Shown here: one piece after another, positions 1 through 64,000 of the stretch
Position numbering within the stretch: the first letter of the stretch is position 1
Layout of the letters: every line of letters begins with the position of its first letter
Origin: Escherichia phage KIT01
Direction: 5' to 3' (one strand)
Sequence record: AP019521.1
DNA length: 64,000 nucleotides
The notes under the pieces: generated by a model
The model's input: the letters and a program-made list of their open reading frames with translations, nothing else
The model's database searches: none
What the model was told of the DNA's origin: nothing
Program-made: the position numbers and the translations under genes

Positions 1-1496
1 AAAAACTAATAACCTTTGACGAATTACTTACAGGTATTAAAGGCGACGCTGGGGAAAATGGTGATATCGGTCCTCAAGGTCCTATTGGTTTACCTGGCCC
101 GCAAGGTATCCAAGGTGAAGTTGGGCCTAAAGGTCCTAAAGGCGATATCGGTCTTCAGGGTATAGCAGGGCCTGCTGGTCCTCAAGGTCCACAAGGTGAA
201 CGAGGAATACAGGGCTTAACAGGACCACAAGGCCAAATAGGTATTGCAGGGCCACAAGGCGTCAAAGGTGATACCGGTCCTCAAGGTCCTGTCGGCCCAC
301 AAGGTCCAGCAGGTGTACAAGGCGTACAAGGCGTCAAAGGTGATACAGGTCCAGCAGGCCCTGCAGGTTTAACTTGGAAAGGAACTTGGGACTCAGCTAC
401 GGAGTATTCAATAAATGAAGCCGTAGGATATGGAGGTTCTTTGTATTTTGCTACAGAAACCGTGCCTGTCGGCGAAATCCCATCTTTAGCCTCCGACTAT
501 TGGGAAGTTTTGGCTACCGAAGGTCCAGAAGGTCCTCAAGGACCACAAGGCATTCAGGGACCTATGGGTCCTCAGGGTATTCAAGGTCCTTTGGGTCCTG
601 TAGGCCCGCAAGGTATCCAAGGACCAAGAGGCTTACAAGGACCTGAAGGCGAAATAGGACCTCGTGGTTTGCAGGGGTTAAAAGGTGAAACAGGTGCTCA
701 AGGACCGCAGGGCATTCAAGGGCTTAAAGGCGAGCCAGGGGCCCAGGGACCTGATGGTATTGGTTTAACTGGGCCTCAAGGACCAATTGGCCTTACAGGT
801 CCAGCGGGCCCTCAGGGTATAAGAGGAGCCATAGGACCTAAAGGTGATACAGGTTTAACTGGTGCCCAAGGCGAGCAAGGTGCCCCAGGTGTTAAAGGTG
901 ATACCGGTCCTCAAGGATTACAAGGGGTTAAGGGAGATAAAGGGGATAAAGGAGATACTGGTGCCCAAGGATTACAAGGGGTTAAAGGAGATAAAGGAGA
1001 CAAAGGAGATACCGCGCCTCATAATAAAGTATACTATTTAGGACAAACCCCATGGTTCCACAACTCGTATGCTAAACATCAACTTCCAGGAACCAATGAT
1101 TGGCGGATTACTGTAACAGGTACAACCAACTTTGAATCCTATTCATCAGGTAACGTTAGAATAGGATTTTTTAATAATACTTCTGCATCCAGATCATGCA
1201 CGTTTACATTGATTTCTTATGATGCTAACGGCTCACAGAAAAATACAAAATACAATACTGTGCATAATGTTATGGTTCAAAGTTCTTATTATAAATTCTG
1301 GGGTGATAATGCCGATTCATTTATTATAGGCGGCACTTCTAATATATGTGAAGGGTTTTTTACTGATAATGCCACCAATAAAACCTATCATATAAAATTT
1401 ATAGGATTGGTCAAAGCCACAGCTACGGTACCAGGCAAATATGTTCTTGAAGTTGAAGAGATTATTTCTGGTGGCGAACCTGTAAAATATTATTAA
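1..1496 (+). CDS. Collagen-like (Gly-X-Y repeat) protein with non-collagenous C-terminal domain; 5' end lies outside window
   Basis: Frame is open from base 3 to stop at 1494-1496. Two blocks of Gly-X-Y triplets (about 42-370 and 520-1010) flank a short non-collagen linker; a C-terminal non-repetitive domain of about 160 aa follows. The ORF-track start at 441 is a TTG inside the open frame. Confidence 0.8.
912..1012 (+). repeat. Near-identical in-frame tandem duplication (two 47-nt copies, 54-nt period) inside the collagen-like gene
   Basis: Copies at 912-958 and 966-1012 encode the duplicated peptide [16 protein letters not shown]. Confidence 0.7.
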
Positions 1497-1506
1497 TGGA
1501 GGTTGA

Positions 1507-2370
1507 ATGGAACCGGTACAAGCTATATTAGAGCCTGGCGTAATAGATGTAGAATATGGTAATACTTATTCAGCAACAGTAACTCTAACTCCTATAGAAA
1601 ATATCCCAGATGGTTCCGTGATAAGATATGATTGGGTTGTTAATAACAAGTTTGTTGGTACGGGTGAAGCTACTCGTACCACCCAACCATCTCAGACCGG
1701 AAATTATGTGTTATCATGTAGAGTATTCATTACCCCGCCTAATGAAAATACTGTAATGATAACAACTAATAAATCATATGGGTATGTATATAAAAATTCT
1801 GATACAAGTCCAGTAGATGCAGAAATATTATACGATAATAAAATATACCAAATAGGGAGCAAAGTTAGATTATTAGCTACGGCTAATAACCCCGATACTA
1901 ACTATGTTAAAGGTATTATATGGAAGGATGCTGACGGGAATATAATAGGTATAGGGCGGGAATATATCCATACAATGCAATCTGAATATGATATAGTTCG
2001 TGCTAAAGTCACAATGGATTCGCCTACTAGAGATGAATTCAGTAAGAACTTTACCATACATTTATATGCTATAAATGTTCAAGAAGGAACTTGTATAAGA
2101 TACATTCATCCTTTAGACCATCGGGATGCTGGATTTATCTGGTGCGGATGGTGGGTTATGGATGAAGTTCAACGAGCAGTAAAACTTGGATTGGATTGGA
2201 AAAATCCTGAAGGAACTGAGTTAAATTATAAATGTGATTTAGAAACACTGTCATTATTGCTCAAAACATATCCTGAAGCTGAAGTTCAGGAATCAAGGCA
2301 CGGGCATATAATAACCAGACCGCAAATTGAGTCCGGTGAAATATATGAAAAGCCATATGAAGTAAAATAA
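1507..2370 (+). CDS. Hoc-like protein: Ig-like N-terminal region plus Hoc-type capsid-binding C-terminal domain
   Basis: 287 aa; RBS GGAGG 8 nt upstream. C-terminus HPLDHRDAGFIWCGWWVMDEVQ...DWK...YPEAEVQESRHGHII matches the Hoc C-terminal motif of the adjacent hoc gene. Confidence 0.75.
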   Translation: MEPVQAILEPGVIDVEYGNTYSATVTLTPIENIPDGSVIRYDWVVNNKFVGTGEATRTTQPSQTGNYVLSCRVFITPPNENTVMITTNKSYGYVYKNSDTSPVDAEILYDNKIYQIGSKVRLLATANNPDTNYVKGIIWKDADGNIIGIGREYIHTMQSEYDIVRAKVTMDSPTRDEFSKNFTIHLYAINVQEGTCIRYIHPLDHRDAGFIWCGWWVMDEVQRAVKLGLDWKNPEGTELNYKCDLETLSLLLKTYPEAEVQESRHGHIITRPQIESGEIYEKPYEVK

Positions 2371-2374
2371 AAAA

Positions 2375-2394
2375 GGGACCTTACGGTCCCTTTT
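2375..2394. terminator. Bidirectional rho-independent terminator between convergent Hoc-like and hoc genes
   Basis: Hairpin GGGACC-TTAC-GGTCCC flanked by an A-run upstream and T-run downstream. Confidence 0.65.
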
Positions 2395-2396
2395 AT

Positions 2397-3527
2397 TTAT
2401 GGATAGAAATAAATTATTCCTGCCTCCAATGAGGTTTTGTGTACGATATATCCATTACGAGATTCTTGTACATCAACCTCTGGATAGTCGGTAATCATTT
2501 TTTGAAGTGTATATCGGTGCAAATAATACGGGCTATCCGGGTCATCGGTTTTCCAGTCTTTGCCTTCAAGAGTCATTTTCTGGATTTCATCCATAACCCA
2601 CCATCCACACCAGATATAAGCTGAATTGCGAACTGGCAATGGATGTACATAAGGTAATTCACCATCTGGAACTGGTGCGACTTTAGCCGTGACTGTCACA
2701 TTACCGGTTTTGGTAACGGTCGCAGGGTTATAATCAGTCGCCGAAACCACAACAGAAACTTCAATAACCTGTGAACCTTCAGTGTTTGTATCGATTGCTA
2801 GAGTATCTGTGGTACCAGCAATACCAATGCCATCTTTCTTCCAAGAATAAGCAAAAGTGGCACCACTAGGCGCACCTGCTACGGTAGCTTTAAAAGAAGC
2901 CGGAGTTCCTTCAGGTACATTAATAGAGGCTGGCGTTAAATTAACAGAAACCCCAGACATTGTTTTCTTAACAAAAGAAACCGTTATGCCTTTAGCAGCA
3001 GTTGCTGAACCGTATTCCGGAGAGGTAACAGTAACTTCACAATTCAAGGTATAATTTGCTTCGGCTGCTTCAGTTAGTGTAATAGTTTTAGAGGTTTGGC
3101 CTGAAATTACGGTGGTATTTCGTTTCCAAACATAATTAATTGTTGCATCAGCAGGAGCACCGGTTACATTAGCCGTAACAACTTGGGATTGGCCGACTTC
3201 TTTAGAAACGGAAGTAGGGTCCAAAGCCAAAGAGATATCCATAGTTTTATTAGATACGGTAACTTCAAAGGTGTCTTCGGCTGTCTCAAGAGGGCCCGCA
3301 TCGCCAGGGTCAGAAGTTACTACTACTTTTATAACTTTCTTACCCGCAGGAGCAGCACCCGTATATCTCAAAACATTAGTGGTTTCTGGGTTAGCAGCTC
3401 CATCAACGGTCCATACATATGCAATGGTTCCCCCTGTTACAACTGGGTCGGTTGCGGTAGCAGTGTAATTAGCGCTTTCGCCTATTTTCATAGACGCTGC
3501 GCCGGCTATACTTACAGTAAAGGCCAT
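2397..3527 (-). CDS. hoc: Hoc, highly immunogenic outer capsid decoration protein
   Basis: 376 aa; near-collinear match to remembered T4 Hoc including C-terminal YVHPLP...AYIWCGWWVMDEIQKMT...YPEVDVQESRNGYI. Confidence 0.93.
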   Translation of the reverse strand: MAFTVSIAGAASMKIGESANYTATATDPVVTGGTIAYVWTVDGAANPETTNVLRYTGAAPAGKKVIKVVVTSDPGDAGPLETAEDTFEVTVSNKTMDISLALDPTSVSKEVGQSQVVTANVTGAPADATINYVWKRNTTVISGQTSKTITLTEAAEANYTLNCEVTVTSPEYGSATAAKGITVSFVKKTMSGVSVNLTPASINVPEGTPASFKATVAGAPSGATFAYSWKKDGIGIAGTTDTLAIDTNTEGSQVIEVSVVVSATDYNPATVTKTGNVTVTAKVAPVPDGELPYVHPLPVRNSAYIWCGWWVMDEIQKMTLEGKDWKTDDPDSPYYLHRYTLQKMITDYPEVDVQESRNGYIVHKTSLEAGIIYFYP

Positions 3528-3536
3528 AGTTTACCC

Positions 3537-4214
3537 TTATTTTAAAGTGACAAAAGATGAATTACGCGTTTCACGTACTAATACTGAGCCATTACGATTG
3601 ATGTAATAAATCAGACTGAATAATGTTTGGTGGGCTGAAGGATGTTGGAAATCTTTAGGACGTTCTTTCCAATCAGGGGTTTCAGAAATCCATTGATAAA
3701 TCCACCAAGGAACAGTACAGTAACCTGGGTTTTTACCAATAAGCAAAAGATTGGGACTAAAGTTTTCAGGGAGTTCAAATTTAGGTTTTTCTGATTCTTT
3801 AACCAAGGTTATAGCTTGATTGAATTTCTCTTCGACAAACGGGACATCCTCTTCAATAATCTCTACCTTAGGAAGTTCGGCTACCTCAACGACTTCAACA
3901 ACTGCCTCAGGAGCATCGAACAACAGGGTGGCTTCTTCTTTAGCCGGTTCAGCACCATCAACAAATTCGTTAGCACCATTGAGTTCGTCGGCAGCATCAA
4001 TCAAATCAGAAATAGACAAACCTTCGGTTTCCGGAAGTGGTTCGTCAGCCAAGGCTTTAAGACCTTCAGTGATATTGATAATCAAATTATCAACCGAACG
4101 GGTTTTCTTAAGTTTTAAACCGAACTGTTCACCGTATTCGATTAACTTAGCTTTAGCTTCTTTTTTATCTTCGAGTGCACGAAGCTCTTCAATATATTGA
4201 TGGTCCATAATCAT
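3537..4214 (-). CDS. inh: Inh-like protein (inhibitor of prohead protease), acidic
   Basis: 225 aa; position directly upstream of hoc on the same strand as in T4, and similar size; identity inferred from synteny. Confidence 0.55.
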   Translation of the reverse strand: MIMDHQYIEELRALEDKKEAKAKLIEYGEQFGLKLKKTRSVDNLIINITEGLKALADEPLPETEGLSISDLIDAADELNGANEFVDGAEPAKEEATLLFDAPEAVVEVVEVAELPKVEIIEEDVPFVEEKFNQAITLVKESEKPKFELPENFSPNLLLIGKNPGYCTVPWWIYQWISETPDWKERPKDFQHPSAHQTLFSLIYYINRNGSVLVRETRNSSFVTLK

Positions 4215-4228
4215 TCTCTTTTCTAGTG

Positions 4229-4236
4229 TATAAATA
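4229..4236 (+). promoter_or_regulatory. T4-type late promoter (TATAAATA) for uvsW
   Basis: Exact TATAAATA 29 nt upstream of the uvsW ATG. Confidence 0.6.
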
Positions 4237-4242
4237 TAACTA

Positions 4243-4250
4243 TATTTATA
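4243..4250 (-). promoter_or_regulatory. T4-type late promoter (TATAAATA on minus strand) for inh-hoc
   Basis: Reverse complement of 4243-4250 is TATAAATA, 29 nt upstream of the inh start; divergent with the uvsW promoter. Confidence 0.55.
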
Positions 4251-4264
4251 ACTGAGAATTACTT

Positions 4265-5761
4265 ATGCAAATTCAAGTACATTTTGATAATTTTAGTCAT
4301 GTTCGTGTTGAATGCGATGAATCTACATTCTACGAACTCAGAGACTATTTTAGCTTTGAAGCTGATGGATATAAATTCAACCCTAAATTTCGTTATGGGC
4401 AATGGGATGGACGTATTCGTCTTCTAGATTATAACCGTAAACTGCCTTATGGACTCGTCCCTCAAATTAAAAAGTTCGCTGAACAATTTGAATACTCTCT
4501 GTGGATTGACCCACGTATTCTTGAACAGGAAGATATTTCTCGTGAAGATTTTGACTCATGGGTGGCTTCTCAAGAAATTTATTCAGGGTCTACCAAGATT
4601 GAGCCGCATTGGTATCAGAATGAAGCCGTATACAACGGCCTGACAAAACGTCGCGCAATTCTGAATTTACCTACATCCGCAGGTAAATCATTAATCCAGG
4701 CACTCCTGAGTCGATATTACGTTGAGAACTATGAAGGTAAAATCCTCATCTTAGTTCCTACTACTGCACTTGTCGACCAGATGATTAATGACTTCATCGA
4801 TTATCGTTTGTTCCCTAAAGCCGCAATGCTTGGTATTCGTTCAGGTACCGCTCGTGATTCTGATGCAATGATTTACGTTTCGACTTATCAAACTGCTATT
4901 AAGCAACCTAAAGAATGGTTTGCTCAGTTTGGTATGTTTATGAACGACGAATGCCACTTGGCTACAGGTAAATCTATTTCTACCATCATCGAAGGCCTAA
5001 CCAACTGTATGTTTAAATTCGGTTTGTCTGGTTCTTTAAAAGATGGTAAAGCTAATTTAATGCAATATATGGGTTTGTTTGGTGATGTGTTTAAGCCAGT
5101 ATCCACCTCCCAGTTAATGGAAGAAGGACAGGTTACAGACCTTAAAATCAACAGTATTTTCCTTCGATACCCGGACGAATTCACCGTTAAAATGAAAGGT
5201 AAAGATTACCAATCAGAAATTAAAGTCATTACTAAGGCTACTCGTCGTAATAAATGGGTTGCTAATTTAGCTGTTAAACTCGCTAAGAAAGAAGAGAACG
5301 TATTCCTGATGTTTAAAAACATTGAACACGGTAAAACTCTTTTTGAAATGGTTAAAGAGCAACATAAAGAAGTTTATTACGTATCAGGTGAAGTTAATAC
5401 CGAAACGCGTAATGCTCTGAAAGTAATGGCGGAAAATGGTAAGGGTATTATTGTTGTGGCAAGTTATGGTGTGTTCTCTACTGGTATTTCCGTTAAGAAC
5501 CTTCACCACGTTGTATTTGCCCATCCAGTAAAATCTAAAATCATTGTACTCCAGACAATTGGTCGTGTACTCCGTAAACATGCCTCTAAATCAACAGCAC
5601 AGGTGTGGGATATCATCGACGACATGGGTGTTAAGCCTAAATCAGCTACGGCTAAAAAGAAATATGTTCATTTGAACTACGCCCTCAAACACGCTTTAGA
5701 ACGTATTCAACGTTATGCTGATGAGAAATTTAATTACGTAATGAAACAGGTGGATTTATGA
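4265..5761 (+). CDS. uvsW: UvsW DNA/RNA helicase
   Basis: 498 aa; strong match to T4 UvsW (HVRVECDESTFYELRDYFSFEADGY..., Walker A LNLPTSAGKS, DECH box). Confidence 0.95.
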   Translation: MQIQVHFDNFSHVRVECDESTFYELRDYFSFEADGYKFNPKFRYGQWDGRIRLLDYNRKLPYGLVPQIKKFAEQFEYSLWIDPRILEQEDISREDFDSWVASQEIYSGSTKIEPHWYQNEAVYNGLTKRRAILNLPTSAGKSLIQALLSRYYVENYEGKILILVPTTALVDQMINDFIDYRLFPKAAMLGIRSGTARDSDAMIYVSTYQTAIKQPKEWFAQFGMFMNDECHLATGKSISTIIEGLTNCMFKFGLSGSLKDGKANLMQYMGLFGDVFKPVSTSQLMEEGQVTDLKINSIFLRYPDEFTVKMKGKDYQSEIKVITKATRRNKWVANLAVKLAKKEENVFLMFKNIEHGKTLFEMVKEQHKEVYYVSGEVNTETRNALKVMAENGKGIIVVASYGVFSTGISVKNLHHVVFAHPVKSKIIVLQTIGRVLRKHASKSTAQVWDIIDDMGVKPKSATAKKKYVHLNYALKHALERIQRYADEKFNYVMKQVDL

Positions 5762-5985
5762 AAACCTTTAAAGAAGTTATTCAGGAAGCATCTATTGAAA
5801 GCTTCATGGCTAAAATTGGTTCTTGTCAGACTATGGATGGTCTGAAGGAATTGGAAAAGTATTACAAAACTCGTAGTAAGGAAGCCGAACTTCGTGATTC
5901 GGACGATATTAGCGTGCGTGATGCATTGGCTGGTAAGAGAGCTGAATTGGAGTCGATGGACGACGAGGAAGAGGAAGATTTCTAA
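5758..5985 (+). CDS. uvsW.1: UvsW.1 small acidic protein
   Basis: 75 aa ORF overlapping the uvsW stop (ATGA), as in T4. Confidence 0.8.
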   Translation: MKTFKEVIQEASIESFMAKIGSCQTMDGLKELEKYYKTRSKEAELRDSDDISVRDALAGKRAELESMDDEEEEDF

Positions 5986-6015
5986 ACAAAAAAGGCCCAA
6001 CCTTTCGGAAGGGCC
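5984..6015 (-). terminator. Rho-independent terminator for the minus-strand uvsY operon
   Basis: Hairpin GGCCC...GGGCC (5994-6015); the T-run follows on the minus strand only. Confidence 0.55.
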
Positions 6016-6044
6016 AATAACCATAAATGGCTATACACACTAGA

Positions 6045-6212
6045 CTAAAGTAGTAATTGGGTTTCGTTCAGCTGTTCTTCAGTGTTTTCCGTAACTGGCA
6101 AGCTTTGAACGTAATTATAGCATGAGCCCGGATGAACCGGACCTTTTTCTGTTTCAACAACCAATGCAGCATCGATTGGAGTTTTACAGACAACGCAAAT
6201 CTTATCTGACAT
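6045..6212 (-). CDS. uvsY.-2: UvsY.-2-like small Cys-containing protein
   Basis: 55-aa ORF (MSDKICVVCKTPIDAAL...) not in ORF track; RBS AGGAGA 7 nt upstream; position matches T4. Confidence 0.6.
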   Translation of the reverse strand: MSDKICVVCKTPIDAALVVETEKGPVHPGSCYNYVQSLPVTENTEEQLNETQLLL

Positions 6213-6240
6213 GATTGTCTCCTTAGTTTAACTTACATAC

Positions 6241-6339
6241 CTATTTATTACTTGCTAAAGCAGCATTAATGAATTCTTGGAGAAGTTTCATCTTATCGGC
6301 ATCTACTTTAATGGGTTTGGTATTTTTAGTACGTCTCAT
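6241..6339 (-). CDS. uvsY.-1: UvsY.-1-like small protein
   Basis: 32-aa ORF (MRRTKNTKPIKVDADKMKLLQEF...) with start overlapping the uvsY stop (ATGA). Confidence 0.45.
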   Translation of the reverse strand: MRRTKNTKPIKVDADKMKLLQEFINAALASNK

Positions 6340-6767
6340 TTTTCACCTGCTTCAAATTTCCTGAGCTCCAACATATTCTTTAACGAGAACCCTCTAGCTT
6401 TGACTGCATCAAGTGCTGAACTACAAAAGTCCTGTAATAAAGCCCAATACTGAATTGATGTATCGATTTTAATTACACTAGAATCCGCAGCCATAACGGT
6501 CTTTAATTCAGACTTCTCATATTGGTCCATACAAACCTCATCACCAGGCTCTCCACGTCCCGTGTAGAAATCTAATCGCTTCTTAAGTGAGGTCTTTTTC
6601 TGGATTTCTAATCTCATTATTTCTTTCTTGCAATTCGTATACAGCCTTAGCCATTTGCTGTGCAGCAAAACGTTGTTCTGTACTTCATATTGTAAACGAG
6701 TTCCATCAATCTTTAAATCCTCGTCTAATGCATCTTGAAACGACTCCAACTTGTACTCAATTTCCAT
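6336..6767 (-). CDS. uvsY: UvsY recombination mediator
   Basis: 143 aa; matches T4 UvsY (LQYE..NNV.L.SKWL..., YEKSE.KTV..AD..V.K.DTS.QYW). Confidence 0.9.
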   Translation of the reverse strand: MEIEYKLESFQDALDEDLKIDGTRLQYEVQNNVLLHSKWLRLYTNCKKEIMRLEIQKKTSLKKRLDFYTGRGEPGDEVCMDQYEKSELKTVMAADSSVIKIDTSIQYWALLQDFCSSALDAVKARGFSLKNMLELRKFEAGEK

Positions 6768-7383
6768 TGTATTTCCTCATAAAAGTAATAACCATACCAT
6801 CATACCACACTTCCGGATATTTGTGTTCTATTGCTATAGTTCTAAACCTTCTAGCTTTAGGCATTCCAGATTCTACCCATAATGAATACAGTTCATCCTC
6901 TTTATCCCAAGGTATATTTTTACTTCGTCTGTTTGGCCTTGGTACATCTTTAGCCCAATGGACCTGATGCTTGAATTTTTCCTTCATTGTTTTAGATTGC
7001 CGTTCTCTACCTATCTTAGTAGAAGGATTTTTCTTTCCTAACATAGGATGAACTTCCATTAATTGCCCGCCGACACCGCCTTTAGCTATATTAACACAAT
7101 TACTAAATTTAATTTTGGCTTCGCCAACTAAGAGTTCTTCAAACTCAGCATTCAATTCTAGGGTAGGTTGAACGGACAGAATATGTTTTACAAATCTAGT
7201 ATTTGGGTTTTTCTTGGCAGATTTTATAAAAATACCAGACCCTAAATAACTATTATTTAGAGAAGTGCTGGTGTGCTTACCAAAATAGACCCAGTAATTA
7301 TTATCTGTAAATATTTCTGTCATATAACAATAATGTATTTTATCTCTCATCGCATGTTTCCTGTGTAATAACCATAGGACCAT
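6757..7383 (-). CDS. GIY-YIG-like putative homing endonuclease (Seg-like), basic C-terminus
   Basis: N-terminal IHY...(14 aa)...VYFG resembles a GIY-YIG motif; Lys/Arg-rich C-terminal half; sits between uvsY and gene 25, which are adjacent in T4. Likely true start is the internal ATG at about 7350 (MRDKIHY...). Confidence 0.5.
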   Translation of the reverse strand: MVLWLLHRKHAMRDKIHYCYMTEIFTDNNYWVYFGKHTSTSLNNSYLGSGIFIKSAKKNPNTRFVKHILSVQPTLELNAEFEELLVGEAKIKFSNCVNIAKGGVGGQLMEVHPMLGKKNPSTKIGRERQSKTMKEKFKHQVHWAKDVPRPNRRSKNIPWDKEDELYSLWVESGMPKARRFRTIAIEHKYPEVWYDGMVITFMRKYNGN

Positions 7384-7408
7384 TATACACTATTCATTTG
7401 AACAGCAA

Positions 7409-7798
7409 TTAACCACTCTGTGAGAGCTGGATTCTAATTTGCTCTAATGTATCAGGGTCATCAACTATACTAAACTGAACCGTTACTATAATCGAGTTAT
7501 CATCGTACACGGGTGTCACACCTACAGCTAGAGCAGAAATTCTAGGTTCGAAGTTCCGCACGGCGGAAACTATATTACGCTTAATGGTATCCGTGATTAA
7601 TGGGGTGATATTCTCAAACAATTGGTTACTGATGTCACAACCAAATTCCGGCATAAAAGGGCGTGAACCTTTGCGAGTAGTAATAATGCCTAACAAACTA
7701 TTTTTTACTGCACGAGCACCTGTAGCTTTAGCGACGTCTCTATTCCAAGACGTCCTCATTTCAGGGTCTAAATCTGAATACATTTTATTGATATTCAT
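7409..7798 (-). CDS. 25: gp25 baseplate wedge protein
   Basis: 129 aa; matches T4 gp25 (NINK.YSD.DPEM...NSLLGIITTRKGSRPF.PEFGCD). Confidence 0.95.
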   Translation of the reverse strand: MNINKMYSDLDPEMRTSWNRDVAKATGARAVKNSLLGIITTRKGSRPFMPEFGCDISNQLFENITPLITDTIKRNIVSAVRNFEPRISALAVGVTPVYDDNSIIVTVQFSIVDDPDTLEQIRIQLSQSG

Positions 7799-8421
7799 TA
7801 CATCACCTTAAAGAACTCTTTAAGTCCCTCAATAACGTGGACGGTATGTTCACCACATTCACAAGAAATAGGTATGGCCAAAATAGGCTTAGGGGTAACT
7901 AGTGCATCATAAACTTCTTTTATATCTTTTTCTGTTATCACAGAATAAAGGTCATCAAGTTCCGCATCGCTTAAATCGGAAAGAAGAAGCTTTTCGCCTG
8001 CAGAAGTTAAAATATAATCGATACACCCTGCGACCATCATAGCTCTATTTTTATCTTCAAAGAGTTTAGGGTATCTGAAAACAATTTTAAAGTTGCCAAA
8101 GTCTTTAATAACATCCGGCTCTTTGCCCAATGTTGCGCGAGTTAGTGTCATAGGGACAACCTGTGAGCGACCACAACTACAACTCCACTCACGTTCTATA
8201 TTCACTTCAGCTAATGAATGGGCCCACAGGTTTATCACCAGGAGCTCAGATTCTTGCTTGTTTAAATCACGAGCATCTGTACAATTCGAAATGAGTTCAT
8301 TGATAAAGGACTCTATTCTGCCTTCTAATTTAGCTTGGAGCAAGTCCTTATACTCTCTGAGGGTAAATGCTCTGCATTTTATGGTTTTGTTTTTAATTTT
8401 TACGTCAAAAGTATAATTCAT
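7798..8421 (-). CDS. 26: gp26 baseplate hub protein
   Basis: 207 aa; synteny and size as T4 gp26; overlaps gene 25 start. Confidence 0.85.
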   Translation of the reverse strand: MNYTFDVKIKNKTIKCRAFTLREYKDLLQAKLEGRIESFINELISNCTDARDLNKQESELLVINLWAHSLAEVNIEREWSCSCGRSQVVPMTLTRATLGKEPDVIKDFGNFKIVFRYPKLFEDKNRAMMVAGCIDYILTSAGEKLLLSDLSDAELDDLYSVITEKDIKEVYDALVTPKPILAIPISCECGEHTVHVIEGLKEFFKVM

Positions 8422-8439
8422 TGTCTTCTCCTTTAAGCT

Positions 8440-8447
8440 TATTTATA
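8440..8447 (-). promoter_or_regulatory. Late promoter (TATAAATA, minus strand) for genes 26-25
   Basis: Part of the palindromic TATTTATAAATA between divergent genes 26 and 51. Confidence 0.6.
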
Positions 8448-8451
8448 AATA
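8444..8451 (+). promoter_or_regulatory. Late promoter (TATAAATA) for gene 51 operon
   Basis: Exact TATAAATA 20 nt upstream of the ATG at 8472. Confidence 0.6.
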
Positions 8452-8471
8452 CATCAATAAGAGGACACCCT

Positions 8472-9224
8472 ATGGCTAATATAGTACGTTGTGAAATGCC
8501 TGATGGAATCCACCGATTTAAACCTTTTACAGTAGCTGATTATCGTGATTTTATTTTGATTCGAAATGACATGAATAATAAATCGCCTGAAGAGCAAAAA
8601 CAAATTTTAGATGAGTTACTGGAAGAATACTTCGGTGAATATCCTATGTCATGGCGCCCGTATATGTTCATTGAACTTTACACGTCATCACTCGGCAAGA
8701 CCAAAATTCCTATCCGATACACTTGTAGTAAGTGTGAAAAGGATAGACAAGTTTTATTCAATTTGAAACAGACCAAGTTAGATAATCCCACAATTGAAGT
8801 GGCCGGCTTGAAGCTAACATTCAAATTTCCGGAAATAGAATATCAAGACAAATCCGAATTGATTCTGAACACCCTCCAAACCGTGGAAGATGAAAACGGA
8901 AAATATAATTGGTCGGACCTTTCTGAAGAGGACCAATTAGCCGTAATAGATGCTATAGACTTATCCACTTTAGAGGATATAGTCAAACAAACTAGCCCTA
9001 TTAATTTTGAACTAAAATATGGATGCTGTAATCGTAGAACAATTACGTATACCGATATTTTAGAGGTGTTTAAGCTTATAGTCAACCCGGATGAGATATT
9101 TTTATTTTACCAAATAAACCATTTATTGGTAAAGAACAATTATTCATTAGAAAGCATTATGCAGATGATTCCAATCGAACGCGGTATTGCTTTGTCTTTG
9201 GTTGAAAAGGACCTTAAGAAATGA
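8472..9224 (+). CDS. 51: gp51 baseplate hub assembly protein
   Basis: Start ATG at 8472 ([12 protein letters not shown]...) downstream of the late promoter; synteny with T4 gene 51. Confidence 0.85.
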
Positions 9225-10390
9225 GTTCAAAAACTATGCAACGTGAAGGCTTTCCTAATATTAGTATACGCCTTTACGAAGATTATGACGCCTGGTTAGA
9301 GCATCGTTTTGTTGAACTAGGCGCGACATTTACTACTCTAACAATGCGAGATGGACTTTACGGTAGTAATGAAGGATTGCTCCAGTTTTATGATGCAAAG
9401 AACCTTCATACTAAAATGGACGGCGAACAGATTATCCAAATTTCTGTTAAAAACGCTAACTCTGAGCGTACCCAGTCAAGAATTTATGGAAGCAAACACT
9501 TTGCTGTAGGAGTGGATTCGAAGGGCGACAATATCATAACAATACAACTCGCCCCAATCCACTTTTTAGAGAATCTTAAATTTAGTCGTATGTTCTTCCC
9601 TAGTGTTCAAGAAACATTAACTGAAATGATTGGTGTTATTTATCAAGACCGTCCACTTCTTGCTCCTCCTTTGAACGGGATAAACGTTTACGTTCCTAAT
9701 GTTCCTTGGTGTGATTCAATGGACCGATATATGGAATTTGTACGTGAAGTAGGTATGGCTGTTGAATCTGATAAATTTGTATTTGTCTGGGAAGATATAG
9801 ATGGTATTTCTATCATGGACTACGAATTTATGGTTAATCAAGAACCAATTAATTTTGTGGTAGGTGAGCCTCGTTTAATAGGCCAATACGTCCAAGATAT
9901 GGACACACCTATCGCATTTGATTTTGAATGGTTAACTAAAGCCAACCAGCATTCCAGAAAGCCATATGAAAACGCTACTGTATACGCCCACTCTTTCTTA
10001 GACAAAAACGCCACACGAATTACTTTTGGCGATGGGCAAAACAGTATATTGGTTTCTCGCTCTGGTGGATATTCCGATTATACCTACCGAAACGGATTTG
10101 AAGAAGCTGATAGATTAGTTACTATGGCCCAGTATGATGGATACGCCCATTGTAAGGTATACGGTAACTTTGAACTAACTCCAGGCGATAAGATTAATTT
10201 CTATGACCCTAAAAACCAATTCCAATACGATTTTTATGTAGACGAAGTTATTCATGAAGTGAGTAACAATACATCAATTACAAACCTTTATATGTTTACT
10301 AATGGTAAGCCTATTAAGATTGAAGAACCACCGAAGGTTAAAAATGAACTTAAAACTGATACTCCCGATCAAGAAAATAACGCTGGGTGA
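9221..10390 (+). CDS. 27: gp27 baseplate hub subunit
   Basis: 389 aa; strong match to T4 gp27 (TTLTMRD.LYG.NEG.LQFYD.KN.HTKMDG..IIQISV). Confidence 0.95.
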
Positions 10391-10871
10391 CAAAGAGATT
10401 TCCATTCCTAAATTGGGTCTTAAACACCAGAAATTGGTTAAAGATGAAAAGGACCCTTACAAGGCCCTCCATATGACAATGGATTCCATTTGTAAAGGAT
10501 TAACTGCAGCAGAAACAGATTTTGCTGCTTTGCACCTTTTAGAATTCAATGGAAGATTAAAAAGTAAAGTAACCAAAGACGGGTTCACATATAATTTAAA
10601 CGACCTTTATATTTGCCAGCGGCTTGAATTCCAATTCCAAGGTAAAACGTTTAAATTTAAATCACATGAACCATTTCAAACATTTGGGCCTGTTGATAGT
10701 GTATTACAATCCCTTTACCTTGGTGATGATGTACCAGATTTTCTGGATATGCCTGCCTTTGTTGCTACATGGGCCGACGATATAACTTCTACTGTAGCTA
10801 TCCCTGGCCCTAATGGTCCTATCAAAGGATTGCTTAAAATCATGGATATCTTAAATGAAGAACGAATCTAA
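10344..10871 (+). CDS. 28: gp28 baseplate hub distal subunit
   Basis: Start at internal ATG 10344 ([28 protein letters not shown]), overlapping gp27 end as in T4. Confidence 0.85.
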
Positions 10872-12591
10872 TCAGAATAGTTTTCGTCGCAATAAACTGA
10901 TTGAAGAAATGGCCCCTCAGCGTCGTGCTGAGGCGCTAGCCCAAACTCAGAACGACGAATTAGGAAATATATCAGATGTTTTATCTGATTCCCAGGCGGC
11001 GTCTGAATTGCTCTCTGAAGTGGTTGAGACAAAGTCCAATCAGATTATTAGTTCTGTGGACCGAGTAGATAAAAGCGTCCAAGATGTTGTTGCCGGAACC
11101 GAATTAACGGCCGAAGCTATATCAGAACAAACCCAACAATCTAAAGCTCTTTCGGATGCATTAAACGAAAAGATTAATAAGCTTTCTAATATGTTGGAGG
11201 CTAAATTTTCTGGTATTTCTATTCCGCCGGAAGGGAGTTCGTTAAAGGTTATTGAAGACTCTATTCCGGAAGAACCTAAGGCTGAAACTCCTAAAGTTCC
11301 TGCTGTTATTGAAGATATTCTTCCGCCTGAAGATAATAAACCTGACGCTGAATTTATGCCTGAACCTCCTAAAAATTCAGATGAAGGTAAAGAAGGTGAT
11401 AAGACTTCTCTTTCTGATAAAATTGAAGCCCTTACTAAAATAACTGAAAAGGGATTTAAAGCTTCTATAGGCGTCGCTGATAGAATTTCAGGCATGCTTT
11501 TTAAGTATACTATTACCGCTGCTGCTGAAGCTGCTAAACTCGCCGCAGGTTTAGTCCTTTTAATATTTGGTATAGATGCCATTCGTGTATACTTCCAATA
11601 TTTCATGGACCAATTTGAGTCAGGGTGGAAAGAATTTAACGATAAGTTTAAAGAGTGGGGACCATTACTTGAAGGGCTAATGACATGGGCCAAGAATGCC
11701 GAAGCCATGTTTAGTGAAGGGAACTGGTTAGGTCTGGCTGAAGCTATTATTCGCGGTATGGTTAATCTTACTAAAAATATGGCACAACTTTTAATGCTTG
11801 GTATTTCTAAGTTGATTTCTGCTATTTTAAGCAAAATACCTGGTATGGGTGAGTTGGCCGAAAACGTAGAGGCTTCCGCCTTAATGTCGTATCAACAAAA
11901 TACCGGAGCCACTTTAGATGACGAAGACCAAACTAAAGTAGCCAAATACCATGATAGACGTTCTGCTGAGGCTTTAGAAACTGCCGAGAAAATGAATAAG
12001 AAGTATAAGGATAAACCCGAGCTTATAAACCAGGCAGAGAAATACGGTAATCTTACTAAAGAACAAGCCGACCAATTACGCGCAGGTGGAATTGACACAA
12101 GCTTCCGTGACCTCCCTGAAGAAGAACGTTTAGAGTATTTCAAGAAACGTGATAAGGCCCAAGCTGATATTATTCGTTTGACTCAAACTGCTGATAATAT
12201 AATGAAGCCTGATTCTAAAGATATCGAAAATGCTAAAGCATTTAAAGCTGATATCGAGAAACAATTAGCCGACCCTATTATGGCTAAAGGCGGAGCACCG
12301 AAGGACCTTAATATCCAACAATTACTTGATAAGATGAATAAATCTTTAGAGAAATTTAATGAAGCTGAAAAGCCTAAACCTGCTTCTGTAGCGGAATCTC
12401 CTGAAAATACCCAGGTTAAAAAGGTTGATGAGCAAATGAGAGCAAAGGAAAATGCTAAATATAGTCAGCAAGCTCCAACTCAAATAAATCAGCAAACGAA
12501 TATCAAGAAAACGAGTAAGACTAGTTATAATTTACCTCCACAGTCCTCTACTCCGGCTCCTGGTATGCGTCAAGCTACTAAAGTTAATTAG
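10855..12591 (+). CDS. 29: gp29 baseplate hub / tail length determinator
   Basis: 578 aa; synteny; low-complexity charged repeats typical of gp29. Confidence 0.9.
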   Translation: MKNESNQNSFRRNKLIEEMAPQRRAEALAQTQNDELGNISDVLSDSQAASELLSEVVETKSNQIISSVDRVDKSVQDVVAGTELTAEAISEQTQQSKALSDALNEKINKLSNMLEAKFSGISIPPEGSSLKVIEDSIPEEPKAETPKVPAVIEDILPPEDNKPDAEFMPEPPKNSDEGKEGDKTSLSDKIEALTKITEKGFKASIGVADRISGMLFKYTITAAAEAAKLAAGLVLLIFGIDAIRVYFQYFMDQFESGWKEFNDKFKEWGPLLEGLMTWAKNAEAMFSEGNWLGLAEAIIRGMVNLTKNMAQLLMLGISKLISAILSKIPGMGELAENVEASALMSYQQNTGATLDDEDQTKVAKYHDRRSAEALETAEKMNKKYKDKPELINQAEKYGNLTKEQADQLRAGGIDTSFRDLPEEERLEYFKKRDKAQADIIRLTQTADNIMKPDSKDIENAKAFKADIEKQLADPIMAKGGAPKDLNIQQLLDKMNKSLEKFNEAEKPKPASVAESPENTQVKKVDEQMRAKENAKYSQQAPTQINQQTNIKKTSKTSYNLPPQSSTPAPGMRQATKVN

Positions 12592-12599
12592 GATTAATA

Positions 12600-13688
12600 A
12601 TGAAAGTAAAAGAACTTGACTTTGATGTAGCCTCCTTGTTTAAAGGAGGTTCAAAGACCTCCGCAGGTCAATCTAAAACACAAGCAATAAAAACCACGGT
12701 AACCGCTCAGTACCCAGCTGAGCGTGCTTCAGGTAATGATACCTCAACCGATATGGTATTAAACGACCTCTATAAAAATGGATTGCTTTTTACTGCATAT
12801 AATTTTAGTTCTCGTGTATCTCCGGATTTGCGTAACGACCGTTCGAGTCAAATGACTAAAAAGTTCTCAAGTGCAGCCAGCAAATTAACAGGCAATAGTG
12901 GAACATATAGTGCTGTTAAAAACTTATTTGGTGGAAATACTAAGGGCGTTAAATTTGATACCCAAGCCTTAGCCAATATTCTTTTACCTCGTTCTAAATC
13001 TGATGTGGATTCCGTGTCACATAAATTTAACGATGTAGGCGAATCATTGATTACTAAAGGTGGTGGTACTGCTACAGGTATTTTGAGTAACGTTGCAAGT
13101 ACTGCGGTATTTGGTGCATTGGAATCTGTGACTAATGGTGTAATGGCTGATTCAGGTGAGCAGATATACACCACCGCTCGTAGTATGTACGCAGGGCCGG
13201 ATAACCGTACTAAGGTATTTACCTGGGAAATGACTCCACGAAACGCCCAAGACCTTATCCAGATTATTAAAATATATGAAATCTTTAATTACTATTCTTA
13301 TGGCGAAACAGGCAATTCAGCCTTCGCAGGTGAATTAAAAGATAAGATTGATACTTGGTACCGTTCTACATTTAAAAAAGAAGCTATTGACAAGTTTGAT
13401 GGTAAGCTATTAGGGGAAAGTATTACAAGCTTCCTTTCTAATGTTATTGTGGTAAGTAACCCGACCATTTGGTATATCCGAAACTTTGGCGATAGCAGTT
13501 CATATGATGGTCGTGAAGATATTTTTGGTCCATGCCAAATCCAGAGTATACGATTTGATAAAACCCCTGATGGCCATTTTAACGGATTAGCTATTGCTCC
13601 TAACTTACCATCTACATTTAGTTTAGAAGTTACTTTCCGTGAAATTATTACTCTTAACCGTGGCTCACTTTATACGGAAGGATTCTAA
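12600..13688 (+). CDS. 48: gp48 baseplate tail tube cap
   Basis: 362 aa; synteny and size match T4 gp48. Confidence 0.9.
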   Translation: MKVKELDFDVASLFKGGSKTSAGQSKTQAIKTTVTAQYPAERASGNDTSTDMVLNDLYKNGLLFTAYNFSSRVSPDLRNDRSSQMTKKFSSAASKLTGNSGTYSAVKNLFGGNTKGVKFDTQALANILLPRSKSDVDSVSHKFNDVGESLITKGGGTATGILSNVASTAVFGALESVTNGVMADSGEQIYTTARSMYAGPDNRTKVFTWEMTPRNAQDLIQIIKIYEIFNYYSYGETGNSAFAGELKDKIDTWYRSTFKKEAIDKFDGKLLGESITSFLSNVIVVSNPTIWYIRNFGDSSSYDGREDIFGPCQIQSIRFDKTPDGHFNGLAIAPNLPSTFSLEVTFREIITLNRGSLYTEGF

Positions 13689-14641
13689 TGTATACTTTAC
13701 AAGAATTTCAGAACCAGGCAATTAATATTGACCTACAGAGGAATAACCTGTTTAGTGTAGTATTTGCTACGGTTCCTTCTTCTAAATCCCAGGCGCTCCT
13801 CGACCAGTTCGGTGGAGCTTTATTTAACAATATCCCATTGAATACCGATTTGTTTGGTATTACACAAGGAGAGTTGACCCAAGGTGTTACGACATTAGTG
13901 ACAGCGGGCACTCAGAAGTTGATTCGTAAGTCAGGCATAAGTAAATATCTGATTGGAGCTATGTCATCCAGGGTTGTGCAGAGCTTACTAGGAGAGTTTG
14001 AAGTAGGTACATATCTGATGGATTTTTTCAATATGGCCTATCCTACGGCAGGTCTTTTAGTCCACGCCGTTAAAATCCCGGATAATACTTTGAACTATGA
14101 AATGGATTTGAACCACAACTCGCCTAACATCAAAATTACCGGAAGAGAATATTCTCCATTGGTATTAAGCTTCCGTATGGATTCTGAAGCTGCTAACTAC
14201 CGTGCTTTTAATGATTGGGTCAATAGTGTCCAAGACCCTATTACACAATTAAGAGCATTGCCTGAGGATGTTGAAGCCGACATTCAAGTCAACCTTCATT
14301 CTCGTAATGGATTACCCCATACAGTAGTAATGCTTAATGGTTGTGTTCCTGTTGGTGTTTCGTCACCAGAATTATCTTATGACGGTGATAACCAAATTGC
14401 TTCGTTTGATGTTACATTTGCTTATAGAAGTGTACAGACGGGTGCAGTTGGCAAACAAGCTGCTTATGAATGGTTGGAAGATAAAGTCCTTAAAGGCGTG
14501 GCAGGGATAAGTGAGAGCAATTCGCTGAGTTCTTCAGTAGCTAAATTAAGCCGACTTTCAGGAGCTTCTAGTGGATTAACAGGATTAGTTAATACATTTG
14601 GTGGGCGTGCTATTAATAATGGAATATCGAGGTTGTTATAA
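13688..14641 (+). CDS. 54: gp54 baseplate tail tube initiator
   Basis: 317 aa; synteny and size match T4 gp54. Confidence 0.9.
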   Translation: MYTLQEFQNQAINIDLQRNNLFSVVFATVPSSKSQALLDQFGGALFNNIPLNTDLFGITQGELTQGVTTLVTAGTQKLIRKSGISKYLIGAMSSRVVQSLLGEFEVGTYLMDFFNMAYPTAGLLVHAVKIPDNTLNYEMDLNHNSPNIKITGREYSPLVLSFRMDSEAANYRAFNDWVNSVQDPITQLRALPEDVEADIQVNLHSRNGLPHTVVMLNGCVPVGVSSPELSYDGDNQIASFDVTFAYRSVQTGAVGKQAAYEWLEDKVLKGVAGISESNSLSSSVAKLSRLSGASSGLTGLVNTFGGRAINNGISRLL

Positions 14642-14648
14642 CAAAAAA

Positions 14649-14670
14649 GGAGAGCATATGCTCTCCTTTA
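14649..14670. terminator. Bidirectional terminator between gene 54 and convergent minus-strand genes
   Basis: Perfect palindrome GGAGAGCATATGCTCTCC with A-run upstream and T-rich downstream. Confidence 0.6.
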
Positions 14671-14675
14671 GGGGT

Positions 14676-14966
14676 TTATTTACGGAACGAAATGAAACCT
14701 GCTGTGGTCATTAGTGGTTGCTTTTTAACAAAGACCGTGATAGAAATAGGAGCTTCAGATTCAAGCTGACCGGTTACTACACCATTAAAGATATTTTCAG
14801 TTTGTTCTGGATGAGAAAAATTCTCAACAGGTCGGATATCAAACTGTTTGTCTTCACCGAAAACTCGACGTAATTCATTACCTACTGCACTGTCAAACTC
14901 TTCGGAAGCAGGGATAACGTTTTCAACCACCAGTTCTTGACCATTAAAACGGAATGCAGATTTCAT
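14676..14966 (-). CDS. Hypothetical protein downstream of the alt cluster
   Basis: 96-aa ORF following the alt paralogs on the same strand. Confidence 0.5.
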   Translation of the reverse strand: MKSAFRFNGQELVVENVIPASEEFDSAVGNELRRVFGEDKQFDIRPVENFSHPEQTENIFNGVVTGQLESEAPISITVFVKKQPLMTTAGFISFRK

Positions 14967-15023
14967 AATGTTCTCCTCATGTTTGTGTAAGGTAATAGTA
15001 CCACATCCTTGTGGTGTTGTAAA

Positions 15024-17147
15024 CTACATTTTGAATTTATTTGATAAAGAAGAGATATCCAAAGACGCGGCAAGGATTTCCATAGCTTCGTTGCTTTCAG
15101 AAACGGATTCATTAACCAAGAATTGACTGAATCCATCCATCAGGCGAACTTCACCAGTTTCCATCAAATGGTCACCATCGTAAACAGATTCGCTGAGCTC
15201 TGAAGGAGGCGTTACGGTAGCTTCCATAAGGTATTTGTGAGATACTCTATCATTCATGGCAAAAGCCGCTACTTTATCAACCTTCAACAATAATCCACGC
15301 GGAAGGATAATTTCTGCTTCTTCGGCATATTCTGTAAGGTCACCAGGAGCGATAACTTTAACTGCTTCAGCACCTCGAATAACCATACCAATTTCAGCAA
15401 TTCTATCCGCAGGACCTTCAGGTGCAATTGGATTACCGAACTCGTCTTCTTCCCATTCTACCTCTTCGTCATCGACTTCACCCACATCAGATGAACTACC
15501 ACTAGCCAATTTAAACAACTCATCAGCAGAGGATAAAGAACCTTCACCACCAACAAAAACGGCTTGGTTGTCGAGGGCCATATAATTTTTACCAAATTCA
15601 CCAAAGATGTTAGGCTTTAATGAGGCTGACACAAAGTTCTTAAAGTAAAATGTTTTGTTATCGATATTATGGCGCAGAATTTTGTATGGCAAATCCTGAC
15701 CACGATACAAAATAGTACCCTTAGGAAGTTTAATACCCTTAGTAAATGCTGAGTCTAAATCCTTAATCAATTTAATAGCCGTTGTATTGTTTTCGGATTC
15801 AGGTTTACCTAAAAGGAATAAGTTCATAGGAGCATATTCAGCCGCGCAATATTCAATAATAGCATTGCTTTCGTCTTTGGTTAGGTCCTTAGGTTTAATG
15901 AGCTCGCCTGAATAAGCATATGCATCACTAATAGAATCGTTAACCAGTTTATAAACGGCTTCCATAGCGAAAGCAATTCGAGATGCTTTCTCTGAAGGGG
16001 AACCCTTAAAACGGGTACTCAGGTTATTAACAATTTTCTTAATAATATCCAGACTATTGGTTGTATTGATTTGCGAAAGGCCACTTAAAAGTCTATCGAC
16101 TTCTGTATTAAAAAATGCCATATTATTAGAGTAAATTTCAAACCCTTGTTTATCTCTATTAGCATAATTTAGTTTAAATTTACTATCAGTCATTAAAGCG
16201 TGTGTGAGAGCAATAGTGTATCTAAAGTTGGCAAGGTCCTCGCTCTTAGATTTAAACTGAGAAGCCTGGCGCATTTTAGTAATAGCACCTTTTTTAAAGT
16301 TCTGACTAATCTGTTCAATACCTTCGTTCTCAGGGCCTTCAGCCGTGTGAACCGGTACAGAAGCTTCAAACTCGTTATAAACCTGCAATTCTTTAGGGGA
16401 CAAAGTTTCAGGCTCAGCAGTAGAATACTGCGCGGCCGCTGCCATACGACGCGAAATCTTAGTACGAGTAATAACAGCCTTATCAGTACGTTTCTCTTCA
16501 ACTTGTGCAATAGATGCCGCTACGGCTTCGACCTTACTTACGGCCTGGCCAGTTTTCTTAGAAACATACACTTCGCCAACTTTAGACTCAACTTTAGTAT
16601 AAAGATCGGCATTAATTTCAGGCATACCCTTGATATCTTCAATATTAGCACCACGACGTACTAAAAGAACGTAGGTATGTTTTCCGCTGAATTGGAACAT
16701 GTCGTCAACAACTTTAAACTTACCACCGGTACGAGCCATAGCCAAACGAGCTAATACGCGCTGGACGGTAGGACCTTTACCTTTCATTTTCTTAGTAGGG
16801 AAACGGAACAAAACCGCGTCCATTTTAAGTTTGTTTACTTGTTCGTATATGGTATCGAAAATGGTGTTCAGTGTACCGAGTGGATCGGTACCCAAACCAC
16901 CCTTGAGTTCTGCCGGAGCGCCTTTAGCAGATAAACTCATTAAGATAACATGGACGTACTTATCACCATTTTTAACCATCTTAATAGCGTCGCCTTCAGA
17001 CGCATAAGATACCATACGTGCTACTAAATTGTCATTACCAGGAGCATGTACCGCAAAAATCTGCGGTACGCCTGAGCCAGGTTTAAGATTTGTTACTGGG
17101 TAATTTTTTTTATCGCTTTTATCAAAAACTTCGTTTAAATTTTCCAT
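15024..17147 (-). CDS. alt: Alt-like mono-ADP-ribosyltransferase, paralog 1 (acidic insert, SAS variant of the STS motif)
   Basis: 707 aa; N-terminal about 230 aa and C-terminal region match T4 Alt; has YRGQ, FVSASLKP and EIILPRG. Confidence 0.85.
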   Translation of the reverse strand: MENLNEVFDKSDKKNYPVTNLKPGSGVPQIFAVHAPGNDNLVARMVSYASEGDAIKMVKNGDKYVHVILMSLSAKGAPAELKGGLGTDPLGTLNTIFDTIYEQVNKLKMDAVLFRFPTKKMKGKGPTVQRVLARLAMARTGGKFKVVDDMFQFSGKHTYVLLVRRGANIEDIKGMPEINADLYTKVESKVGEVYVSKKTGQAVSKVEAVAASIAQVEEKRTDKAVITRTKISRRMAAAAQYSTAEPETLSPKELQVYNEFEASVPVHTAEGPENEGIEQISQNFKKGAITKMRQASQFKSKSEDLANFRYTIALTHALMTDSKFKLNYANRDKQGFEIYSNNMAFFNTEVDRLLSGLSQINTTNSLDIIKKIVNNLSTRFKGSPSEKASRIAFAMEAVYKLVNDSISDAYAYSGELIKPKDLTKDESNAIIEYCAAEYAPMNLFLLGKPESENNTTAIKLIKDLDSAFTKGIKLPKGTILYRGQDLPYKILRHNIDNKTFYFKNFVSASLKPNIFGEFGKNYMALDNQAVFVGGEGSLSSADELFKLASGSSSDVGEVDDEEVEWEEDEFGNPIAPEGPADRIAEIGMVIRGAEAVKVIAPGDLTEYAEEAEIILPRGLLLKVDKVAAFAMNDRVSHKYLMEATVTPPSELSESVYDGDHLMETGEVRLMDGFSQFLVNESVSESNEAMEILAASLDISSLSNKFKM

Positions 17148-17150
17148 TAT

Positions 17151-19196
17151 TTACCCTTGGGTGAATTTTTCTGGGGTTTCGTCAAAATTAATACATGAAG
17201 CTAAAATAGGCATTATATCCACCTTGGTCGATTTGACGAATGAATCAAAAGACACAGGGTTGTCGGTCTCTGTTTCTACGCCTTGGTAAACAACCAATTC
17301 GCCGGTTTCCATCAATGCATCACCATCATAGATAACCGCATTTTCTGCTAGTTGGTCTGTGGTCTGGATGTCAGCTTCCAATAATTTGGTGTTGTAGTTT
17401 CCTTTATATGAGGCATCTGTAATTTTAGTAATCTTAACAGTAGTTCCACGTGGAAGAATAACCTCTTGTTCTGTTGGAGAACCTGACAATTCACCGGGCA
17501 CAATTACGTTAATAGAGTCTGCACCGGAAATTTTCCAACCGATGTTCATCATTGTATTTTCGGAACTCGTCAGCATACTTGGAAGAACAATTTCATTATC
17601 GCCTTGGAAAGATGTCCCAGCACGATAGTCCTGATGAACTGCGGCCATTGCGACGTTTGATACCCAGCCGCCAAAGATAATCGGCTTAAGGGACGTTGAT
17701 ACATAGTTCCTGAAATAAAACAATTTTGAGTGTTTGATTTTATCAAAAGTGTTAACATTTAAATATTGACCACGCCAAAGTGTAATATCAGGTGGCAATT
17801 TATGGCCAATTTCAAATGCCGCATCCATATCATTAATTACTTCAATTACACGATAACTATCAATAAATTCTGCATCCTCTTCATAATAATTACCCAACAA
17901 ATAATTATTAACATCGGTATAATATTGGCCGCAATAAGAAGAAATAGCCTCACGCTGCTCATACTCAAATCGATTATCGCTATAACTGGCTGTAAAATGC
18001 ATAACACTTTCTGACGCTTCATTAGCAAAGTCGCTAACAGCAGCACTTATACGTTGAGCATACTCTTGTTCCCAAAGCTCTGCCGCATATTCTGCCGCAT
18101 CCATATTAGGAGGAGCCTCATTCATTTTTCTTTCGATAAATGCAGCTTTGCGAAGGTTAAGAACCTCTGCACATGATTCGGCAAAAATCTGCATCTGCTT
18201 CATACTGCCGACAGGAGCACGTTTAAGTTCACGATGCATACGGTTAAAAATTGGGTCGGAGTCTTCGACTCGAATTTCTTCTTTCCAAACACCGTTTGCT
18301 CGCATAGCCATATCTGCCGCGCGCATACGCTCCATAGTATTCGTTTCAGAAGGTTGAATAAAAATTTCTAGTTCTTCATAATCATCGATAAGTTCTGCTG
18401 TTGCTGGGGCGCTAAATTTTGATGCCTCTGCATCAATCTCATCCCAACCTTCCGGAACTTCATCTCGAGGAGAATACTGGGCTGCGGCTACAGCACGCCT
18501 AGAAATCTTGGTAGTAGTAATAACAGCCTTATCCGTACGTTTTTCTTCGACTGCAGCTATACTAGCAGATAGTGCTTCTATTTTGGTTACTGATTGGCCT
18601 GTTTTCTTGGATACATAAACCTCACCAACTTTAGACTCAACCTTAGTGTAAAGGTCTGCATCAATTTCAGGCATACCTTTTATGTCCTCAATATTAGCTT
18701 GTTTACGAACCAGTAAAACGTATGTATGTTTGCCTGTAAATTGATACAAATCATCGACAACTTTAAACTTGCCGCCAGTACGAGCCATCGCCAAACGTGC
18801 CAATACACGTTGAACAGTAGGACCTTTACCTTTCATTTTCTTGGTAGGGAACCGGAAAAGAACTGCATCCATACGAAGAGCTTTAACTTGTTCGTATACA
18901 GTATCAAAAATGGTATTCAGCGTACCAAGTGGGTCAGAACCTAACCCGCCTTTCAACTCGGCTGGGGTACCCTTAGCAGACAAACTCATCAAAATAACAT
19001 GAACATATTTATCGCCCGGCTTAACCATTTTAATAGCGTCTCCTTGAGACGCATAAGATACCATACGAGCAACCAGGTTATCGTTACCTGGTGCTTGGAT
19101 AGAGAAAATCTGTGGAATACCGGAACCCGGTTTAAGATTTACTACTGGATAGTTTTTAGCGGAATCACTATCAAAAACCTCGTTTAAATTTTCCAT
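17151..19196 (-). CDS. alt: Alt-like mono-ADP-ribosyltransferase, paralog 2
   Basis: 681 aa; conserved N-terminus (MENLNEVFD...PQIFS...), WRGQ, YVSTSLKP and EVILPRG motifs; divergent central region. Confidence 0.85.
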   Translation of the reverse strand: MENLNEVFDSDSAKNYPVVNLKPGSGIPQIFSIQAPGNDNLVARMVSYASQGDAIKMVKPGDKYVHVILMSLSAKGTPAELKGGLGSDPLGTLNTIFDTVYEQVKALRMDAVLFRFPTKKMKGKGPTVQRVLARLAMARTGGKFKVVDDLYQFTGKHTYVLLVRKQANIEDIKGMPEIDADLYTKVESKVGEVYVSKKTGQSVTKIEALSASIAAVEEKRTDKAVITTTKISRRAVAAAQYSPRDEVPEGWDEIDAEASKFSAPATAELIDDYEELEIFIQPSETNTMERMRAADMAMRANGVWKEEIRVEDSDPIFNRMHRELKRAPVGSMKQMQIFAESCAEVLNLRKAAFIERKMNEAPPNMDAAEYAAELWEQEYAQRISAAVSDFANEASESVMHFTASYSDNRFEYEQREAISSYCGQYYTDVNNYLLGNYYEEDAEFIDSYRVIEVINDMDAAFEIGHKLPPDITLWRGQYLNVNTFDKIKHSKLFYFRNYVSTSLKPIIFGGWVSNVAMAAVHQDYRAGTSFQGDNEIVLPSMLTSSENTMMNIGWKISGADSINVIVPGELSGSPTEQEVILPRGTTVKITKITDASYKGNYNTKLLEADIQTTDQLAENAVIYDGDALMETGELVVYQGVETETDNPVSFDSFVKSTKVDIMPILASCINFDETPEKFTQG

Positions 19197-19199
19197 TAT

Positions 19200-21287
19200 T
19201 TACCCTTGGATGAATTTTTCTGGGATGTCATAGAGGTCTATGCATGAAGCCAAAAGAGACAGTACATCAAACCGTGTAGATTTAACAAATGAATCAAAAG
19301 ATACGGGGCTTTCGGAAGTATCGAAATCATCTTGATATACGACCAACTCACCGGTTTCCATTAGTACGTCACCATCATATACCACAGATTCTTGAAGCTC
19401 ATCTGATGTCATAACTTCAGCTTGAATAAATTTATTGTTAGACCCAGCCCCAGAACCAGTATTGGCTGATGCATCCACGATTTTATCTATTTTTACAAGT
19501 AGCCCGCGTGGTAAAATTATTTCCTTTTCGTTGGCATGCATGCTTAATTGGCCAGGATAAATCACGTTAACCTTATGAGCGCCACTAATAGCCCAGCCAA
19601 CATCAACCCGGATTTGATCCGGTGCATACATATGTGTACGCACTTGACTATCAGAGATGGTAACGCCTTCGTCATTATTATCAACGTTTAATTCTTTTCG
19701 AACATCATCGGAAGCAAGACCAATAGCCGCATTCTCTTTAAAGCCACCAAAAATGATTGGAGCCAATGAGGTTGAAACATAGTTTCTAAAATAGAATACC
19801 TTATTTTTAACTAATGCTTCGTAGATAGGCGCGCGCAAAGATTGGGCTCTATAAACCATTATTCCTTCAGGTAAACGGTCACCATTTTTAAAGGCCGAAT
19901 CCATTCCATCAATAGCACGTTTAACTTCGCTTTCGTCCAAAACTTCATAAAAGCCTGGTTTATAACGGCCAAGAAGGACATTGTTGATATCAACATAAGC
20001 TGAAGAGGCGTATTCTCTGATAGCTCGTTTTTCTGCAAGTGTATATTGTTTAGGGTCTCGAGATGTTGTTATATTAAGAATTTCTCTAGTTGATTCTATA
20101 GCGTATGTATACATTATCTTAGACAAGAATGAAGACTTACGTTGTTTCCATACTCTTTCACTGTTTTCATTCAATATCTCTTTTTCCAAATGGAAATTGT
20201 CTTTTCTATAATCTTCAAACCAATCACTTTTAATAGATTCTGCGATTTCATTAGCAGCTTCAACAAAGGCAGCTAAAGCTTTAACTGACGTGGTTTTTTC
20301 ATTTTTAATTTTTTTGACAAATTTTTCTAAAGAAGAGTTAATTTTATCACCGTAAGAAACTTCATCCGCAAATTTAAATGAATCATCCATAGTATTATAA
20401 ATTTTAAAATCAATAGCCGTAGCCAGCTTATCCTTAGCTGTTTCGGATGATAATGATAATTCAACTTCGGCTGCTTGTGGAATTAATTCCGCCGTAGCAG
20501 GTGCACTGAACTCATTGGCAGTTTGTTCATATTTCTGAAACAATTCACCTTCATTACGGTCTGCTTCTAATGACTGACTTGCTGCAATAGCACGACGGGA
20601 AATCTTAGTTTTGGTTATAACCATTTTATCAGTGCGACGTTCTTCAACTTTAGCAATACTGCCGGCAATAGCAGTTTCTTTAGTAACCTGCATGCCTTCT
20701 TTTTTAGAAATATAAACTTCACCGACATCAGAATCTACCTTAGTATATAATTCAGCATTAATTTCTGGTATACCCTTAATATCTTCAATGTTAGCTTGTT
20801 TACGAACTACCAGAATATAAGTATGTTTGCCGGTGAATTCATACATGGCTGGAACTACTTTAAATCGTCCACCAGTTTTCTGTGCTACTAAACGTTGAAT
20901 AATACGTTGAACGATAGGACCTTGTCCTTTCATTTTCTTGGTAGGGAACCGGAACATCACGGCATCCATACGAAGAGCTTTAACTTGTTCGTAGACAACA
21001 CTAAAGATAGTATTAATTGCATCGATAGGAGTAGGGCCAAGGCCACCCTTAAGTTCTGCTGGAGTACCTTTAGCTGATAAACTCATCAGAATAACGTGGG
21101 CATATTTATCACCTAATTTAACTTGTTTGATCGCGTCTCCTTGAGACGCATAAGATACCATACGAGCAACTAATTGGGACTCTGCATCGCCAATCTTCCA
21201 AATCTGGGGTACTTTAAGTTTAGGGTTCAAGTTTACTGTAGGCAGTGTGCCTTCGGACTCAAACACTTCATTTAATTGTTCGGTCAT
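19200..21287 (-). CDS. alt: Alt-like mono-ADP-ribosyltransferase, paralog 3 (closest to T4 Alt)
   Basis: 695 aa; YRAQSL, RNYVSTSLAP, NEKEIILPRGLLVKIDKI and C-terminal LMETGELV all match T4 Alt. Confidence 0.88.
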   Translation of the reverse strand: MTEQLNEVFESEGTLPTVNLNPKLKVPQIWKIGDAESQLVARMVSYASQGDAIKQVKLGDKYAHVILMSLSAKGTPAELKGGLGPTPIDAINTIFSVVYEQVKALRMDAVMFRFPTKKMKGQGPIVQRIIQRLVAQKTGGRFKVVPAMYEFTGKHTYILVVRKQANIEDIKGIPEINAELYTKVDSDVGEVYISKKEGMQVTKETAIAGSIAKVEERRTDKMVITKTKISRRAIAASQSLEADRNEGELFQKYEQTANEFSAPATAELIPQAAEVELSLSSETAKDKLATAIDFKIYNTMDDSFKFADEVSYGDKINSSLEKFVKKIKNEKTTSVKALAAFVEAANEIAESIKSDWFEDYRKDNFHLEKEILNENSERVWKQRKSSFLSKIMYTYAIESTREILNITTSRDPKQYTLAEKRAIREYASSAYVDINNVLLGRYKPGFYEVLDESEVKRAIDGMDSAFKNGDRLPEGIMVYRAQSLRAPIYEALVKNKVFYFRNYVSTSLAPIIFGGFKENAAIGLASDDVRKELNVDNNDEGVTISDSQVRTHMYAPDQIRVDVGWAISGAHKVNVIYPGQLSMHANEKEIILPRGLLVKIDKIVDASANTGSGAGSNNKFIQAEVMTSDELQESVVYDGDVLMETGELVVYQDDFDTSESPVSFDSFVKSTRFDVLSLLASCIDLYDIPEKFIQG

Positions 21288-21337
21288 AATAATTCCTCTT
21301 TAATAACCTTATTTATGCCAGAAAAGGCCCGAAGGCC

Positions 21338-21508
21338 TTAAAGTGGTAGCAACGTACGGTATACTTCGAATGTCGGGCCTTTTTCGTAGCCATCAAATGT
21401 GTCTTTAAAATCGGCAAAAGCTATTTCGTCCTCAAAATCAAGGATGATTTGAGAGACTGCCGTGGTATTTGTATTTGATACAACAACTGTTTCTAAATAA
21501 ACTTTCAT
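21338..21508 (-). CDS. Small hypothetical protein between ligase and alt
   Basis: 56-aa ORF from ATG at 21508, immediately after the ligase stop. Confidence 0.4.
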   Translation of the reverse strand: MKVYLETVVVSNTNTTAVSQIILDFEDEIAFADFKDTFDGYEKGPTFEVYRTLLPL

Positions 21509-21509
21509 A

Positions 21510-23033
21510 TTATAACCCAGTTTGAGACCAATCGCCAAATACATCTTCAAATGTATCAGCTTCTGTTTTATCGAAACGCCAACCTTTAATGATTGGAAGG
21601 AAAATACCTACAGTATCGGTACGTCCTTTAGAATGAACCCAACCATTACATTCACAGTCGGCAATACGGCCAATCAATTTACCTTCACGAGCTTGTTTCA
21701 TAAGAAGTTCACGGTCTAAATCAGGACGGTCTTCCAATGGAATCAATACCTTTTTACCTGATTTATCTTTCTTATGGGTGGTATCTTTAAAGCCTGAACC
21801 ACAGTCACTTGTAATTCTACGACAACGTGATACCAATTCAACACCACCAAGTTTGTTAGGGTCTTTCGAGTGTTCATAGTAACCTACTACTTCTAAAGCG
21901 ATATCGATTACTTCTTTGAACTTGATAAGATTCTTAGAACGGCGGTTTTCCCAGTAGGAGTCCATGTTCTTAAGGATAATACCTTCCAGACCTTGGTCGA
22001 CATATTTCTTATAAACGACTTTAGCTTCTTCAAGATTATTAACCCACCGGTTTTCGATAGCTTCAACACGCGTTGTACCGTGCAATACGACATTATGAGC
22101 AACCATAAGTTCTAAGGCTGTAAAGCGTACATCGTACTTATCGCCTTTAATTTTACCTTCGGAATACACGACATCCAGTGGAACATAATCCCATGCCTGT
22201 AATACCATACCGGCAGCTTCAGTAGCGGAAATAGTTCCTTGGAGAGCTTTATTAGCCAGGCCATTTGACGTAGAACGATCGGCGACAGTTTGGAATTCCT
22301 TAGCCTTACTTAATTCAGGAAGTTCCTCATCAAACATACTAAACAAATCATTAGATGCTTTAGGTTCTACTTTAGGAGTATGGTAAACTAATTCGCCATC
22401 AATCATAACACCATTAGGATGGCGTTGTCGAGCTTCTTCGGTCATGGCCATTAATTCAGCAGCTAAAAGATGAAGCCCTTGGTATTCATTACCACCACGA
22501 GTAAGGAATGTCACACCATCGTTACGAACTTCAGCAAAACAACGGGCGCCATCAGCTTTTAATTGAGCAAACGCTGGCCATTTAATATTTTTCTTAATCA
22601 AATCTTCATCATAAGAGCTAGCTAACATTTGAGGTTGTTCAGGGATTAAACCTTTCCAAACCTTGTTAGCAATGGAAATCGATGCACCGCATTCAAGGTC
22701 GCGCATCATTACACGACGTAATACCTCGGCATCTTGAGCCTTAGCATCGGCAATGATTTGAGCCAGTTCTTCAATAGCTGCATTACCGGTAACCTTACGA
22801 GTGGCTAATGTGAATTCAGCGAAATCAAGAAGGTCTTCAAGAGTAATCATACCAAAGGATTGAGACGTAAATCCAGGTTCAGGCCACTTTTTAATACCGT
22901 AGTTCAGACGACGAGTATAAGCCATACGATATACGCGTTTCAGAAGCTCATTATCCTTTTCACGAGCAATAATAGCTTCTTTAGCTTTAGTAGAATCAAT
23001 AGAAGCAATTTCGTTTAAAATATCTAAAATCAT
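21510..23033 (-). CDS. 30: ATP-dependent DNA ligase (gp30)
   Basis: 507 aa; strong match to T4 DNA ligase (MIL.ILNEIASI.STK.K.AI...; adenylation motif KADGARCFAEVR). Confidence 0.95.
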   Translation of the reverse strand: MILDILNEIASIDSTKAKEAIIAREKDNELLKRVYRMAYTRRLNYGIKKWPEPGFTSQSFGMITLEDLLDFAEFTLATRKVTGNAAIEELAQIIADAKAQDAEVLRRVMMRDLECGASISIANKVWKGLIPEQPQMLASSYDEDLIKKNIKWPAFAQLKADGARCFAEVRNDGVTFLTRGGNEYQGLHLLAAELMAMTEEARQRHPNGVMIDGELVYHTPKVEPKASNDLFSMFDEELPELSKAKEFQTVADRSTSNGLANKALQGTISATEAAGMVLQAWDYVPLDVVYSEGKIKGDKYDVRFTALELMVAHNVVLHGTTRVEAIENRWVNNLEEAKVVYKKYVDQGLEGIILKNMDSYWENRRSKNLIKFKEVIDIALEVVGYYEHSKDPNKLGGVELVSRCRRITSDCGSGFKDTTHKKDKSGKKVLIPLEDRPDLDRELLMKQAREGKLIGRIADCECNGWVHSKGRTDTVGIFLPIIKGWRFDKTEADTFEDVFGDWSQTGL

Positions 23034-23293
23034 TTTACCGTCCTTACAGTTTGTGTACTTCTATTATAAGCTACTTCATCTAAAAGCTCATTTAAAGTTT
23101 TGTGATACGATATAATACGCTTATCTTTAATATCGTATTCAGTAACATACATAAATCCGCGCCGAACACATTGGATAAAGATATCTTCATCTTTGGCTTG
23201 GAAATACACAGGGTTCAATCGAAGGAATTGTCTAACGTTTCCATAATCGTGGGATTTAGGCGTTCCATCAGTAATAGTATGAACTACAAACAT
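23030..23293 (-). CDS. Hypothetical early protein (30.x region)
   Basis: ORF with ATG at 23293 preceded by GAGGT; the longer track ORF begins at 23326. Confidence 0.5.
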   Translation of the reverse strand: MFVVHTITDGTPKSHDYGNVRQFLRLNPVYFQAKDEDIFIQCVRRGFMYVTEYDIKDKRIISYHKTLNELLDEVAYNRSTQTVRTVK

Positions 23294-23294
23294 A

Positions 23295-23933
23295 TTAACC
23301 TCGAGCAATCCATTCAACTGCGGCATTATTACGAAGGGATTCGATTGCTGCTATATCGTCCCACGAATTAACCTTTACGGCTAAATTAGGTTTAAAGTCA
23401 CGTTCACCACGAGCCAACCAATAAACTTGGATATCCATGAGAACATTAGATGCAGCATCACAGTGGTGAGCTAAATCATCAACATAAAACTTAATACGTT
23501 TGCCGTATGTATTTTTAGCTCTTATGAAAAGGTCTTCTTTTGATTCTGAATGACCACACATCAGAATCTCCTTGAATGCGCCAGGGAACAATGCATTCAA
23601 ATTGAATTGTCTATTCAGCAGAGCATCAATTGAGTCGCCTAGCGCAGTCACGGCTACAAAATCAAAGTCTTTTTTGAGCCTGTTGATGTGTTTTAATGCG
23701 TCCATGTAAGGAGACAGATAACGAATAAAATCCGACTGATTATATTTCTCGATTAAACGAGCGCCTAATTCGTTGTCACAATTAAACAGCTCGCCTGGAG
23801 ATAAGAAACGTTCGTCCTGAATCATATTCAGAATATGTTCTAAAGGCAAATTATATTTCTGTGCGAAATAAGGCAAGCCGGACTGCCAACTTAAACATAC
23901 TCCATCGATATCTGTTAAGATAACTGGTTTCAT
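23295..23933 (-). CDS. HAD-superfamily hydrolase-like protein
   Basis: 212 aa; N-terminal ILTDIDGV (DxDG nucleophile motif) and C-terminal Asp-rich motif. Confidence 0.55.
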   Translation of the reverse strand: MKPVILTDIDGVCLSWQSGLPYFAQKYNLPLEHILNMIQDERFLSPGELFNCDNELGARLIEKYNQSDFIRYLSPYMDALKHINRLKKDFDFVAVTALGDSIDALLNRQFNLNALFPGAFKEILMCGHSESKEDLFIRAKNTYGKRIKFYVDDLAHHCDAASNVLMDIQVYWLARGERDFKPNLAVKVNSWDDIAAIESLRNNAAVEWIARG

Positions 23934-24397
23934 AATAAATCTCTCAATTTGTTTAGGATGTCGATAAACTCTTTTTCAGTTAGTATTGTATCACATTCTG
24001 TAAGGTGGCTTGCCATAGAATGCTTTAAAACCCTACCTTTTGTGGATTGTAATGCATCGCGAAATCCTGGGTTTTGGATCGCTGCTTCAAAATAAGCATT
24101 TTCGTACAACTCTTTCCATGCTGTAGAGTATCTTGAAATGGGAGTTCCAAGCCAGAACAGCGTCCCACGGTCCTGAGCTCTAGCATAAGTTCGTCCAGCT
24201 TTTTGTGCGTCCAGGCCTGACATTCTGAATATACGTTTTTGTTGTTCATGATTTTTCACCTTACATCCTTGGAGGAATCCTTCGAGTCCACCAAATTGGA
24301 TACCGTCCATAACGAAAGGCCATTTGGCAAAGTTACTTAATGCGCATGATGGCCATGGAAAATTGCTTCTGATTTCTAACTCAGACATCTTTGACAC
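23930..24397 (-). CDS. Conserved hypothetical early protein (30.3-like position)
   Basis: 155-aa ORF in the ligase-downstream early block. Confidence 0.5.
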   Translation of the reverse strand: MSKMSELEIRSNFPWPSCALSNFAKWPFVMDGIQFGGLEGFLQGCKVKNHEQQKRIFRMSGLDAQKAGRTYARAQDRGTLFWLGTPISRYSTAWKELYENAYFEAAIQNPGFRDALQSTKGRVLKHSMASHLTECDTILTEKEFIDILNKLRDLL

Positions 24398-24593
24398 TTA
24401 TAATTTCGACATCAGCCCAATGTCCGTACCCAGGCAGACGGTCTTCAATAGATAATCCGCCATCAGATTTCAGCATTTTAATTGTTTTAGTATATGGTTC
24501 ATCTTGCGGATGCACAGGAGATAAATCAGTTACACGATAAGTCACTTCGACCATTTCCGTACCTAATAATTTCTGAATCAATTTCTTAAACAT
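24381..24593 (-). CDS. Hypothetical small protein
   Basis: 70-aa ORF, co-oriented and tightly packed. Confidence 0.4.
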   Translation of the reverse strand: MFKKLIQKLLGTEMVEVTYRVTDLSPVHPQDEPYTKTIKMLKSDGGLSIEDRLPGYGHWADVEIISVKDV

Positions 24594-24594
24594 A

Positions 24595-24789
24595 TTATCC
24601 TCGCTTTAAACATTTGATTACAGACAGTTCGCCGCCCATGCGAACGTCTTCAGTTCCATCGACCCATAGGACGGTGTAGGCTTCTTTAATAGTAACATTA
24701 CCTAATTTAAAAGCAGGTAGAACCTTGGAAATCATTCCAGGAATACCTACACCTTTTAGCTGAACAGTTTGTGATAAGAATAGTTGCAT
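24595..24789 (-). CDS. Hypothetical small protein
   Basis: 64-aa ORF. Confidence 0.4.
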   Translation of the reverse strand: MQLFLSQTVQLKGVGIPGMISKVLPAFKLGNVTIKEAYTVLWVDGTEDVRMGGELSVIKCLKRG

Positions 24790-25076
24790 TAGAACCTCAT
24801 CTGAAAGCCGTGCGATTTAACATTACCACCATAGATGTCAGACGTATTGACTTCACGTGCAGCACTTGGGTCGATATTGATATCATGGTTGAGCTTAGTG
24901 ATTGCCAGGGTATCACGACCATTAACAGTACGGAATTCCACCGGGCATACAACATCGGCATAAGCCTTAATAGATTCACGAGTAGGTTGTTTGTCGGCAG
25001 GAACATCTTTACCTGCTTTAGAGAAAACAACTTCACAGAAATTTTTACGAGTATCAAAATAAGTGGTCATAAACAT
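24789..25076 (-). CDS. Hypothetical protein
   Basis: ATG at 25076 (MFMTTYFD...) downstream of the hairpin at 25093-25108. Confidence 0.5.
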   Translation of the reverse strand: MFMTTYFDTRKNFCEVVFSKAGKDVPADKQPTRESIKAYADVVCPVEFRTVNGRDTLAITKLNHDINIDPSAAREVNTSDIYGGNVKSHGFQMRF

Positions 25077-25117
25077 AATATTTTCCTCAAAGGAGGCCGA
25101 AGCCTCCATTTTTAAGA

Positions 25118-25483
25118 TTAGATATCGAATTCGTTCAGAACTACATCAAAGATTGCTTCCAGGTGTTCAGGTTTAGCTCGGTTGCTCAGGATGTGACGAA
25201 TCCAGGTTTTAACCAGAAGCTTACGATTAACGCCGTTCCAGCAAGGATGGGTACCTAAATCACGTTGACGGAAATCGTCATCTAAAGCGATTTTAAAAGT
25301 AGAACCTTCCATTGTGATTGAAACCGTAATACCATTTTCAAAGCGCATATAAACGTAGTTAGGAGTCATGCACTGTTCGATTTCGCACACGGTGCCGTTG
25401 TTGTGTTTCCACAGGCAAATAACTTCAGAAGAACCAGCGATACCGTTAGAAACATATTTACGTTCGAAGTTGATGTAGTTCAT
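25118..25483 (-). CDS. Hypothetical early protein
   Basis: 121-aa ORF with its own early promoter and leader. Confidence 0.55.
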   Translation of the reverse strand: MNYINFERKYVSNGIAGSSEVICLWKHNNGTVCEIEQCMTPNYVYMRFENGITVSITMEGSTFKIALDDDFRQRDLGTHPCWNGVNRKLLVKTWIRHILSNRAKPEHLEAIFDVVLNEFDI

Positions 25484-25520
25484 TTTATTCTCCAGTTTGT
25501 TTTCGTATTATTTGGTACAG

Positions 25521-25556
25521 GTCTATAATAACACAACCTGTACCAAAGTAAAACAT
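25521..25556 (-). promoter_or_regulatory. T4-type early promoter
   Basis: Minus strand reads GTTTTAC-N16-TTATTATAG, embedded in an inverted repeat GGTACAGG/CCTGTACC. Confidence 0.5.
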
Positions 25557-25889
25557 TTATTTCACAACATTCCAATTTTTCATATCAAGTTTACCAACTT
25601 TTTTCATCTGAGCAATCAGACGTTCAGCGCGTGTACGGGCATTAACGTAATAGAATTCACCAATTTTGTTTTCTTCAATACGGCCAGTAATTACAGTTTT
25701 CAGTTCATAAATCCAACCTGTAAAGAAGTTGTGAAGCTCGATGGTAAATGTGAAATCAGTACCCATACCTTCAGTTGTTTCAACTTCGATGATATCACCT
25801 TCAACTGCAGTCAGGACCCACATGGTTTCTTGATATCCGCCGTTGAAACATTTAGCTTTAACAGATGCATTCAGATTTACAGTTTTCAT
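25557..25889 (-). CDS. Hypothetical early protein
   Basis: 110-aa ORF; shares an identical 39-nt initiation region with the downstream gene. Confidence 0.55.
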   Translation of the reverse strand: MKTVNLNASVKAKCFNGGYQETMWVLTAVEGDIIEVETTEGMGTDFTFTIELHNFFTGWIYELKTVITGRIEENKIGEFYYVNARTRAERLIAQMKKVGKLDMKNWNVVK

Positions 25890-25924
25890 TTTATTCTCCA
25901 GTTTGTTTTCGTATTATTTGGTAC

Positions 25925-25960
25925 ATGTCTATAGTATCACGCCTACCGGAGATGTACACC
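25925..25960 (-). promoter_or_regulatory. T4-type early promoter
   Basis: Minus strand reads GTGTACA-N16-TACTATAGAC. Confidence 0.5.
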
Positions 25961-25980
25961 TTTTTTTAAAGATTTAGAAA

Positions 25981-26005
25981 CAAAAATGGGACTCCGAAGA
26001 GTCCC
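25981..26005 (-). terminator. Rho-independent terminator (minus strand)
   Basis: Hairpin GGGACTC-TTCG-GAGTCCC followed by ATTTTTG on the minus strand. Confidence 0.6.
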
Positions 26006-26010
26006 ATAAC

Positions 26011-26172
26011 TTATGCCTGAGGCTTACCAAAGCAAGCAGCATCTGCACGCAATACTGCACGAGCACGAGCTTGAAGCTTATCAACTACCTGATTGATACG
26101 CTTGTTGGACGCACGCTTGTAACCAGCGCGTTTAGAGGTACCGTCAACTACTTTAACTTCTTTCTTAGCCAT
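26011..26172 (-). CDS. Small basic protein (53 aa)
   Basis: ORF MAKKEVKVVDGTSKRAGYKRASNKRINQ... not in ORF track; terminator immediately downstream. Confidence 0.45.
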   Translation of the reverse strand: MAKKEVKVVDGTSKRAGYKRASNKRINQVVDKLQARARAVLRADAACFGKPQA

Positions 26173-26440
26173 TTTTAAATCTCTTAAATTAGAATGCAGG
26201 ACTTATTGGCATTGCCTGCGCAAGCCCTCAAGGGGAACATAGGTTTCGGATATTTAACGACAGGATAACCATAAACCTCGTCATCATACCGACCACGACT
26301 TAGACAGATAACCTTTTTCTGACGCGTGATAGTACAAAATACATTCAAGAGGTACACCGTAAAATTGTCGGGGCGGTACTTCTAAAACATATCGATTCGT
26401 AAATCGATAATCAGACAATTCGACGGCTCCTCGATTTAAC

Positions 26441-26689
26441 TTACTTCAGGGTAATAATAAAATGACGTACTGCTTTACGAGCTGCTGAAGCCAAAGGCTT
26501 AGCAAATTTCAGTTCATCTTTAGCTTCCAGTTCAGCAGCCAGAGTAGCCTGAGCAGGATTCAGATGTTTGAAATAACGCAGGATTTCCAGTGCTTCGGCT
26601 TCAACATCAATAGATGCGCCATAGTTTTCGTGACCGTTGTTCCAAGCGTTGCGTTGCAGTTCAAGAGCGTGATTCAGTTGTTTGTTCAT
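26441..26689 (-). CDS. rIII: rIII lysis inhibition accessory protein
   Basis: 82 aa, same length as T4 rIII; sits downstream of gene 31 as in T4. Confidence 0.75.
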   Translation of the reverse strand: MNKQLNHALELQRNAWNNGHENYGASIDVEAEALEILRYFKHLNPAQATLAAELEAKDELKFAKPLASAARKAVRHFIITLK

Positions 26690-26827
26690 TTTAGTTTCTC
26701 AATTCGAGATAAAGATTGGTGGACACGTTCTTCTGAATTTCACTTCCTTTCGGCAAGTCTCTCAGTTGTAGTCCACCGCTTAGGATTCTCCGGTTAACTA
26801 ACTAGTCCGGCAGCCAATCCATATTAT

Positions 26828-26835
26828 TATTTATA
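26828..26835 (-). promoter_or_regulatory. Late promoter (TATAAATA, minus strand) upstream of rIII
   Basis: Exact TATAAATA on the minus strand immediately after the gene 31 stop; a 130-nt leader with the GTGGAC...GTCCAC inverted repeat follows. Confidence 0.45.
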
Positions 26836-27159
26836 TCACTTATAAAGGCAAGGAATTGCTTTATAATGACAGGTAACGAATTTTTGTTTAATTTCTTTAG
26901 GTTGTTTAATACCCAATGCAACCAACGGATGAGGCACGTTAGCAATCTTACCAACAGGAAGTGGAGTCAAATCACCTACTTCACAAAAATCTTCAGGGAC
27001 ATCAGGTCCTACAGAATAAATTTCACAAAGTTCAGGGATTTCACCTTGATGAAGTTTGCCAATAACGATACCAGATGCAGTGGTTTCTTCATCGCCAGCT
27101 TGTTTTGGTTCGGAAACGAGAATAACATATTCTCCGACCGCTTTAATAGGAAGTTCCAT
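26836..27159 (-). CDS. 31: gp31 co-chaperonin (GroES analogue)
   Basis: 107 aa; strong match to T4 gp31 ([18 protein letters not shown]...[23 protein letters not shown]). Confidence 0.93.
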
Positions 27160-27217
27160 ATTTAATCCATATTGTTTTGTTGATAGATTAATAATAACAC
27201 GCTATTCTTAAAGCATA

Positions 27218-27517
27218 TTACAGGACAAGCAGAGTTTCGGTCTGAAGGCCGTTAATAGAAATCAGCTTATCGAAACGGAATGAGCGCCAATCATTAACCT
27301 TGGTATCAAATACTCTGATGTAATTAACAGGTTCTTTATTGGCTTCTGGTCCAGGGGCCTGGACTTCTTTATACGGAAGCAGGTCTAAGTCACGTGTACA
27401 AGTCATACGACGGGCACTACCATCGGCCTTTTCAAACAGGACTTCGTGAGTACCCACAGACAAAATAGTCTTGACTTTTTCACGGAGACGAATTGTTTCT
27501 TGTTCAGTTAAAATCAT
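27218..27517 (-). CDS. Hypothetical protein (31.1 position)
   Basis: 99-aa ORF. Confidence 0.55.
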   Translation of the reverse strand: MILTEQETIRLREKVKTILSVGTHEVLFEKADGSARRMTCTRDLDLLPYKEVQAPGPEANKEPVNYIRVFDTKVNDWRSFRFDKLISINGLQTETLLVL

Positions 27518-27519
27518 AA

Positions 27520-27753
27520 TTATTCCAGAATAGTTTTGATAGTGGTTGCATTACGCTCTTTTAGAGCTCTTAATAGGCTATGGCAATTATCAAGAATAGG
27601 CACCGTTTTATATTTCATTTCGGCGCGAACCCACTCGGATTTATAGTACGTTTTCCAACGAGAGAAAAAGTACTTTTTATATTCTACTGAATAGGCTATC
27701 AGGTTTTCACCTTTTGAGTTAAGACCTGAAAATTTAACTAGACGAAATTTCAT
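27520..27753 (-). CDS. Hypothetical protein (31.2 position)
   Basis: 77-aa ORF. Confidence 0.5.
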   Translation of the reverse strand: MKFRLVKFSGLNSKGENLIAYSVEYKKYFFSRWKTYYKSEWVRAEMKYKTVPILDNCHSLLRALKERNATTIKTILE

Positions 27754-28298
27754 TATTCACCACAATAGTTTTGAATTGATTCCCAGTTCAGAGAACGGAG
27801 CCCTGTACGATTATACTGGATAACCTCAATGCCTGATTCACGGAGGATATCGTCCCACCCTTCAGGATTTCGGTCATAGAGCTCAGCATAAACCAATGTT
27901 TTAATTCCGGACTGCGCAATAGACTTAGCACAATCAGCGCACGGAGATAACGTCACGTACATCGTAGCGCCATCAATAGAACTTCCGGTACGAGCTGCAA
28001 ACAAAATAGCATTCAGTTCAGCATGGATTTCATTTTTAGATGACCATGCAGCGTGAGCCATACGGTGTTCTTTAAGAAGAACAGATTTATGCGACATCCG
28101 CGCTGGGTCATACACAACACGGGTCCAGTCTTGTTCCACAGCGTGGTCACAACAGTTAACACCACCGGATGGTGAGCCGTTATAGCCTGTAGAGATAATG
28201 CGGCCATTCTTTTCAATAACCGCGCCTACTTTCCATGAACAACATTTTGATTCCTGAGAAATCAGATAGGCAATCTGAAGATATGTGCTTGCTTTCAT
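27753..28298 (-). CDS. cd: dCMP deaminase
   Basis: 181 aa; zinc-binding deaminase motifs HAELNA and PCADCA; synteny with T4 cd. Confidence 0.9.
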   Translation of the reverse strand: MKASTYLQIAYLISQESKCCSWKVGAVIEKNGRIISTGYNGSPSGGVNCCDHAVEQDWTRVVYDPARMSHKSVLLKEHRMAHAAWSSKNEIHAELNAILFAARTGSSIDGATMYVTLSPCADCAKSIAQSGIKTLVYAELYDRNPEGWDDILRESGIEVIQYNRTGLRSLNWESIQNYCGE

Positions 28299-28528
28299 TC
28301 TATGAACACTCGCTGCGCTTCGACCAGACCATCAGAACCAAGTTTCAACTGGGTAATCTGGCCGCCATTTTTAGGATTAACGATAACCAATACCGCACGT
28401 GGTGATTCCTGAATTACTCGCAGAGTTGCATCAGGAAAACGTACAGAAACCTTATTAATCAGGGCCTGAGCAAATTCTTTAACTTTAACTTGGAACTGCT
28501 CTACAGTAATAGGTTGTTCGCTCAGCAT
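28295..28528 (-). CDS. Hypothetical protein (cd.1 position)
   Basis: 77-aa ORF. Confidence 0.5.
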   Translation of the reverse strand: MLSEQPITVEQFQVKVKEFAQALINKVSVRFPDATLRVIQESPRAVLVIVNPKNGGQITQLKLGSDGLVEAQRVFIE

Positions 28529-29082
28529 TAGATAGTCTCCAACTTAAGTTGTTTGGTAGTGGTAGCTTGGGTAACGTCGCCTTTAACAATATAACACACT
28601 TGTTGGAACGAACTGGTCAAAAGCTCTTCGGCTTGACGATCTGCTTGTTCCTTTGTGTTATGGCGAGAATGAACTTCAATTTTACCATTTTTAACAATAA
28701 GCACTTTCCAATCGGCTGTAGCTTTTACTGGCTTAGGTTCCGGCTTTACAGCAATACTCGTAGTAGCCAGTGGACGTACTACTTCAATAAAGTATTCGAA
28801 TTCATGGGCAAAGGCGCCTACTGAATTAAAAAGAACACTAGTTGCATCATCGGGATTACCTGTGATTTTGCTCAGGTCAACAAACATCAACTCATCGTAT
28901 ACACGAATTCGGCTTACACGTGGCTTCCCGTTATGGTAATCAATTTCAACTTCAAACGGGTTCATACCTACATACTTGGCAAAAGCTGTATTGAGGCCAT
29001 AAGCACCGTTATTAGTGAATTTGTTTTTAGTGTATTCACCAACGAACTTATAAAACTTACGCTCTTCAAAGAACTGGCTCAT
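28528..29082 (-). CDS. Hypothetical early protein
   Basis: ATG at 29082 (MSQFFEERKFY...) with RBS GAGGAAA; early promoter upstream. Confidence 0.55.
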   Translation of the reverse strand: MSQFFEERKFYKFVGEYTKNKFTNNGAYGLNTAFAKYVGMNPFEVEIDYHNGKPRVSRIRVYDELMFVDLSKITGNPDDATSVLFNSVGAFAHEFEYFIEVVRPLATTSIAVKPEPKPVKATADWKVLIVKNGKIEVHSRHNTKEQADRQAEELLTSSFQQVCYIVKGDVTQATTTKQLKLETI

Positions 29083-29106
29083 TTCGATTTCCTCATTTGT
29101 TTCGGT

Positions 29107-29144
29107 AGGACTACTATACCACAGTCCTACCATAGTGTAAACAC
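29107..29144 (-). promoter_or_regulatory. T4-type early promoter
   Basis: Minus strand reads GTTTACA-N17-TATAGTAGTC, inside the inverted repeat GGTAGGACT/AGTCCTACC. Confidence 0.55.
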
Positions 29145-29423
29145 TTAAATTGCTTCAACAACTACCGTTTGTTTCTGGAAGTCCATTTTGCATGAAATAG
29201 CCAAAATGTGGTTATCAATTTTAAATGGAACAATTGCAAATGCTGCACCAGGCGTGAGTTGAACAGTGATTGCATCAACTGCATCAGGGAACATGATTTC
29301 CAGAATAGCAGACAAACGACCATGCACCTTTAGTTCAGTCGACACGTCGACGGGTTCGTATAGGTAATCAGATACAATCTGACTAAAAATGGTTTTAACA
29401 ATTTCAGAATAAGTAGGGAACAT
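29145..29423 (-). CDS. Hypothetical protein
   Basis: 92-aa ORF. Confidence 0.5.
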   Translation of the reverse strand: MFPTYSEIVKTIFSQIVSDYLYEPVDVSTELKVHGRLSAILEIMFPDAVDAITVQLTPGAAFAIVPFKIDNHILAISCKMDFQKQTVVVEAI

Positions 29424-29430
29424 AATTACC

Positions 29431-29638
29431 TCAGTGTACTGTATGGACCTTCACGTTAACAATAAACCGGTCAACGACTTCAGTCAGAGGAACAAACTCA
29501 ACATAGTACTCGCCTTTGTAACGTTCATTAAGGTCATTACGAAGGGCTGCTAGTGAGTTAATGAGGGTAGGAGACATATTCTGGCCTACCAGTTTCTGAA
29601 GCTCTTTATAAGCTTCTTCTTCAACTTCGTGGTGTTTG

Positions 29639-29646
<8 letters not shown>
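29431..29646 (-). CDS. Hypothetical protein
   Basis: ATG at 29646 preceded by GGAAG; the longer track ORF begins at 29715. Confidence 0.45.
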
Positions 29647-31033
<1,387 letters not shown>

Positions 31034-31037
<4 letters not shown>

Positions 31038-31552
31038 ACGCCAAGTTCCTTATAAAGTTCTTCACGGCAAGTTTTAAGGGTTTTACCTGATTCGTAAGCA
31101 ACACTTTCAGGAACATCACCAAGGGTTACTGCGGATTGCATTTGGCCATGGCGTTTAGCCGCATATTCAAAACTTTTCACCAGTTCACGAATACGTTCTT
31201 TTTCATTGTACTCTTCAATGAATTCAGGGTATTCCCAAACAGGTCGCATCATACGATACCAATGCTGAATAGTAATATAATTACTTCCATCCAGATTAAT
31301 AATTTGCGAAGGCTTAATAGACCCTGGAGCATAAAAAGTTACCTGTCTTACTACATCAATACCGTCCACCATAGCCCAAGCAAAATCAAAAGTTGCCTTC
31401 TTTTCAATTGGTGTACTTGCACAGGACCCTAGTTTTAGGAGCTTTTGTAATGCAGGTGATTTAACACCTGAAATGTATTCAGGCTTAGCCACAAAACTGT
31501 TATCACGTAAAGTCATAGTCATTTCCTCAAATTTTATAATCCGTAGGAGCAT
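31034..31552 (-). CDS. Hypothetical protein
   Basis: 172-aa ORF. Confidence 0.5.
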
Positions 31553-31683
31553 TATACTCTGCTCCCAAGAGTTTGTAAACTACTTTCCAAAAAGACCATG
31601 CATACACATACTGAACACAATCCCAAAACAAAAGAATGCAGCGCCAAATCTAACGGCATCCCAACCGCAAACACATGTCTCAA

Positions 31684-31974
31684 TCATTTGCACTTCCCCT
31701 CTTTTAGTCCGGAACGATAATAACATAACATAGATTTCTGGTCTTGTACATATCTTTTTACGTCATTCAACCAAATACGATGTTCTTGGGAATCTTCAAA
31801 AGGCATTCCAACCCAAGCTTTACCGTCGATTACCTTAACCTGCCACTTAACATTATGTTCGGCAATAGGTTGCGGCCATGAAGGATGCAGTTGTTGCTTA
31901 GGCACTACAGGGATATCCTGGGAACATCCAACTAACAAGCCAATAGATAATACTAATGCAGCTGATTTAATCAT
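31684..31974 (-). CDS. Putative o-spanin (outer-membrane lipoprotein, Rz1-like)
   Basis: 96 aa; signal peptide with lipobox LLVGC; directly follows the i-spanin candidate with overlapping start/stop. Confidence 0.55.
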   Translation of the reverse strand: MIKSAALVLSIGLLVGCSQDIPVVPKQQLHPSWPQPIAEHNVKWQVKVIDGKAWVGMPFEDSQEHRIWLNDVKRYVQDQKSMLCYYRSGLKEGKCK

Positions 31975-32324
31975 TCTGTAATGCTCCTGAAGTCTTCTGT
32001 AAAGGAATCGAAGGACTTGTTGATTTGTTTTTCGACCAGTCCTGGCTTACTTGCCACCACGTGCGCCTTCTTCGAATCTTTACGGAGCTTTTCATTTTCT
32101 ACCTTAATTTTATCCATTCGGGCATTCATTTCAGTAGTACGGAATTCAATATCAGAATATTGACCACGAAGGTCCTCTACAGCTTCAGCGTTCTGTTTGG
32201 CCGTTTGCTGGGTAGTTTTCAGTTCTTCAGTAAGGGTATCAATACGGCTTGATTGGTACGAAATAAAACCGTAAGCACCTACTGCAATGGCTCCAGCTAA
32301 AAGGTAAATACTTAATTTAGACAT
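31971..32324 (-). CDS. Putative i-spanin (Rz-like)
   Basis: 117 aa; N-terminal transmembrane segment followed by charged coiled-coil-like sequence. Confidence 0.55.
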   Translation of the reverse strand: MSKLSIYLLAGAIAVGAYGFISYQSSRIDTLTEELKTTQQTAKQNAEAVEDLRGQYSDIEFRTTEMNARMDKIKVENEKLRKDSKKAHVVASKPGLVEKQINKSFDSFTEDFRSITE

Positions 32325-32812
32325 TTGGTAATAATCTCGATGATGTCATCACGTGACAGGGAATTAATAAGAACCGTTTTAGGGTTTTCACACTGAATTT
32401 TATACGTTTCAAACATAAAACACAATTCTTCAGCGGTATGGTAAGGACTTGAAATGCCAAGGCGATTAAACTTGTCGCTTAATGGGTCACAAATCAAATA
32501 GAAAGTGATGCCTGAGATTTTGACATTAGGTTGACTAATATTAATGAACACCTCGGCATCATACTTGGAAAGGTTGTTTTGGAGAAACTCAACCATAGAG
32601 TTGACAGCTTCAGGCATGGCTTCACGCTTTTCTTCTGCGTAACGGGTAGAGTATTCTTTTTGCTTGATTTTCTTTTTAGCATTTTTAGCTAAAGTAACAC
32701 GAAGATCGGTCAGGTAACCTACTGCACGAGAACCTTTAAAAACTTGGATACCGTCAGTAGAATCACCAAAAGCCTTAACAACCATTTCGTTAGTAATCAT
32801 TTGCATATTCAT
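32312..32812 (-). CDS. Alc-like protein candidate (position of T4 alc)
   Basis: 166 aa, in the T4 alc position between rnlA and the spanin pair; assignment by synteny and size only. Confidence 0.4.
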   Translation of the reverse strand: MNMQMITNEMVVKAFGDSTDGIQVFKGSRAVGYLTDLRVTLAKNAKKKIKQKEYSTRYAEEKREAMPEAVNSMVEFLQNNLSKYDAEVFINISQPNVKISGITFYLICDPLSDKFNRLGISSPYHTAEELCFMFETYKIQCENPKTVLINSLSRDDIIEIITKCLN

Positions 32813-32838
32813 TTTGTTTTTCTCCTCATTAGTTGGTA

Positions 32839-32875
32839 AGTCTATACTAACACATCATGAGGAGATGTAAACTAC
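32839..32875 (-). promoter_or_regulatory. T4-type early promoter
   Basis: Minus strand reads GTTTACA-N16-TAGTATAGAC with flanking inverted repeat TCTCCTCAT/ATGAGGAGA. Confidence 0.5.
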
Positions 32876-34020
32876 TCTAACACAATTTCTTTCAAATATT
32901 TTTCAGGGATTTGAGCCTTATGATTTTTCAAGAACACAGAGTTAATCTGGTCCATGACCGTATCATAATTAATGCCACCTACGTACGCCTGCATAAGAAT
33001 AGAGAACAGCCCTGGGAAGTCCTTAAGGATTAATTGACCTGTAACGGCGTAGTCCTTACGGTCACGTCCCTTGAGTTGGGAGTACGCTGCTTCTAACAAA
33101 GCCAATGATTGTTCTAAGTAATCTAAATGGATACGTTCAAAGGCATCGATTTTCTCGATAGCAAACGAATCTGTACTGAACAGGCCACGAAGGTCGTCAG
33201 TTCCGCCAGCCACTACAACTTCAAACAAACGTTCGTTATTGTTAATGGAATCTTTGGTATGGTGCAGTGCACTGTACCAAGCGGTTTTGAGTTTAAAGAA
33301 CGTACCATCTTTCAGTACAAAGATGAAACCTTCAACACCCTCTTGTTTACGGATGTTTTCTACGAAATCACCTTCAGTGAGGTCATAGCTTTCAACCAAA
33401 TGCTTACGCAGCGCGCCGTCCTTAAACAATTCTGCATACGGAATATATTCACCCGTTTCATTATTACGAACGTTCAACAGGATAAGATTTGTTTCTTGGT
33501 AAGCCAGCACGATACGGTTGGTAGGTGCAACATATTCAAGGTTACAGGTGTACCCGGCTTTGGTGATTTCTTCCAGACGGGCAGCAAAAGCCTCGTTCTC
33601 AGGGAGACGAAGGAAACGTAAAGAATCATGCACCATTGATGAATGGATAGAGCCTTTAGATTTAACAGAAAGATACTGACGGTCCATGAATGTAGAAATC
33701 AGAGAACCATCTTCCTTAGCCATTACGAGGTCAATATTTTCCGGCGACAAATCTAGACCGATGGTCAGAGGGTTTTCGTCAAGGTTAAAGAACTTTTGCA
33801 TAGGACGAGCAGCAATACGCACTGGACCGTTCTCGTCCATTTCAAACATAATGCCTCGGCACTCTAGTGCGCCGTCTTCCAACCAATCACTGTACGATGC
33901 ATAGTTATAACTAAAGATGCGATAGTTGACTCCTAGCGCACTCTGAAAGTCTTTAAAGAAGAACTTAGATTTAGTCGAGTTTTTAACCAGGGCCATCAAG
34001 TTATCATATAATTCAATCAT
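32872..34020 (-). CDS. rnlA: RNA ligase 1
   Basis: 382 aa; strong match to T4 Rnl1 (RIFSYNYASYSDWL...ALECRGIMFE, KEDGSL). Confidence 0.9.
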   Translation of the reverse strand: MIELYDNLMALVKNSTKSKFFFKDFQSALGVNYRIFSYNYASYSDWLEDGALECRGIMFEMDENGPVRIAARPMQKFFNLDENPLTIGLDLSPENIDLVMAKEDGSLISTFMDRQYLSVKSKGSIHSSMVHDSLRFLRLPENEAFAARLEEITKAGYTCNLEYVAPTNRIVLAYQETNLILLNVRNNETGEYIPYAELFKDGALRKHLVESYDLTEGDFVENIRKQEGVEGFIFVLKDGTFFKLKTAWYSALHHTKDSINNNERLFEVVVAGGTDDLRGLFSTDSFAIEKIDAFERIHLDYLEQSLALLEAAYSQLKGRDRKDYAVTGQLILKDFPGLFSILMQAYVGGINYDTVMDQINSVFLKNHKAQIPEKYLKEIVLE

Positions 34021-34430
34021 TGCTTTATCCTATGTTGGGTATTCCAAGGTGGATTAAATTTCTTTATGAACATTGGCTCTTCAAGAGACATGGTCTCAAC
34101 TGACATAGTTCCAAGTTCGTTAGTCATCGACAGATTAAAGCACTGCCGTGCATAGAACTCTACCTTTTTACCTGCCATTAATGCTTCATGAATCAGAATG
34201 GACTTAGTCGAATCTGACGTTTGGTCCTTACGATTAATAGCGGTTCGGTAGTAGTTGATGCGCTTACGAAGATTTTTAGTCTTCCCGACGTAGACTAATA
34301 TATCATCAACCGCTATAGCATATATGACATTTTGTTTATTTGGTACTGTGAGTGGAGCTATGGTGGCGTCATCTTGGAGTTCTAGGGTGACGTACTTGAT
34401 AAAGCTAAATTCGTCTGCGATTTCTTTCAT
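34017..34430 (-). CDS. denA: Endonuclease II (GIY-YIG family)
   Basis: ATG at 34430 (MKEIADEFSFIKY...); strong match to T4 DenA (VIYAIA..D.LVY.GKTKNLRKRINYYR). Confidence 0.85.
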   Translation of the reverse strand: MKEIADEFSFIKYVTLELQDDATIAPLTVPNKQNVIYAIAVDDILVYVGKTKNLRKRINYYRTAINRKDQTSDSTKSILIHEALMAGKKVEFYARQCFNLSMTNELGTMSVETMSLEEPMFIKKFNPPWNTQHRIKQ

Positions 34431-34457
34431 AGCAATAAGGGGCCGAAGCCCCATTCC

Positions 34458-35666
34458 TTAAAAATATTTCTTGTACGATGCCATTACTTTTTCATCAACA
34501 TCGTTATCAATTTGTGCTACAAGGTAAGAACTGATTTCCACTTCCTGAGGAGCAGCCTGTACAGCATCAGAGTTCAGGTATTCTCGAATCCAAGGATACG
34601 GATGGCGAGTAGGGGCATCAGTAATAGGACATGGTAAGCCACATTGCTTCATACGAGAAACTGTCAGGTAATCGACAAAAGCACCCATGTTCTGAGTATT
34701 TAATCCAGGGCAAGTACCATCTTTGAACAGGTGAGTGGCCCATTCTTTTTCTTGACGGTTAACTTCCATGAAAATATCAACTGCTTCTTGTTCGCACTCT
34801 TGAGCAATTTTAACCCATTCATCACCATCAGTACCAAGTTGAAGTTGACGAATAATGTACTGAGTACCTTTAAGGTGAAGCTGTTCATCACGTGCAATGA
34901 ACTTCATAATCTTAGCATTACCTTCCATGATTTCCATGTTTTTATGGAAGTTAAAGGTACATGCGAAAGATACGTAAAAACGAATAGCTTCCAGCGCGTT
35001 GATTACATGCAGACAGAGGTAAAGAGAACGCATTAGTTCACGTTTCCAATACATCTCATGCTCTATGGCATCTTCAATATCATCTTCGTCTGCGTTAATT
35101 TCTTTTTGGTACTCAATATCAGCTTTAGCATTCTGCCAATATCTAGTTTTCTCAATAACGTCGTCGTAATAACGACCAATAGATTCAGCACGTTTCATAA
35201 TAGCGTCATCTAACAGAATTTCATCAAATACCTTTGATGGGTCTGTATAGAGGTTACGCATGATATGGGTATATGAACGAGAGTGAATAGTCTCACTAAA
35301 GGTCCATGTAGCCACCCATGTATCAAGGCTAGGGTCTGAAATCAAGGCTTGAAGTGCAGCAGAAGGAGCACGTCCTTGAATACTGTCCAGAAGTGATTGA
35401 TACTTCAAGTTATTGGTAAAAATATTTTGTTGGAATTGCGGAAGCTTATTAAATTGAGCAGCATCCATCATCAAGTTGACTTCTTCTGGGCGCCAGAAAA
35501 AACTCAACTGCTTCTCACAAAGCTCTTCGAACACTTTATGACGTTGGATATCATAACGAGCAATACCCAATCCTGAACCAAAGAACATCGGTTCGACTAA
35601 AACATCAACTGGGGTGGTATTAAAAACTGTAGACATGTTATTCTCATTTGTTAGTGACTCGTCCAT
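34458..35666 (-). CDS. nrdB: Ribonucleotide reductase beta subunit, uninterrupted
   Basis: 402 aa continuous ORF with di-iron motifs; no intron-like interruption. Confidence 0.93.
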   Translation of the reverse strand: MDESLTNENNMSTVFNTTPVDVLVEPMFFGSGLGIARYDIQRHKVFEELCEKQLSFFWRPEEVNLMMDAAQFNKLPQFQQNIFTNNLKYQSLLDSIQGRAPSAALQALISDPSLDTWVATWTFSETIHSRSYTHIMRNLYTDPSKVFDEILLDDAIMKRAESIGRYYDDVIEKTRYWQNAKADIEYQKEINADEDDIEDAIEHEMYWKRELMRSLYLCLHVINALEAIRFYVSFACTFNFHKNMEIMEGNAKIMKFIARDEQLHLKGTQYIIRQLQLGTDGDEWVKIAQECEQEAVDIFMEVNRQEKEWATHLFKDGTCPGLNTQNMGAFVDYLTVSRMKQCGLPCPITDAPTRHPYPWIREYLNSDAVQAAPQEVEISSYLVAQIDNDVDEKVMASYKKYF

Positions 35667-35689
35667 GAGTCAATTATAATCAGATTTTA

Positions 35690-37945
35690 TTAAAGCTTAC
35701 AAGCTGCACAATCGTCGGCTTTAGGAGTTTCGATTTCATAGTCATCAGTACCGGAGCCGTCACGGGTGTTATGATAGTAAAGGTTCTTACCACCGTAGTA
35801 CCAGAAATATAGCAGGTCATCAAGCATTACTGACATCGGAACTTTTCCTTTTGGAAAAATCTGTGGGTCATAATATGTATTAGCTGATGCCGATTGACAC
35901 ACCCATTTCAACGCTATTGCCACTTGGGTAAGATAAGGTTTATTACCTTTCTTAGCAAGGGTCCAAGCATAATCATACAGACCTTGGTTATGTTCTACAT
36001 TAGGAACTACCTGACGGAAGTTACCTTCTTTAGATTCTTTAATACTTACCGGACCACGTGGAGGTTCGATACCGTTTGTAGAGTTGGAAACCTGGCTGCT
36101 TGATTCACACGGCATAAGTGCTGATAATGTGCTATTACGGATGCCATGTTTAGCCAAGTCTTCCCGCAACGACGTCCAGTCACAAACGTAGTTTGGAGCT
36201 GCGATTTGGTCAATCTTTTTATTGTACCAGTCGATAGGTAATTCGCCTCGAGACCATTTAGTGTCTGAATAATACTCGCAAGGTCCTTTTTCTTCGGCCA
36301 GCTTGATGGATGCTCGGATAAGTCCATATTGTAATCTCTCAAACAGTTCATGAGTTAAATCATTAGCATCTTCATAAGAAGCAAAGTTGCTTGCCAACCA
36401 AGCGGCGTAGTTAGTAACACCGACACCCAGGTTACGACGTTTCTTGGCCTTCAGAGCTTCAGGAACAGGATAATCTTGGTAGTCCAACAGGTTATCAAGT
36501 GCACGTACTTGTACTTCAGCCAGCTCGTTGATTTTGTCTTGGTCCTGCCAATCGAAGTTATCCAATACGAATGCAGACAACGTACACAAACCGATTTCAG
36601 CGTCCGGGCTATTCACATCAGTAGTTGGGATAGCAATTTCACAACACAAGTTGCTCTGGCGAATAGGAGCTTTCTCACGAATAAATGGTGTGAAGTTGTT
36701 AGTGTTATCAACGAACTGAGGATAAATTCGTGCAGTGCCTGAACGTTCAGTCATGAACAATTCAAAAAGGTCACGTGCCTTAATACGTTTCTTACGAATA
36801 CTAGGGTCTTTTTCTGCGGCTTCATACAATTCACGGAAACGGTCTTGGTCTTCGAAATAAGAATAATAAAGCTCACCACTCATTTCATGAGGACTAAACA
36901 GGGTAATATAATCATTTTTACCGAAACGTTCCATCATCAGGTCGTTCAACTGGATTCCGTAGTCCATATGACGAATACGGTTCTCATCGACACCTTTGTT
37001 GTTTTTCAGAACGAGCAGATTTTCAACTTCCAAATGCCAAATAGGATAATAAGCAGTAGCAGCGCCGCCACGGATTCCACCTTGTGAACATGATTTAACA
37101 GCAGTCTGGAAATGTTTCCAGAATGGAATAACACCGGTATGCTTGACTTCGCCCATGCCAATACGAGAACCTTCAGCACGAATCATACCAACGTTGATAC
37201 CAATACCTGCACGTTTAGAAATGTATTCAATTATTGAGTTAGCAGTTTTGTTAATAGATTTCAGCGAGTCGCCTGCTTCAATAACCACACAAGAACTAAA
37301 TTGACGGGTTGGTGTACGTGCTCCAGCCATAATAGGAGTAGGCAACGAAACCTGACGAGTACTTACAGCATCATAAAAACGAATAATATGGGCTAAACGA
37401 TTACCCGGTTCGTCTTGATGTAAGGCCATACCAATACACATTATAGCGAACTGAGGGGTTTCGTAGATTTTACCGGTTGTTTTATCTTTAACCAGATATT
37501 TCTCTTTAAGCTGCATCGCACCAGCATAAGTCAATTCGAAATCACGTTCATGCTTGATATGAGATTCTAAGAAAGTAATTTCTTCTGCAGAATATCGAGA
37601 CAGCAATTCAGGGTCATATTTACCTTCGTTAACACAATAGGAAATATGGTCGATAAAGCTACGTGGTTCGAACTGCCCATAAACTTCTTTACGCAGTGCA
37701 AACATCAATTCTTTTGCAGCAACATATTGGTAATCAGGCTCTTCAACCGAGATAAGGTTGGCTGCTACCTTAACAGTCAGATTTTGGATATCTTTGGTAG
37801 TCATACCGTCACGAAGATGGGATTTGATTTCTTCGTATAATTCATAGGGATCGATTTGGGTTCCTTCACAGCCCCAAGTCAGAACTTTAATAATTTTTTG
37901 TGCGTCAAAATCTTGGGATACACCACTACTTTTTTGTACTTGCAT
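35690..37945 (-). CDS. nrdA: Ribonucleotide reductase alpha subunit
   Basis: 751 aa; ATP-cone N-terminus, active-site NLCCEI motif, C-terminal CxxC. Confidence 0.95.
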   Translation of the reverse strand: MQVQKSSGVSQDFDAQKIIKVLTWGCEGTQIDPYELYEEIKSHLRDGMTTKDIQNLTVKVAANLISVEEPDYQYVAAKELMFALRKEVYGQFEPRSFIDHISYCVNEGKYDPELLSRYSAEEITFLESHIKHERDFELTYAGAMQLKEKYLVKDKTTGKIYETPQFAIMCIGMALHQDEPGNRLAHIIRFYDAVSTRQVSLPTPIMAGARTPTRQFSSCVVIEAGDSLKSINKTANSIIEYISKRAGIGINVGMIRAEGSRIGMGEVKHTGVIPFWKHFQTAVKSCSQGGIRGGAATAYYPIWHLEVENLLVLKNNKGVDENRIRHMDYGIQLNDLMMERFGKNDYITLFSPHEMSGELYYSYFEDQDRFRELYEAAEKDPSIRKKRIKARDLFELFMTERSGTARIYPQFVDNTNNFTPFIREKAPIRQSNLCCEIAIPTTDVNSPDAEIGLCTLSAFVLDNFDWQDQDKINELAEVQVRALDNLLDYQDYPVPEALKAKKRRNLGVGVTNYAAWLASNFASYEDANDLTHELFERLQYGLIRASIKLAEEKGPCEYYSDTKWSRGELPIDWYNKKIDQIAAPNYVCDWTSLREDLAKHGIRNSTLSALMPCESSSQVSNSTNGIEPPRGPVSIKESKEGNFRQVVPNVEHNQGLYDYAWTLAKKGNKPYLTQVAIALKWVCQSASANTYYDPQIFPKGKVPMSVMLDDLLYFWYYGGKNLYYHNTRDGSGTDDYEIETPKADDCAACKL

Positions 37946-38011
37946 AATTTCCTCAATATGTTAGGTTCTATAATTATTCTATCATAGAACCTGTTAAGCA
38001 TGGACTGATAT

Positions 38012-38305
38012 TTATAGGTCTTCTAATGAGAACGTGTCTTTGAAAAGTTTGTTAACAACCAGGGCTATCACATCCCCATGACAGTCCTTAGGTTTACAGG
38101 TACACGCTATACGCATACCTCTAAGGGTTTCAAGATGTTCTCTTTTAATTTCGCCCGATTTTATTTTAGCAATAAAGTATTCTTTAAAGTTCTTGATGTT
38201 TTCCTCGCGGGTTCCATCTTTAAATGGATTACCCCACATAGTCCCACGTTGGATATTGACATCAAAATCTTCTTTATACTTGTTAACAACTCTGCAGACT
38301 CTCAT
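38012..38305 (-). CDS. Hypothetical protein with WGNPF motif and CxC...C-H cluster
   Basis: 97-aa ORF between td and nrdA; contains MWGNPF and CTCKPKDCH. Confidence 0.5.
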   Translation of the reverse strand: MRVCRVVNKYKEDFDVNIQRGTMWGNPFKDGTREENIKNFKEYFIAKIKSGEIKREHLETLRGMRIACTCKPKDCHGDVIALVVNKLFKDTFSLEDL

Positions 38306-38366
38306 TATAGCACCAAATTAAGCCCGACCATAATAACCAAAAACAGAGTACAGATTATTTGAATTT

Positions 38367-39229
38367 TCATACAGCCATTTTAGCCTTAATAGTAGGGTGT
38401 GATTCGTAACCTTTAAGAACGAAATCTTCAGGATACATCATTCCGGTAACCCAAGCCAACTGTTGTTCTGTTGTCCACTCATGGAAATCTTTATGCCAAT
38501 ACCGTATTTCCAGTTCACAAAGCTCTTTAGGTTCGCGACGCAATACTTCTTGGCATTGTTCAACGTGGTTAGAATAGATGTGCGTATTGCCGCCTGAGAA
38601 CACTAAATCGCCAGGAATAAGATTACACATCTTAGCTACAATATGCACAAGAGCGGCGTAAGAGGCGATATTAAATGGCAATCCTAAGAACACGTCAACA
38701 GAACGCTGATACCACTGGAGGTCAAGATGACCGTTACGAACGTTGAACTGGTAAAAACAGTGGCATGGTGGAAGAGCCATCTGGTTAATTTCAGCCGGGT
38801 TCCATGCTGATACGATTTGACGACGGTCATTAGGCATTTTCTTAATGCGTTCAACAATTTCTACAACCTGGTCGATACCACCAAAATCTCGCCATTGTTT
38901 CCCGTACACAGGACCCAGTTCGCCATCAGAATATCCCAAATCAACTGCTTGATTTTCATAATTCTCGTCCCAAATAGTTTTGCCTTCAGTGCGTGAACCG
39001 TGAGTACGATGACGCAGGTCATTAACGTTGGTTGAACCTGAAAGGAACCAAAGGAGCTCAGCAATACAGGCTTTCCATGCTAATTTTTTAGTTGTTACCG
39101 CCGGGAAGCCTTTAGTTAAATCAAAACGTAATTTAGTACCGAACAGTGCAATTGTACCGGTGCCGGTACGGTCGTCAGTTTCGTAGCCGTTTTCCAGGAT
39201 ATCTTTAATTAAAAATTGGTATTGTTTCA

Positions 39230-39242
<13 letters not shown>
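38367..39242 (-). CDS. td: Thymidylate synthase, uninterrupted
   Basis: 291 aa continuous ORF; active-site ALPPCH; strong match to T4 Td exons with no intervening sequence. Confidence 0.95.
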
Positions 39243-40274
<1,032 letters not shown>

Positions 40275-40293
40275 TTTATTCTCCTTAGTTGAC

Positions 40294-40329
40294 CAGGCTA
40301 TAGTATCACTACCATAGCCTGGTGTAAAC
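40294..40329 (-). promoter_or_regulatory. T4-type early promoter
   Basis: Minus strand reads GTTTACA-N17-TACTATAGCC with inverted repeat CCAGGCTAT/ATAGCCTGG. Confidence 0.55.
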
Positions 40330-40557
40330 TTATTTTTGAATTAAGCCCATATAAAATTTAGCGTCTTCCGGGTGCATACCGTCACAATACTCGTAAGCCA
40401 TAAAGCGGGTAAGGTCTTCAAGAGGACCTTGGACTTCAATTTGCATACTACAGAATTGAGTATCTTTAATATGGGTCATAACTAAAGAAGGATAACGATT
40501 ACGGATAACTTCGTAAGTGTATTCAAAATCAACGATATCAATATTAACCTTAGCCAT
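40330..40557 (-). CDS. Hypothetical protein
   Basis: ATG at 40557 (MAKVNIDIV...) preceded by GAGGAAAAT; an in-frame upstream ATG exists at 40575. Confidence 0.5.
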
Positions 40558-40584
40558 TTTATTTTCCTCACTCATTAGTTGATA

Positions 40585-40618
40585 GGTCTATAGTATCATG
40601 TTTAAAGCAGATGTAAAC
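40585..40618 (-). promoter_or_regulatory. T4-type early promoter (40-nt exact copy of the motA promoter)
   Basis: Minus strand reads GTTTACATCTGCTTTAAACATGATACTATAGACCTATC; 40581-40620 is identical to 58048-58087. Confidence 0.6.
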
Positions 40619-40620
40619 AC

Positions 40621-40881
40621 TTATTTTTGAATTTTATCAAGCCACTTACCAAGTTTAATCATTTCTTTGGTAGCTTTTTCCATACTTCTGAATTTAACCA
40701 GTAAAGGTTGGGCATCAACACCCATAACTAAGGTGGTTACAAGACTATGTTCACCTACAAGCCATAATGAATACGTTTGGATATCGAGCCCATAATTTCT
40801 GTCTTTATGAACTCGTACACCCATCACTTCAAATTTCTCACTGGCTTTTTCTACTGCATCCAGGAAATCATCTTTAGTCAT
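40621..40881 (-). CDS. Hypothetical protein
   Basis: ORF from ATG at 40881 (MTKDDFLDAVEKA...). Confidence 0.45.
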   Translation of the reverse strand: MTKDDFLDAVEKASEKFEVMGVRVHKDRNYGLDIQTYSLWLVGEHSLVTTLVMGVDAQPLLVKFRSMEKATKEMIKLGKWLDKIQK

Positions 40882-40882
40882 A

Positions 40883-41272
40883 TTAGGCCTTAAAAGTTTT
40901 TTGCAAAAGTTCAATGATTTGGTCAACGTTCTGTTCGGTAACAATGCAATGGATTTGAGTTACGCCGGTCTTAGCAATAGGCTCATCGATTTCTTTATCT
41001 TCCGCAACATATTCACGGAAGCAATAGAACTCGTCTTCATGCAACTCAAAATAATTTGGCGCCAACCCGTCTGCACTAAAAATCTCGCCATTAGCGCATT
41101 CGATTTCAGTCACAAATTTGTCGCCATCCACAGTCAACATATCCTTTACTTCAAACCAACCACCGTTGTCTTGGATAAGGTCGACCATGTTTTTATTATT
41201 TTCATATTCGTCCATTTCAATAAAGTCTTTAATGCATTCAGGACGAAGTTCATAAGTTTTACCGATTTCCAT
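40883..41272 (-). CDS. Hypothetical acidic protein
   Basis: 129-aa ORF with early promoter upstream. Confidence 0.5.
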   Translation of the reverse strand: MEIGKTYELRPECIKDFIEMDEYENNKNMVDLIQDNGGWFEVKDMLTVDGDKFVTEIECANGEIFSADGLAPNYFELHEDEFYCFREYVAEDKEIDEPIAKTGVTQIHCIVTEQNVDQIIELLQKTFKA

Positions 41273-41294
41273 TTTATTTCCTCATGTAGTTGAT

Positions 41295-41329
41295 AGGTCT
41301 ATAGTATCACGTTTAAAGGCATTGTAAAC
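41295..41329 (-). promoter_or_regulatory. T4-type early promoter
   Basis: Minus strand reads GTTTACA-N17-TACTATAGACCTATCAACTA. Confidence 0.55.
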
Positions 41330-41381
41330 CGTTAAATGCCAAAAAGGGAAGACCGAAGTCTTCCCATTATAAATCAATAAC

Positions 41382-42287
41382 TTATAGACCAGCTAACAGG
41401 TCATCCAGACCATCGTCATCAGAAGGACTTACTGACGGCTCAGGAGTAGTGGAACGAGTAGGTGTAGACGGTTTGGAATCATATGCATCAAGGTCTGCAC
41501 TGAATGCGTCCAGGTCATCACCAATCTTATCAGCGGCTGCAGAAGCTTTAGCGGCAGCACCACCAAGAGCAGCTGTACCAACAACTTTCTTAAACTTGGC
41601 TTCGTTAGTTTCGAATGATTTGAAATCGAGCAGTTTAGAAAGGTCGTGCATTTCTTCCATCAATTTAGCTTGGTAAGCTTCATCATTGATGTTAGGAATT
41701 TCAGACTGACCCATGAATTTAGAATCGTCGTAGTTTTTGAAGTCGCCAACTTTCTTAGATTTCAGTACGAAGTTCGCACCATCAAACGGACATGTTACGT
41801 CAACCGGCACTTCACCAATATCGGTATCAACTTCAACCATCTGGTTGATTTTATCCATAATTTTCTGACCGAAACGGAATTTAAACACTTTACCTTCGTT
41901 AGCAGGCACTGCACTATCCTTAATAACAAGGATGTTAGCCCAGAAGGAAGTTTTACGTTTCATCAGTTTGTATTCGGCATTATTAGTATTAAAAGTATCG
42001 TTCTGGTTCATGTATTTACATACAGGACACGAATCGAAATCACCGTGAGTAGACGTACAGTTTTCAATATACCATTGGCCATTTTTCTTGAAGCCGTGGT
42101 TAACGAGCTTAATGAATGGAGATGGATTTTCTTCGTTTTTCGAAGGTAGGAAACGAATTACCGCAGTACCAACACCGTTGTCATCTTTCAATTTCCATTC
42201 AGCTTTATCATCGGAAGAGAAAGAAGAACCACCTTTCATTGCAGACAGTTGAGCAGCCAGTTGGGAAGGGTCTTTACGTTTAAACAT
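41382..42287 (-). CDS. 32: gp32 single-stranded DNA-binding protein
   Basis: 301 aa; strong match to T4 gp32 (MFKRK...VIRFLPSKN...HGFKKNG.WYIE.C.STHGD.DSCPVC; acidic C-tail). Confidence 0.95.
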
Positions 42288-42378
42288 ATTATTTACCTTA
42301 GCAGATTTAGCAGTTGTATTTTATTGACAGTTTTTTTAACAGATTGAGTTAGTATATTAACACAGTTGATTTGAAGCA

Positions 42379-43032
42379 TTAAAACTTACAAGATTTGATA
42401 GTTTCAATGAACAATTTACGAGCTTCTAAATTATCGATTATAAGAATTTTCTTATAAGCATTTAATTTAGTCGAATACTTAGACCACACTAAATCGTTGG
42501 TCTGTTCATCATGTTTATTTATTATGTCCATAAATGAATCAAGCAAAATAAACGTTTCGAATGAAATAACATTCGATTGAAGGAGCTTAAAAATATAGCT
42601 CGAGTTAACTTTTTTATTATAATCAAAAATTTCAGAAAGCGATTGAACTTCCACTTTCTTACTAAAATAATAAATGTTTTTGGTATCATCCTCAAAAACT
42701 TGTTTTATTCTTTTAAGTCTACCGATATATTCTCGGTAAAAGACTAAGGCGTCAGCATCACTGATGTCGCCAATCCATGCATCTTGGTTAGCCACCAAGT
42801 TACTCATGAAGATAAGAGCAAGCTCTTTCAAAGTGTATTTATCACTCAATTTCTCAAAGAAATATTTGTCGCGACGTTTTTGATAAGCCGTATCAGAGAT
42901 TCGCATGACCCAGTTATATTTGATAACGTCGTATTTGGCATTGAAGTGATGTTTGAGCATTAAGTATAGTGAATATACGCTCTTACCATTCACCATACGG
43001 TTATTGTTTGGTGGCATGCGAATCTTAATCAT
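42379..43032 (-). CDS. 59: gp59 helicase loader
   Basis: 217 aa; strong match to T4 gp59 (KYDVIKYNW.MR.SD.AYQKRRDKYFF.KLS.KY.LKELALIF.SNLVANQDAWIGDISDADALVFYREYIGRLK). Confidence 0.92.
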   Translation of the reverse strand: MIKIRMPPNNNRMVNGKSVYSLYLMLKHHFNAKYDVIKYNWVMRISDTAYQKRRDKYFFEKLSDKYTLKELALIFMSNLVANQDAWIGDISDADALVFYREYIGRLKRIKQVFEDDTKNIYYFSKKVEVQSLSEIFDYNKKVNSSYIFKLLQSNVISFETFILLDSFMDIINKHDEQTNDLVWSKYSTKLNAYKKILIIDNLEARKLFIETIKSCKF

Positions 43033-43331
43033 AACAAGAAATCCAGGGTATTAGTCTTTTGCGTTCGGGCCATTGAAGGTCGAAGCAAGTTATCATCAAT
43101 GGCTTCGTTCATAATTTTATCAATAATTCCTGCAGGCAAATAACGAGCAAAGTTACCTTCAGGGATACTGTTCTCTTCCAACCATGCGGTAGCCGCTTCG
43201 AGGTAGCTACAACCTTCAGCCTCAACAAAGGCCTCAATATCAAGGCCATTCTGTTGTTTGTTTACCAATACATGGACAGGTTCGGAAGCGGTATTAACCG
43301 CTCCATCAAAATCATTCAAAGATTGTGTCAT
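43029..43331 (-). CDS. 33: gp33 late transcription accessory protein
   Basis: 100-aa ORF in the gene 33 position between dsbA and 59. Confidence 0.7.
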   Translation of the reverse strand: MTQSLNDFDGAVNTASEPVHVLVNKQQNGLDIEAFVEAEGCSYLEAATAWLEENSIPEGNFARYLPAGIIDKIMNEAIDDNLLRPSMARTQKTNTLDFLL

Positions 43332-43584
43332 ACAGTTCTACCACTTCAGTTTTTTCGTCTTCGAAACGTTCACGAGTGCCTTTATGGTACAGGGAGAACA
43401 GTTGGTTAAACATTTTACCGTCTACACCGAGTTCAGTCTTAGCACGGTCTTTGATATCTTTAATTTCGTCGCCATAAGCTTCCATTTTTAATTTAGTATC
43501 GGAAGCAGACTTAATCAATTGGGCCAATGTGTTACCATGTTCTTCTTGGTTGAATTCAATTTTCTCTTTAGCCATTATATTCAC
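43312..43584 (-). CDS. dsbA: DsbA double-stranded DNA-binding protein
   Basis: 90-aa ORF in the T4 dsbA position between rnh and 33. Confidence 0.7.
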   Translation of the reverse strand: MNIMAKEKIEFNQEEHGNTLAQLIKSASDTKLKMEAYGDEIKDIKDRAKTELGVDGKMFNQLFSLYHKGTRERFEDEKTEVVELYDTIFE

Positions 43585-43585
43585 C

Positions 43586-44533
43586 TTAATAAAAATCAGC
43601 TACTGTAGCAGTTAGTTTAGACAAACCAGATTTAACGAAATAAGGATAGACTTTAGATTTCGAAGGTTTGTTATATGTATTATATCTTTCAGTAATTAAA
43701 GCAACAATATCATCTGGAATAAAGTCCATATCAATTAAGATTTGGTTTTCACAGAAACGTTCATATTGTTCTTCAGTAAGAAGTGTTTTAATTATATCAT
43801 GGTCATAATAATTAAGAGCAATCGCTTCAAGTTCCTTGGCACGAGTGCTAGGAGTACGTTCGCCTTCAACCATTGTCAACCAGTAATCACCACGAACTTT
43901 AATACTCGCAACGTTATCCTTGCGGTCACCTTTAATAACCTTAGTCACGCAATCAAGCAATGCATCGCCGGATTTTGTTTTGACGAATTTTTTCTGCATT
44001 GGGGACCATTGTTTTACCCCAGGGAATTTATGGAGTTGGGTAAAGTCACCATCAGAAGAACCAATCATAACGGGATGACCTAAAGCTGTAAGGATACGAG
44101 TCAATACAGCAATATGGTCATCAGCCTCGATTGTATCGATATTCATAACAATATAAGGCATATTATGTTCCAATTCATCGACAATAACATGCATTGCTGT
44201 AAATAGGCCTTCCCAATCAAATGGTGATTCGTCACGTGCCTTAGCACGGTTTTTCTTATAATAAGAAGAATAACGACGGCGCCAATATCCTGATTTGGAA
44301 TTATCGACACAAATAATTAATTGGTTGTAACCTTGTTTTTTAAAGTCTTTAATGTTTTTCTTAATTGAATTCAACACGAGGTGTCGAAGCATTGCTGTAG
44401 TTACTTTAGGAAATCCGGCATTCTCGCCAAACTCTTGGAAAGCCGCAGCCATAATGATTTGGCTGAAATCTAGGAGTAAAAACCCATCTTTTTGTTGGTC
44501 TTCTTCAGGAAGTAAAAAATCTAAATCGTTCAT
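43586..44533 (-). CDS. rnh: RNase H (5'-3' exonuclease / flap endonuclease)
   Basis: Match to T4 RNase H (LDFSQI..., CVDN.KSGYWRR, EADDHIAVL, SSDGDFTQLHK, KGD.KDNVAS.KVR). Likely start is ATG at 44533 just after a 10-bp hairpin; an in-frame upstream ATG lies at 44566. Confidence 0.9.
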   Translation of the reverse strand: MNDLDFLLPEEDQQKDGFLLLDFSQIIMAAAFQEFGENAGFPKVTTAMLRHLVLNSIKKNIKDFKKQGYNQLIICVDNSKSGYWRRRYSSYYKKNRAKARDESPFDWEGLFTAMHVIVDELEHNMPYIVMNIDTIEADDHIAVLTRILTALGHPVMIGSSDGDFTQLHKFPGVKQWSPMQKKFVKTKSGDALLDCVTKVIKGDRKDNVASIKVRGDYWLTMVEGERTPSTRAKELEAIALNYYDHDIIKTLLTEEQYERFCENQILIDMDFIPDDIVALITERYNTYNKPSKSKVYPYFVKSGLSKLTATVADFY

Positions 44534-44562
44534 ATGAACCTCTGTCCAATTAGTGTAGAGGT

Positions 44563-44594
44563 TCATTATATCATGACCCTAGAAGAAGTAAACA
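44563..44594 (-). promoter_or_regulatory. Early promoter for rnh
   Basis: Minus strand reads GTTTAC-N17-TATAAT. Confidence 0.5.
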
Positions 44595-44600
44595 CTTTGC

Positions 44601-44608
44601 TATAAATA
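44601..44608 (+). promoter_or_regulatory. Late promoter (TATAAATA) for gene 34
   Basis: Exact TATAAATA 32 nt upstream of the gene 34 ATG. Confidence 0.6.
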
Positions 44609-44640
44609 GTTCTATACCCTGAAAACGAAAAGGAAATAAA

Positions 44641-47600
44641 ATGGCCGATATTTTAAAACCTGCCTTCCGTGCTACATCCGGACTCGATGCTGCAGGCGAG
44701 AAAGTTATCAATGTTGCCAAAGCCGATTACAATGTATTAGACGACGGCGTCAACGTTGAATTCTTTATAGATGAGAACACCATCCAGGCGTACGACGAGA
44801 CGCGCGGATATAAGAAAGGGTTTGCCGTAATCCATGACCAACGTATCTGGGTTGCTCAACGTGATATCGATGCTCCGGCAGGAGCCTTTGTACCAGGTTA
44901 TTGGACTGCTACCCGTACTGACCCTAAATGGATTACTGTAGCGTCTCCTACACGCCAACTGGCTTCTGGTGAATATATTGCGGTGGATTCTGCTGCTAGC
45001 TTTACTACATTTACCCTGCCTCCTAACCCTACAGATGGCGATACCGTTGTAATTAAAGATATCGGTGGACGTGTTGGTTATAATGAAATAAAGGTCCAAT
45101 CTAGTTCTGCTCCTGGCGGCGGTAACCAGAAAATTGTTCGTTTTGGTAATCAGTTTACTGAGACCTTAATTACGAAGCCTTTTTCTTATAACATGCTTAT
45201 CTTTGCTAACCGTCTTTGGCATTTCTGGGAATCGGGTAACGAAGAACGTGGTATCCGTGTAGAACCTAACACCGCTCAGTTCCAAGCTCAAGCCGGTGAT
45301 AACATTCTCCGTCGTTATACTTCAGGTGCAGTAATTAAGTTTACTCTTCCTAAGTATGCGAACCAAGGCGATATTATTAAAACCGCTGATATCGATGGTT
45401 TAGGAAGTAAATTCCACTTAATCGTTGAAACATTCGATGCGTCATCTTCATTAGGTAAGCTAGGTCAGCATAGCATGGAATTCCGTACCTCCGGTGACGG
45501 ATTCTTTGTTTATAACTCTACCGAAAAATTATGGTATGTTTGGGACGGCGACCTTAAAACCCGTTTACGTGTAATTCGCGATGATGTTGAACTCTTGGCT
45601 AATGAAAGTATTATTGTTTTTGGTCCTAATAATACAACGCCACAGACGATTAATATCACATTACCTACAGGCGTAGCCCAAGGTGATGTCGTTAAGATTG
45701 CTCTGAACTATCTCCGTAAAGCTCAGACGGTAAATATTAAGGCTGCTGTAGGAGATAAAATAGCTTCTTCGGTTCAATTGCTCCAGTTCCCTAAACGTTC
45801 TGAATATCCGCCGGATACTGAATGGGTATTGAATGATGTATTGACCTTCAATGGTAACTTAAGTTATACTCCGGTTATTGAACTGAGTTATATCGAAGAC
45901 ATCACTACAGGTGGCAAATATTGGGTTGTTGCTCAAAACGTTCCTACTGTAGAACGTGTGGATTCTAAAGATGATTTAACCCGTGCTCGTCTTGGTGTTA
46001 TTGCTCTGGCGTCACAGACCCAAGCAAACGTCGACCATGAAAATAATCCTGAAAAAGAACTTGCAATTACTCCTCAGACTTTAGCTAATCGTGTAGCGAC
46101 TGAATCTCGTCGTGGTATTGCTCGTATTGCTACTACTGCTCAGGTGAACCAGGATACAACCTTCGCATTCCAGGACGATTTGATTATTTCTCCTAAGAAA
46201 TTAAACGAACGTACTGCAACCGAAACTCGTCGTGGTGTTGCTGAAATTGCTACGCAAGTTGAAACCAATGCTGGTATAGATGACACTACAATCATCACTC
46301 CTAAGAAGCTACAAGCGCGCCAGGGTTCGGAAAGTCTTTCAGGTATTGTAACATATACCTCTACTGTAGGAACCACTCCTGCGACTGCTAGGGACACCGT
46401 AGGTACTAACGTTTATAATAAGAACGTAGGCAATTTGGTTATTTCTCCTAAAGCTCTTGACCAGTATAAAGCTACCCAAGTTCAACAGGGTACGGTATAT
46501 CTTTCTAACCAATCTGAAGTTAACGCAGGCCAATCGGCAAGTGGATTTGCCAACAGTGCTGTTTCTCCTGAAACATTACATGCTCGTGTGGCTCTTGATA
46601 CTCGTACAGGGTTAATTGAAATTGCTACGCAAACAGAGACTGATACTGGAACAGATTATACTCGTGCGGTAACGCCTAAGACGTTAAATGATAGGAAAGC
46701 TACGGAAGGATTGACTGGTATTGCTAGAATTGCAACACAGGTAGAATTTGATGCAGGTGTATTAGATAATGTTATTTCAACTCCGTTGAAAATTAAAACA
46801 AGATTTAATGATACTGCTAGAACTTCTGTCTCAGCAGCCAGCGGTTTGGTTGAATCAGGAACCTTATGGAACCATTATACACTAGATATTAGAGAAGCAA
46901 ATGAGACACAACGTGGCACTGCTCGCCTGGCAACCCAGACCGAAGTCAACGTTGGTACTGATGACAAAACTATCATCACTCCTTTGAAATTACATTCTAA
47001 AAAATCTACTGAAAGTTCTGAAGGTATTATTCGTGTTGCAACGAATACCGAAACAACCGCAGGAACTTCTAAAGTTCTGGCTGTAAGCCCTTCTGGTTTA
47101 AAATATGTAGTACAGACCGAAACCACTTGGGAAGCTACTGCACTTCGTCGTGGATTTGTTAAATTAACTGAAGCTGCTTTAACTTACTCAGGAAATAAAG
47201 TTACTGGTTCTGGTGTTAAATTTAACTCAGGTACAGGCCTTTATGAGAATGACGATACTGTTCTGAATGCAGCTAACTACCCTAAAACAGGTTATGCTGT
47301 TTCATCTTACGAGATGAATAAAACTTTACAGAACTTTTTACCTATAAATGCTACGGCTGTGAACTCCGAGAAATTGGATGGCCTAGATTCACTCCAGTTC
47401 ATTCGTAGAGACGTCGACCAAACGGTTAATGGTTCTTTAACCCTGACCAAACAATTGAACCTGGCAGCACCTCTAGTGTCTTCTAGTACTGCTACATTTA
47501 CGGATGTTACGGCTACAAATTCTACCTTTGGTACAGTGAACGTTGTTAATGGAACCAATAAATGGAAAATAACAGCTCCATCTACCGGAACTACATTAAC

Positions 47601-48660
47601 CATTGGTGATACGACTACTAACGTATTGACTATGAACACCGCTACAGGTAATGTGGCTGCTCTGAATAACCTTAGTGCTGGAAATGATGTCCAGGCCAAA
47701 AATAACTTTGTCCTGAATGGAAGAACCATCGCAACCACCACCGGTGAAGCTTCTGGTGCTACATTGTCTTTAGGCGATAATTCTCAGAATTTGGTTCTTA
47801 AAACATTAGATGCAGGAAATATCGTAGCTAATGGTGGTGGTGCTTATAAAGTTCTGACCGAGAAAAACGCTGTAGAAATTGTAGACCGAAACTTTGTTAA
47901 CCAGGCCGGCGACACAATGACAGGTGTTCTCCGTGTTAATGCTCCGGTACGTGCATTTGGTACTAAGCCTACATTAGCATCCCAGGCTCCTACTGCAGAA
48001 ACAGTTGGCTTCTGGTCTGTTGATATCAATGACGAGGCTACTTATAGTAAGTTCCCTGGTTATTGGACAATGGTTACCAAGCGCCAGATTAATATTGATA
48101 CGGTCCAGACTAAACCTGCTGGGATGTCTTATAAAGATTGGAACAACTCTGGGTGGTTAACTGAAAGCGGTACAAATGGAAGAGATGAAAACAACGACCC
48201 TATAAAAGGCCCGGATAACCAACCGATTCAGGTTGTACCTATTCGTTATCGTAAACCGGATGGAACTTTAGGTGACCCAGTTAGTACACCAGAGGCTCCT
48301 ATACGTGGTACTTGGTTTGATTATTCTGTTCGTGATAAGGAAGTTAAATATCCTGGTACGTTAACTCAGTTTGGTAATACATTGGATTCATGTTATCAGG
48401 ATTGGGTGTGCTATCCTACAGGATTGAATGGTGGTACTATTCGTTATACACGTACCTGGCAGAAAAATAAAAACGCATGGACTACGTTCTCTATGGTCTA
48501 TACCGCAGATAACCCTCCTTCTGCTGAAGAGGTTGGTGCATTGCCTGCTGATAACGCTACAATGGGTAACATTACAATCCTTGATTGGTTACGTATTGGT
48601 AACGTTCGTATTATTCCTGACCCGGTCACTAAATCTGTTAAGTTTGAGTGGATTGAATAA
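44641..48660 (+). CDS. 34: gp34 long tail fibre proximal subunit
   Basis: 1339 aa; long collinear match to T4 gp34 (LQFPKRSEYPP, RRGIARIATTAQVNQ, C-terminal GNVRIIPDPV.K.VKFEWIE). Confidence 0.95.
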   Translation: MADILKPAFRATSGLDAAGEKVINVAKADYNVLDDGVNVEFFIDENTIQAYDETRGYKKGFAVIHDQRIWVAQRDIDAPAGAFVPGYWTATRTDPKWITVASPTRQLASGEYIAVDSAASFTTFTLPPNPTDGDTVVIKDIGGRVGYNEIKVQSSSAPGGGNQKIVRFGNQFTETLITKPFSYNMLIFANRLWHFWESGNEERGIRVEPNTAQFQAQAGDNILRRYTSGAVIKFTLPKYANQGDIIKTADIDGLGSKFHLIVETFDASSSLGKLGQHSMEFRTSGDGFFVYNSTEKLWYVWDGDLKTRLRVIRDDVELLANESIIVFGPNNTTPQTINITLPTGVAQGDVVKIALNYLRKAQTVNIKAAVGDKIASSVQLLQFPKRSEYPPDTEWVLNDVLTFNGNLSYTPVIELSYIEDITTGGKYWVVAQNVPTVERVDSKDDLTRARLGVIALASQTQANVDHENNPEKELAITPQTLANRVATESRRGIARIATTAQVNQDTTFAFQDDLIISPKKLNERTATETRRGVAEIATQVETNAGIDDTTIITPKKLQARQGSESLSGIVTYTSTVGTTPATARDTVGTNVYNKNVGNLVISPKALDQYKATQVQQGTVYLSNQSEVNAGQSASGFANSAVSPETLHARVALDTRTGLIEIATQTETDTGTDYTRAVTPKTLNDRKATEGLTGIARIATQVEFDAGVLDNVISTPLKIKTRFNDTARTSVSAASGLVESGTLWNHYTLDIREANETQRGTARLATQTEVNVGTDDKTIITPLKLHSKKSTESSEGIIRVATNTETTAGTSKVLAVSPSGLKYVVQTETTWEATALRRGFVKLTEAALTYSGNKVTGSGVKFNSGTGLYENDDTVLNAANYPKTGYAVSSYEMNKTLQNFLPINATAVNSEKLDGLDSLQFIRRDVDQTVNGSLTLTKQLNLAAPLVSSSTATFTDVTATNSTFGTVNVVNGTNKWKITAPSTGTTLTIGDTTTNVLTMNTATGNVAALNNLSAGNDVQAKNNFVLNGRTIATTTGEASGATLSLGDNSQNLVLKTLDAGNIVANGGGAYKVLTEKNAVEIVDRNFVNQAGDTMTGVLRVNAPVRAFGTKPTLASQAPTAETVGFWSVDINDEATYSKFPGYWTMVTKRQINIDTVQTKPAGMSYKDWNNSGWLTESGTNGRDENNDPIKGPDNQPIQVVPIRYRKPDGTLGDPVSTPEAPIRGTWFDYSVRDKEVKYPGTLTQFGNTLDSCYQDWVCYPTGLNGGTIRYTRTWQKNKNAWTTFSMVYTADNPPSAEEVGALPADNATMGNITILDWLRIGNVRIIPDPVTKSVKFEWIE

Positions 48661-48668
48661 GAGGTATT

Positions 48669-49790
48669 ATGGAAAGATTTATGGCAGAATTTGGACAAGG
48701 ATATGTCCAGGTTCCTACATTATCTGAAAACAATGCTGTAAGGTATAAACTTAGTATAGCGGGTAGTTGTACTAAGTCTACCACAAAAGCATATGTTAAA
48801 TTTCAAGATGGGAACTTCGGTTCCCAGAATTTTCAAAATGGATTAAACCTTATAGAAATCGATGTTAGTGCTGAACCCAAAATAGTGGCTAACAAAACTT
48901 ATAGTTTTACAAAAGATTTTGATGTTATTTCTGAAGCTTTTATAACGTATATAAATTCTATACCAGCCAATAGAATAGTTTGTTTAGTATCTTCTGGTAG
49001 ATTAAATGCTTCACAAAAACTTATTGATTGGTTCCATGCAGCAGGAAGTACCGCATTCCCGACTAAATGGTTAATAGACCGGTTTGAGCCATCTTATTCT
49101 GCATTTTATGTTTCAGGAAGGAATGCTATAGTAATGGAACATGTGCTTTATAATGATGGGGTATTGATCGAAGATGTTTCTACTCCATTAGAAGTGGTAT
49201 TTGATGATATCAGCGACGTCGGTGGTACAGGATATCCTGTCAGAATTGTTGAAGATGAAAACACTTATCTAAGCAATGATGGAGATGAAATTAAGAGATT
49301 TCCTACCGAATCTCCTACCACCCCATTAACAGATTATAATATGAAACCAGGTGAATTCTTTTACCTTAAGTTTCAATTAATGTGCGACCAAGCTTTAAAA
49401 GACGTCGGGACCTCTCAGATGTCTGTTAGATTTTTTAATGCCTCAGGTGCTTTAACCGGGACAGTTAATATGGACGTTCCTTCCAACGTTCCTGCTGGTG
49501 CATGGATGACATTTGAACGAGTAGTAATGGTTCCTGAAGGTACTACAGACTTCACCCTTTATGCCAGAAAAACAGCTTCGGCCGGACAAGGTGGAGTTCG
49601 AAATGTTATGTTCGGTGAGATATCTGAATCAGAACCTCAGCCAAAACCTGCTGAATTTGGTGTTAACGGTATTCGTATGAACTTTGGTACAGAAACTAAA
49701 AATATGGGTACTACCATAGCCCAGCTATATGATAAAACAGGTACTAAACCTGGTCAGGTTTGGGTCGCTGAATTTAGAGAAAAATATTAA
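48669..49790 (+). CDS. 35: gp35 long tail fibre hinge protein
   Basis: 373 aa; matches T4 gp35 (MEKFMAEFGQGYVQ.P.LSE.N.VRYK.SIAGSC; QAGQGG.RN; KPAEFGVNGIR). Confidence 0.9.
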   Translation: MERFMAEFGQGYVQVPTLSENNAVRYKLSIAGSCTKSTTKAYVKFQDGNFGSQNFQNGLNLIEIDVSAEPKIVANKTYSFTKDFDVISEAFITYINSIPANRIVCLVSSGRLNASQKLIDWFHAAGSTAFPTKWLIDRFEPSYSAFYVSGRNAIVMEHVLYNDGVLIEDVSTPLEVVFDDISDVGGTGYPVRIVEDENTYLSNDGDEIKRFPTESPTTPLTDYNMKPGEFFYLKFQLMCDQALKDVGTSQMSVRFFNASGALTGTVNMDVPSNVPAGAWMTFERVVMVPEGTTDFTLYARKTASAGQGGVRNVMFGEISESEPQPKPAEFGVNGIRMNFGTETKNMGTTIAQLYDKTGTKPGQVWVAEFREKY

Positions 49791-49817
49791 GGAACCTTCG
49801 GGTTCCTTTTTCGTTTT
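49791..49817 (+). terminator. Rho-independent terminator after gene 35
   Basis: Hairpin GGAACC-TTCG-GGTTCC followed by TTTTTCGTTTTT. Confidence 0.65.
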
Positions 49818-49864
49818 TACGACCATAAATATATAAAAGGCTATAACTCCCAAAGGAAACTCAA

Positions 49865-50512
49865 ATGGCAGATTTAAAATTAGGTTCTACAGCAGGAGGT
49901 TCGGTATTATGGCACCAAGGTAATTTTCCCTTAACGCCTGTATCAAATGACCTTCTTTACAAAACATATAAAGTTTACACCGAATATAATAAACCACAAG
50001 CCACTGATAACGACTTTGTTTCAAAAGCAAATGGTGGTAATTATAAGAATAACGTGTATTTTGAAAAAGGCCTGACCTTTAATGATACTAATGGATATGG
50101 TATTAAATTAGGAGCAAGAACTGGCGGAGCACCGTTCACGGCTTCTTTCCGTATTAAAGGCGCTTTTGGATATGAAACGGAAGACGGTACTCCGTTCATG
50201 ATATTCAACCCAAGTACAGTAGTAGGTGCTAAACGCCTTACAGTAATGGGTGATTCATTATTCCGTCAAGTTTATGACGAATCAGGTCGTGTATTCAGTC
50301 CAGGCAACACCCCTACTAAAGCTCAAGTAGGATTATCGTTAGTAGATAACGCAAAACAGGTCCAAATAAATAATACTAACATGCAAACAATGACCGGAGT
50401 ACTTGCTGCTCCTAACTTTATTTCGCTGAATCCGGCCTCTGACGCAGGACACGTTCCTCGTTTTGACCAGATTGTTATTAAAGATTCTATCCAAGATTTT
50501 GGTTATTATTAA
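49865..50512 (+). CDS. 36: gp36 long tail fibre distal connector
   Basis: 215 aa; matches T4 gp36 (MADLK.GST.GGSV.WHQGNFPL...; C-terminal HVPRFDQIVIKDS.QDFGYY). Confidence 0.9.
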   Translation: MADLKLGSTAGGSVLWHQGNFPLTPVSNDLLYKTYKVYTEYNKPQATDNDFVSKANGGNYKNNVYFEKGLTFNDTNGYGIKLGARTGGAPFTASFRIKGAFGYETEDGTPFMIFNPSTVVGAKRLTVMGDSLFRQVYDESGRVFSPGNTPTKAQVGLSLVDNAKQVQINNTNMQTMTGVLAAPNFISLNPASDAGHVPRFDQIVIKDSIQDFGYY

Positions 50513-50520
50513 GAGGCATT

Positions 50521-53500
50521 ATGGCTACTTTAAAGCAAATCCAATTTAAAAGAAGTAAAGTAGCCGGTGTACGTCCAGCACCGGCCCAGTTGGCTGAAGG
50601 CGAACTGGCTATTAACTTAAAGGACCGTTTACTTTTTACTAAAGACGACTCTGGCGCTATCATCGACCTTGGCTTTGCTAAGGGTGGAAATATCGATGGT
50701 AATGTTATTCATAAAGGCAATTACAACCAAACCGGCGATTATACACTTAATGGTGTATTTACTCAAATTGGTGATTTCAATCTCAATGGTATTGCTCGTG
50801 TAACTCGTGACATCATTGCGGCAGGGCAGATAATGACCCACGGCGGTGAACTTATTTCTAAGAGCGCCTCAACTTCTCACCTTCGTTTCTTTGATGGTGA
50901 TGATCGTGAACGTGGTATTATCTTTTCTCCAAATAATGCGGGTCTTACCAATCAAGTAGTTAATATTCGCGTCCAAGATTACGCTGCAGGAAGTGAAAGC
51001 ACCTACGCGTTTTCAGGCAATGGTGTATTTTCTTCACCAGAAGTTTTTGGGTGGAAATCTGTATCAACTCCGGTAATTTATACCAATAAAGTTATTACCA
51101 ACGGTAAAGTTGCAGGAGATTATGATATCTATTCATTGGCCGATAATACCCCATTGGCAGAAAGTGAAACAGCTATTAACCATCTCCGTGTTATGCGAAA
51201 TGCAGTTAGTTCGAGCATTTTCCATGAAGTTAAAGATAATGACGGGATAACCTGGTATGCTGGAGATGGATTAGACGCTTATCTTTGGTCGTTTACCTGG
51301 TCTGGCGGATTGAAAGCCGGTCATTCTATTTCTGTAGGCACCCCAGGCAACTCTAAAGGATATTCTGAATTAGGGACGGCTTCAATTGCTCTTGGCGATA
51401 ATGATACCGGGTTAAAATGGCATCAGGATGGATATTATTTCAGCGTTAATAACGGCACAAAAACTTTCATCTATGGACCTGCAGAAACCACCAGTCTTAG
51501 AAAAATGGTTATGGGTTATTCTGTAACCGGCACAGATTTGACTACCCCGCCAACAGAAAACTATGCATTGGCTACTGTTGTTACTTATCATGATAATAAC
51601 GCGTATGGCGACGGTCAAACTCTTTTAGGTTATTATCAAGGTGGAAATTATCATCACTATTTCCGTGGTAAGGGCACGACAAACGTTAATACTCACGGCG
51701 GTTTGTTAGTTACTCCTGGTAATATTGATGTTGTTGGTGGTTCGGTTAATATTGATGGCCGAAATAACAACTCAGTTTTGCTTTTTAAAGGTTATACCAC
51801 TGGTCAGAGCTCTGTTGATAATATGTCTATTGCTGTATGGGGTAACACCTTTAATACAGTAGGTGGCACCCGTAAAAACGTGATGGAAATTTCTGATGCA
51901 ACTAGTTGGATGCATTATATTCAACGAACAACTGAAGGTAAAGTCGAATCGGTTCTAAACGGCACCCAGATTGTTAATGAAAACTTGACAGTAGTAAAAA
52001 ATGCTACATTTGACGGTACAATCAGCTCAGCCGGTGAAATCGCGACAAATGCTGTCAATGCCCTTAGAATTTGGAATGACGATTACGGCGCCATTTTCCG
52101 ACGCTCAGAAAACAGTCTTCATATTATTCCTACCGAGTTTGGACAAGGTAAAACTGGAAATATCGGATCCCTTCGCCCGTTCCGTATGGACCTGGATACA
52201 GGTAAAGTAAGTATTCCTAATATGGATAATACTAATTTGGATATGAACCCAAATGGTTCTATTAAGTTCACAGGCCATGGTAATGGCACCGAGCTGTATA
52301 TTAATCAGTACGGGCAAGCGGCACCTATTTATCAAGAAATTGATAATGATTCCGCTTCTGCTTATATCCCAATTATAAAACAGAAATACTTAAATGGCGG
52401 TATAATGTGGTCTATTGGAACCGAACTTAATTCTGGTGATTTTGTAATCCATAGAATTAATGCCGCCGGTGATGAAAACCAAATTATTAAATTTGATAGT
52501 AACTGCATTCCGCATTTCCCGGATAACGTTGTGGTTGGCGGTGGCGAAGCTGCTATTGCTAGAAATGGTAATATTTTCTCGGATATTTGGAAAACGTTTA
52601 CTTCAGCTGGCGATGTAACTAATATTCGCGATGCTATTGCCTCCCGTGTGGCTAAAGAAGGCGACACGATGACAGGCCGTTTAACTCTGAATGCAAACTC
52701 GGATGCTATTGTTATTAACAGTGCTGCAACCGAATCTGGTTATTTGAAAGGACAAAAAGCGGGCGTTAATAACTGGTATGTTGGTAATGGCGGCGCTGAT
52801 AACGCCCTATCGTTTTATAGTTTCCAAACTAATTCGGGCGTTAATATTCATAATAGCGGAGAAATTGGTTTAGCTCCTCAAGGGTCGGATACTTTTTATT
52901 TTAATAAGGACCGACTTTATATAAAGGGTACACAATGGACAGCTCATCAATCTGGTGCATGGGGTGACCAATGGACCACAGAAGCTCCGGTGTTTGTAGA
53001 TTTTGGTAATGTTGGTAATGATAGTTATTATCCTATTATCAAAGGAAAATCTGGTATTACTAACGAAGGATACATATCGGGTGTAGATTTTGGTATGCGA
53101 CGCATTACTAATACCTGGGCTCAAGGTATTATTCGTGTAGGTAACCAGGAAAATGGTCAAGACCCACAAGCTATCTATGAATTCCACCACAATGGAGTTC
53201 TGTATGTTCCTAATATGGTTAAAACTGGAGCAAGATTATCAGCCGGTGGTGGTGACCCCGCATGGGGTGGGCCGTGCCTTGTTATTGGTGATAATGATAC
53301 TGGTTTAGTCCATGGCGGTGATGGTCGTATTAACATGTTTGCCAATGGGGCCCATATTGCTTCTTGGTCTAGCTCTTACCATATCCATGAAGGTCTTTGG
53401 GATACCCATGGGGCTTTGTGGACTGAAACAGGAAAAGCTATTATTTCTTTTGGCCATTTAGTCCAACAAAGCGACGCCTATTCAACATTTGTTCGCGATG

Positions 53501-53847
53501 TTTATGTTCGTTCTGATATTCGTGTTAAAAAAGACCTTGTTAAATTTGAAAATGCTTCTCAGAAGCTTTCTAAAATTAACGGTTACACTTATATGCAGAA
53601 ACGTGGCCTAGATGAAGAAGGTAACCAGAAATGGGAACCCAACGCTGGTTTAATTGCTCAAGAAGTTCAAGCTATTTTACCTGAATTGGTTGAAGGTGAC
53701 CCTGATGGTGAAGCTTTACTTCGTTTGAACTATAACGGTGTAATTGGTTTAAATACAGCTGCAATCAATGAGCACACTGCAGAAATAGCAGAATTGAAAT
53801 CAGAGATTGAAGAACTTAAAGCATTAATTAAATCATTGTTAAAATAA
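50521..53847 (+). CDS. 37: gp37 long tail fibre distal subunit with C-terminal intramolecular-chaperone-like domain
   Basis: 1108 aa; N-terminus matches T4 gp37; C-terminus [15 protein letters not shown]...[14 protein letters not shown]...ELK resembles autoproteolytic chaperone domains of phage fibres. Confidence 0.9.
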
Positions 53848-53852
53848 TAAGA

Positions 53853-53866
53853 GGGGCTTCGGCCCC
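53853..53866 (+). other. Intercistronic tetraloop hairpin between genes 37 and 38
   Basis: GGGGC-TTCG-GCCCC overlapping the gp38 RBS region. Confidence 0.4.
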
Positions 53867-53878
53867 TTGGAGGTTTAT

Positions 53879-54676
53879 ATGGCAGTAACAGGACCGTGGG
53901 TAGGATCGTCTGCAGTAGTTAACACAGGACAAAACTGGATGGGCGGCGCCGCTCAACGATTGAGAATGGGTATTCCGTTTTGGATGAGTAATATGAACGG
54001 TCGGTCTGTTGAAGTAATTCATACCATAACGGCAAACCATAACTTTAATGGTCAATGGTTCCGCGACCGCTGTTTTGAAGCAGGCAGCGCACCTATTGTG
54101 TTTAATATCACAGGCGATATAGTATCTTACGACCGTAATGTTCCATTGTTCTTTATGAATGCCGACACACCTAATGAATATGTCAATTTGACTATTCATG
54201 GAGGCGTGCATATGTGGGGCCGAGGCGGCCACGGTGGGTGGACCCATTCAGGTGGCGACGGTAACGGTCAATGGGGCGGTGATTGTATAGTCAACCATAT
54301 AGGTCATAGACTTCGTATTTGGAACTATGGGGTTATCTGTGGTGGTGGCGGTGGCGGTGGTGGCATTGCGTATCGTCCTCACTCAGGTGCTAACTGGCAA
54401 GATATCGGTGGTGGTGGTGGACGTCCATTTGGTCCTGGTGGCGGTGGTGGATACTCCGGTGGTGGTGCTTCTTATGAAAGCCCTGGCGGTGGATACGATT
54501 ATGGTAACGCCCACTCGGGTCGGGGTGGTGATGCTGGTGCCGCAGGCCAGAACGCATGGAATGATGGTGGTAAAGTTCTTAAAGTTGGGGCTGGGGGCGG
54601 TTCTGGGGCTGCTGTTGCCGTTTCTGCTCCTGCATGGGGCGCGACCGGTACGATTTACGGCCCTTGGCTTAGTTAA
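53879..54676 (+). CDS. 38: gp38 receptor-recognising adhesin (T2-type, glycine-rich)
   Basis: ATG at 53879 after RBS GGAGG; conserved N-terminus, poly-Gly tracts (GGGGGGGG, GGGGG) separating variable segments, as in T2/K3-type gp38. Confidence 0.85.
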
Positions 54677-54681
54677 GAATT

Positions 54682-54689
54682 TATAAATA
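54682..54689 (+). promoter_or_regulatory. Late promoter (TATAAATA) for holin t
   Basis: Exact TATAAATA 18 nt upstream of the t start. Confidence 0.55.
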
Positions 54690-54707
54690 TCTTTAAAGGA
54701 GAAAAGT

Positions 54708-55361
54708 ATGGAACCAAAAGTAGGAATATCATTATCAGACCTACTTTTTGGACTTCTTGATAGAATTTTTAAAGATACTTCTTCCGGGAAAGTTGTTTTT
54801 TCCCGGGTCCTAGTCGTAATATTATTGTTCTTTATGGCATTGGTTTGGTATAAAGGCGAGTATATTCTAAACTTTTATAAAGAGACTACTTATGCCTCTT
54901 ATACTGAAATGATTAGACAAGACCAGGACAATAGATTTAAAATTGCGGCTATCGAGCAGCTCCGAATAGTGCATTCTTCTTCAGGTGCAGACTTCACAGC
55001 AATATATTCTTTTAGACCAACCAACATGAATTATTTTGTGGATATGGTGGCTTACGAGGGTAAATTACCGGAAACGGTAGACGCAAAAAACACGGGAGGG
55101 TTTCCAATTGACAAAACGTCAGTAGAATATATGGCGGGAGTTAACGGGAACTATTTTGAATCAAGTACCGAAACTGTATTCCTTCCTACAAAGAAGAAAA
55201 CACAATTCACGTATATGTTTTCATGCCCGTTTTTTAATTTGGATAACGTCTACGCCGGCTCGATATCGTTGTACTGGTATGATATCAAACCGGATTTAGG
55301 ATTTCCTAGACTTTCGTCTATGTGCGGTCAGGCTGGGAGGACATTAGGTCGAACACGTTAG
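54708..55361 (+). CDS. t: Holin T
   Basis: 217 aa; strong match to T4 T holin (DLLFG.LDR.FKD...GKV..SRV.VVILLF.MA.VWY; C-terminal YMFSCPFFNLDN.YAG). Confidence 0.92.
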   Translation: MEPKVGISLSDLLFGLLDRIFKDTSSGKVVFSRVLVVILLFFMALVWYKGEYILNFYKETTYASYTEMIRQDQDNRFKIAAIEQLRIVHSSSGADFTAIYSFRPTNMNYFVDMVAYEGKLPETVDAKNTGGFPIDKTSVEYMAGVNGNYFESSTETVFLPTKKKTQFTYMFSCPFFNLDNVYAGSISLYWYDIKPDLGFPRLSSMCGQAGRTLGRTR

Positions 55362-55633
55362 AAATTGGAGGTATACATCATTAAGTAACGGTGTATATCT
55401 TCATAGCCTTCATTAAATTGCTCAATAAGAGTGTCACGTTCATCTTCAGTTAATGACTTAAATAATTTGTTATAAGACAAACCATTAAGTTCCTTTCCAT
55501 GTTCATTACGAATACCCAACTCATTCAAAAAGGCAATAAACTCATCACGGCGTTGCATGATGTCTTCACAATCCGTTTTAATCAAAATGGAAACAATAGT
55601 AGCAATTTCGGAAACGATTTCAATTTTAGTCAT
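55358..55633 (-). CDS. asiA: AsiA anti-sigma-70 factor
   Basis: 91 aa; matches T4 AsiA (SILIK...FIAFLNE.G...LI..FNEG.E...RYL.MYT). Confidence 0.9.
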   Translation of the reverse strand: MTKIEIVSEIATIVSILIKTDCEDIMQRRDEFIAFLNELGIRNEHGKELNGLSYNKLFKSLTEDERDTLIEQFNEGYEDIHRYLMMYTSNF

Positions 55634-55668
55634 AATATTCTCTTCAATTCAGTACGTCATTATCTGAT

Positions 55669-55703
55669 AAGGCTATACTAACATATCCTTACGGATTGTA
55701 AAC
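55669..55703 (-). promoter_or_regulatory. Early promoter for asiA
   Basis: Minus strand reads GTTTACA-N16-TAGTATAGCC. Confidence 0.55.
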
Positions 55704-55847
55704 ATGTTTTTCGTTCTTTTTAACATATTCCTGATACATCTCTTCTATTGGTTCCTGGAACTTAAAATCAGCTCCCAGGAATTCCTCAAAGCACTCCTGC
55801 TCACGTGTACGCATGCCTGTTACAGTATTCTCTAAGTTATGACTCAT
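55689..55847 (-). CDS. Small acidic hypothetical protein (52 aa)
   Basis: ORF MSHNLENTVTGMRTREQECFEEFLG... not in track; its 3' end overlaps the asiA promoter. Confidence 0.3.
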   Translation of the reverse strand: MSHNLENTVTGMRTREQECFEEFLGADFKFQEPIEEMYQEYVKKNEKHVYNP

Positions 55848-55936
55848 AGCCTTTACCCTTATGTTTCTGTTTGCGATTAGACTCTTTAAGATTTTTCTTC
55901 TTGTCCTTATGGACAGAAGCCTTATTGAAATCGTGC

Positions 55937-56218
55937 TTAGCTACCAGATTGTTCACGTAATTTCCTTAATTGATATTCAAGAGAGCTGATAATTTCTTTA
56001 TTAGTTGCAATATACATATCACGTAGGAACGGCTTCAACCCTTCCATATTCCCGTGGATTGTCTTAGAACTAATATTCTTTATATATTCATGGTCCAAGG
56101 CATCCCAAGCCGGCTGGTTGACATAAGTTCCCCAATTATCTTCCACCATAACATTAAGTCGTTTAACATGATTAATATGGGCTTCGATTGCATCAATTTG
56201 GAGTTGTTTAAGATTCAT
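55937..56218 (-). CDS. Hypothetical early protein (arn-region position)
   Basis: 93-aa ORF between asiA and motA. Confidence 0.45.
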   Translation of the reverse strand: MNLKQLQIDAIEAHINHVKRLNVMVEDNWGTYVNQPAWDALDHEYIKNISSKTIHGNMEGLKPFLRDMYIATNKEIISSLEYQLRKLREQSGS

Positions 56219-56706
56219 TAGTAAAGGTCCTCAGAGTAAAGTTCTTTTTCACTACCACCACGTTCAATACGAACTTGATTAGCATAAGTCGCAATAATCA
56301 TTGCTTCTTCGCGAGTCCAATAGTTTGAATATTGGTCAATAAATCCTTGGTCATCACCACAAACATGGTCTGATACAAGTTTATCACTTACCTGGTCAAG
56401 AACTTCAGCCATATCTTTAGAATAATGACGAGCGCCAGGAATAACCAAAGTCCCACCATCTTTTAACTTAAAGCGGTTGGCTGCACACACAATCCTGCGC
56501 TGATATTTTTCATTGTTGTTCCAATAGGCAATCTGCCAACAGATTTCAGGAACCTCTTCTAAAACATCCTCTTCTGTATATTCGGTGTAATCGCCATAAG
56601 CCCGTAATTTGGCTGCTAGACTTTCAGGCGTCTCACGAGAAAGAGCTTTATCTAATAAAGCCATACGGTCTTTAAAGGATAATGCTTTACCTTTTAATGG
56701 ATTCAT
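56218..56706 (-). CDS. Hypothetical early protein
   Basis: 162-aa ORF. Confidence 0.5.
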
Positions 56707-57050
56707 TTGAAAATCACCTTATGGCCGTTATCTTTAGCAAATTCTTGAATTTTGGTGGCAGTTTCAATTAAATCACCTTTATAATAGGACGATAATTTAA
56801 TATCAACTGTTTGGCCTTCGCCATGCGAAGTTATATTTACCTTTTCAATAAAAATAATCTCAAGAAATCGTAATAACTGCATACCAAATTCAAGATAAAC
56901 GTTATCAATCTGGAGATTGAGTTGGTAAATTTTCTTAATACCACTTACCAAAGCTACGCGCTCATCCCAATCATTACGTTGCTCTTCAATCAATTTAAGG
57001 GAATGACATTCGCCGTCCCAGTTAAGTTCCATCGGAATCATTTGAACCAT
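56703..57050 (-). CDS. Hypothetical early protein
   Basis: 115-aa ORF. Confidence 0.5.
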
Positions 57051-57367
57051 CCTTTAATACGCTGCCATAAAGATTTCTGTTGAGCTTTATTAACACCAAT
57101 TGAGCGAATAACCGGTTGTGATTCTTGGTATTCTTTGTAGTCCGCTTTATAGACTTCATAAGCGGCCGGAACAAAGGTGCTGATTGCTGCCATAAAGTTC
57201 TTACGAATTCCCATAGAAGCTTCAGAACCGCCACGGATGATTAAGTATTTACCTGCTTTAATCTTCACAATAGTGCCGAGATAAGCACCGTGATACCAAA
57301 TGTCCCAACCTTCTTGAGTAGGTTCTGCACAACGACGAAGTTCATTAACAATATTCAGCTTGTTCAT
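57038..57367 (-). CDS. Hypothetical early protein
   Basis: 109-aa ORF immediately downstream of motA. Confidence 0.5.
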   Translation of the reverse strand: MNKLNIVNELRRCAEPTQEGWDIWYHGAYLGTIVKIKAGKYLIIRGGSEASMGIRKNFMAAISTFVPAAYEVYKADYKEYQESQPVIRSIGVNKAQQKSLWQRIKGWFK

Positions 57368-57385
57368 AATAATTTCCTCAGTCAG

Positions 57386-58018
57386 TTAAATTGCGTTGGT
57401 TACAGTTTTGATAACTTCAGATGATACGTTTTGGAAGTCGATATAAGTATTCTTACCACCAGTCTTAATCTTAACATCAAGATTCAAGGAAGTAAACACT
57501 TGTTTTTCTTTATCAGTCATATTATAACCGAAAATACGCATCATTCCATCACGACGGACTTCGATTTGACGAATACCATTGGTACGTTTAGCGAATCGAA
57601 CTTCAAGGTTGCTACGGTTTTCAGCAATTTCACGAATCTCGATACGGTCTTCTAATAAAGCTTTAACTTCATCAGCCAGTGTTACCATTTCAGGAGTAAC
57701 ACCACGTGAGCTACGCGTTTTACGTTTTTCCAACATCTCTGGAGCATTTTCAGAAGCGAACAAGTCAGCAGCTTTTTGAACTAGGTCCATTGCTTCACCT
57801 GTAGCCACTAATCCGTCACCAGATTTTTCGATGAACCCTTTCTTAATCAATACACCGATGTTAGAGTTAACCACCGCAGCACTAAATTGCTCACTCAGGG
57901 CTTCACGGACTTCGCCTGAAGTGATGAAGTTATGCTTGATGATATGTACTAAGATCGAAGCAGTTTTTTCATTCAGGGCGTCTTCAGAAGCTTTGATGAT
58001 ATAAGTAATTTTAGACAT
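57386..58018 (-). CDS. motA: MotA middle-transcription activator
   Basis: 210 aa; matches T4 MotA (MSK.TYIIKAS.D.LNEKTA.IL..I...FIT..EVRE...NSNIGVLIKKG..EKSGDGL). Confidence 0.9.
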   Translation of the reverse strand: MSKITYIIKASEDALNEKTASILVHIIKHNFITSGEVREALSEQFSAAVVNSNIGVLIKKGFIEKSGDGLVATGEAMDLVQKAADLFASENAPEMLEKRKTRSSRGVTPEMVTLADEVKALLEDRIEIREIAENRSNLEVRFAKRTNGIRQIEVRRDGMMRIFGYNMTDKEKQVFTSLNLDVKIKTGGKNTYIDFQNVSSEVIKTVTNAI

Positions 58019-58050
58019 TTTGTATCTCCGTTTCAGTTCATTTATTTGAT

Positions 58051-58085
58051 AGGTCTATAGTATCATGTTTAAAGCAGATGTAAAC
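58051..58085 (-). promoter_or_regulatory. Early promoter for motA
   Basis: Minus strand reads GTTTACATCTGCTTTAAACATGATACTATAGACC; 40-nt exact duplicate of 40581-40620. Confidence 0.6.
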
Positions 58086-58227
58086 ACTTTTTGCACTAAA
58101 CCCAAAAAAAGGAACCCGAAGGTTCCTTACTTTTTAAAGTGGGCTGCTATTAAACCTATAGCCAAGCCTGTCGCCAGGCCTAGGATAACAGCAAAGATAC
58201 AGAGTAATAAGAACTCGACTCCAAGGC

Positions 58228-59556
58228 TCATAGAGCCTCCAAATCTTTAACATACTCAGTTACCACATCAGTGGTTTTCCAGTATTGGTGCTCTTCTTTC
58301 TTAGCTTTAGCTTCTAAGGCCAGTTTCTTGGCTTCATCAGAAGTGATATGGAAAATGTTCATGGCCACCAGTTTATCGGCATATCCGCCATAGACTTTAT
58401 TACCGGCCAATTCTTCGGTTAAAACCTTACGAGTCTTACCTTGGATAACCACTGCACCGTCAATAACATCTTTGATGAATGTGGCTTTAGCCAACGCCAG
58501 TTTGAAAGCTTCTTCAGTTTCGATGATTTTACCATCAATACGTTTCTGTACAAATGTCTTACGGACCTCAACGAAATCACGAATCAGTTCAACTGCATCT
58601 TCGTAAACCTTAAGTTTACCTTTCTCATTAATGACAGTCAGGTTTTGTGAACGACGTTCGATTAACCCGAAGTCCTTCATGAGTTTTTCGTGTTTCTTAT
58701 CTTCATCAGTAGGCAATTCATATTCTTTACGAATCTTAACCTTGAAGCCGAAACCGTTCTCATCACAATCGTCATCGTATGTGATATACCCTTTATCTTC
58801 CAGAGGGTCTAATACCTTAGCCACATATGTTTCACGGTCGTATTTGTATGGGATTTCCGTGATATGCATTTGGGTTCGAGATGCGAACTTATAGGTTCCA
58901 CGAATCTCATAACTACCAGGTTCAATCTCAACAACATCGCCGCGGAATTCAGGATAAGCCACTTTAGGCTTGGTTACACGTTTTTCCTGAAGAACTTGCA
59001 ATACAGCTTTCTTAACAGAATCAAAACTATGAGGAAGAATATTAGTTGCATAACCAGTTGCAATACCGGAAACGCCATTAAGAAGAACAGTAGGAATAAT
59101 AGGCAGATAAAAAGCCGGTGGCTTATGTTCGACATCCGCATGAACCGGAGCATATTCTGTGTCCTTATAAACTTTTGCAAAGTTACTTCCAATACGTGCA
59201 AAGATATAACGAGAGGCTGCAGCCTTTTGAACCAATCGAGAACCAAAGTTACCCTGACCATCTAACAGTGGATAGTTGTTGTTCCATGTGTTGGCCATCA
59301 AAGCACCAGCTTCCTGAGCAGAACCTTCACCATGGTGGTATCCAAGGTCGGCTACGCCGCCAGAGATAGAAGCGAGTTTGTGGAATTTTTCTTTATTACC
59401 ACGAGCCATATCAAGACAACGAGCCACTACAAAACGTTGTACAGGTTTAAAGCCATCAATCATATTTGGAATGGCCCGGTTTTCGACAGTATACATTGCA
59501 TAAGCCAATGCTTCGTTGTCGATAATACTTTTTAAACCACGAGATGTTAATTCCAT
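58228..59556 (-). CDS. 52: gp52 DNA topoisomerase II medium subunit
   Basis: 442 aa; topoisomerase II A-subunit N-terminal motifs (active-site Tyr region) and synteny after motA. Confidence 0.9.
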   Translation of the reverse strand: MELTSRGLKSIIDNEALAYAMYTVENRAIPNMIDGFKPVQRFVVARCLDMARGNKEKFHKLASISGGVADLGYHHGEGSAQEAGALMANTWNNNYPLLDGQGNFGSRLVQKAAASRYIFARIGSNFAKVYKDTEYAPVHADVEHKPPAFYLPIIPTVLLNGVSGIATGYATNILPHSFDSVKKAVLQVLQEKRVTKPKVAYPEFRGDVVEIEPGSYEIRGTYKFASRTQMHITEIPYKYDRETYVAKVLDPLEDKGYITYDDDCDENGFGFKVKIRKEYELPTDEDKKHEKLMKDFGLIERRSQNLTVINEKGKLKVYEDAVELIRDFVEVRKTFVQKRIDGKIIETEEAFKLALAKATFIKDVIDGAVVIQGKTRKVLTEELAGNKVYGGYADKLVAMNIFHITSDEAKKLALEAKAKKEEHQYWKTTDVVTEYVKDLEAL

Positions 59557-59560
59557 AATT

Positions 59561-59701
59561 TTACCATACTAGTGAATGAATAGCCATAATAACATCGGAA
59601 ATAAAAAGCACAACTTGGATAAGTCCGAACATTACTCCATAATACAGCGCTACTAATAAAGCAGCAAGGGCTACCGAGTAGCCCAAGATTTTATTAATCA
59701 T
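59561..59701 (-). CDS. Small hydrophobic membrane protein
   Basis: 47-aa ORF from ATG at 59701 (MINKILGYSVALAALLVALYYGVMFGL...). Confidence 0.4.
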   Translation of the reverse strand: MINKILGYSVALAALLVALYYGVMFGLIQVVLFISDVIMAIHSLVW

Positions 59702-59855
59702 TTTTAATCGTCTTAAGTAAACCGACAAAAGTAGAAAGAACCCAACCAATAAGCAGAAAACTTAAGAATATCGGGCCAGGGGTCCACACACCTAAAAAGA
59801 AGCAAACTGAACAGACTATAGCCGTAATAAGTTCAATAAAAACTACGATAATCAT
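59694..59855 (-). CDS. Small hydrophobic membrane protein
   Basis: 53-aa ORF (MIIVVFIELITAIVCSVCFFLGVW...) overlapping the next start (ATGATTAA); not in track. Confidence 0.4.
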   Translation of the reverse strand: MIIVVFIELITAIVCSVCFFLGVWTPGPIFLSFLLIGWVLSTFVGLLKTIKND

Positions 59856-59942
59856 ATTTTCCTCATTAGCGTCCGAAGACGCCTTTAGTTTTAAGATTGT
59901 TACGATAGAACTGCATCACATGTTCGTTATGGAAATTACTCA

Positions 59943-60392
59943 TTAGTAAGCCTGCAGGATGAATTTAAAGTTATCAGCCAACATACGGTTCATTTCTTCC
60001 AGTGTCTGGAGGTCGGAACTATGATTGCGAGTGAAAGCCATTGCAATTTGACCCTTACCAAAACCTGTGGTCAAAGGTTTCATCTTAGAAGCCGGCACAT
60101 AAAGAACTTCATACACAACGCCGTTCACTGCCATAGTGCGAGCTGATTGAGAACGTTTCTTACGAATATTAGCCACGATACCATCGAGACCTTGAGCAGA
60201 ACGTTGATTACCAACATAAAAACGAGCAGCTACGACACGGGAATCAGCACCACCTTTAACAAAGAAGTAGAAGCCTGGTTGAGCAGAGATTTCTTTAGAA
60301 GGTTTACCATTTTGGTATTCACCATTCTTAACATAAGCAACAGTAGTAGCACCAGCAGACAGAACGTTACGGCGAGTCATATAAGTATTCAT
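59943..60392 (-). CDS. ndd: Ndd nucleoid disruption protein
   Basis: 149 aa; strong match to T4 Ndd ([12 protein letters not shown]...[25 protein letters not shown]...[20 protein letters not shown]). Confidence 0.9.
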
Positions 60393-60439
60393 ATCAATTT
60401 CCTCAGTAGATTAATGTTTTGTTATCCAGTCAACGAGAA

Positions 60440-60470
60440 CCATTATAACATGATTCTCGAGGTTGTAAAC
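60440..60470 (-). promoter_or_regulatory. Early promoter for ndd
   Basis: Minus strand reads GTTTACA-N16-TATAAT. Confidence 0.55.
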
Positions 60471-60814
60471 TATTTTTGTAGCTGTTCTAAAATAAATCCG
60501 CTCGTATAAAAGGAAGCATTATAAACCTTGTTCAGAGGGTTCAAAGCACGTCCGTAAGTATCACGTAGTTCTTTGATAACGTTTTCATAACACACGTAGT
60601 AAGCACTATGATAACCAGGGTCCATGCTCATACGGAATTTGATGAACCGATAAAAGCCTGTTTCTGGGTCTTGAACGAAAACGAAATCAGCACTCATCAT
60701 AATTTTTGAATCTACGCCAGGAATCATACTTTGATTGAATGCTGCCGTTGCCTCCTGAAGGCTGAGTTGTTTAAAGAACATAACTTTAGAGTTACCAAAA
60801 AATACTTTAGACAT
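60470..60814 (-). CDS. Hypothetical early protein
   Basis: ATG at 60814 (MSKVFFGNSKV...); the track start at 60838 is TTG. Confidence 0.5.
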   Translation of the reverse strand: MSKVFFGNSKVMFFKQLSLQEATAAFNQSMIPGVDSKIMMSADFVFVQDPETGFYRFIKFRMSMDPGYHSAYYVCYENVIKELRDTYGRALNPLNKVYNASFYTSGFILEQLQK

Positions 60815-60824
60815 GATATTTTCC

Positions 60825-61037
60825 TTATTCAGCGTCAACAGAAATGGCCATCAATTCTTCAACGGTAAGGCACTGTACACTTGGCCCTACACAAAAACGC
60901 TTAGTTGAATCATAAAGGTCCGTAGCATTAACAGGTTGTAATTCGGTCCCAACTTGTAAAGGAGAAATGCGAATCAATTGTTGGCCGTTATGTAATACAA
61001 AGCTCTCACCAACTGCGACATCTTTAAAAAGTTTCAT
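60825..61037 (-). CDS. Hypothetical early protein
   Basis: ORF with probable ATG at 61037 (MKLFKDVAVGE...). Confidence 0.45.
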   Translation of the reverse strand: MKLFKDVAVGESFVLHNGQQLIRISPLQVGTELQPVNATDLYDSTKRFCVGPSVQCLTVEELMAISVDAE

Positions 61038-61047
61038 AATATTTTCC

Positions 61048-61164
61048 TCAGAAGTTAAAGAATACACGTACATGGTCAATCATAAAAACGATTGGGAAAA
61101 TGCTCAATACCAAAAATAACACAAACATGTTCCAAATTGCTTTAAGTAAGTTTTTCATAATCAT
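61048..61164 (-). CDS. Small hydrophobic protein (38 aa)
   Basis: ORF MIMKNLLKAIWNMFVLFLVLSIFPIVFMIDH... directly downstream of an early promoter; not in track. Confidence 0.35.
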   Translation of the reverse strand: MIMKNLLKAIWNMFVLFLVLSIFPIVFMIDHVRVFFNF

Positions 61165-61178
61165 CTCCATTAGTTGAT

Positions 61179-61213
61179 AGGTCTATAGTATCATGATTAA
61201 TGGAGATGTATAC
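61179..61213 (-). promoter_or_regulatory. T4-type early promoter with 11-bp flanking inverted repeat
   Basis: Minus strand reads GTATACA-N16-TACTATAGACC; inverted repeat CATCTCCATTA/TAATGGAGATG brackets it. Confidence 0.5.
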
Positions 61214-61303
61214 TGATTTATGCCAATTTCCACAACAATAAACTAAAACATACGCAAATCACTGGGATACAGGCCATCCAAATAAGGCACCACGTTTTGC
61301 TAC

Positions 61304-61570
61304 TCAAAACACCACCTCTTTTATCTCAATCAATCCCCTGTACAATGCAGTGCGGAGGTCATAAAGAATATCTATGCCGTCGACATTATCCAGTTTACCG
61401 TCGATAAGTTTTTGTAAATCTTCCTTTGATGCGATTAAGGGACGGAGAAATTTACATTCAGAAAGAGATAACTCTGTAGTAACATCATCACCTTCACCTG
61501 ACGCGTCATACATAGCGGCAACAACCATACCCGTAACTTTGTGTTTAGCGTAATATAATTTGATATCCAT
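61304..61570 (-). CDS. Hypothetical early protein
   Basis: 88-aa ORF with RBS GAGGAG. Confidence 0.5.
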   Translation of the reverse strand: MDIKLYYAKHKVTGMVVAAMYDASGEGDDVTTELSLSECKFLRPLIASKEDLQKLIDGKLDNVDGIDILYDLRTALYRGLIEIKEVVF

Positions 61571-61591
61571 TTTGTTCTCCTCATTAGTTGA

Positions 61592-61628
61592 TAGGAAGAT
61601 AGTAACACCATCCGTGGCGTTATAAATT
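61592..61628 (-). promoter_or_regulatory. Early promoter variant
   Basis: Same leader (CCTATCAACTAATGAGGAG) and -10-like TTACTATCTTCC as the 61879-61915 promoter, but the -35 is degenerate. Confidence 0.35.
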
Positions 61629-61854
61629 AAGCAACGGAATGTTTTGGATGCTGTTTAGCCCAACCTACTAAAAATTCCCAATACTTTTCGATAGAACCGT
61701 AAAGATTAATTACCGTAGGAGTGGTAACTTCAGTCCAATCTTTTTGAACATTACCTGTTTTAATATTGGTAAGCTTGTGAAACACTTTACCGTTCTCAAA
61801 TTTATATTCTTCGATTTTACGATTGATTGCTTTAACAGAAGTAATAGAAGTCAT
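61627..61854 (-). CDS. Hypothetical early protein
   Basis: ORF from ATG at 61854 (MTSITSVKAINRK...). Confidence 0.5.
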   Translation of the reverse strand: MTSITSVKAINRKIEEYKFENGKVFHKLTNIKTGNVQKDWTEVTTPTVINLYGSIEKYWEFLVGWAKQHPKHSVA

Positions 61855-61878
61855 AATATTTTCCTCTCGTGTAGTTGA

Positions 61879-61915
61879 TAGGAAGATAGTAACACCATCC
61901 ATGGCGTATGTAAAC
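61879..61915 (-). promoter_or_regulatory. T4-type early promoter
   Basis: Minus strand reads GTTTACA-N17-TTACTATCTTCC. Confidence 0.5.
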
Positions 61916-61924
61916 ACTTTTTAA

Positions 61925-62482
61925 TTATAAGGCGAGATACCAGCCGTTGTAATTGCTCTTACGGACTAGCTTTGTGATGGCTTCTCTGTCACCAGAGAAC
62001 TTAGGAGTGAACAGGACGTCGCCTGCCTCATTTACTGAAGTGTCGAATATAATTATACAGTCTGCAACTTTATGATTCAAGAGCGGTCCTAGGTTTATCC
62101 CTGTTCCATAAGGGAAGTCACCGGAGTATCCTGTAGTGCAGGAAATCCACTTAGAATCCGACTGATGGGTCTTGACCTCTACGCGTAGTCCACAGTACAT
62201 AGGATGAGCTAAAACATCCCATGCATAGGTATAAGGGTCGTCATGGTCTTCCAGACCACTGTTAACGTATCCTTTCAACCAATCAGCAACCATGTATTCA
62301 GCATACGTTGCAATGACACACCGAGTCAATACTTCTTTCTTATCTTGGGACGGGTCTTGGCTTAAGGAATACAATACAGTATCCTTAATCTTAACCTTCA
62401 TTTCGCCTGTTAAATCAGTTGTCTTCAGGGTAAATGTCGGCATCGCTGCCAATCGGAGTAGTCCCGGGTTCGTCTTCACCAT
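61925..62482 (-). CDS. denB: DenB-like endonuclease IV candidate
   Basis: 185 aa, the length of T4 endonuclease IV, in the position between ndd and rIIB; assignment by synteny and size. Confidence 0.55.
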   Translation of the reverse strand: MVKTNPGLLRLAAMPTFTLKTTDLTGEMKVKIKDTVLYSLSQDPSQDKKEVLTRCVIATYAEYMVADWLKGYVNSGLEDHDDPYTYAWDVLAHPMYCGLRVEVKTHQSDSKWISCTTGYSGDFPYGTGINLGPLLNHKVADCIIIFDTSVNEAGDVLFTPKFSGDREAITKLVRKSNYNGWYLAL

Positions 62483-62714
62483 AAATGCCTCGAATATGAA
62501 GTTCGCCGTAATAAATTCGGTCGTCGGGTTCTAAAGTATCAGAATCCGCTAAAGGAAATTCACCTTCGACCACCTCATCACATTCCAGAAAAGCGTAATG
62601 AACATCACCAGGGTGTTTAACGAGCTTAGCACAATAAACAGTACCTGCTTTATGGAATCCACGCAAATTGGAAATCTTGATATCGCGTTCACCGACATTC
62701 AGGTAATTAATCAT
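62415..62714 (-). CDS. Hypothetical protein
   Basis: ORF from ATG at 62714 (MINYLNVGERD...). Confidence 0.45.
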   Translation of the reverse strand: MINYLNVGERDIKISNLRGFHKAGTVYCAKLVKHPGDVHYAFLECDEVVEGEFPLADSDTLEPDDRIYYGELHIRGIYGEDEPGTTPIGSDADIYPEDN

Positions 62715-62715
62715 T

Positions 62716-62913
62716 TTACCCACCGAAATAAGAAATACGAACCTCTAAACAATGAGCATAAGCGCCCATCGCATCCAGTTGGGCAATAAGTAACCCTTGT
62801 TGACGGATATCAAGAGTTTCAAAAACACCGCCTTTAATAAAGGTTTCTAGTGCGTTAATTTTAAGAACCAACTGGTCGTATTCTTCAACTACACGTGCCT
62901 GGTAACCTAACAT
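62716..62913 (-). CDS. Hypothetical small protein
   Basis: 65-aa ORF downstream of rIIB, preceded by the hairpin at 62926-62941. Confidence 0.45.
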   Translation of the reverse strand: MLGYQARVVEEYDQLVLKINALETFIKGGVFETLDIRQQGLLIAQLDAMGAYAHCLEVRISYFGG

Positions 62914-62951
62914 AATTCCTCATTAGGAGGCCGAAGCCTCCGTTTATTGAT

Positions 62952-63986
62952 TTAGTATTTGTATTCGTTTGCGAACTGTTCAGTGACGTCTTCCAGAACT
63001 TCATAATAACATACACGCATTTTAGCATCACCGTAATCGACCGGAATACTAACAACATCACGTGGGTTAACTTTACATGAAACTACTTTACAGCTTGAGT
63101 TACCAAAATGACCAATATAGCTACGAGAGCAAACGTGCAGACCACTTGAACAAGTTACTTCGTCGTCATCATTCACACGTGAACGAGGCATTTTAACAGG
63201 TTTGCCTGGCGAGTTATCAAACGTACCGGTACGGCAGTCGGTGTAATCAGAGTTAACAACTTTCCATGTGATAAAATGACCGTCTTCAGTGATTTTGATA
63301 TCGTTTGCAACCAGGAAGTCGAACAGACGTTGTACAGCTTTTTCACTTGGGTTTTCTAACAGGTTCTCAAGGAACGGCAGGTAGAATTCGAAGTCTTCAC
63401 CGTTTTCCATTGAAGTGATAATACGGTCAATCAACCCTGAACGCAATTCAATGCCTTGGTAAACTAGACGTCCACCTTCAATACGAACGTTGCCTTTAAC
63501 AAAGGCCTTAACGGCTTCTTTAATAGAAATCAGTTTAATCGCGTCATCGAAACGAGATTCTTTAAGAGCCTGTACGATGGCATCAAAATGTTTGTTCTTA
63601 TTAGTGGTGTTCCATACTGTACGACCTTCAGTGATGGATACGAATTTAGAACTCGCGTTCCAAATAATTTCAGGGCGAGAGCCGCCAATAGTAACTTCAA
63701 CGGGAACTACACGAGGCTCGTTAGGAACTGTTACTTTGATATTTCCGGTAATAACCACTTCTGTTGGGGCATTAAGAGGTACAGTAGGCGCTTTTTTAAG
63801 CGATTCGGCTAATTCTTTAGCCACTTGAGAACGTTTAGCTTCTTCAGCATTTTTCAGGACTTTACGAATGGTATCAACCGAAACACCATACCAGTCAGCT
63901 AGTTCTTGCTGAGTATAATTACCAGATTTATAGAGGGAAACTACTTTCTCTTGTTCAGATTTAGCCAGGCACTTAATATTGTACAT
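62952..63986 (-). CDS. rIIB: rIIB membrane-associated protein
   Basis: 344 aa; strong match to T4 rIIB (MYNIKCL.K.EQ...LY.SGNYTQQELADW.GVSVDTIR.VLKNAEEAKR; FEFY.PFLENLLENPS.KAV.RLFDFLVANDI). Confidence 0.93.
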   Translation of the reverse strand: MYNIKCLAKSEQEKVVSLYKSGNYTQQELADWYGVSVDTIRKVLKNAEEAKRSQVAKELAESLKKAPTVPLNAPTEVVITGNIKVTVPNEPRVVPVEVTIGGSRPEIIWNASSKFVSITEGRTVWNTTNKNKHFDAIVQALKESRFDDAIKLISIKEAVKAFVKGNVRIEGGRLVYQGIELRSGLIDRIITSMENGEDFEFYLPFLENLLENPSEKAVQRLFDFLVANDIKITEDGHFITWKVVNSDYTDCRTGTFDNSPGKPVKMPRSRVNDDDEVTCSSGLHVCSRSYIGHFGNSSCKVVSCKVNPRDVVSIPVDYGDAKMRVCYYEVLEDVTEQFANEYKY

Positions 63987-64000
63987 AATATTTCCTTAGA

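Follow-up and report, generated by a model that had tools for sequence, protein, structure and literature searches.

The three-gene alt locus and the AltB lineage

Three Alt-like ADP-ribosyltransferase (ART) genes, referred to here as par1, par2 and par3, lie in tandem on the minus strand of the window (the whole 64,000-nucleotide stretch of DNA that was analysed), with only 3 nt between neighbours (Table 1). The par1 gene sits where Alt-like ARTs are found, between gene 30 (DNA ligase)/alt.1 and alt.-3/gene 54, and encodes the complete Alt-like build of N-terminal domain, helical middle domain, ART domain and YDGD tail. Its product matches phrog_802 over residues 1 to 707 (E = 2e-248) and Pfam PF03496 (E = 2.6e-17). 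At the nucleotide level par1 is 98% identical both to alt_1 of phage fDHCT2 and to the QL01 gene annotated as RNA polymerase ADP-ribosylase, and the source phage is a JS98-like (Dhakavirus) T4-type phage. The altb genes of JS98, JS10 and IME08, also dhakaviruses, are the same gene as par1 (92-98% nucleotide identity); all have the SAS motif and an identical loop, and they differ from par1 by point differences only, mostly in the N-terminal domain. The window has three alt genes, JS98 and IME08 only two, and par2 is the one absent from IME08. par1 is thus a known gene that already carries an annotation, and apart from one modestly interesting trait confined to its lineage it is ordinary for the family.

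Table 1. Features of the alt locus, in coordinates of the window.
Feature	Position	Strand	Remarks
par1, AltB-type Alt-like ADP-ribosyltransferase gene	15024..17147	-	ORF; 707 aa + stop
par2, second tandem Alt paralog	17151..19196	-	ORF; 681 aa; STS, EQE
par3, tandem Alt paralog closest to T4 Alt	19200..21287	-	ORF; 695 aa; STS, EKE
Terminator-like hairpin GGCCTTCGGGCC + TTTT, then CATAAATA	21310..21337	-	upstream of par3; read directly, putative function
par1 N-terminal MENLNE with L-x-E	17130..17147	-	putative prohead-protease (gp21) cleavage and capsid-targeting peptide; aligns with MELITE of T4 Alt
par1 N-terminal domain, aa 1-245	16413..17147	-	common to all Alt proteins; identity 87% to par2, 66% to par3, 41% to T4 Alt
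par1 middle all-helical domain, aa 246-415	15903..16412	-	lineage-specific; 15-18% identity to par2, par3 and T4 Alt; alignable with T2_202
par1 ADP-ribosyltransferase domain, aa 416-650	15198..15902	-	R-S-E clade; PF03496, Foldseek and profile matches
R482 in LYRGQ, R of R-S-EXE	15702..15704	-	invariant in the 58-sequence alignment A4; also in A1
S507-A508-S509, S-A-S form of the STS strand	15621..15629	-	S507 and S509 invariant in A4
Segment aa 510-582	15402..15620	-	conserved PN-loop-like start (LKPNIFGEFG), then lineage-specific region; alignment, AF2
Acidic insert SSDVGEVDDEEVEWEEDEFGNPIAPEGP, aa 552-579	15411..15494	-	lacking in T2_202 orthologues, present in 41 Dhakavirus records
E610-A611-E612, ExE of R-S-EXE, with ARTT-loop Y607 ahead	15312..15320	-	E610 and E612 invariant in A4
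C-terminal tail, aa 651-707	15027..15197	-	conserved YDGDHLMETGE block, AltB-type end ...NKFKM; alignments; low AF2 confidence

Comparison with T4 Alt (gpAlt, NP_049811; 682 aa) reveals the same three-part architecture, an R-S-EXE ART domain, a YDGD..METGE tail, an L-x-E N terminus and a locus between DNA ligase/alt.1 and alt.-3/gp54. Overall identity, however, is 34%, falling to 16% in the middle domain and reaching 39-40% in the ART core. Unlike par1, T4 Alt has STS, a 68-residue spacer between STS and ExE with a charge of -4, IGW rather than IGM, no aromatic residue at position -3 of ExE and a C terminus ending in ...KFVQG. The closer counterpart of T4 Alt in the window is par3, whose ART core is 59-61% identical to it, rather than par1.

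The nearest relative of par1 outside Dhakavirus lies instead in phage T2. T2_202 (BBC14817, annotated "hypothetical protein") is 51% identical to par1 over its full length, and par1 is 51-54% identical to the lineage that includes T2_202 compared with 33-37% to other Alt proteins. The middle domain of par1 is unlike those of par2, par3 and T4 Alt (15-18% identity, against 33-43% for the ART core). T2_202 and par1 also share the lineage's own middle domain, the YMALD..GEG block, IGM, an aromatic residue (Y/F) at -3 of ExE, the ...KFKM end and a position directly upstream of alt.-3, par1 being the last alt gene before alt.-3 as elsewhere in this lineage. T2_202 differs in having STS, a spacer of 77 rather than 100 residues with a charge of -7 rather than -17, and no 23-25-residue acidic insert. 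T4 alt.-1/alt.-2 match the first 116 residues of T2_202 at 95-97% identity. Judged by sequence, therefore, altb of JS98/IME08, the unnamed T2_202 and par1 form a separate old Alt lineage, for which we coin the name AltB; the true orthologues of par1 are T2_202, its counterparts in many Tequatroviruses and what remains in T4 as alt.-1/alt.-2. The same comparison indicates that the second alt gene was lost from T4, where only the alt.-1/alt.-2 stump is left.

Used by itself as query, the par1 ART domain retrieved only 2 homologues, both T2-type fragments. We sampled the Alt family by profile search and by exhaustive representative search, neither of which gave any Dhakavirus AltB protein, and the Dhakavirus altb copies were taken from phage and IMG/VR collections. 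A literature search found no enzymatic, proteomic or genetic work on any AltB-type protein or second Alt lineage.

The prohead protease gp21 cleaves after (L/I)-x-E. In T4, about 40 copies of gpAlt are packaged, and gp21 takes off a small N-terminal peptide (PMC9958956). The domain spanning residues 1-245 of par1, modelled by AF2 as a mixed alpha/beta fold with pLDDT mostly 70-87, is presumed to mediate head incorporation, and the L-x-E N terminus together with this N-terminal domain, homogenised among the paralogs, predicts that par1 is packaged in the head. As for transcription signals, CATAAATA, which follows the hairpin upstream of par3, is one mismatch from the T4 late-promoter box. Exact TATAAATA late promoters in the window are not above chance; the nearest on this strand is at 26828, and directly upstream of the alt genes only the variant CATAAATA occurs.

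Catalytic residues and the S-A-S variant

The AF2 model places helices at residues 251-417 of par1 and a confident ART core after them (pLDDT mostly 73-93). The best Foldseek matches of this core in the PDB were Vis, Certhrax, C3, CDTa and VIP2, with Vis, C3, Certhrax and CDTa at probability 1.00. A PDB profile search matched BECa, C3, Certhrax, VIP2 and iota Ia, and a PDB sequence search with par1 alone gave marginal C3 matches only. The profile alignments break at the acidic insert and so provide no residue-level map across the loop. In C3-like and binary toxins the stretch from STS to the catalytic Glu is short, about 35 residues in C3bot, whereas Alt proteins have 38-100 residues between STS and ExE, inserted relative to the toxins; the break in the profile alignments fits this difference. 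These toxins are 12-18% identical to par1 and have neither the N-terminal nor the middle domain of the phage proteins. What C3bot, Vis, Certhrax, iota Ia, CDTa, VIP2 and BECa do share with par1 is the ART fold, the R/STS-strand/ExE (or QxE) residues and the Y-x4-Y-x3-N NAD helix (residue roles in PMC3202787).

The preliminary description had pointed to a variant active-site motif in par1, and the difference is real: par1 reads FVSASLKP (within FYFKNFVSASLKP) where par2 has YVSTSLKP and par3 YVSTSLAP. The surrounding catalytic machinery is intact. In addition to the R-S-EXE residues of Table 1, the NAD-helix residues Y433, Y438 and N442 are present in par1 and invariant in the 58-sequence alignment A4, as are F515 and G516. 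R482 is the Arg of the aromatic-R motif on beta-1. On beta-5, ExE supplies the catalytic Glu and, at -2, the Glu that confers Arg specificity. R-S-EXE is the signature of arginine-specific ARTs (PMC3102197). The single departure from consensus is A508, at a position that is at least 90% Thr in A4 and lies outside the R-S-EXE signature.

All eight Dhakavirus copies read have SAS, and the change from Thr to Ala takes a single nucleotide (ACN in T2_202, par2 and par3 vs GCC in par1). The middle residue varies among 85 representatives of Alt-family clusters formed at 50%: 69 have T, 10 C, 3 A, 1 S and 2 some other residue. Fourteen of the 85 have A, C or S in place of Thr while keeping R and ExE (SCS in about 9-10, SSS in 1), and the three independent SAS representatives likewise have intact YRGQ and ExE. 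A comparable substitution in iota toxin, T339A, retained activity with no marked change in Km or kcat, and the loss that it causes is described as "significant but not severe" (PMC3202787). Within the STS strand the middle Thr matters least, and the Thr->Ala change in par1 is most likely a tolerated natural variant rather than an inactivating one, although some kinetic cost is possible because Thr is so strongly conserved in close relatives. Because every catalytic residue is kept and the Thr->Ala change appears harmless, par1 is most likely an active enzyme.

Two further candidate peculiarities of par1, W588->M and Y607, were dropped, as M, F or L is common at the Trp position and at -3 the family normally has an aromatic residue or His. 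In the broader family sample it is T4-type Alt that is atypical, both at the Trp588-equivalent position and at -3 of ExE.

A conserved acidic loop specific to Dhakavirus

The preliminary description had also noted a strongly acidic insertion just upstream of the EIILPRG motif. The insertion itself holds up: SSDVGEVDDEEVEWEEDEFGNPIAPEGP comprises 28 residues, of which 12 are Asp or Glu and none is Lys or Arg. Its placement does not, as beta strands 583-591 and 596-599 and the ARTT loop separate it from E610. The acidic cluster is above chance: the most negative stretch of 28 residues in par1 has a net charge of -13, and a charge of -12 or below arose in only 6 of 2000 shuffles that preserved composition. 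Relative to par2 and par3, the extra sequence consists of two blocks, one of about 14 residues (MALDNQAVFVGGEG) common to par1 and its T2 orthologue, and one of about 23-25 acidic residues that is Dhakavirus-specific. With 100 residues between STS and ExE and a net charge of -17, the par1 spacer surpasses those of about 200 Alt relatives in both length and acidity; in the 85 representatives of clusters and some 120 closer homologues that were compared, spacers have 38-90 residues and charges of +7 to -9. Because the T2_202 spacer is already at -7, the acidity represents a lineage trend amplified in Dhakavirus.

Within Dhakavirus the loop is strikingly constant. The 363-nt loop region shows no indel in 41 Dhakavirus records at 94-99% identity, and residues 548-582 (35 codons) contain no non-synonymous difference, compared with 9, 6 and 2 synonymous ones. 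Synonymous sites diverge to dS 0.1-0.6 in Dhakavirus comparisons, while par1 compared with other Dhakaviruses gives dN/dS values of 0.06-0.085 for the whole gene and 0.03-0.05 for the ART domain. Because strong purifying selection keeps it, the acidic insert is likely to be functional. A slippage origin was rejected because a tandem-repeat search of the insert DNA found none. Scans of viral and metagenome collections for intermediates with a partial insert likewise found none, recovering only the Dhakavirus form with the insert and the T2-type form without it.

In the AF2 model, residues 516-566 and 572-580 have pLDDT below 50, whereas the equivalent par3 segment is modelled as a confident helical subdomain; the low values may come partly from an alignment with only two AltB-type rows rather than from true disorder. 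Topology, rather than measured distances, would place the insert immediately past the PN loop, at the mouth or on the substrate side of the NAD cleft. This surface loop is studded with Trp and Phe and, because residues 510-581 contain no Arg, is not itself a substrate. The (L/I)-x-E protease motifs seen by eye near the loop (IAE, 585-587; LTE, 604-606) were set aside as chance matches to a low-information motif.

Possible roles of par1 and its loop

Taken together, par1, the Dhakavirus AltB orthologue, is probably a packaged arginine-specific ART with a tolerated SAS motif and a functional, conserved acidic loop, for which we favour a role in target steering. The analysis establishes the identity and lineage of par1, its complete set of catalytic residues, its fold, the selection acting on it and how far its loop departs from the family; packaging, activity and what the loop does are inferred. 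By analogy with T4 Alt, par1 would be made late, from the three-gene alt operon, and would enter the prohead by way of the N-terminal domain common to its paralogs. The prohead protease would then trim it after MENLNE, and it would be injected along with the DNA. Once inside the new host it would use NAD+ for mono-ADP-ribosylation of host proteins at arginines. The acidic insert, a genus-specific expansion of 23-25 residues in a segment already variable across the family, may steer the enzyme electrostatically to basic, nucleic-acid-binding surfaces of its targets, and together with the lineage-specific middle domain may give par1 a target set unlike those of par2 and par3. Altered specificity, as the preliminary description had proposed, is therefore plausible, on grounds other than SAS, namely a separate old lineage and a unique conserved acidic loop.

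Injected ARTs of T4-type phages reprogram the host within seconds, and to our knowledge T4 Alt itself is the only one studied. Many T-even phages, including T2, RB51, AR1 and all Dhakaviruses, carry two or three Alt-type enzymes. That each set combines one packaging domain with middle and catalytic domains that have diverged suggests a small arsenal aimed at distinct targets. Should the Dhakavirus AltB loop turn out to select targets, it would give a simple way into substrate choice by injected ARTs. As it stands, the finding is a modest one: a gene already known and annotated, a benign variant of a motif and a single loop specific to its lineage.

A less likely alternative is that the loop serves the virion stage, preventing sticking to condensed DNA and easing ejection, or acts as an autoinhibitory lid on the NAD/arginine site until injection, rather than influencing target choice. 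The predicted packaging of par1 beside DNA, the emergence of the loop just past the PN loop, where the NAD cleft opens, and its lack of Arg are all consistent with this, but par2, par3, T4 Alt and T2_202 would be packaged alike without such a loop. The data do not separate this reading from target steering. More doubtful is the idea that the loop is a nucleic-acid mimic or charge filter. It would dock par1 on DNA- or RNA-binding surfaces of host proteins, leading to modification of key arginines there, and/or repel NAD-capped RNA, which would limit par1 to plain ADP-ribosylation, unlike ModB-type RNAylation. R265 of the alpha-CTD is a target of T4 Alt. Such a loop would be a built-in specificity module, and we know of none described for any ART.

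It is quite unlikely that the insert is a selectively neutral, functionless low-complexity expansion in an all-tolerant loop; the post-STS segment does vary across the family, in length (38-100 residues) and also in sequence, and is modelled with low confidence in par1, but the 41 records without an indel, the 35 codons without an amino-acid change despite the synonymous divergence, and the missing repeat signature of slippage argue against it. Least probable of all is the suggestion of the preliminary description that par1 is a non-catalytic decoy, a pseudoenzyme in which SAS and a bulky acidic loop abolish NAD use and leave binding only, for instance to soak up a host factor or an Alt-recognising defence sensor: the conserved middle Thr, an allele lacking ExE and the absence of the gene from T4 could be taken in its favor, but a pseudoenzyme would be expected to lose, or to show relaxed constraint on, the catalytic R, S and E residues, whereas par1 keeps them and its Y/Y/N helix under strong purifying selection, other lineages pair SAS or SCS with intact R and ExE, and the T339A toxin is active.

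The allele without ExE comes from one Dhakavirus record, that of vB_EcoM_005 under accession MK295203, with an in-frame deletion of 33 residues. It represents a single isolate under two accession numbers, and the short record (155 kb) and microhomology junction fit a recent lesion or an assembly artefact. Because vB_EcoM_005 lacks ExE and T4 has lost the gene, both catalysis and the whole gene appear to be dispensable for phage growth on laboratory hosts.

The alt locus and the AltB lineage

The window comes from a T4-type phage, a JS98-like member of the genus Dhakavirus, and the gene order of its alt region is that of the T4 alt locus (see table). Paralog 1 (par1), the 2124-nt ORF under study, is 98% identical to genes of phages fDHCT2, QL01, and MX01 that are annotated as alt or RNA polymerase ADP-ribosylase and 92% identical to altb of IME08; it is a known, annotated gene. 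Because the gaps between the three alt genes are only 3 nt and a hairpin, a CATAAATA box, and a Shine-Dalgarno sequence lie ahead of par3, the genes look, from their arrangement, like one late operon. The CATAAATA box differs from the T4 late-promoter box at one position, and no exact TATAAATA was found on the same strand within 5 kb upstream of par3. T4 mutants whose Alt.-3 carries a C-terminal extension evade the CmdTAC ADP-ribosyltransferase defence system (PMC11618068).

Features of the alt region and of the corresponding loci in T4 and vB_EcoM_005
Feature	Position	Strand	Remarks
DNA ligase	21510-23033	-	First in minus-strand gene order
alt.1-like ORF	Between DNA ligase and par3	-	
Hairpin GGCCTTCGGGCC + TTTT, then CATAAATA box, then Shine-Dalgarno	21310-21337	-	Terminator-like; directly after alt.1-like ORF, ahead of par3
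par3	19200-21287	-	First of three tandem alt genes; N-terminal ~245 codons, 20556-21287
par2	17151-19196	-	Middle tandem alt gene; N-terminal ~245 codons, 18462-19196
par1	15024-17147	-	Last tandem alt gene; N-terminal ~245 codons, 16413-17147
Acidic string of par1	15411-15494	-	Residues 552-579
alt.-3 homologue	14676-14966	-	96 aa, DUF5498; immediately downstream of par1
Baseplate genes 54, 48, 29	Beyond alt.-3 homologue	+	
T4 alt.-2 / alt.-1	L003:7066-7451		Occupies T4's AltB slot
AltB orthologue of vB_EcoM_005	L004:3789-5813 (MK295203; same as L010)		In-frame deletion allele

Tandem alt paralogs in T4-like phages have been remarked on before (Nolan et al. 2006, PMC1524935). Each of the three paralogs has a PF03496 match and a full-length match to phrog_802 ("Alt-like RNA polymerase ADP-ribosyltransferase"). 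Their middle domains (15-22% identity) and ADP-ribosyltransferase (ART) cores (33-49%) have diverged much further than their N-terminal domains, and this common N-terminus with divergent remaining domains suggests a co-packaged set of enzymes with different targets. The paralog closest to T4 Alt is par3, with an ART core 59-61% identical; par1 belongs to a different lineage, AltB. Outside Dhakavirus, its nearest relatives are the genes that T2-like Tequatroviruses carry as their second alt copy, with ART domains ~54% identical. Extrapolation from an evenly spaced listing suggests that such second genes make up about one-third of 1222 matching phage records. One of them, T2_202 of T2, carries no annotation beyond hypothetical protein; it occupies the par1 position directly upstream of alt.-3 and has in common with par1 the middle domain, the YMALD..GEG block, IGM, and the ...KFKM end. 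The T4 genes alt.-1 and alt.-2, when translated in two frames, correspond to T2_202 residues 1-116 (95-97% identity), and T4 has therefore lost the AltB lineage, recently, while the enzyme is intact in T2, RB51, AR1, and many other Tequatroviruses. Since T4 does without it, the gene is accessory.

Catalytic residues and the STS strand

The preliminary description had singled out a variant active-site motif in par1, raising altered specificity or a non-catalytic decoy as explanations. The motif difference is real (FYFKNFVSASLKP in par1 vs YVSTSLKP in par2 and YVSTSLAP in par3) and its Thr-to-Ala change in the STS strand takes a single nucleotide change. Among ~120 close homologues, 118 have STS and one has SSS, with par1 alone having SAS. 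Across the whole family, 50%-identity cluster representatives comprise STS (65), SCS (9), STT (4), SAS (3), SCT (1), and SSS (1), and all three SAS representatives retain YRGQ and ExE. In all eight Dhakavirus copies that were read, the motif is SAS, the spacer is 100 residues long, and ExE is EAE, except for one deletion allele. R-S-EXE, the signature of arginine-specific transferases, includes only the first Ser of the strand (PMC3102197), and in CDTa even this Ser can be Ala (PMC5613739).

In a 58-sequence alignment, R482, S507, S509, E610, and E612 are invariant, as are Y433, Y438, N442, and F515/G516; roles were assigned from PMC3202787, and the spacing of Y433/Y438/N442 equals that of iota-toxin Y246/Y251/N255. 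The AF2 model of par1 has a confident ART core, with Vis, Certhrax, C3, CDTa, and VIP2 as best PDB matches. Compared with JS98, IME08, and IME341, dN/dS over the whole gene is 0.06-0.085, and within the ART domain it is 0.03-0.05. With R-S-EXE and the NAD-helix residues kept, such low ART dN/dS, and SAS occurring naturally alongside ExE, a non-catalytic decoy is not supported. We predict that par1 probably is an arginine-specific mono-ADP-ribosyltransferase, active and delivered by injection, in which the Thr-to-Ala change would be benign. Altered specificity is plausible, though unproven, and any such change is not attributable to SAS. A literature search found no experiment on any AltB protein.

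Three residues ahead of ExE, in ARTT-loop turn 1, par1 and most Alt-family representatives (P0122-P0218) have Tyr, Phe, or His, compared with Pro in T4 Alt, Ser in par2, and His in par3. In about half of these representatives, the residue that separates the two Glu is Cys (ECE).

The acidic loop

The acidic string also noted at the outset was confirmed: 12 of its residues are acidic and none is basic. Among 28-residue windows of par1, the most negative has a charge of -13, and -12 or lower was reached in only 6 of 2000 shuffles of the protein. The string lies upstream of ExE but not immediately next to it, as two beta strands and the ARTT loop intervene. Relative to par2 and par3, the extra sequence of par1 forms two blocks, of which only the second, acidic one is Dhakavirus-specific. 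The STS-to-ExE spacer of par1 has 100 residues and a net charge of -17, vs 68-90 residues (median charge -4) in ~120 homologues and 38-90 residues (+7 to -9) in 85 family representatives. The spacer of T2_202 has 77 residues and is already at -7, so the lineage was acidic beforehand and Dhakavirus added 23-25 residues and ~10 more negative charges. No tandem repeat was found in the insert DNA. Scans of IMG/VR and a metagenome collection returned Dhakavirus copies with the insert, T2-type copies without it, and nothing else, including no partial-insert intermediates.

In the chain topology, the loop runs from just behind the conserved PN-loop-like LKPNIFGEFG to the strand leading into the ARTT loop. 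In the Ia-actin complex, the PN and ARTT loops of iota-like toxins contact NAD and substrate. In the par1 model, pLDDT falls below 50 at residues 516-566 and 572-580, which fits a Gly/Ser/Asp/Glu/Pro-rich composition and may also be an alignment effect, as there were only two AltB-type rows. The equivalent in par3 (residues 508-560), a 50-residue segment joining the STS strand to the following core strand, comes out in the model as a mostly helical subdomain of high confidence (pLDDT 81-94); the Alt family would thus contain a structured insertion that C3- and iota-type toxins lack.

The loop is the sole unusual element of par1 and appears to be undescribed. It is probably a selected, genus-specific surface element, and we favor the view that it may steer par1 toward basic, nucleic-acid-binding target surfaces. 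A role at the virion stage or in autoinhibition is a less likely alternative. A neutral insert does not fit residues 548-582, where synonymous differences from JS98, IME08, and IME341 number 9, 6, and 2 and non-synonymous differences zero, or a 363-nt loop region of exactly constant length in 41 phage records (94-99% identity). A decaying decoy matches neither this constant length nor the low dN/dS.

The AltB orthologue of vB_EcoM_005 has a 99-nt in-frame deletion of 33 residues (EEAEIILPRG...YLM, including ExE and LPRG) with GAAGC microhomology at its junction. The MK295203 record is only 155 kb, and the allele is either a natural catalytic-dead form or an assembly artefact.

Possible exchange among the paralogs

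Within the genome, the N-terminal domains look homogenised: for the par1 domain, identity is 87% with par2 and 66% with par3, vs only 41% with T4 Alt. Between phages, dS in the N-terminal third of par1 is 0.65-0.88, 3-5 times that of the remainder of the gene. Both findings hint at gene conversion or recombination between the paralogs, or at their co-adaptation to the head core of the phage itself. The par2 gene is present in fDHCT2 and the window and absent from IME08 and JS98-type genomes, which have two alt genes. Because its N-terminus is par1-like and its ART domain is no nearer to par1 than to par3 or T4 Alt (33-51% for all three), par2 looks like a chimeric, recently gained copy.

Follow-up and report, generated by a model that had tools for sequence, protein, structure and literature searches.

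The T4 'uber' early promoter class is reportedly to be found in Wilkens & Ruger and in Miller et al. 2003, and PMC2988021 reviews it. T4 early promoters combine an UP element, a -35 element, a TGn motif, and a -10 element, with GTTTAC at positions -36 to -31, an A-rich tract at -40 to -44, and extra conserved positions (PMC2988021, PMC1524935). Another published arrangement, the promoter-early stem-loop (PeSL), comprises an AT-rich tract, a -35 and a -10 box, a variably placed stem-loop, an SD sequence, and an ATG; PeSLs lie between small early ORFs and at indels, with the stem mostly between the boxes or over the -10 (PMC2839356, PMC4122927). They have been described in RB49 and phi1 (Arbiol et al. 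2010, PMC2839356) and in T4/PST and KVP40/nt-1 (Comeau et al. 2014, PMC4122927). Both papers centre on recombinational shuffling, and they report terminator-like activity for one RB49 stem only (PMC2839356, PMC4122927). For phage JS98, 'PeSL-like sequences' near g43 are mentioned in passing (PMC2839356).

The minus strand of the window, by which we mean the whole 64,000-nt stretch of DNA analyzed here, carries 16 early-promoter cassettes in which GTTTACA-N16/17-TGnTAnnAT is followed by a leader, an SD sequence, and an ATG (Table 1). Our reading, to which we assign a probability of roughly 0.85, is that these cassettes are sigma-70-dependent T4-type early promoters of the PeSL type, each with a partly conserved leader, SD, and start, and that they are used as recombination patches. 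From them the phage would make immediate-early mRNAs that encode host-takeover and accessory functions (alc, asiA, motA, ndd, frd.1-3, 30.7/30.8, rnh, and small ORFs). Comparison with relatives shows that the cassettes are alike over 40-90 nt and that the phage homologous recombination system has used this likeness as a homology patch, with deletion or insertion of ORFs between tandem cassettes, ORF replacement, and short conversion tracts as outcomes.

Like PeSLs, the window cassettes are intergenic, among small early ORFs, and have sigma-70-type boxes with a spacer of ~17 nt, an AT-rich tract upstream, and an SD and ATG at the 3' end; in both, a stem-loop can be placed upstream, between the boxes, or over the -10. 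Tandem copies flank ORFs that vary among close relatives, hybrid cassettes occur at junctions, and the T4/PST consensus TTTACW-N17-TAYWAT fits the window sites. They differ from the PeSLs of RB49 in that their stems are not of the GGGG/CCCC type, and from PeSLs at large in that they belong to Dhakavirus and have an unusually conserved initially transcribed region and leader (AGACCTATCAACTAATGAGGA). Neither the promoter class nor shuffling through cassettes is new for T4-like phages. What this locus adds is a well-resolved conversion, well-resolved hybrid cassettes, and clear compensatory evolution of embedded stems, which extends a known mechanism of phage genome plasticity to Dhakavirus, with regulatory cassettes doubling as recombination linkers. 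Phages of the Dhakavirus group are widely used in phage-therapy cocktails.

The window belongs to a T4-like phage of the JS98/IME08 type (Dhakavirus). The 3-kb stretch around the focal cassettes is 91-97% identical to Dhakavirus phages (JS98, JS10, IME08, QL01, WG01, and others), with Salmonella phage vB_SalM_ABTNLsp5 as its best match, and in the matched records it is the frd-gene 32 region. The IME08 annotation across the window includes alt, 30, cd, pseT, alc, nrd, td, frd, 32, 59, 33, rnh, the tail-fibre genes 34-38, t, asiA, arn, motA, 52, and ndd. Pfam identifies the ORFs downstream of cassettes as DUF5498, gp30.7, gp30.8, Alc, DUF5417 (frd.1), FRD3, FRD2, RNase H, AsiA, MotA, and Ndd; several small ORFs behind cassettes have no Pfam match. 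Most downstream ORFs are orthologues of T4 early genes, and for annotation, the 16 sites define predicted immediate-early transcription units in this part of the genome.

Table 1. Predicted early promoter cassettes and terminators in the window.
Feature	Coordinates	Strand	Details
Early promoter cassette	14964..15024	-	Before DUF5498 ORF; absent from the earlier note's list
P-30.7 cassette	25481..25553	-	12-bp stem TTTGGTACAGGT/ACCTGTACCAAA around -10; repeat family D13
P-30.8 cassette	25887..25959	-	cUUCGg terminator in front at 25986-26007
Early promoter cassette	29080..29142	-	Before 184-aa ORF between cd.2 and cd.3; 9-bp stem GGTAGGACT/AGTCCTACC around -10
Early-type promoter	31514..31580	-	GTTTACA-17-TATAAT, no TGn; before 160-aa ORF; absent from the earlier note's list
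P-alc cassette	32810..32872	-	Spacer TCTCCTCAT complementary to SD region ATGAGGAGA
P-frd.1 cassette	40272..40329	-	10-bp stem ACCAGGCTAT/ATAGCCTGGT enclosing -10; ORF = DUF5417
P-frd.3 cassette	40555..40618	-	-35 40617-40612, -10 40595-40590, ATG 40557; ORF = Pfam Phage_FRD3
P-frd.2 cassette	41270..41329	-	-10 41306-41301, ATG 41272; ORF = Pfam FRD2
cUUCGg-loop intrinsic terminator	41346..41365	-	After gene 32, directly upstream of P-frd.2
P-rnh cassette	44531..44593	-	Leader hairpin takes in SD; repeat family D5
P-asiA cassette	55631..55703	-	Upstream of AsiA ORF
P-motA cassette	58016..58085	-	-10 58062-58057, ATG 58018; ORF = MotA_activ + MotCF
cUUCGg-loop terminator	58109..58128	-	After gene 52, upstream of motA cassette
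P-ndd cassette	60390..60470	-	Imperfect 10-bp stem around -10 (60447)
Early promoter cassette	61156..61213	-	Before 36-aa membrane-like peptide (ndd.4-like); spacer CATCTCCATTA complementary to SD-containing TAATGGAGATG
Tandem pair, downstream cassette	61568..61627	-	Degenerate -35 TTTATA; repeat family D10
Tandem pair, upstream cassette	61852..61915	-	75-aa ORF between both cassettes

We scanned both strands of the window with a position weight matrix (PWM) limited to the promoter core, that is, 9 nt around the -35 and 10 nt around the -10. On the minus strand, the matrix returned 15 sites at 19-29 bits, with a gap between 12 and 19 bits in the first scan; the plus strand of the whole window held no site at or above 14 bits, and mononucleotide shuffles yielded about 0-3 sites each at equal thresholds. 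Re-scanning at a threshold of 13 added a weak minus-strand site at 57473 (14.0 bits) and one plus-strand match. An earlier note on this DNA, which proposed such a scan, had claimed at least 12 minus-strand promoter sites and listed 13. All 13 are present, within about 10 nt of where it placed them, and three more bring the total to 16: 15000, which is new from the PWM; 44570, which the repeat finder had also placed in family D5; and 31556, the sixteenth site, which is not among the 15 PWM sites. A generic sigma-70 consensus scan gave totals not above those of shuffles (13 versus 18, 33 versus 26, and 42 versus 55) and is informative only for the subset with TTTACA and TGn.

The 16 sites share a TTTACA-like -35, a spacer of 16-17 nt, and a TAnnAT -10, and all except 31556 have TGn (15/16). 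Information content reaches 1.2-1.9 bits at GTTTACA, TG, and TA..AT. AT content is 71% over the 24 nt preceding the -35, compared with a window background of 60%, and A accounts for 55% at positions -46 to -39. Downstream, the true, SD-preceded ATG lies 25-49 nt after the -10, with GAGG or GGAG in front of it. Spurious leader ATGs occur at 14 nt in the cassettes at 40595, 61190, and 61604, whose true starts are at 40557, 61158, and 61570, respectively. The suggestion that the sites have a 27-mer, TACTATAGACCTATCAACTAATGAGGA, in common proved overstated: the core promoter is indeed shared, but identity to the 27-mer ranges from 7 to 25 of 27 across sites, and only four sites fall within three mismatches of it.

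These features are those of T4 early promoters, namely a GTTTAC -35, an A-rich UP, a TGn extended -10, TAnnAT, and a location before early genes. The difference is that the -10 in the window is mostly TACTAT or TAGTAT, whereas that of T4 is TATAAT. The Tequatrovirus phage OE5505 has a motA cassette that is nearly identical from -35 to ATG, and the T4 denV promoter can be aligned to the window cassettes through the leader. When one cassette was used as a BLAST query, each Dhakavirus genome gave matches at 13-19 places, and many Tequatrovirus and Mosigvirus genomes gave a match at a single place. The match to the published architecture, the T4 early-gene orthologues downstream, and the Tequatrovirus motA cassette together support the earlier proposal that the cassettes are T4-type early promoters, with activity, start site, and early timing predicted by homology.

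The frd.3, motA, and frd.2 copies contain TGCTT and might instead be taken for MotA-dependent middle promoters, as their spacer contains TCTGCTTTA, a sequence similar to the MotA box, (a/t)(a/t)(a/t)TGCTTtA (PMC1524935). We regard this as extremely unlikely. TGCTTTA ends 7 nt before the -10 rather than 11-13 nt, and the MotA-box reading of the spacer was rejected on this spacing; the -35, which the MotA box replaces in middle promoters, is here complete (GTTTACA) and normally spaced at 16 nt; and motA itself, which is needed before MotA exists, is among the genes served.

Beyond the core promoter, pairwise identity over the 18 nt after the -10 is 49%, or 43% without the obvious duplicates, compared with 26% (maximum 31%) for random segments, so the leader similarity is real but graded. 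A common leader and RBS, as described in the earlier note, can thus be retained insofar as leader identity is above random and an SD and ATG are present, but not as a uniform element. Going by promoter geometry, transcription would start ~7 nt after the -10, and the conserved ATCAACTAATGAGGA would therefore be essentially the entire 5' untranslated region. In early mRNAs, target sites of the RegB endoribonuclease have the sequence GGAGRAYARAA and lie in the translation initiation region (PMC3014915); this motif occurs exactly in the leaders of 25530, 25936, and 40305 (GGAGAATAAAA) and of 61604 (GGAGAACAAAA), which are predicted targets. An Rfam scan of the whole window returned zero matches, so neither the leader nor the stems are covered by a curated RNA family.

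The exact duplicate lies in the frd.3 and motA cassettes. On the minus strand, 40581-40620 is identical to 58048-58087 over 40 nt, confirming that the motA promoter has an exact duplicate, and the identity extends by another 4 nt to 44 nt (40579-40622 and 58046-58089), with 0 matches in shuffles. Among the window and seven Dhakavirus relatives, the frd.3 promoter spacer exists as three alleles. JS10 and JS98 have frd.3's own spacer, tggtctataggcatga, which forms a 9-bp stem with ctatagacc; ABTNLsp5, PSD9, and QL01 have the frd.2 spacer in its place; and the window, IME08, and C6 have the motA spacer. Since the motA cassette is conserved across genera, into Tequatrovirus, motA is the likely donor for the frd.3 spacer, and the allele pattern marks the 44-nt duplicate as a conversion tract in which the frd.3 spacer was turned into the motA type.

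The relatives were compared over about 43-45 kb each from IME08, JS10, PSD9, QL01, JS98, and C6 and over 27 kb from ABTNLsp5. At PWM scores of at least 13, each full-length locus (~43 kb) carries 14-16 minus-strand sites, the 27-kb ABTNLsp5 locus 11, and the window 16; the window alone has a plus-strand match (one), and each genome's set has one weak site of 13-14 bits. This comparison of cassette-flanked genes, also put forward in the earlier note, revealed gain, loss, and replacement of ORFs between cassettes. The tandem cassettes 61891 and 61604, which have about 36 nt in common at 97% identity (61852-61915 and 61568..61627), flank the 75-aa ORF in the window and in QL01. ABTNLsp5, PSD9, C6, and JS10 are without this ORF and have a single hybrid cassette instead. 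In ABTNLsp5, PSD9, and C6, the single cassette consists of the 5' part of 61891 and the 3' part of 61604, joined inside the shared acgccayggatggtgtTACTATcttcctatcaacta, and in JS10 the crossover point is a different one, further downstream in the leader.

Similar mosaics occur elsewhere in the early regions. Between gene 52 and motA, small ORFs are absent from the window, PSD9, and QL01, JS10, JS98, ABTNLsp5, and C6 each have one, and IME08 has two, every one with a cassette of its own; the interval has a single cassette in QL01, PSD9, and the window, in each of them a different mosaic of two parental cassettes, with differing crossover points. The frd.1 promoter of PSD9 and QL01 joins a window-type 5' arm to a JS10-type 3' arm, and in IME08 a derived TATTAT/gtgt variant is common to three neighbouring cassettes. 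JS10 and JS98 have an extra gene, frd.2a, with its junction at 41258-41278 (P-frd.2). Edges of indels or replacements also lie near P-30.7/P-30.8 (25552/25851, 25927, and 25980-25999), where the cassettes stand in tandem (the second at 25887-25959) and a 56-nt stretch is repeated at 95%. Some junctions (PSD9, the window motA leader) would have required a crossover in only about 6 nt of homology or a multi-step history.

When alignment-chain gaps were merged, the early regions showed 18 distinct events of indel or replacement, and nine of these touch a cassette. This far exceeds what randomly placed events would give (P = 8e-6) but not what a gene-boundary null predicts (P = 0.42), as about 26% of boundaries carry a cassette, and the other half of the indels lie at boundaries without one. 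The argument for recombination is therefore drawn from the hybrid junction sequences and not from indel frequency. On that basis, the idea of recombinational shuffling holds for the hybrids at ORF indel junctions and the frd.3 alleles, though not as an excess over gene boundaries, and the data support the view that the cassettes have been used as short homology patches. A 44-nt conversion tract, ORFs coming and going between tandem cassettes, and one promoter with three alleles are its examples.

Two other accounts of this likeness deserve consideration. One is that selection for a strong promoter and an efficient translation start suffices, with no role for recombination and with the 44-nt identity arising by convergence. 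Conservation of T4 early promoters extends well past the hexamers (PMC2988021), the motA cassette has hardly changed from one genus to another, which points to strong purifying selection, and indel edges at cassettes match the gene-boundary expectation, all of which agree with such an account. We nevertheless consider it unlikely, given that spacers otherwise vary freely, yet that of frd.3 switches as a block (4 changes in 5 nt) to the exact frd.2 or motA sequence, that the single cassettes of relatives are precise 5'/3' hybrids of the window tandem pair, and that three neighbouring cassettes of IME08 carry the same TATTAT/gtgt variant.

The other, that the cassettes are sites for a dedicated site-specific recombinase or homing-type enzyme and thereby truly mobile elements instead of passive homology patches, was raised as speculation by the PeSL authors (PMC2839356). 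The stem arms GGTAGGACT/AGTCCTACC, found in the window between cd.2 and cd.3, do recur at the alc promoter of other T4-like contigs (L021/L023) and hence at different genes in different phages. Crossover points, however, vary from the -35/spacer to the -10/leader and to positions next to the ATG, with no fixed core site seen, and the relatives' annotation across the window includes no cassette-associated recombinase gene. A dedicated enzyme is accordingly very unlikely in our judgment.

Many of the cassettes also contain inverted repeats. Perfect stems of 9-12 bp between the spacer and the region after the -10 are present at 25530, 29118, and 40305, and stems from the spacer to the SD at 32849 (alc) and 61190 (the ndd.4-like gene). 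Stems of at least 9 bp occur in 5/15 cognate spacer/downstream pairs compared with 3/210 non-cognate pairs (Fisher P = 3e-5), and RNA folding gives z values of -4.2 (25530), -2.8 (29118), -6.6 (40305), -4.2 (32849), and -4.7 (61190). By the same folding, the focal copies at 40595, 41306, and 58062 have no significant stem. Four to five cassettes of the window phage, 40595 included, lack a convincing stem; the JS10/JS98 copy of the frd.3 cassette has one. Promoter-associated stem-loops are found at about 9/16 sites, comprising the five embedded stems, the imperfect one at 60447, and three upstream terminators. The earlier statement that inverted repeats often bracket the -10 consequently applies to 5-6 of the 16 sites but not to the three focal ones.

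The three terminators are separate cUUCGg-loop hairpins preceding 25936, 41306, and 58062, and they are the only hairpins that pass the terminator scan. An upstream stop codon lies 0-10 nt from the -35 in 10/16 cassettes, often as a TAG fused to TTTACA. This abutting group includes four of the five cassettes with embedded stems, the fifth (61190) sitting 91 nt from the upstream stop, and in the three terminator-bearing cassettes the gap to the upstream stop is at least 50 nt. Many cassettes whose upstream ORF ends 0-10 nt from the -35 have a stem-loop inside the promoter, around the -10 or from spacer to SD, and a longer intergenic gap has a separate cUUCGg terminator upstream instead. The embedded stems were ruled out as canonical intrinsic terminators, as the sequence after them is CAACTAAGG, GAAACAA, or TAATACG, with no U-tract.

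In orthologues of the frd.1 promoter from IMG/VR contigs, the stem around the -10 is kept with at least five different arm sequences (GGCTAT/ATAGCC, GGGTAAT/ATTACCC, GGGTTAT/ATAACCC, GGTGTAGAGGC/GCTTCTACACC, and ATGGGGC/GGTCCCAT). Because the stem registers shift (loop centre by 1-3 nt) and columns are not homologous, we report complementarity per sequence in place of an RNAalifold or pair-count consensus. In alc promoter orthologues, the stem itself varies in position: it may span spacer to SD, be confined to the spacer, or enclose either the -10 or the -35. The retention of complementarity by differing arms suggests that the stems are selected for pairing rather than for sequence, with promoter-embedded hairpins maintained by compensatory change. 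Dyad-symmetric repeats centred on the -10 could also be pictured as operators at which a dimeric DNA-binding regulator shuts off early promoters, a process whose mechanism in T4 is not fully understood (PMC2988021). The arms, though, differ entirely between cassettes and between orthologues while remaining complementary, which is the signature of a folded single strand and not of a common protein-binding site, and the stem register relative to the -10 varies; operators therefore seem to us exceedingly improbable.

Because a cassette's own transcript begins inside the hairpin, the stem would fold only in read-through RNA, where embedded stems may serve as 3'-end structures or attenuators. Those of alc and the ndd.4-like gene may instead mask the SD: in these, as at T4 denV, the 5' arm comes before the predicted start and the 3' arm lies over the SD. 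More broadly, and only tentatively, the embedded stems could be a selected structure general to T-even-type early regions that folds solely in read-through RNA and either ends or stabilizes the upstream message, with no need of a U-tract, or masks the SD. If so, each small early gene would be translated solely from its own immediate-early promoter.

A comparable device operates at T4 e, soc, 49, and I-TevI, where the RBS is hidden in a hairpin on long read-through transcripts and a gene-proximal late promoter lies inside the hairpin. As in those genes, only read-through RNA could form the stem at 32849, 61190, and T4 denV; in contrast to them, the promoter inside the hairpin would be early and not late, and most window stems do not include the SD. 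The cassettes further resemble lambdoid morons (promoter-gene-terminator units) in that single accessory ORFs have their own promoter and are hairpin-bounded, whereas the morons are without the mutually homologous flanking regulatory sequence that could serve as a recombination substrate. At P-frd.2, the terminator at 41346..41365 and the cassette together form a composite terminator-promoter.

Many of the early promoter cassettes lie close to the gene that precedes them. On the minus strand, the G of GTTTACA can also be the final base of the upstream ORF's stop codon, often TAG, with such fusions at 15024, 32872, 60470, and 61627 among others, and the upstream stop lies 0 to 10 nt from the -35 element in 10 of the 16 cassettes. 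At the other end, GGAGAATAAAA or GGAGAACAAAA stands directly 5' of the ATG in a set of leaders, where by sequence match it fits exactly GGAGRAYARAA, the strong consensus of the RegB endoribonuclease (PMC3014915). The motA leader contains GGAGATACAAA.

Promoters of other T4-like phages have comparable stems. In two IMG/VR contigs (L021 and L023; alc 48% identical), the alc promoter at positions ≈340 to 400 contains the stem TTATGGTAGGACT/AGTCCTACCATAA, the arms of which are also found in the 29118 promoter of KIT01, which serves a gene other than alc. These common arms therefore indicate that one cassette variant has been joined to different genes in different phages. The phage T4 denV promoter (L012, positions 608-668) reads GTTTACA-TCTCCTGTAG-...-TACTATAGACCTATCAACTACAGGAGA, with 10 bp of complementarity between the spacer and the SD region, the same design as in the alc and ndd.4-like cassettes of KIT01.

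In a second repeated intergenic element, family D12 of the repeat finder, there is no promoter, and a cUUCGg hairpin of the GGAGGCTTCGGCCTCC type runs straight into TTTGAGGAAAATATTATG, which supplies the SD and ATG. JS10 has an 837-nt replacement whose left edge is the copy of this element at 25089.

Two further sites are an early-type promoter at 31514-31580 and a weak promoter-like site at 57473. The first, in which a short GGAGC/GCTCC dyad flanks the -10, was not recovered by the position weight matrix scan of the window and is also missing from the sites listed in the earlier note; in JS10 and JS98, the body of the ORF that follows it is replaced immediately past the ATG. The second is conserved in every one of the eight genomes compared, where it may act as an internal promoter for arn.4 or may just reflect conserved coding sequence.

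Further features of the window, with the leaders that match the RegB consensus
Feature	Position	Strand	Remarks
Leaders matching the RegB consensus	25483-25500, 25889-25906, 40274-40290, 61570-61586	-	
D12 element copies	25075-25110, 59851-59886, 62909-62944	-	repeat finder
Early-type promoter GTTTACA-17-TATAAT, without TGn	31514-31580	-	before 160-aa ORF
Weak promoter-like site GTGTTTACT-17-TAAGAT, 14 bits	57473	-	within motA ORF
Long GGN-NNN-NNN repeat run (D1 and D4)	1-1030	+	repeat finder
Three tandem paralogous units, ≈2.05-2.1 kb each, 67-80% identical (D2, D3, D7)	16419-21170		
Clustered glycine-codon repeats of the GGTGGCGGTGG type (D8)	54343-54606	+	distal tail-fibre/adhesin region

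Comparison of the window with its relatives also revealed indels in the nrdA-td and td-frd intervals, with no cassette at their junctions: a 287-nt segment (38017-38305) is missing from IME08, C6, and ABTNLsp5, and a 198-nt segment (39234-39433) from IME08, PSD9, QL01, and C6.

The GGN-NNN-NNN run with which the window opens codes for a collagen-like Gly-X-Y stretch, and the place matching the tandem paralogous units holds, in relatives, at least two adjacent genes annotated as Alt-like RNA polymerase ADP-ribosyltransferase. The region containing the D8 repeats is the most divergent stretch between relatives.

What the first reader, a model, noticed from the sequence alone, without database searches (positions are those of the whole stretch)
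44531..44566. Perfect 10-bp hairpin spanning two candidate rnh start codons
On the mRNA strand, ATGAACCTCT-(13 nt)-AGAGGTTCAT is followed directly by ATGAACGAT. The upstream in-frame ATG is the first three bases of the 5' arm and the conserved N-terminus (MNDLDFL...) begins right after the 3' arm. The structure could sequester the upstream start or modulate initiation at the downstream one.
Basis: seen in the sequence. Interest (0 to 1): 0.4.

Follow-up and report, generated by a model that had tools for sequence, protein, structure and literature searches.

The report
Chance hairpin over rnh promoter and RBS
The perfect 10-bp inverted repeat upstream of this T4-like phage's RNase H gene is real, but it is made of an early promoter, a short leader and the ribosome-binding site lying next to each other, so the main mRNA probably starts inside it and cannot form the hairpin, and the "upstream start codon" is not a start codon; the finding is ordinary.

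Summary
The sequence is exactly as described: minus strand, 5' arm 44566-44557, 13-nt loop, 3' arm 44543-44534, then the rnh ATG at 44533-44531. The window is a Dhakavirus (JS98-like T4-type phage).

The interpretation largely fails:
- **Upstream ATG.** Its A and T are the last two bases of a TG-extended -10 (TATAAT) of a GTTTAC-N17-TATAAT early promoter. This promoter is the positional homolog of T4 Pe148.6.
- **Transcript start.** By T4 homology, transcription starts at about C44558, so the main rnh mRNA keeps only 2 nt of the 5' arm and lacks the upstream ATG.
- **3' arm.** It is the Shine-Dalgarno GAGG plus spacer, and it is invariant across genera.
- **5' arm.** It varies even within the genus. 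JS98 has ATA in place of the ATG, and QL01, Bp7 and NC-G hit an in-frame TGA. There are no compensatory changes.
- **Origin of the complementarity.** The CCTC core and the loop's ACTAA match a consensus shared by the window's 13 minus-strand early promoters, so CCT/AGG complementarity is built in.

A look-alike hairpin before alc (32821-32865) does covary in five lineages, which shows what a selected hairpin looks like. The rnh stem could at most silence rare read-through RNA. Interest is low.

The parts
44588..44593 (-). -35 element GTTTAC of the rnh early promoter (T4-type early promoter).
   Evidence: The same GTTTAC is found in T4 upstream of rnh.
44565..44573 (-). TG-extended -10 element, TGA-TATAAT (TATAAT = 44570..44565), 17 bp after GTTTAC.
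   Evidence: 10 of 12 consensus matches, TG present. TGnTAnnAT is invariant in 9 phages from 6 genera and sits at a fixed 10 nt from ACTAA.
44564..44566 (-). The 'upstream ATG'. Its A and T are the last two bases of the -10 hexamer. It is not a start codon.
   Evidence: It is ATA in the JS98 group and is followed by an in-frame TGA in QL01, Bp7 and NC-G.
44557..44566 (-). 5' arm ATGAACCTCT, made of the end of the -10, the discriminator (GAACCT) and the first transcribed bases.
   Evidence: It varies within the genus. Its ACCT core matches the shared promoter consensus AGACCTAT.
44558..44558 (-). Inferred transcription start (C, 7 nt after TATAAT), giving a 25-nt leader.
   Evidence: Inference by homology. 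The T4 Pe148.6 transcription unit is given as starting at map unit 150,727 (PMC6024815), which is the C 7 nt after TATAAT on the T4 sequence.
44544..44556 (-). Loop ACACTAATTGGAC, which is most of the rnh 5' leader and contains the recurrent ACTAA leader motif.
   Evidence: ACTAAYTGRAC is nearly invariant across genera. AACTA occurs after the -10 in 5 of 13 early promoters of the window, against a 3.5% background; the rnh leader itself has CACTAA, the shorter ACTA(A) version.
44534..44543 (-). 3' arm AGAGGTTCAT, made of the Shine-Dalgarno GAGG (44542..44539) plus the 5-nt spacer TTCAT.
   Evidence: It is invariant in the nine variants used for the pair count and is largely unpaired in promoter-proximal RNA.
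43586..44533 (-). rnh (RNase H / 5'-3' exonuclease) coding sequence, 315 aa, starting at ATG 44533..44531.
   Evidence: T4 RNase H 1TFR matches at E = 1.6e-114, with T4 residue 2 aligned to residue 14 of the long ORF. Annotations in relatives agree.
44601..44608 (+). T4-type late promoter TATAAATA for the divergent gene 34, back to back with the rnh -35 element.
   Evidence: It is invariant in alignment A1. The gene 34 ORF is 44641-48660.

Best explanation
The inverted repeat is a by-product of three ordinary, tightly packed expression signals of rnh, not a regulatory hairpin of the rnh mRNA. The 5' arm is the end of the -10 hexamer plus the discriminator and start region of a sigma-70 (T4 'early') promoter. 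The loop is the short 5' leader. The 3' arm is the Shine-Dalgarno GAGG and its spacer. Host RNA polymerase starts at about C44558, 7 nt after TATAAT, so the mRNA begins CUACACUAAUUGGACAGAGGUUCAU-AUG. That RNA lacks 8 of the 10 nucleotides of the 5' arm and the upstream AUG, and its ribosome-binding site is largely open. RNase H is made only from the downstream AUG (315 aa). The complementarity arises easily because early promoters of this phage share the motif ACCT(A/C)T just after the -10, which is the complement of the AGG of a Shine-Dalgarno. In one Dhakavirus subclade, chance substitutions extended this to 10 perfect pairs. Shown here: the sequence, the promoter consensus and its conservation, the lack of conservation of the 5' arm, and the modelled accessibilities. 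Inferred: the start site (by homology with T4 Pe148.6) and promoter activity in this phage.
For: Promoter: GTTTAC-N17-(TG)TATAAT, ending 2 nt inside the 5' arm.
T4 homolog: T4 has the same layout, GTTTAC...TATAAT-AGAAATCTC-ACTAATTGAAC-GAGGTTCAT-ATG. Its promoter Pe148.6 is active 1 min after infection and in vitro with host polymerase, and its unit starts at map unit 150,727, which is 7 nt after the -10 (PMC6024815).
Conservation: TGnTAnnAT, the leader, the SD and the ATG are conserved across six genera, while the 5' arm is not.
Within Dhakavirus there are five versions of the 5' arm. Three of them break 1-3 pairs. The stem energy is -13.8 kcal/mol in the window group, -6.9 in VR5 and -4.4 in JS98.
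Pair count: 0 compensatory changes, the 3' side is invariant, and 7 of 10 pairs vary on the 5' side only.
Other genera and T4 fold this segment at only -3 to -7 kcal/mol.
Accessibility: SD unpaired probability is about 0.5 for three of its four bases (0.05 for the last G), and the A and U of the AUG are above 0.9 (its G 0.13), in RNA starting at 44558-44556. The SD is 0.00 in any RNA that includes the 5' arm.
Shared consensus: the window's 13 minus-strand early promoters share AGACCTATCAACTAA after the -10, and rnh (GAACCTCTACACTAA) fits it.
Positive control: the alc hairpin of the same architecture keeps pairing through changes on both sides in five lineages, at -18 to -24 kcal/mol.
N-terminus: the solved T4 RNase H matches the downstream ATG.
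Against: The start site is inferred by homology and was not measured in this phage. The stem is stable and perfect in 8 of the 17 distinct Dhakavirus genomes sampled, and QL01 and Bp7 keep it through a G.U wobble. Only 5% of shuffled upstream sequences bury the SD this completely. In 140-nt models of read-through RNA, the JS98 and VR5 types still bury the SD using a second pyrimidine run in the promoter spacer. Two other early promoters in the window show the same closed/open switch. A minus-strand promoter, the ori(34) homolog, lies 2.3 kb upstream and points at rnh.
Confidence: 0.7

Rival explanations
1. The hairpin is a functional insulator of the T4 e/soc/49/I-TevI type. Any transcript entering from upstream on the minus strand (antisense to gene 34, for example from the ori(34)-like middle promoter at about 46900) contains both arms, and its rnh ribosome-binding site is locked. 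Only RNA made from the promoter embedded in the 5' arm is translated, which ties RNase H synthesis to the early promoter.
For: The SD is fully paired in all modelled read-through RNAs and open in promoter-proximal RNA. The geometry is the same as the documented T4 cases, where promoters just upstream of the RBS give transcripts lacking the 5' strand of the helix (PMC3014915). The alc hairpin in this window has this design with an early promoter and covaries. An ori(34) homolog points at rnh. Only 5% of shuffles reach the same degree of occlusion.
Against: There are no compensatory changes, and the 5' arm is broken in the JS98, VR5 and NC-G types and absent in T4 and five other genera. No same-strand gene lies upstream. 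The nearest GTTTAC-type promoter upstream on that strand is 11 kb away, at 55703. Untranslated antisense RNA would be expected to be terminated by Rho before reaching rnh (general knowledge, not tested). The CCT/AGG complementarity is generic to this promoter class.
Confidence: 0.2
2. One reading: rnh has two alternative start codons in one mRNA, and the hairpin hides the upstream one or tunes the downstream one.
For: In the window the upstream ATG is in frame with no stop. One database record (IME08) annotates a CDS that runs through it.
Against: The ATG overlaps the -10 hexamer and lies upstream of the inferred start. It has no proper SD. It is ATA in the JS98 group and is followed by an in-frame TGA in QL01, Bp7 and NC-G. 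All other annotations and the solved T4 protein use the downstream start. The IME08 CDS actually begins at ATA, 3 nt before the ATG, which looks like an annotation artefact.
Confidence: 0.03
3. The stem-loop acts on transcription or on DNA. It could be a PeSL-type attenuator/terminator of transcription arriving from upstream, or a protein-binding or cruciform palindrome in the divergent rnh/34 promoter region.
For: PeSL cassettes of T4-type phages combine an early promoter, a stem-loop between -35 and -10 or overlapping the -10, and the SD and ATG of the next gene. Their stem-loops terminate transcription in reporter tests (PMC2839356).
Against: No T-run follows the stem on either strand, and the terminator scan finds nothing here. 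The palindrome is not conserved as a palindrome. The site is in a core region with a divergent gene upstream, not after a same-strand gene in a hyperplastic region.
Confidence: 0.05

Closest known systems
[quoted passage not shown]
   Same: Same position, directly upstream of rnh and back to back with the gene 34 late promoter. Same elements in the same order: GTTTAC, TATAAT, a short leader containing ACTAATTG(A/G)AC, GAGGTTCAT, ATG. In T4 the promoter is experimentally active early and in vitro (PMC6024815).
   Different: The 9-10 nt between the -10 and ACTAA differ: T4 has AGAAATCTC and the window has GAACCTCTAC. In T4 this gives only a weak, bulged pairing with the SD (-5 kcal/mol), against a perfect 10-bp stem here.
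RBS-sequestering hairpins with an internal promoter (T4 genes e, soc, 49, I-TevI; also I-TevII/III, mobE, segB)
   Same: The SD lies in the 3' strand of a helix. A promoter is placed so that its own transcripts lack the 5' strand (PMC3014915). Models reproduce the closed/open switch.
   Different: In the known cases where the review specifies it (e, I-TevI), the internal promoter is late and same-strand upstream genes supply abundant long transcripts. The review predicts similar gene e leader structures in closely related T4-type phages. Here the promoter is early, no same-strand gene lies upstream, and the stem is neither conserved nor covarying.
PeSL (promoter-early stem-loop) cassettes of T4-type phages
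   Same: A composite of a sigma-70-like early promoter (TTTACW-N17-TAYWAT in the T4/PST group), a stem-loop overlapping the promoter, and the SD and ATG of the downstream gene (PMC2839356, PMC4122927). The window's early promoters share an extended consensus, as repeated cassettes would.
   Different: PeSL stem-loops are usually between -35 and -10, follow the stop codon of an upstream gene, lie mostly in hyperplastic regions, and act as terminators. Here the stem spans from the -10 to the SD, has no T-run, and lies in the conserved core next to a divergent late gene.
The rnlA-alc intergenic hairpin of the same window (32821-32865)
   Same: Identical design: the 5' arm lies inside a GTTTAC-type early promoter, the 3' arm holds the SD, and the SD unpaired probability goes from 0.00 in read-through RNA to 0.72 in promoter-proximal RNA.
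   Different: It has an upstream same-strand gene (rnlA). It is kept through changes on both sides in Dhakavirus, Karamvirus, a Klebsiella phage and T4. The rnh stem has neither property.

Membership tests
T4-type early (sigma-70) promoter; homolog of T4 Pe148.6 | -35 GTTTAC(A/T), a 16-18 bp spacer and a -10 TAnnnT, often with an upstream TG. | tested here: met
   GTTTAC (44593-44588), a 17-bp spacer, TGA-TATAAT (44573-44565). The motif is strand-biased, 13 on the minus strand against 3 on the plus strand in the window.
T4-type early (sigma-70) promoter; homolog of T4 Pe148.6 | Homologous position and flanking sequence relative to T4 Pe148.6. | tested here: met
   The window, T4 and relatives from five other genera align.
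T4-type early (sigma-70) promoter; homolog of T4 Pe148.6 | Transcription by unmodified host RNA polymerase immediately after infection, with a mapped 5' end. | not testable with these tools
   Shown only for T4 (PMC6024815). The start at 44558 is an inference.
RBS-sequestering hairpin with internal promoter (T4 e/soc/49/I-TevI type) | The SD and/or AUG lie inside a stable helix in the long transcript. | tested here: met
   SD unpaired probability is 0.00 in modelled RNAs containing the 5' arm. The stem is -13.8 kcal/mol.
RBS-sequestering hairpin with internal promoter (T4 e/soc/49/I-TevI type) | The promoter is placed so that its transcripts lack the 5' strand of the helix. | tested here: met
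   The -10 ends 2 nt inside the 5' arm. The inferred start leaves 2 of the arm's 10 nt in the RNA. The position is met; promoter activity is inferred.
RBS-sequestering hairpin with internal promoter (T4 e/soc/49/I-TevI type) | Longer transcripts initiated upstream actually run into the gene. | not testable with these tools
   No same-strand gene lies upstream. The only nearby minus-strand promoter is the ori(34) homolog at about 46900. Strand-specific RNA data are needed.
RBS-sequestering hairpin with internal promoter (T4 e/soc/49/I-TevI type) | The helix is maintained in related phages, by conservation or compensatory change. | tested here: not met
   0 compensatory changes. The stem is broken in the JS98, VR5 and NC-G types and absent in T4 and five other genera. 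The alc hairpin meets this test.
PeSL (promoter-early stem-loop) cassette | A sigma-70-like early promoter with the SD and ATG of the downstream gene at its 3' end. | tested here: met
   The definition is from PMC2839356.
PeSL (promoter-early stem-loop) cassette | A stem-loop between -35 and -10 or overlapping the -10 that acts as a terminator/attenuator. | tested here: inconclusive
   The stem overlaps only the last 2 nt of the -10 and extends to the SD. There is no T-run and no terminator-like call. Terminator function was not testable.
PeSL (promoter-early stem-loop) cassette | Located after the stop codon of an upstream same-strand gene, preferentially in hyperplastic regions. | tested here: not met
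   The upstream neighbour is the divergent late gene 34, in a conserved core region.
Dual-start / N-terminally extended RNase H | The upstream start codon is conserved, in frame, preceded by an SD and present in the mRNA. | tested here: not met
   It is in frame only in some genomes, ATA in the JS98 group, and followed by TGA in QL01, Bp7 and NC-G. It overlaps the -10. The T4 protein starts at the downstream Met.

The most novel reading that the evidence does not exclude
In this Dhakavirus subclade the rnh stem is a recently evolved member of a wider class, of which the covarying alc hairpin is the established example. In this class an early promoter is embedded in the 5' strand of a helix that locks the downstream ribosome-binding site. 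The gene is then translated only from its own promoter's transcripts and is insulated from RNA arriving from upstream. For rnh that upstream RNA would be the ori(34) primer transcript or antisense-late RNA, which would link RNase H supply to origin transcription.
Probability: 0.15. Interest if true: 0.4.

Novelty: already known. Interest (0 to 1): 0.15.

Why it matters
It matters little in itself. The working parts are the known early promoter, leader, Shine-Dalgarno and start codon of rnh, homologous to T4 Pe148.6, and the perfect stem is a lineage-specific coincidence made likely by the shared promoter consensus. There are three practical points:
- rnh should be annotated from the downstream ATG (315 aa). 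The IME08-style extension is an artefact.
- Inverted repeats that join a promoter to an SD in T4-type phages need a conservation test before being called regulatory.
- The same screen turned up a hairpin before alc that passes that test. Its embedded promoter is early, whereas the review specifies a late promoter for e and I-TevI, and alc is not in that review's list. It would be the better target for experiments.

Tried and rejected
- **Rfam** over 44300-44800 at E <= 1 gave only sub-threshold hits: Vault at 21.8 bits against a gathering score of 34, and the rimP leader at 20.1 against 47. These are chance.
- **Intrinsic terminator.** No T-run and no terminator-like call at the stem.
- **RegA operator.** The leader has UAAUUG about 18 nt before the AUG, but RegA sites overlap or abut the AUG and are A/U-rich (consensus aaAAUUGUUAUGUAA; PMC3014915). 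The sequence next to the AUG here, GGUUCAUAUG, does not resemble it, so I rejected this as unsupported.
- **An rnh-specific conserved RNA element in the loop.** The ACTAA-type motif recurs downstream of the -10 in several of the window's other early promoters, so that part of the conservation is not specific to rnh.
- **IMG/VR pattern scans** gave 41 loci. About half were unrelated chance matches and were discarded. One of them (L035) slipped into the conservation profile and slightly lowers all values there.
- **Conservation profile.** The leader figure of 0.89 is partly inflated because loci were selected with a leader pattern. I rely on the blastn-derived alignment instead.
- **Occlusion in JS98/VR5 read-through models** depends on long-range pairing in a 140-nt window and on close relatives. 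I treat it as weak evidence.
- **Literature.** The T4 genome review (PMC150520) is not held. The replication review does not give the direction of oriG, but the T4 GenBank record does.

Full report
**What is there.** The window is a Dhakavirus, a JS98-like member of the Tevenvirinae. The rnh-gene 34 segment is 94-97% identical to JS98, WG01, IME08 and similar phages. The minus strand reads ATGAACCTCT (44566-44557), a 13-nt loop ACACTAATTGGAC (44556-44544), AGAGGTTCAT (44543-44534), then ATGAACGAT. The arms are perfectly complementary. The upstream ATG is in frame, 33 nt ahead of the downstream one.

**Is it more than chance?** The stem alone folds at -13.8 kcal/mol. A 61-nt context gives -14.8 kcal/mol and z = -2.65. 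Perfect 10-bp inverted repeats with a 3-30 nt loop occur at 9 distinct places in the window, against 2.8 +/- 2.1 in dinucleotide shuffles. One such repeat is therefore not remarkable, and what matters is its position.

**Anatomy.**
- The 3' arm holds the Shine-Dalgarno GAGG (44542-44539), 5 nt before the ATG at 44533.
- The 5' arm overlaps a promoter: GTTTAC (44593-44588), a 17-bp spacer, then TGA-TATAAT (44573-44565).
- The A and T of the "upstream ATG" are the last two bases of the -10 hexamer.
- GTTTAC-N16-18-TAnnnT occurs 13 times on the minus strand and 3 times on the plus strand of the window, as expected for T4-type early promoters on the early strand.
- The late promoter TATAAATA of the divergent gene 34 (44601-44608, plus strand) sits back to back with the -35 element.

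**Homology with T4.** T4 has the same arrangement: GTTTAC, TATAAT, AGAAATCTC, ACTAATTGAAC, GAGGTTCAT, ATG(rnh). The T4 promoter upstream of rnh is Pe148.6. Primer extension shows it active 1 min after infection and in vitro with host polymerase. Its transcription unit is given as starting at map unit 150,727 (PMC6024815). On the T4 sequence that is the C 7 nt after TATAAT, which gives a 23-nt leader. The equivalent base in the window is C44558, giving a 25-nt leader. RNA from this promoter would contain only the last two bases of the 5' arm and not the upstream AUG. This start site is inferred and was not measured for this phage.

**Folding models.** In any RNA that includes the 5' arm, the Shine-Dalgarno is paired with probability 1.00. 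In RNA starting at 44558-44556, three of its four bases are about 50% unpaired (the last G 0.05). The A and U of the AUG are more than 90% unpaired and its G is mostly paired (0.13).

**Comparative test.** I aligned nine phages from six genera: Dhakavirus, Gaprivervirus, Winklervirus, Kagamiyamavirus and two Kanagawavirus lineages, with T4 compared separately.
- The extended -10 (TGnTAnnAT), the leader ACTAAYTGRAC, the SD, the spacer and the ATG are invariant or nearly so. The segment corresponding to the 5' arm is not.
- Within Dhakavirus there are five versions of the 5' arm:
  - ATGAACCTCT, perfect: the window, UGJNEcP3, IME08, WG01, LHE83, PSD9, fDHCT2 and one IMG/VR genome.
  - ATGGACCTCT, one G.U wobble: QL01 and Bp7.
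  - ATGGACATCT: NC-G.
  - ATGAACTCCT: VR5, -6.9 kcal/mol.
  - ATAACCTTCT: JS98, JS10, IME281, CLB_P2 and dhabil, -4.4 kcal/mol.
- The 3' arm never changes.
- A pair-by-pair count finds no compensatory change. Seven of the ten pairs vary on the 5' side only, and four of those depart only by losing the pair.
- In T4 and the other genera this segment folds at only -3 to -7 kcal/mol.

**The upstream ATG.** It is ATA in the JS98 group. In QL01, Bp7 and NC-G its frame reads ATG GAC CTC TCA ACT ACT TGA, so it stops before the rnh ATG. No good Shine-Dalgarno precedes it. All but one of the annotated relatives examined start rnh at the downstream ATG. The exception, IME08, has a CDS that begins at ATA, 3 nt before the ATG, which looks like an annotation artefact. 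The solved T4 RNase H (1TFR, 305 aa) aligns from its residue 2 to residue 14 of the long ORF, so T4 Met1 corresponds to Met12, give or take one residue. The two-start idea is not supported.

**Why the complementarity exists.** Aligned at the -10, the window's 13 minus-strand GTTTAC promoters share an extended consensus: TAnnAT-AGACCTATCAACTAA...GAGG...ATG. The rnh sequence GAACCTCTACACTAA fits it at ACCT, T and ACTAA. AACTA lies within 30 nt after the -10 in 5 of 13 promoters, against 3.5% of background windows (P = 5e-5). The rnh leader has CACTAA and so counts only under the shorter ACTA, found in 6 of 13 against a 10% background (P = 1e-3). The CCTC core of the 5' arm is therefore a generic promoter/discriminator motif. 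The ACTAA core of the conserved loop is a motif that recurs in these leaders. The 3' arm is the SD. CCT/AGG complementarity is built into this class of promoter, and a few substitutions extend it. This repeated promoter-leader-SD cassette resembles the PeSL elements described for T4-type phages, which combine an early promoter, a stem-loop overlapping the promoter, and the SD and ATG (PMC2839356, PMC4122927).

**A positive control in the same window.** I screened the GTTTAC promoters for a switch between "SD closed in read-through RNA" and "SD open in promoter-proximal RNA". Three of the 12 minus-strand promoter/gene pairs that could be scored show it: 61915, rnh and 32872.
- The 32872 case lies between rnlA (gene 63) and alc. 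It reads GTTTAC-A-TCTCCTCAT-...-TAGTAT-...-ATGAGGAGA-AAAACAAA-ATG.
- This stem is maintained with different sequences on both sides: TCTCCGTTT/AAACGGAGA in Karamvirus CkP1, CCTCATCAG/CTGATGAGG in a Klebsiella phage, and AAGTCC(C)TCGTGT/ACATGAGGACTT in T4. The energies are -18 to -24 kcal/mol. It is absent in a Mosigvirus, and no such stem is apparent in VR25.
- A selected hairpin of this design therefore does covary in this phage group, and the rnh stem does not.

**The remaining rival.** The stem could silence rnh translation on RNA entering from upstream, in the manner of T4 e, soc, 49 and I-TevI (PMC3014915).
- Points for it: the physical occlusion, the 5% shuffle frequency, and a homolog of T4 ori(34)/oriG inside gene 34. 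This homolog is on the minus strand at about 46902-46874 (TTTGCTTCT-N13-TATAAT, then an A+T-rich stretch) and points towards rnh. The T4 record places oriG at 152,947 with its primer RNA opposite to gene 34.
- Points against it: the lack of conservation, no same-strand gene upstream, and the next GTTTAC-type promoter upstream being 11 kb away.
- I give this rival about 0.2.

**Verdict.** The upstream start and regulation of the main mRNA are not supported. The elements are known ones, namely the Pe148.6 homolog, the leader and the SD of rnh, and the perfect stem is most likely incidental. Interest is low.

Noticed in passing
window 32821-32872 (minus strand), rnlA-alc intergenic region: This is a hairpin with a GTTTAC-type early promoter embedded in its 5' strand and the alc Shine-Dalgarno in its 3' strand (TCTCCTCAT / ATGAGGAGA). 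The SD unpaired probability is 0.00 in read-through RNA and 0.72 in promoter-proximal RNA. Pairing is kept through changes on both sides in Dhakavirus, Karamvirus CkP1, a Klebsiella phage and T4 (-18 to -24 kcal/mol). It is absent in Mosigvirus a20, and no such stem is apparent in VR25. alc is not in the 2010 review's list of T4 inhibitory RBS structures. It deserves its own follow-up.
   Followed up: partly
window about 46785-46902 (minus strand), inside gene 34: This is a homolog of the T4 replication origin oriG/ori(34). It has a MotA-box-like TTTGCTTCT, 13 nt, TATAAT, then conserved sequence and an A+T-rich stretch, and it points towards rnh. The T4 record annotates oriG at 152,947 with its primer RNA opposite to gene 34.
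   Followed up: partly
window, the 13 minus-strand sites listed (61915, 60470, 58085, 57497, 55703, 44593, 41329, 40618, 40329, 32872, 31580, 29142, 15024): The GTTTAC-type early promoters share an extended consensus downstream of the -10: AGACCTATCAACTAA, followed closely by GAGG and ATG. They look like repeated promoter-leader-SD cassettes resembling PeSLs. AACTA is enriched there (5 of 13 against a 3.5% background).
   Followed up: partly
window 61854-61915 (minus strand): An early promoter has CTTCCT directly after its -10, complementary to the SD region GAGAGGAAA of a 75-aa ORF with no PHROG match. The modelled SD unpaired probability is 0.09 in read-through RNA and 0.53 in proximal RNA. 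This has the same layout as rnh. Its conservation was not checked.
   Followed up: no
window 40292-40329 (minus strand): A 14-bp inverted repeat (ACCAGGCTATGGTA / TACTATAGCCTGGT) lies inside an early promoter, running from the spacer across the -10 and the start region. It is followed by TCAACTAAGGAG and ATG. It does not cover the SD, and its architecture is PeSL-like.
   Followed up: no
window 14646-14669: A perfect 24-nt palindrome, AAAGGAGAGCAT|ATGCTCTCCTTT, lies between two convergent ORFs (13688-14641 plus strand, 14676-14966 minus strand). A T-run follows it on the minus strand. It is most likely an intrinsic terminator, despite containing an SD-like GGAG and an ATG.
   Followed up: no
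window 44484-44554: The rnh leader plus about the first 16 codons is an island of nucleotide conservation. Distant Klebsiella phages match only this stretch of a 301-nt query. Third codon positions of LDFLLPEE are nearly invariant across genera, although T4 differs there. The cause is unknown, possibly constraints on the translation initiation region.
   Followed up: partly
L060 (IME08, HM071924.1) 165-170, equivalent to window 44564-44569: The IME08 record annotates rnh as 984 nt, starting at ATA 3 nt before the upstream ATG. All other records examined use the downstream ATG (948 nt). This is probably an annotation error.
   Followed up: yes

Follow-up and report, generated by a model that had tools for sequence, protein, structure and literature searches.

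How is the long tail fibre of Escherichia phage KIT01 built at its tip, and which of its two distal gene products, gp37 or gp38, would contact the host? Both genes lie on the plus strand of the 64,000-nt stretch of DNA that we analysed (the window): gene 37, for the distal subunit precursor of the fibre, occupies 50521-53847 (1108 aa and a stop codon, followed by a second TAA), and gene 38, for a 265-aa tail fibre adhesin, runs with its stop codon from 53879 to 54676. The open reading frames confirmed the limits given in an initial annotation of the locus, and the gp37 strings quoted there are present in the translation. The gene order 34-35-36-37-38-t agrees with that of Dhakavirus records, and gp37 is 85% identical in amino acid sequence to its counterpart in phage FB and 79% to that in WG01. 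The best explanation, to which we assign a probability of roughly 93%, is that the locus encodes a T2/S16-type long-tail-fibre tip of a Dhakavirus-like T-even phage; the initial annotation had arrived at much this reading, and its observation is confirmed and its interpretation supported overall. For the locus itself, the analysis showed which domains and motifs are present, how they relate to solved structures by homology, and that synteny is kept.

The last 195 aa of gp37 (aa 914-1108) match the tip and chaperone domain of Salmonella phage S16 gp37 (PDB 6F45_A, E = 1.2e-43). The intramolecular chaperone domain at the C-terminus begins at Ser998 and comprises 111 aa (aa 998-1108; 53512-53844, plus strand). 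Peptidase_S74 (Pfam PF13884) scored 47.5 bits (gathering score 22; E = 2.2e-12) on aa 998-1057, the alignment taking in positions 1-57 of the 58 in the model, and the isolated 111-aa domain matched 6F45_A residues 93-204 with an E-value of 5e-32. The last ~110 aa had been described earlier as chaperone-like, with a profile search against chaperone-of-endosialidase domains proposed as the check, and the outcome of that search bears the description out. A weak match of the isolated domain to the MyRF ICA (E = 0.03) aligned the lysine of the catalytic dyad. Single-sequence AlphaFold2 prediction of aa 914-1108 gave an unusable model (mean pLDDT 42.7, pTM 0.27), the sole confident part of which was the terminal helix (pLDDT 84-90). 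This amphipathic helix, inside the chaperone domain (53773-53844, plus strand), carries I, L, M, V or F at seven of eight a/d positions in its best heptad register and is probably a trimeric coiled coil. The identity of the domain is settled because its sequence matches the solved S16 tip (E about 1e-43). Its sequence is 100% identical to that of the TH44 domain, and homologues occur in 1379 phage records; NCBIfam, a library aimed at proteins of bacterial and archaeal genomes and uninformative here, matched neither gp37 nor gp38.

The predicted self-cleavage site, Arg997^Ser998 (53509-53514, plus strand), lies in the motif DVYVR^SDIRVKK, which aligns with DLNVS^SDRRIKK of S16 and DVYIR^SDGRLKI of the fPS phages. 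The Ser-x4-Lys dyad is intact, with Ser998 (53512-53514) as the first residue of the chaperone domain and Lys1003 (53527-53529) as its partner, and both columns are invariant in the gp37 proteins of T2, RB32, FL08 and S16. The cleavage-essential pairs of endoNF (S911/K916) and MyRF (S587/K592) have the same spacing (PMC8326128). In S16, according to PMC7917993 (citing Dunne 2018), a ~113-aa chaperone domain excises itself at DLNVS^SDRRIKK and uncovers the docking site for gp38; in T2 and T6, according to PMC3157838 (citing Drexler 1986), the gp37 C-terminus is cleaved and gp38 then caps it. From these T2 and S16 homologues we infer that KIT01 gp37 likewise cleaves itself after trimerization. 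A Peptidase_S74 domain that had degenerated, lost cleavage and stayed on the fibre as a distal knob, with gp38 bound elsewhere or absent, would fit the arginine that precedes the cut where S16 has serine, cleavage in KIT01 being a prediction from sequence. Against such retention, however, neither the dyad nor the SD(I/R)R(V/L/I)K motif is disrupted, and both are invariant among relatives, T2 included, whose gp37 is processed according to experiment; the R^S junction equals that predicted for the fPS phages, and conservation of the domain is 97-100% among relatives having the matching gp38 attachment domain. We consider a retained knob very unlikely.

Removal of the chaperone domain would leave a mature distal tip of aa 914-997 (53260-53511, plus strand) that ends in the DVYVR strand and is the predicted docking face for gp38, a role carried over from the description of S16 in PMC7917993. 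The KIT01 tip aligned with residues 22-92 of 6F45_A and is 88% identical to the tip of FL08. Because it is only 32% identical to the S16 tip and carries a 12-aa insertion relative to it, the docking geometry may differ from that of S16 in detail. Further upstream, a shaft module (aa 417-566; 51769-52218, plus strand) is homologous to the C-terminal region of T4 gp34, matching PDB entries 4uxe, 5nxf and 5nxh (E about 2e-15) and, over aa 450-554, Pfam Gp34_trimer (E = 1.9e-7). Across many T-even phages, gp34 and gp37 proteins share this module; a duplication of KIT01's own gp34 was considered and rejected, the best BLASTP E-value between the two being 0.11.

Gene 38 starts at ATG 53879 rather than at the in-frame TTG 53867 chosen in the open reading frame list, because every homologue begins MAV. 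Its product covers the full profiles of both GP38 (PF05268; E = 2.6e-63, 214.2 bits) and Gp38_N (PF21721, on aa 1-39; E = 7.9e-21, 74.2 bits), each with a gathering score of 25, and matches two solved adhesins, the receptor-binding domain of PP01 gp38 (PDB 9V85, E = 1.9e-59) and 6F45_D (E = 7e-47). The T4 arrangement, in which gp38 serves only as an assembly chaperone, is missing from virions and leaves receptor binding to the gp37 C-terminus, shares the gene order 37-38-t with KIT01, and several database records call the homologous gene a 'distal long tail fiber assembly catalyst'. Those labels, however, are annotation transferred from T4; for gp38 no Pfam family other than those of adhesins, and so none of assembly chaperones, scored at E 0.01 or better, and gp37 ends in a domain of the self-cleaving Peptidase_S74 family, not in a receptor-binding needle. 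The T4 gp37 tip structure was absent from the results of the PDB search with gp37. A T4-type tip is barely credible on this evidence, and the T2-like architecture favoured from the outset over the T4 chaperone arrangement stands.

Two domains of gp38 can be delimited. The N-terminal attachment domain (aa 1-39; 53879-53995, plus strand), defined by Gp38_N, contains Trp7, Trp20 and Trp35, which are invariant in an alignment of six sequences (KIT01, WG01, FB, RB32, FL08 and S16); the equivalent residues of S16 are reported as prongs in PMC7917993. The C-terminal specificity domain (aa 114-265; 54218-54673, plus strand) consists of glycine-rich motifs, G.GGD.G among the invariant ones, that alternate with variable loops in the same alignment, and glycine makes up 36% of this region. 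The alignment and the two Pfam families agree with the earlier assignment of gp38 to a T2/K3 type with polyglycine around variable segments. For T2, T6, S16 and PP01 the literature establishes gp38 as a component of the virion, located at the fibre tip and binding the receptor, and by analogy KIT01 gp38 would be a virion tip adhesin that binds the receptor.

The longest glycine tract is a Gly8 run (aa 155-162; GGTGGTGGCGGTGGCGGTGGTGGC; 54341-54364, plus strand), of the same length in all six gp38 sequences. A conserved RPFGP is flanked by two Gly5 tracts, one at aa 177-181 (54407-54421) and the other at aa 187-191 (54437-54451), which together span 54407-54451 on the plus strand; runs of only three glycines (G3) lie at 54458-54466, 54485-54493 and 54593-54601. 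Glycine in gp38 is encoded by 36 GGT, 19 GGC, 7 GGA and 5 GGG codons. The initial annotation had placed GGT/GGC simple repeats at about 54340-54440; the region is indeed GGT/GGC-rich, but the repeats are imperfect and the tracts extend slightly past 54440. Two open reading frames overlapping gene 38, 53828-54247 on the minus strand and 54327-54686 in another frame, were dismissed as by-products of GGN-rich coding.

Triplet repeats of this kind could in principle form a slippage-prone contingency locus that varies the length or frame of the adhesin, with no structural role for the glycines, and Tandem Repeats Finder did report a period-3 array. That array, however, was confined to 54339-54363 with 81% matches, so the DNA repeat is imperfect. 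The lengths of the G8, G5 and G5 tracts are equal in KIT01, FB and RB32, and that of G8 in S16 as well, although the codons vary synonymously (GGT/GGC against GGT/GGA, for example); because lengths are fixed and codons synonymous, the constraint lies at the level of the protein and not of slippage-prone DNA. In S16 the glycine tracts are polyglycine-II helices of the adhesin core, and in T6 deletion of the glycine-rich motifs abolishes function (PMC3157838). We therefore regard slippage as extremely unlikely and the tracts as structural.

Between the gp37 stop and the gp38 ATG lies a 31-nt gap containing a hairpin, AGGGGC-UUCG-GCCCCU (53852-53867, plus strand), identified from sequence and fold, the stem of which is kept in FB, WG01, FL08 and RB32; the equivalent T2 stem-loop carries the annotation 'stem-loop, pot. 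transcription terminator'. The Shine-Dalgarno sequence of gene 38, GGAGG (53869-53873, plus strand), is placed 5 nt before the ATG and is conserved in relatives. A T4-type late promoter box, TATAAATA (54682-54689, plus strand), upstream of the holin gene t (54708-55361; Pfam Phage_holin_T, E = 6.4e-66), marks where the fibre cluster ends downstream. No RNA genes emerged when the entire 64,000-nt window was scanned with Rfam and for tRNAs.

Together with the homologous systems, these features suggest a pathway for tip assembly in which cleavage, docking, the stoichiometry of one gp38 per trimer, the presence of gp38 in the virion and the receptor are all carried over from homologues. In this pathway, gp37 would be synthesized as the 1108-aa precursor, and its last 111 aa would act as a Peptidase_S74 intramolecular chaperone that trimerizes, assisted by its C-terminal coiled coil, and provides the nucleus from which the trimeric tip folds. 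The chaperone domain would then excise itself by a Ser998/Lys1003-mediated cut between Arg997 and Ser998, uncovering a flat tip that ends in DVYVR, onto which one copy of the 265-aa gp38 would dock through its Trp-bearing N-terminal attachment domain. The C-terminal domain of gp38 would form a polyglycine-helix sandwich made of the conserved glycine tracts and display the variable loops; by binding a protein of the outer membrane, OmpA being the most likely one, these loops would set the host range.

Variable segments of gp38 determine receptor choice in relatives, a literature that favours the initial annotation's proposal of gp38 as the likely host-range determinant in KIT01 too. The receptor of KIT01 is likely OmpA, because its variable loops closely resemble those of the OmpA-dependent phages RB32 and FL08: the specificity domain is 80-81% identical to theirs, with near-identical loops, and RB32 requires OmpA and LPS whereas FL08 requires OmpA. 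Prediction of receptors from gp38 similarity can fail, as a few residue changes swap Tsx and OmpA between PST and T6. The attachment domain of gp38 covaries with the tip of gp37: tip and attachment domain are 88% and 97% identical to KIT01 in FL08 and only 11% and 60% in RB32. KIT01 itself combines a Dhakavirus backbone, a mosaic gp37 shaft, an S16/K3-type lock-and-key tip and OmpA-type loops, and no shaft in the phage collection matched its own mosaic at 90% identity or more. This combination of modules is the only mildly new aspect of the locus. We give about even odds to the idea that it is a natural example of attachment and specificity modules swapped recently between genera at conserved glycine-rich or tip boundaries; if true, such a swap would aid the design of chimeric fibres.

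No new mechanism is revealed here, as a self-cleaving gp37 C-terminus paired with a polyglycine gp38 adhesin is long established in T2, T6 and S16. Cleavage of T2 gp37 was published in 1986 (Drexler) and the S16 structure in 2018 (Dunne). The pairing of a gp37 whose C-terminal folding domain cuts itself off with a glycine-rich gp38 adhesin as a distinct protein is already known as the ordinary, textbook arrangement of T2-like coliphages; this adhesin-type arrangement has been characterized and predominates in T-even-like phages, a point on which the initial annotation was silent. The value of the locus is mainly one of annotation, in that it indicates how KIT01 recognizes its host, probably OmpA via the gp38 loops. 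For host-range re-engineering, the parts to exchange are either the gp38 specificity domain or gp38 along with the gp37 tip that matches it.

Among known systems, Salmonella phage S16 (PDB 6F45; Dunne et al. 2018, Structure 26:1573, cited through PMC7917993 and PMC12892980) resembles KIT01 in having a self-cleaving chaperone domain of 112-113 aa after the gp37 tip, the SDxRxKK motif, and a gp38 that starts MAV.GPWVGSS and carries conserved Trp prongs along with a G8 tract and GGGGGRP motifs. Identity is limited to 32% in the gp37 tip, 56% in the chaperone domain and 49% in gp38, and the variable loops differ, S16 being a binder of Salmonella OmpC whereas the KIT01 loops resemble those of OmpA binders. 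In T2, as in T6, K3 and Ox2, the gp37 C-terminus is proteolysed and gp38 then caps the fibre (Drexler, Riede and Henning 1986; Riede et al. 1987; Trojet et al. 2011). The T2-type gp38 shares with that of KIT01 a length of ~260 aa, glycine-rich motifs and hypervariable segments, and a stem-loop likewise separates genes 37 and 38. T2 nevertheless represents a different lock-and-key subtype, with a gp37 tip 20% and a chaperone domain 30% identical to those of KIT01, and its gp37 of 1341 aa with a predicted C-terminal fragment of 99 aa compares with 1108 and 111 in KIT01.

The Dhakavirus phages WG01, QL01 and vB_EcoM_FB have a gp38 98.5% identical in amino acid sequence to that of KIT01, an identical N- and C-terminus of gp37 and the same synteny; the QL01 backbone is 96-97% identical to that of KIT01. 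Relative to these three phages the KIT01 gp37 shaft is mosaic over about aa 440-920, and the best DNA matches of its middle part, about 88-89%, are to other phages. RB32/RB33 and FL08 carry the OmpA-dependent gp38 proteins whose specificity domains are similar; in RB32 this domain is joined to an attachment domain of T2/T6 type (MAVVGVPGWIGSS), and the gp37 tip is likewise a different one that matches it. A more remote similarity links KIT01 to the K1F endosialidase endoNF and the MyRF ICA, which share Peptidase_S74, the Ser-x4-Lys dyad, a C-terminal coiled coil and a position after a trimeric beta-helical stalk; in KIT01, by contrast, the cut would uncover a docking site for an adhesin, not merely mature a tailspike.

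The two plus-strand genes at 50521-54676 lie within a canonical T-even long-tail-fibre cluster, comprising gp34 (44641-48660), gp35 (48669-49790), gp36 (49865-50512), gp37 (50521-53847, plus strand, 1108 aa), gp38 (53879-54676, plus strand, 265 aa) and, at the 3′ end, holin t (54708-55361). Because fibre-gene order and spacing are identical in vB_EcoM_FB and WG01, both Dhakavirus phages, and 12 kb of the window, used as a control, share 96-97% identity with Dhakavirus QL01 and UGJNEcP3, the source, judged by sequence, belongs to the Tevenvirinae and is Dhakavirus-like.

The initial annotation described the last ~110 residues of gp37 as chaperone-like, and profile searches against chaperone-of-endosialidase families bear this out. 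Residues 998-1057 match Pfam Peptidase_S74 ("chaperone of endosialidase"; E 2.2e-12, 47.5 bits, gathering score 22), and the Salmonella phage S16 gp37 tip (PDB 6F45 chain A) is matched by the last 195 aa (E 1.2e-43) and by the last 111 aa alone (E 5e-32), which also align weakly with the MyRF ICA domain (7dc3, E 0.03), including its catalytic lysine. Within the predicted cleavage-site motif, Ser998 and Lys1003 stand five residues apart, the same spacing as in the Ser-Lys dyads of endoNF (S911/K916) and MyRF (S587/K592), which are required for the self-cleavage immediately before the serine (PMC8326128). Both columns are invariant in an alignment with T2, RB32, FL08 and S16 gp37; the predicted C-terminal fragments measure 99-117 aa. 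PMC7917993 describes removal of the last ~113 residues of S16 gp37 at DLNVS^SDRRIKK after trimerisation, uncovering the gp38 docking surface, and gives DVYIR^SDGRLKI as the corresponding junction in related phages. For T2 and T6, PMC3157838 (citing Drexler 1986) likewise describes C-terminal processing of gp37, followed by capping with gp38. With the dyad intact and conserved, retention of a non-cleaving chaperone domain is unlikely. The final ~24 aa show a clean heptad pattern (7/8 core positions hydrophobic) and were the only confident part of a single-sequence AlphaFold run. The domain itself is common, found by tblastn in 1379 phage records, 176 at at least 95% identity and one (TH44) at 100%.

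The adjoining gp38 covers the full profiles of Pfam GP38 (E 2.6e-63) and Gp38_N (E 7.9e-21), also matches the solved PP01 gp38 receptor-binding domain (9V85, E 1.9e-59; PMC12892980) and S16 gp38 (6F45_D, E 7e-47), and is 98.5% identical to its WG01, QL01 and FB counterparts. Alongside Peptidase_S74 in gp37, these adhesin assignments uphold the proposed T2-like tip and exclude a T4-type arrangement, in which gp38 would be an assembly chaperone and the gp37 C-terminus the receptor binder; some records call the protein an "assembly catalyst", a label carried over from T4. The protein is 25% glycine overall and 36% glycine in aa 116-265, with plus-strand runs of G8 (aa 155-162, 54341-54364) and twice G5 (54407-54421 and 54437-54451), in addition to three shorter runs of G3. 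The three longest runs span 54341-54451. As first described, the codons are mostly GGT and GGC and the tracts surround variable segments: when six gp38 sequences are aligned, the Gly-rich motifs, Trp7, Trp20 and Trp35 are invariant and the intervening stretches vary. A slippage locus is contradicted because tract lengths are constant among KIT01, FB and RB32 while their codons differ synonymously, which argues for structural constraint, namely polyglycine-II helices like those of the "PGII sandwich" described for S16. Gene 38 is also crossed by two long overlapping ORFs, of 139 aa (53828-54247, minus) and 119 aa (54327-54686, plus, other frame); we rejected both as by-products of GGN-rich coding, one being poly-Val/His-rich nonsense.

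Domain assignments, motifs and homologies come directly from the present analysis; they confirm the observation at 50521-54676 and support its earlier interpretation, and we place the probability of a T2/S16-type fibre-tip architecture at roughly 0.93. Trimerisation of the gp37 precursor would start at the C-terminal chaperone domain; by analogy with T2, T6, S16 and PP01, the Ser998/Lys1003 dyad would cut the Arg997-Ser998 bond, the 111-aa fragment would then depart, one gp38 would dock via Trp prongs onto the exposed DVYVR face, and gp38 loops would bind an outer-membrane receptor.

Identities to the window for the gp37 tip (aa 914-997), the chaperone domain (aa 998-1108), the gp38 attachment domain (aa 1-39) and the gp38 C-terminal specificity domain are 88%, 97%, 97% and 80% for Tequatrovirus FL08, and 11%, 31%, 60% and 81% for Tequatrovirus RB32. 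This pattern is the lock-and-key pairing that Trojet et al. described, in which the gp37 tip and the gp38 N-terminus vary together, combined with an independently moving specificity domain. Because the variable loops are almost identical to those of RB32 (OmpA required, sensitive to LPS composition) and FL08 (OmpA-dependent), OmpA is, with moderate confidence, the probable receptor; gp38 specificity shifts with few substitutions.

Several further features were observed across the cluster. The only His-x-His motif in gp37, HIH at aa 954-956 (53380-53388), sits in a 12-aa insertion that the S16 tip lacks. In T4 gp37, whose needle is trimeric, metal ions are coordinated by HxH motifs. HIH is kept in FB and WG01, but an essential metal site appears doubtful because FL08 has Gln for the first His. 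A UUCG-tetraloop hairpin (53852-53867, AGGGGC-UUCG-GCCCCU) separates the double stop of gp37 from the Shine-Dalgarno of gp38. Its stem is kept in FB, WG01, FL08 and RB32, the loop varying among TTCG, TTAG and TTT. An old T2 record labels the equivalent stem-loop a potential terminator, but no T-run follows the stem on the plus strand, so it may instead serve mRNA stability or translational coupling. gp38 starts at ATG 53879, with GGAGG five nucleotides 5′; in-frame TTG 53867 was rejected, falling within the hairpin while homologues all start MAV. A second UUCG hairpin between genes 35 and 36 (49789-49808, AAGGAACC-UUCG-GGUUCCUU, then TTTCGTTTTT) looks like an intrinsic terminator within the fibre operon. 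Exact T4-type late-promoter boxes (TATAAATA) occur in the scanned fibre cluster only at 44601-44608 (5′ of gene 34) and 54682-54689 (5′ of holin t), with none directly before genes 36, 37 or 38; the eight in the whole window are not above chance (shuffle mean 6.7). The hinge protein gp35 (aa 57-130, 48837-49058) matches Pfam ILEI, an interleukin-like EMT inducer/FAM3-type domain, barely above threshold (28.5 bits, gathering score 27), which we take to be the 'GG domain' already reported for phage gp35. Elsewhere, three tandem paralogous minus-strand ORFs (15024-21287; 707, 681 and 695 aa) match regions that related Dhakavirus genomes annotate as three Alt-like RNA polymerase ADP-ribosyltransferases.

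Within the gp37 shaft, aa 417-566 (51769-52218) are homologous to the T4 gp34 C-terminal region (PDB 4uxe/5nxf, E ~2e-15; Pfam Gp34_trimer); no similarity could be detected between them and gp34 of the window itself. Because tblastn places this module in gp34 as well as gp37 of numerous T-even phages, T4 and T2 gp37 included, it is a fibre module shared and shuffled among them. The shaft is mosaic (gp37 as a whole has 85% amino acid identity to the nearest relative, and its middle third ~88-89% DNA identity to assorted phages), which is typical for tail-fibre genes and is the sole individual feature of the locus; the gp37-gp38 arrangement is already known and nothing new in kind.
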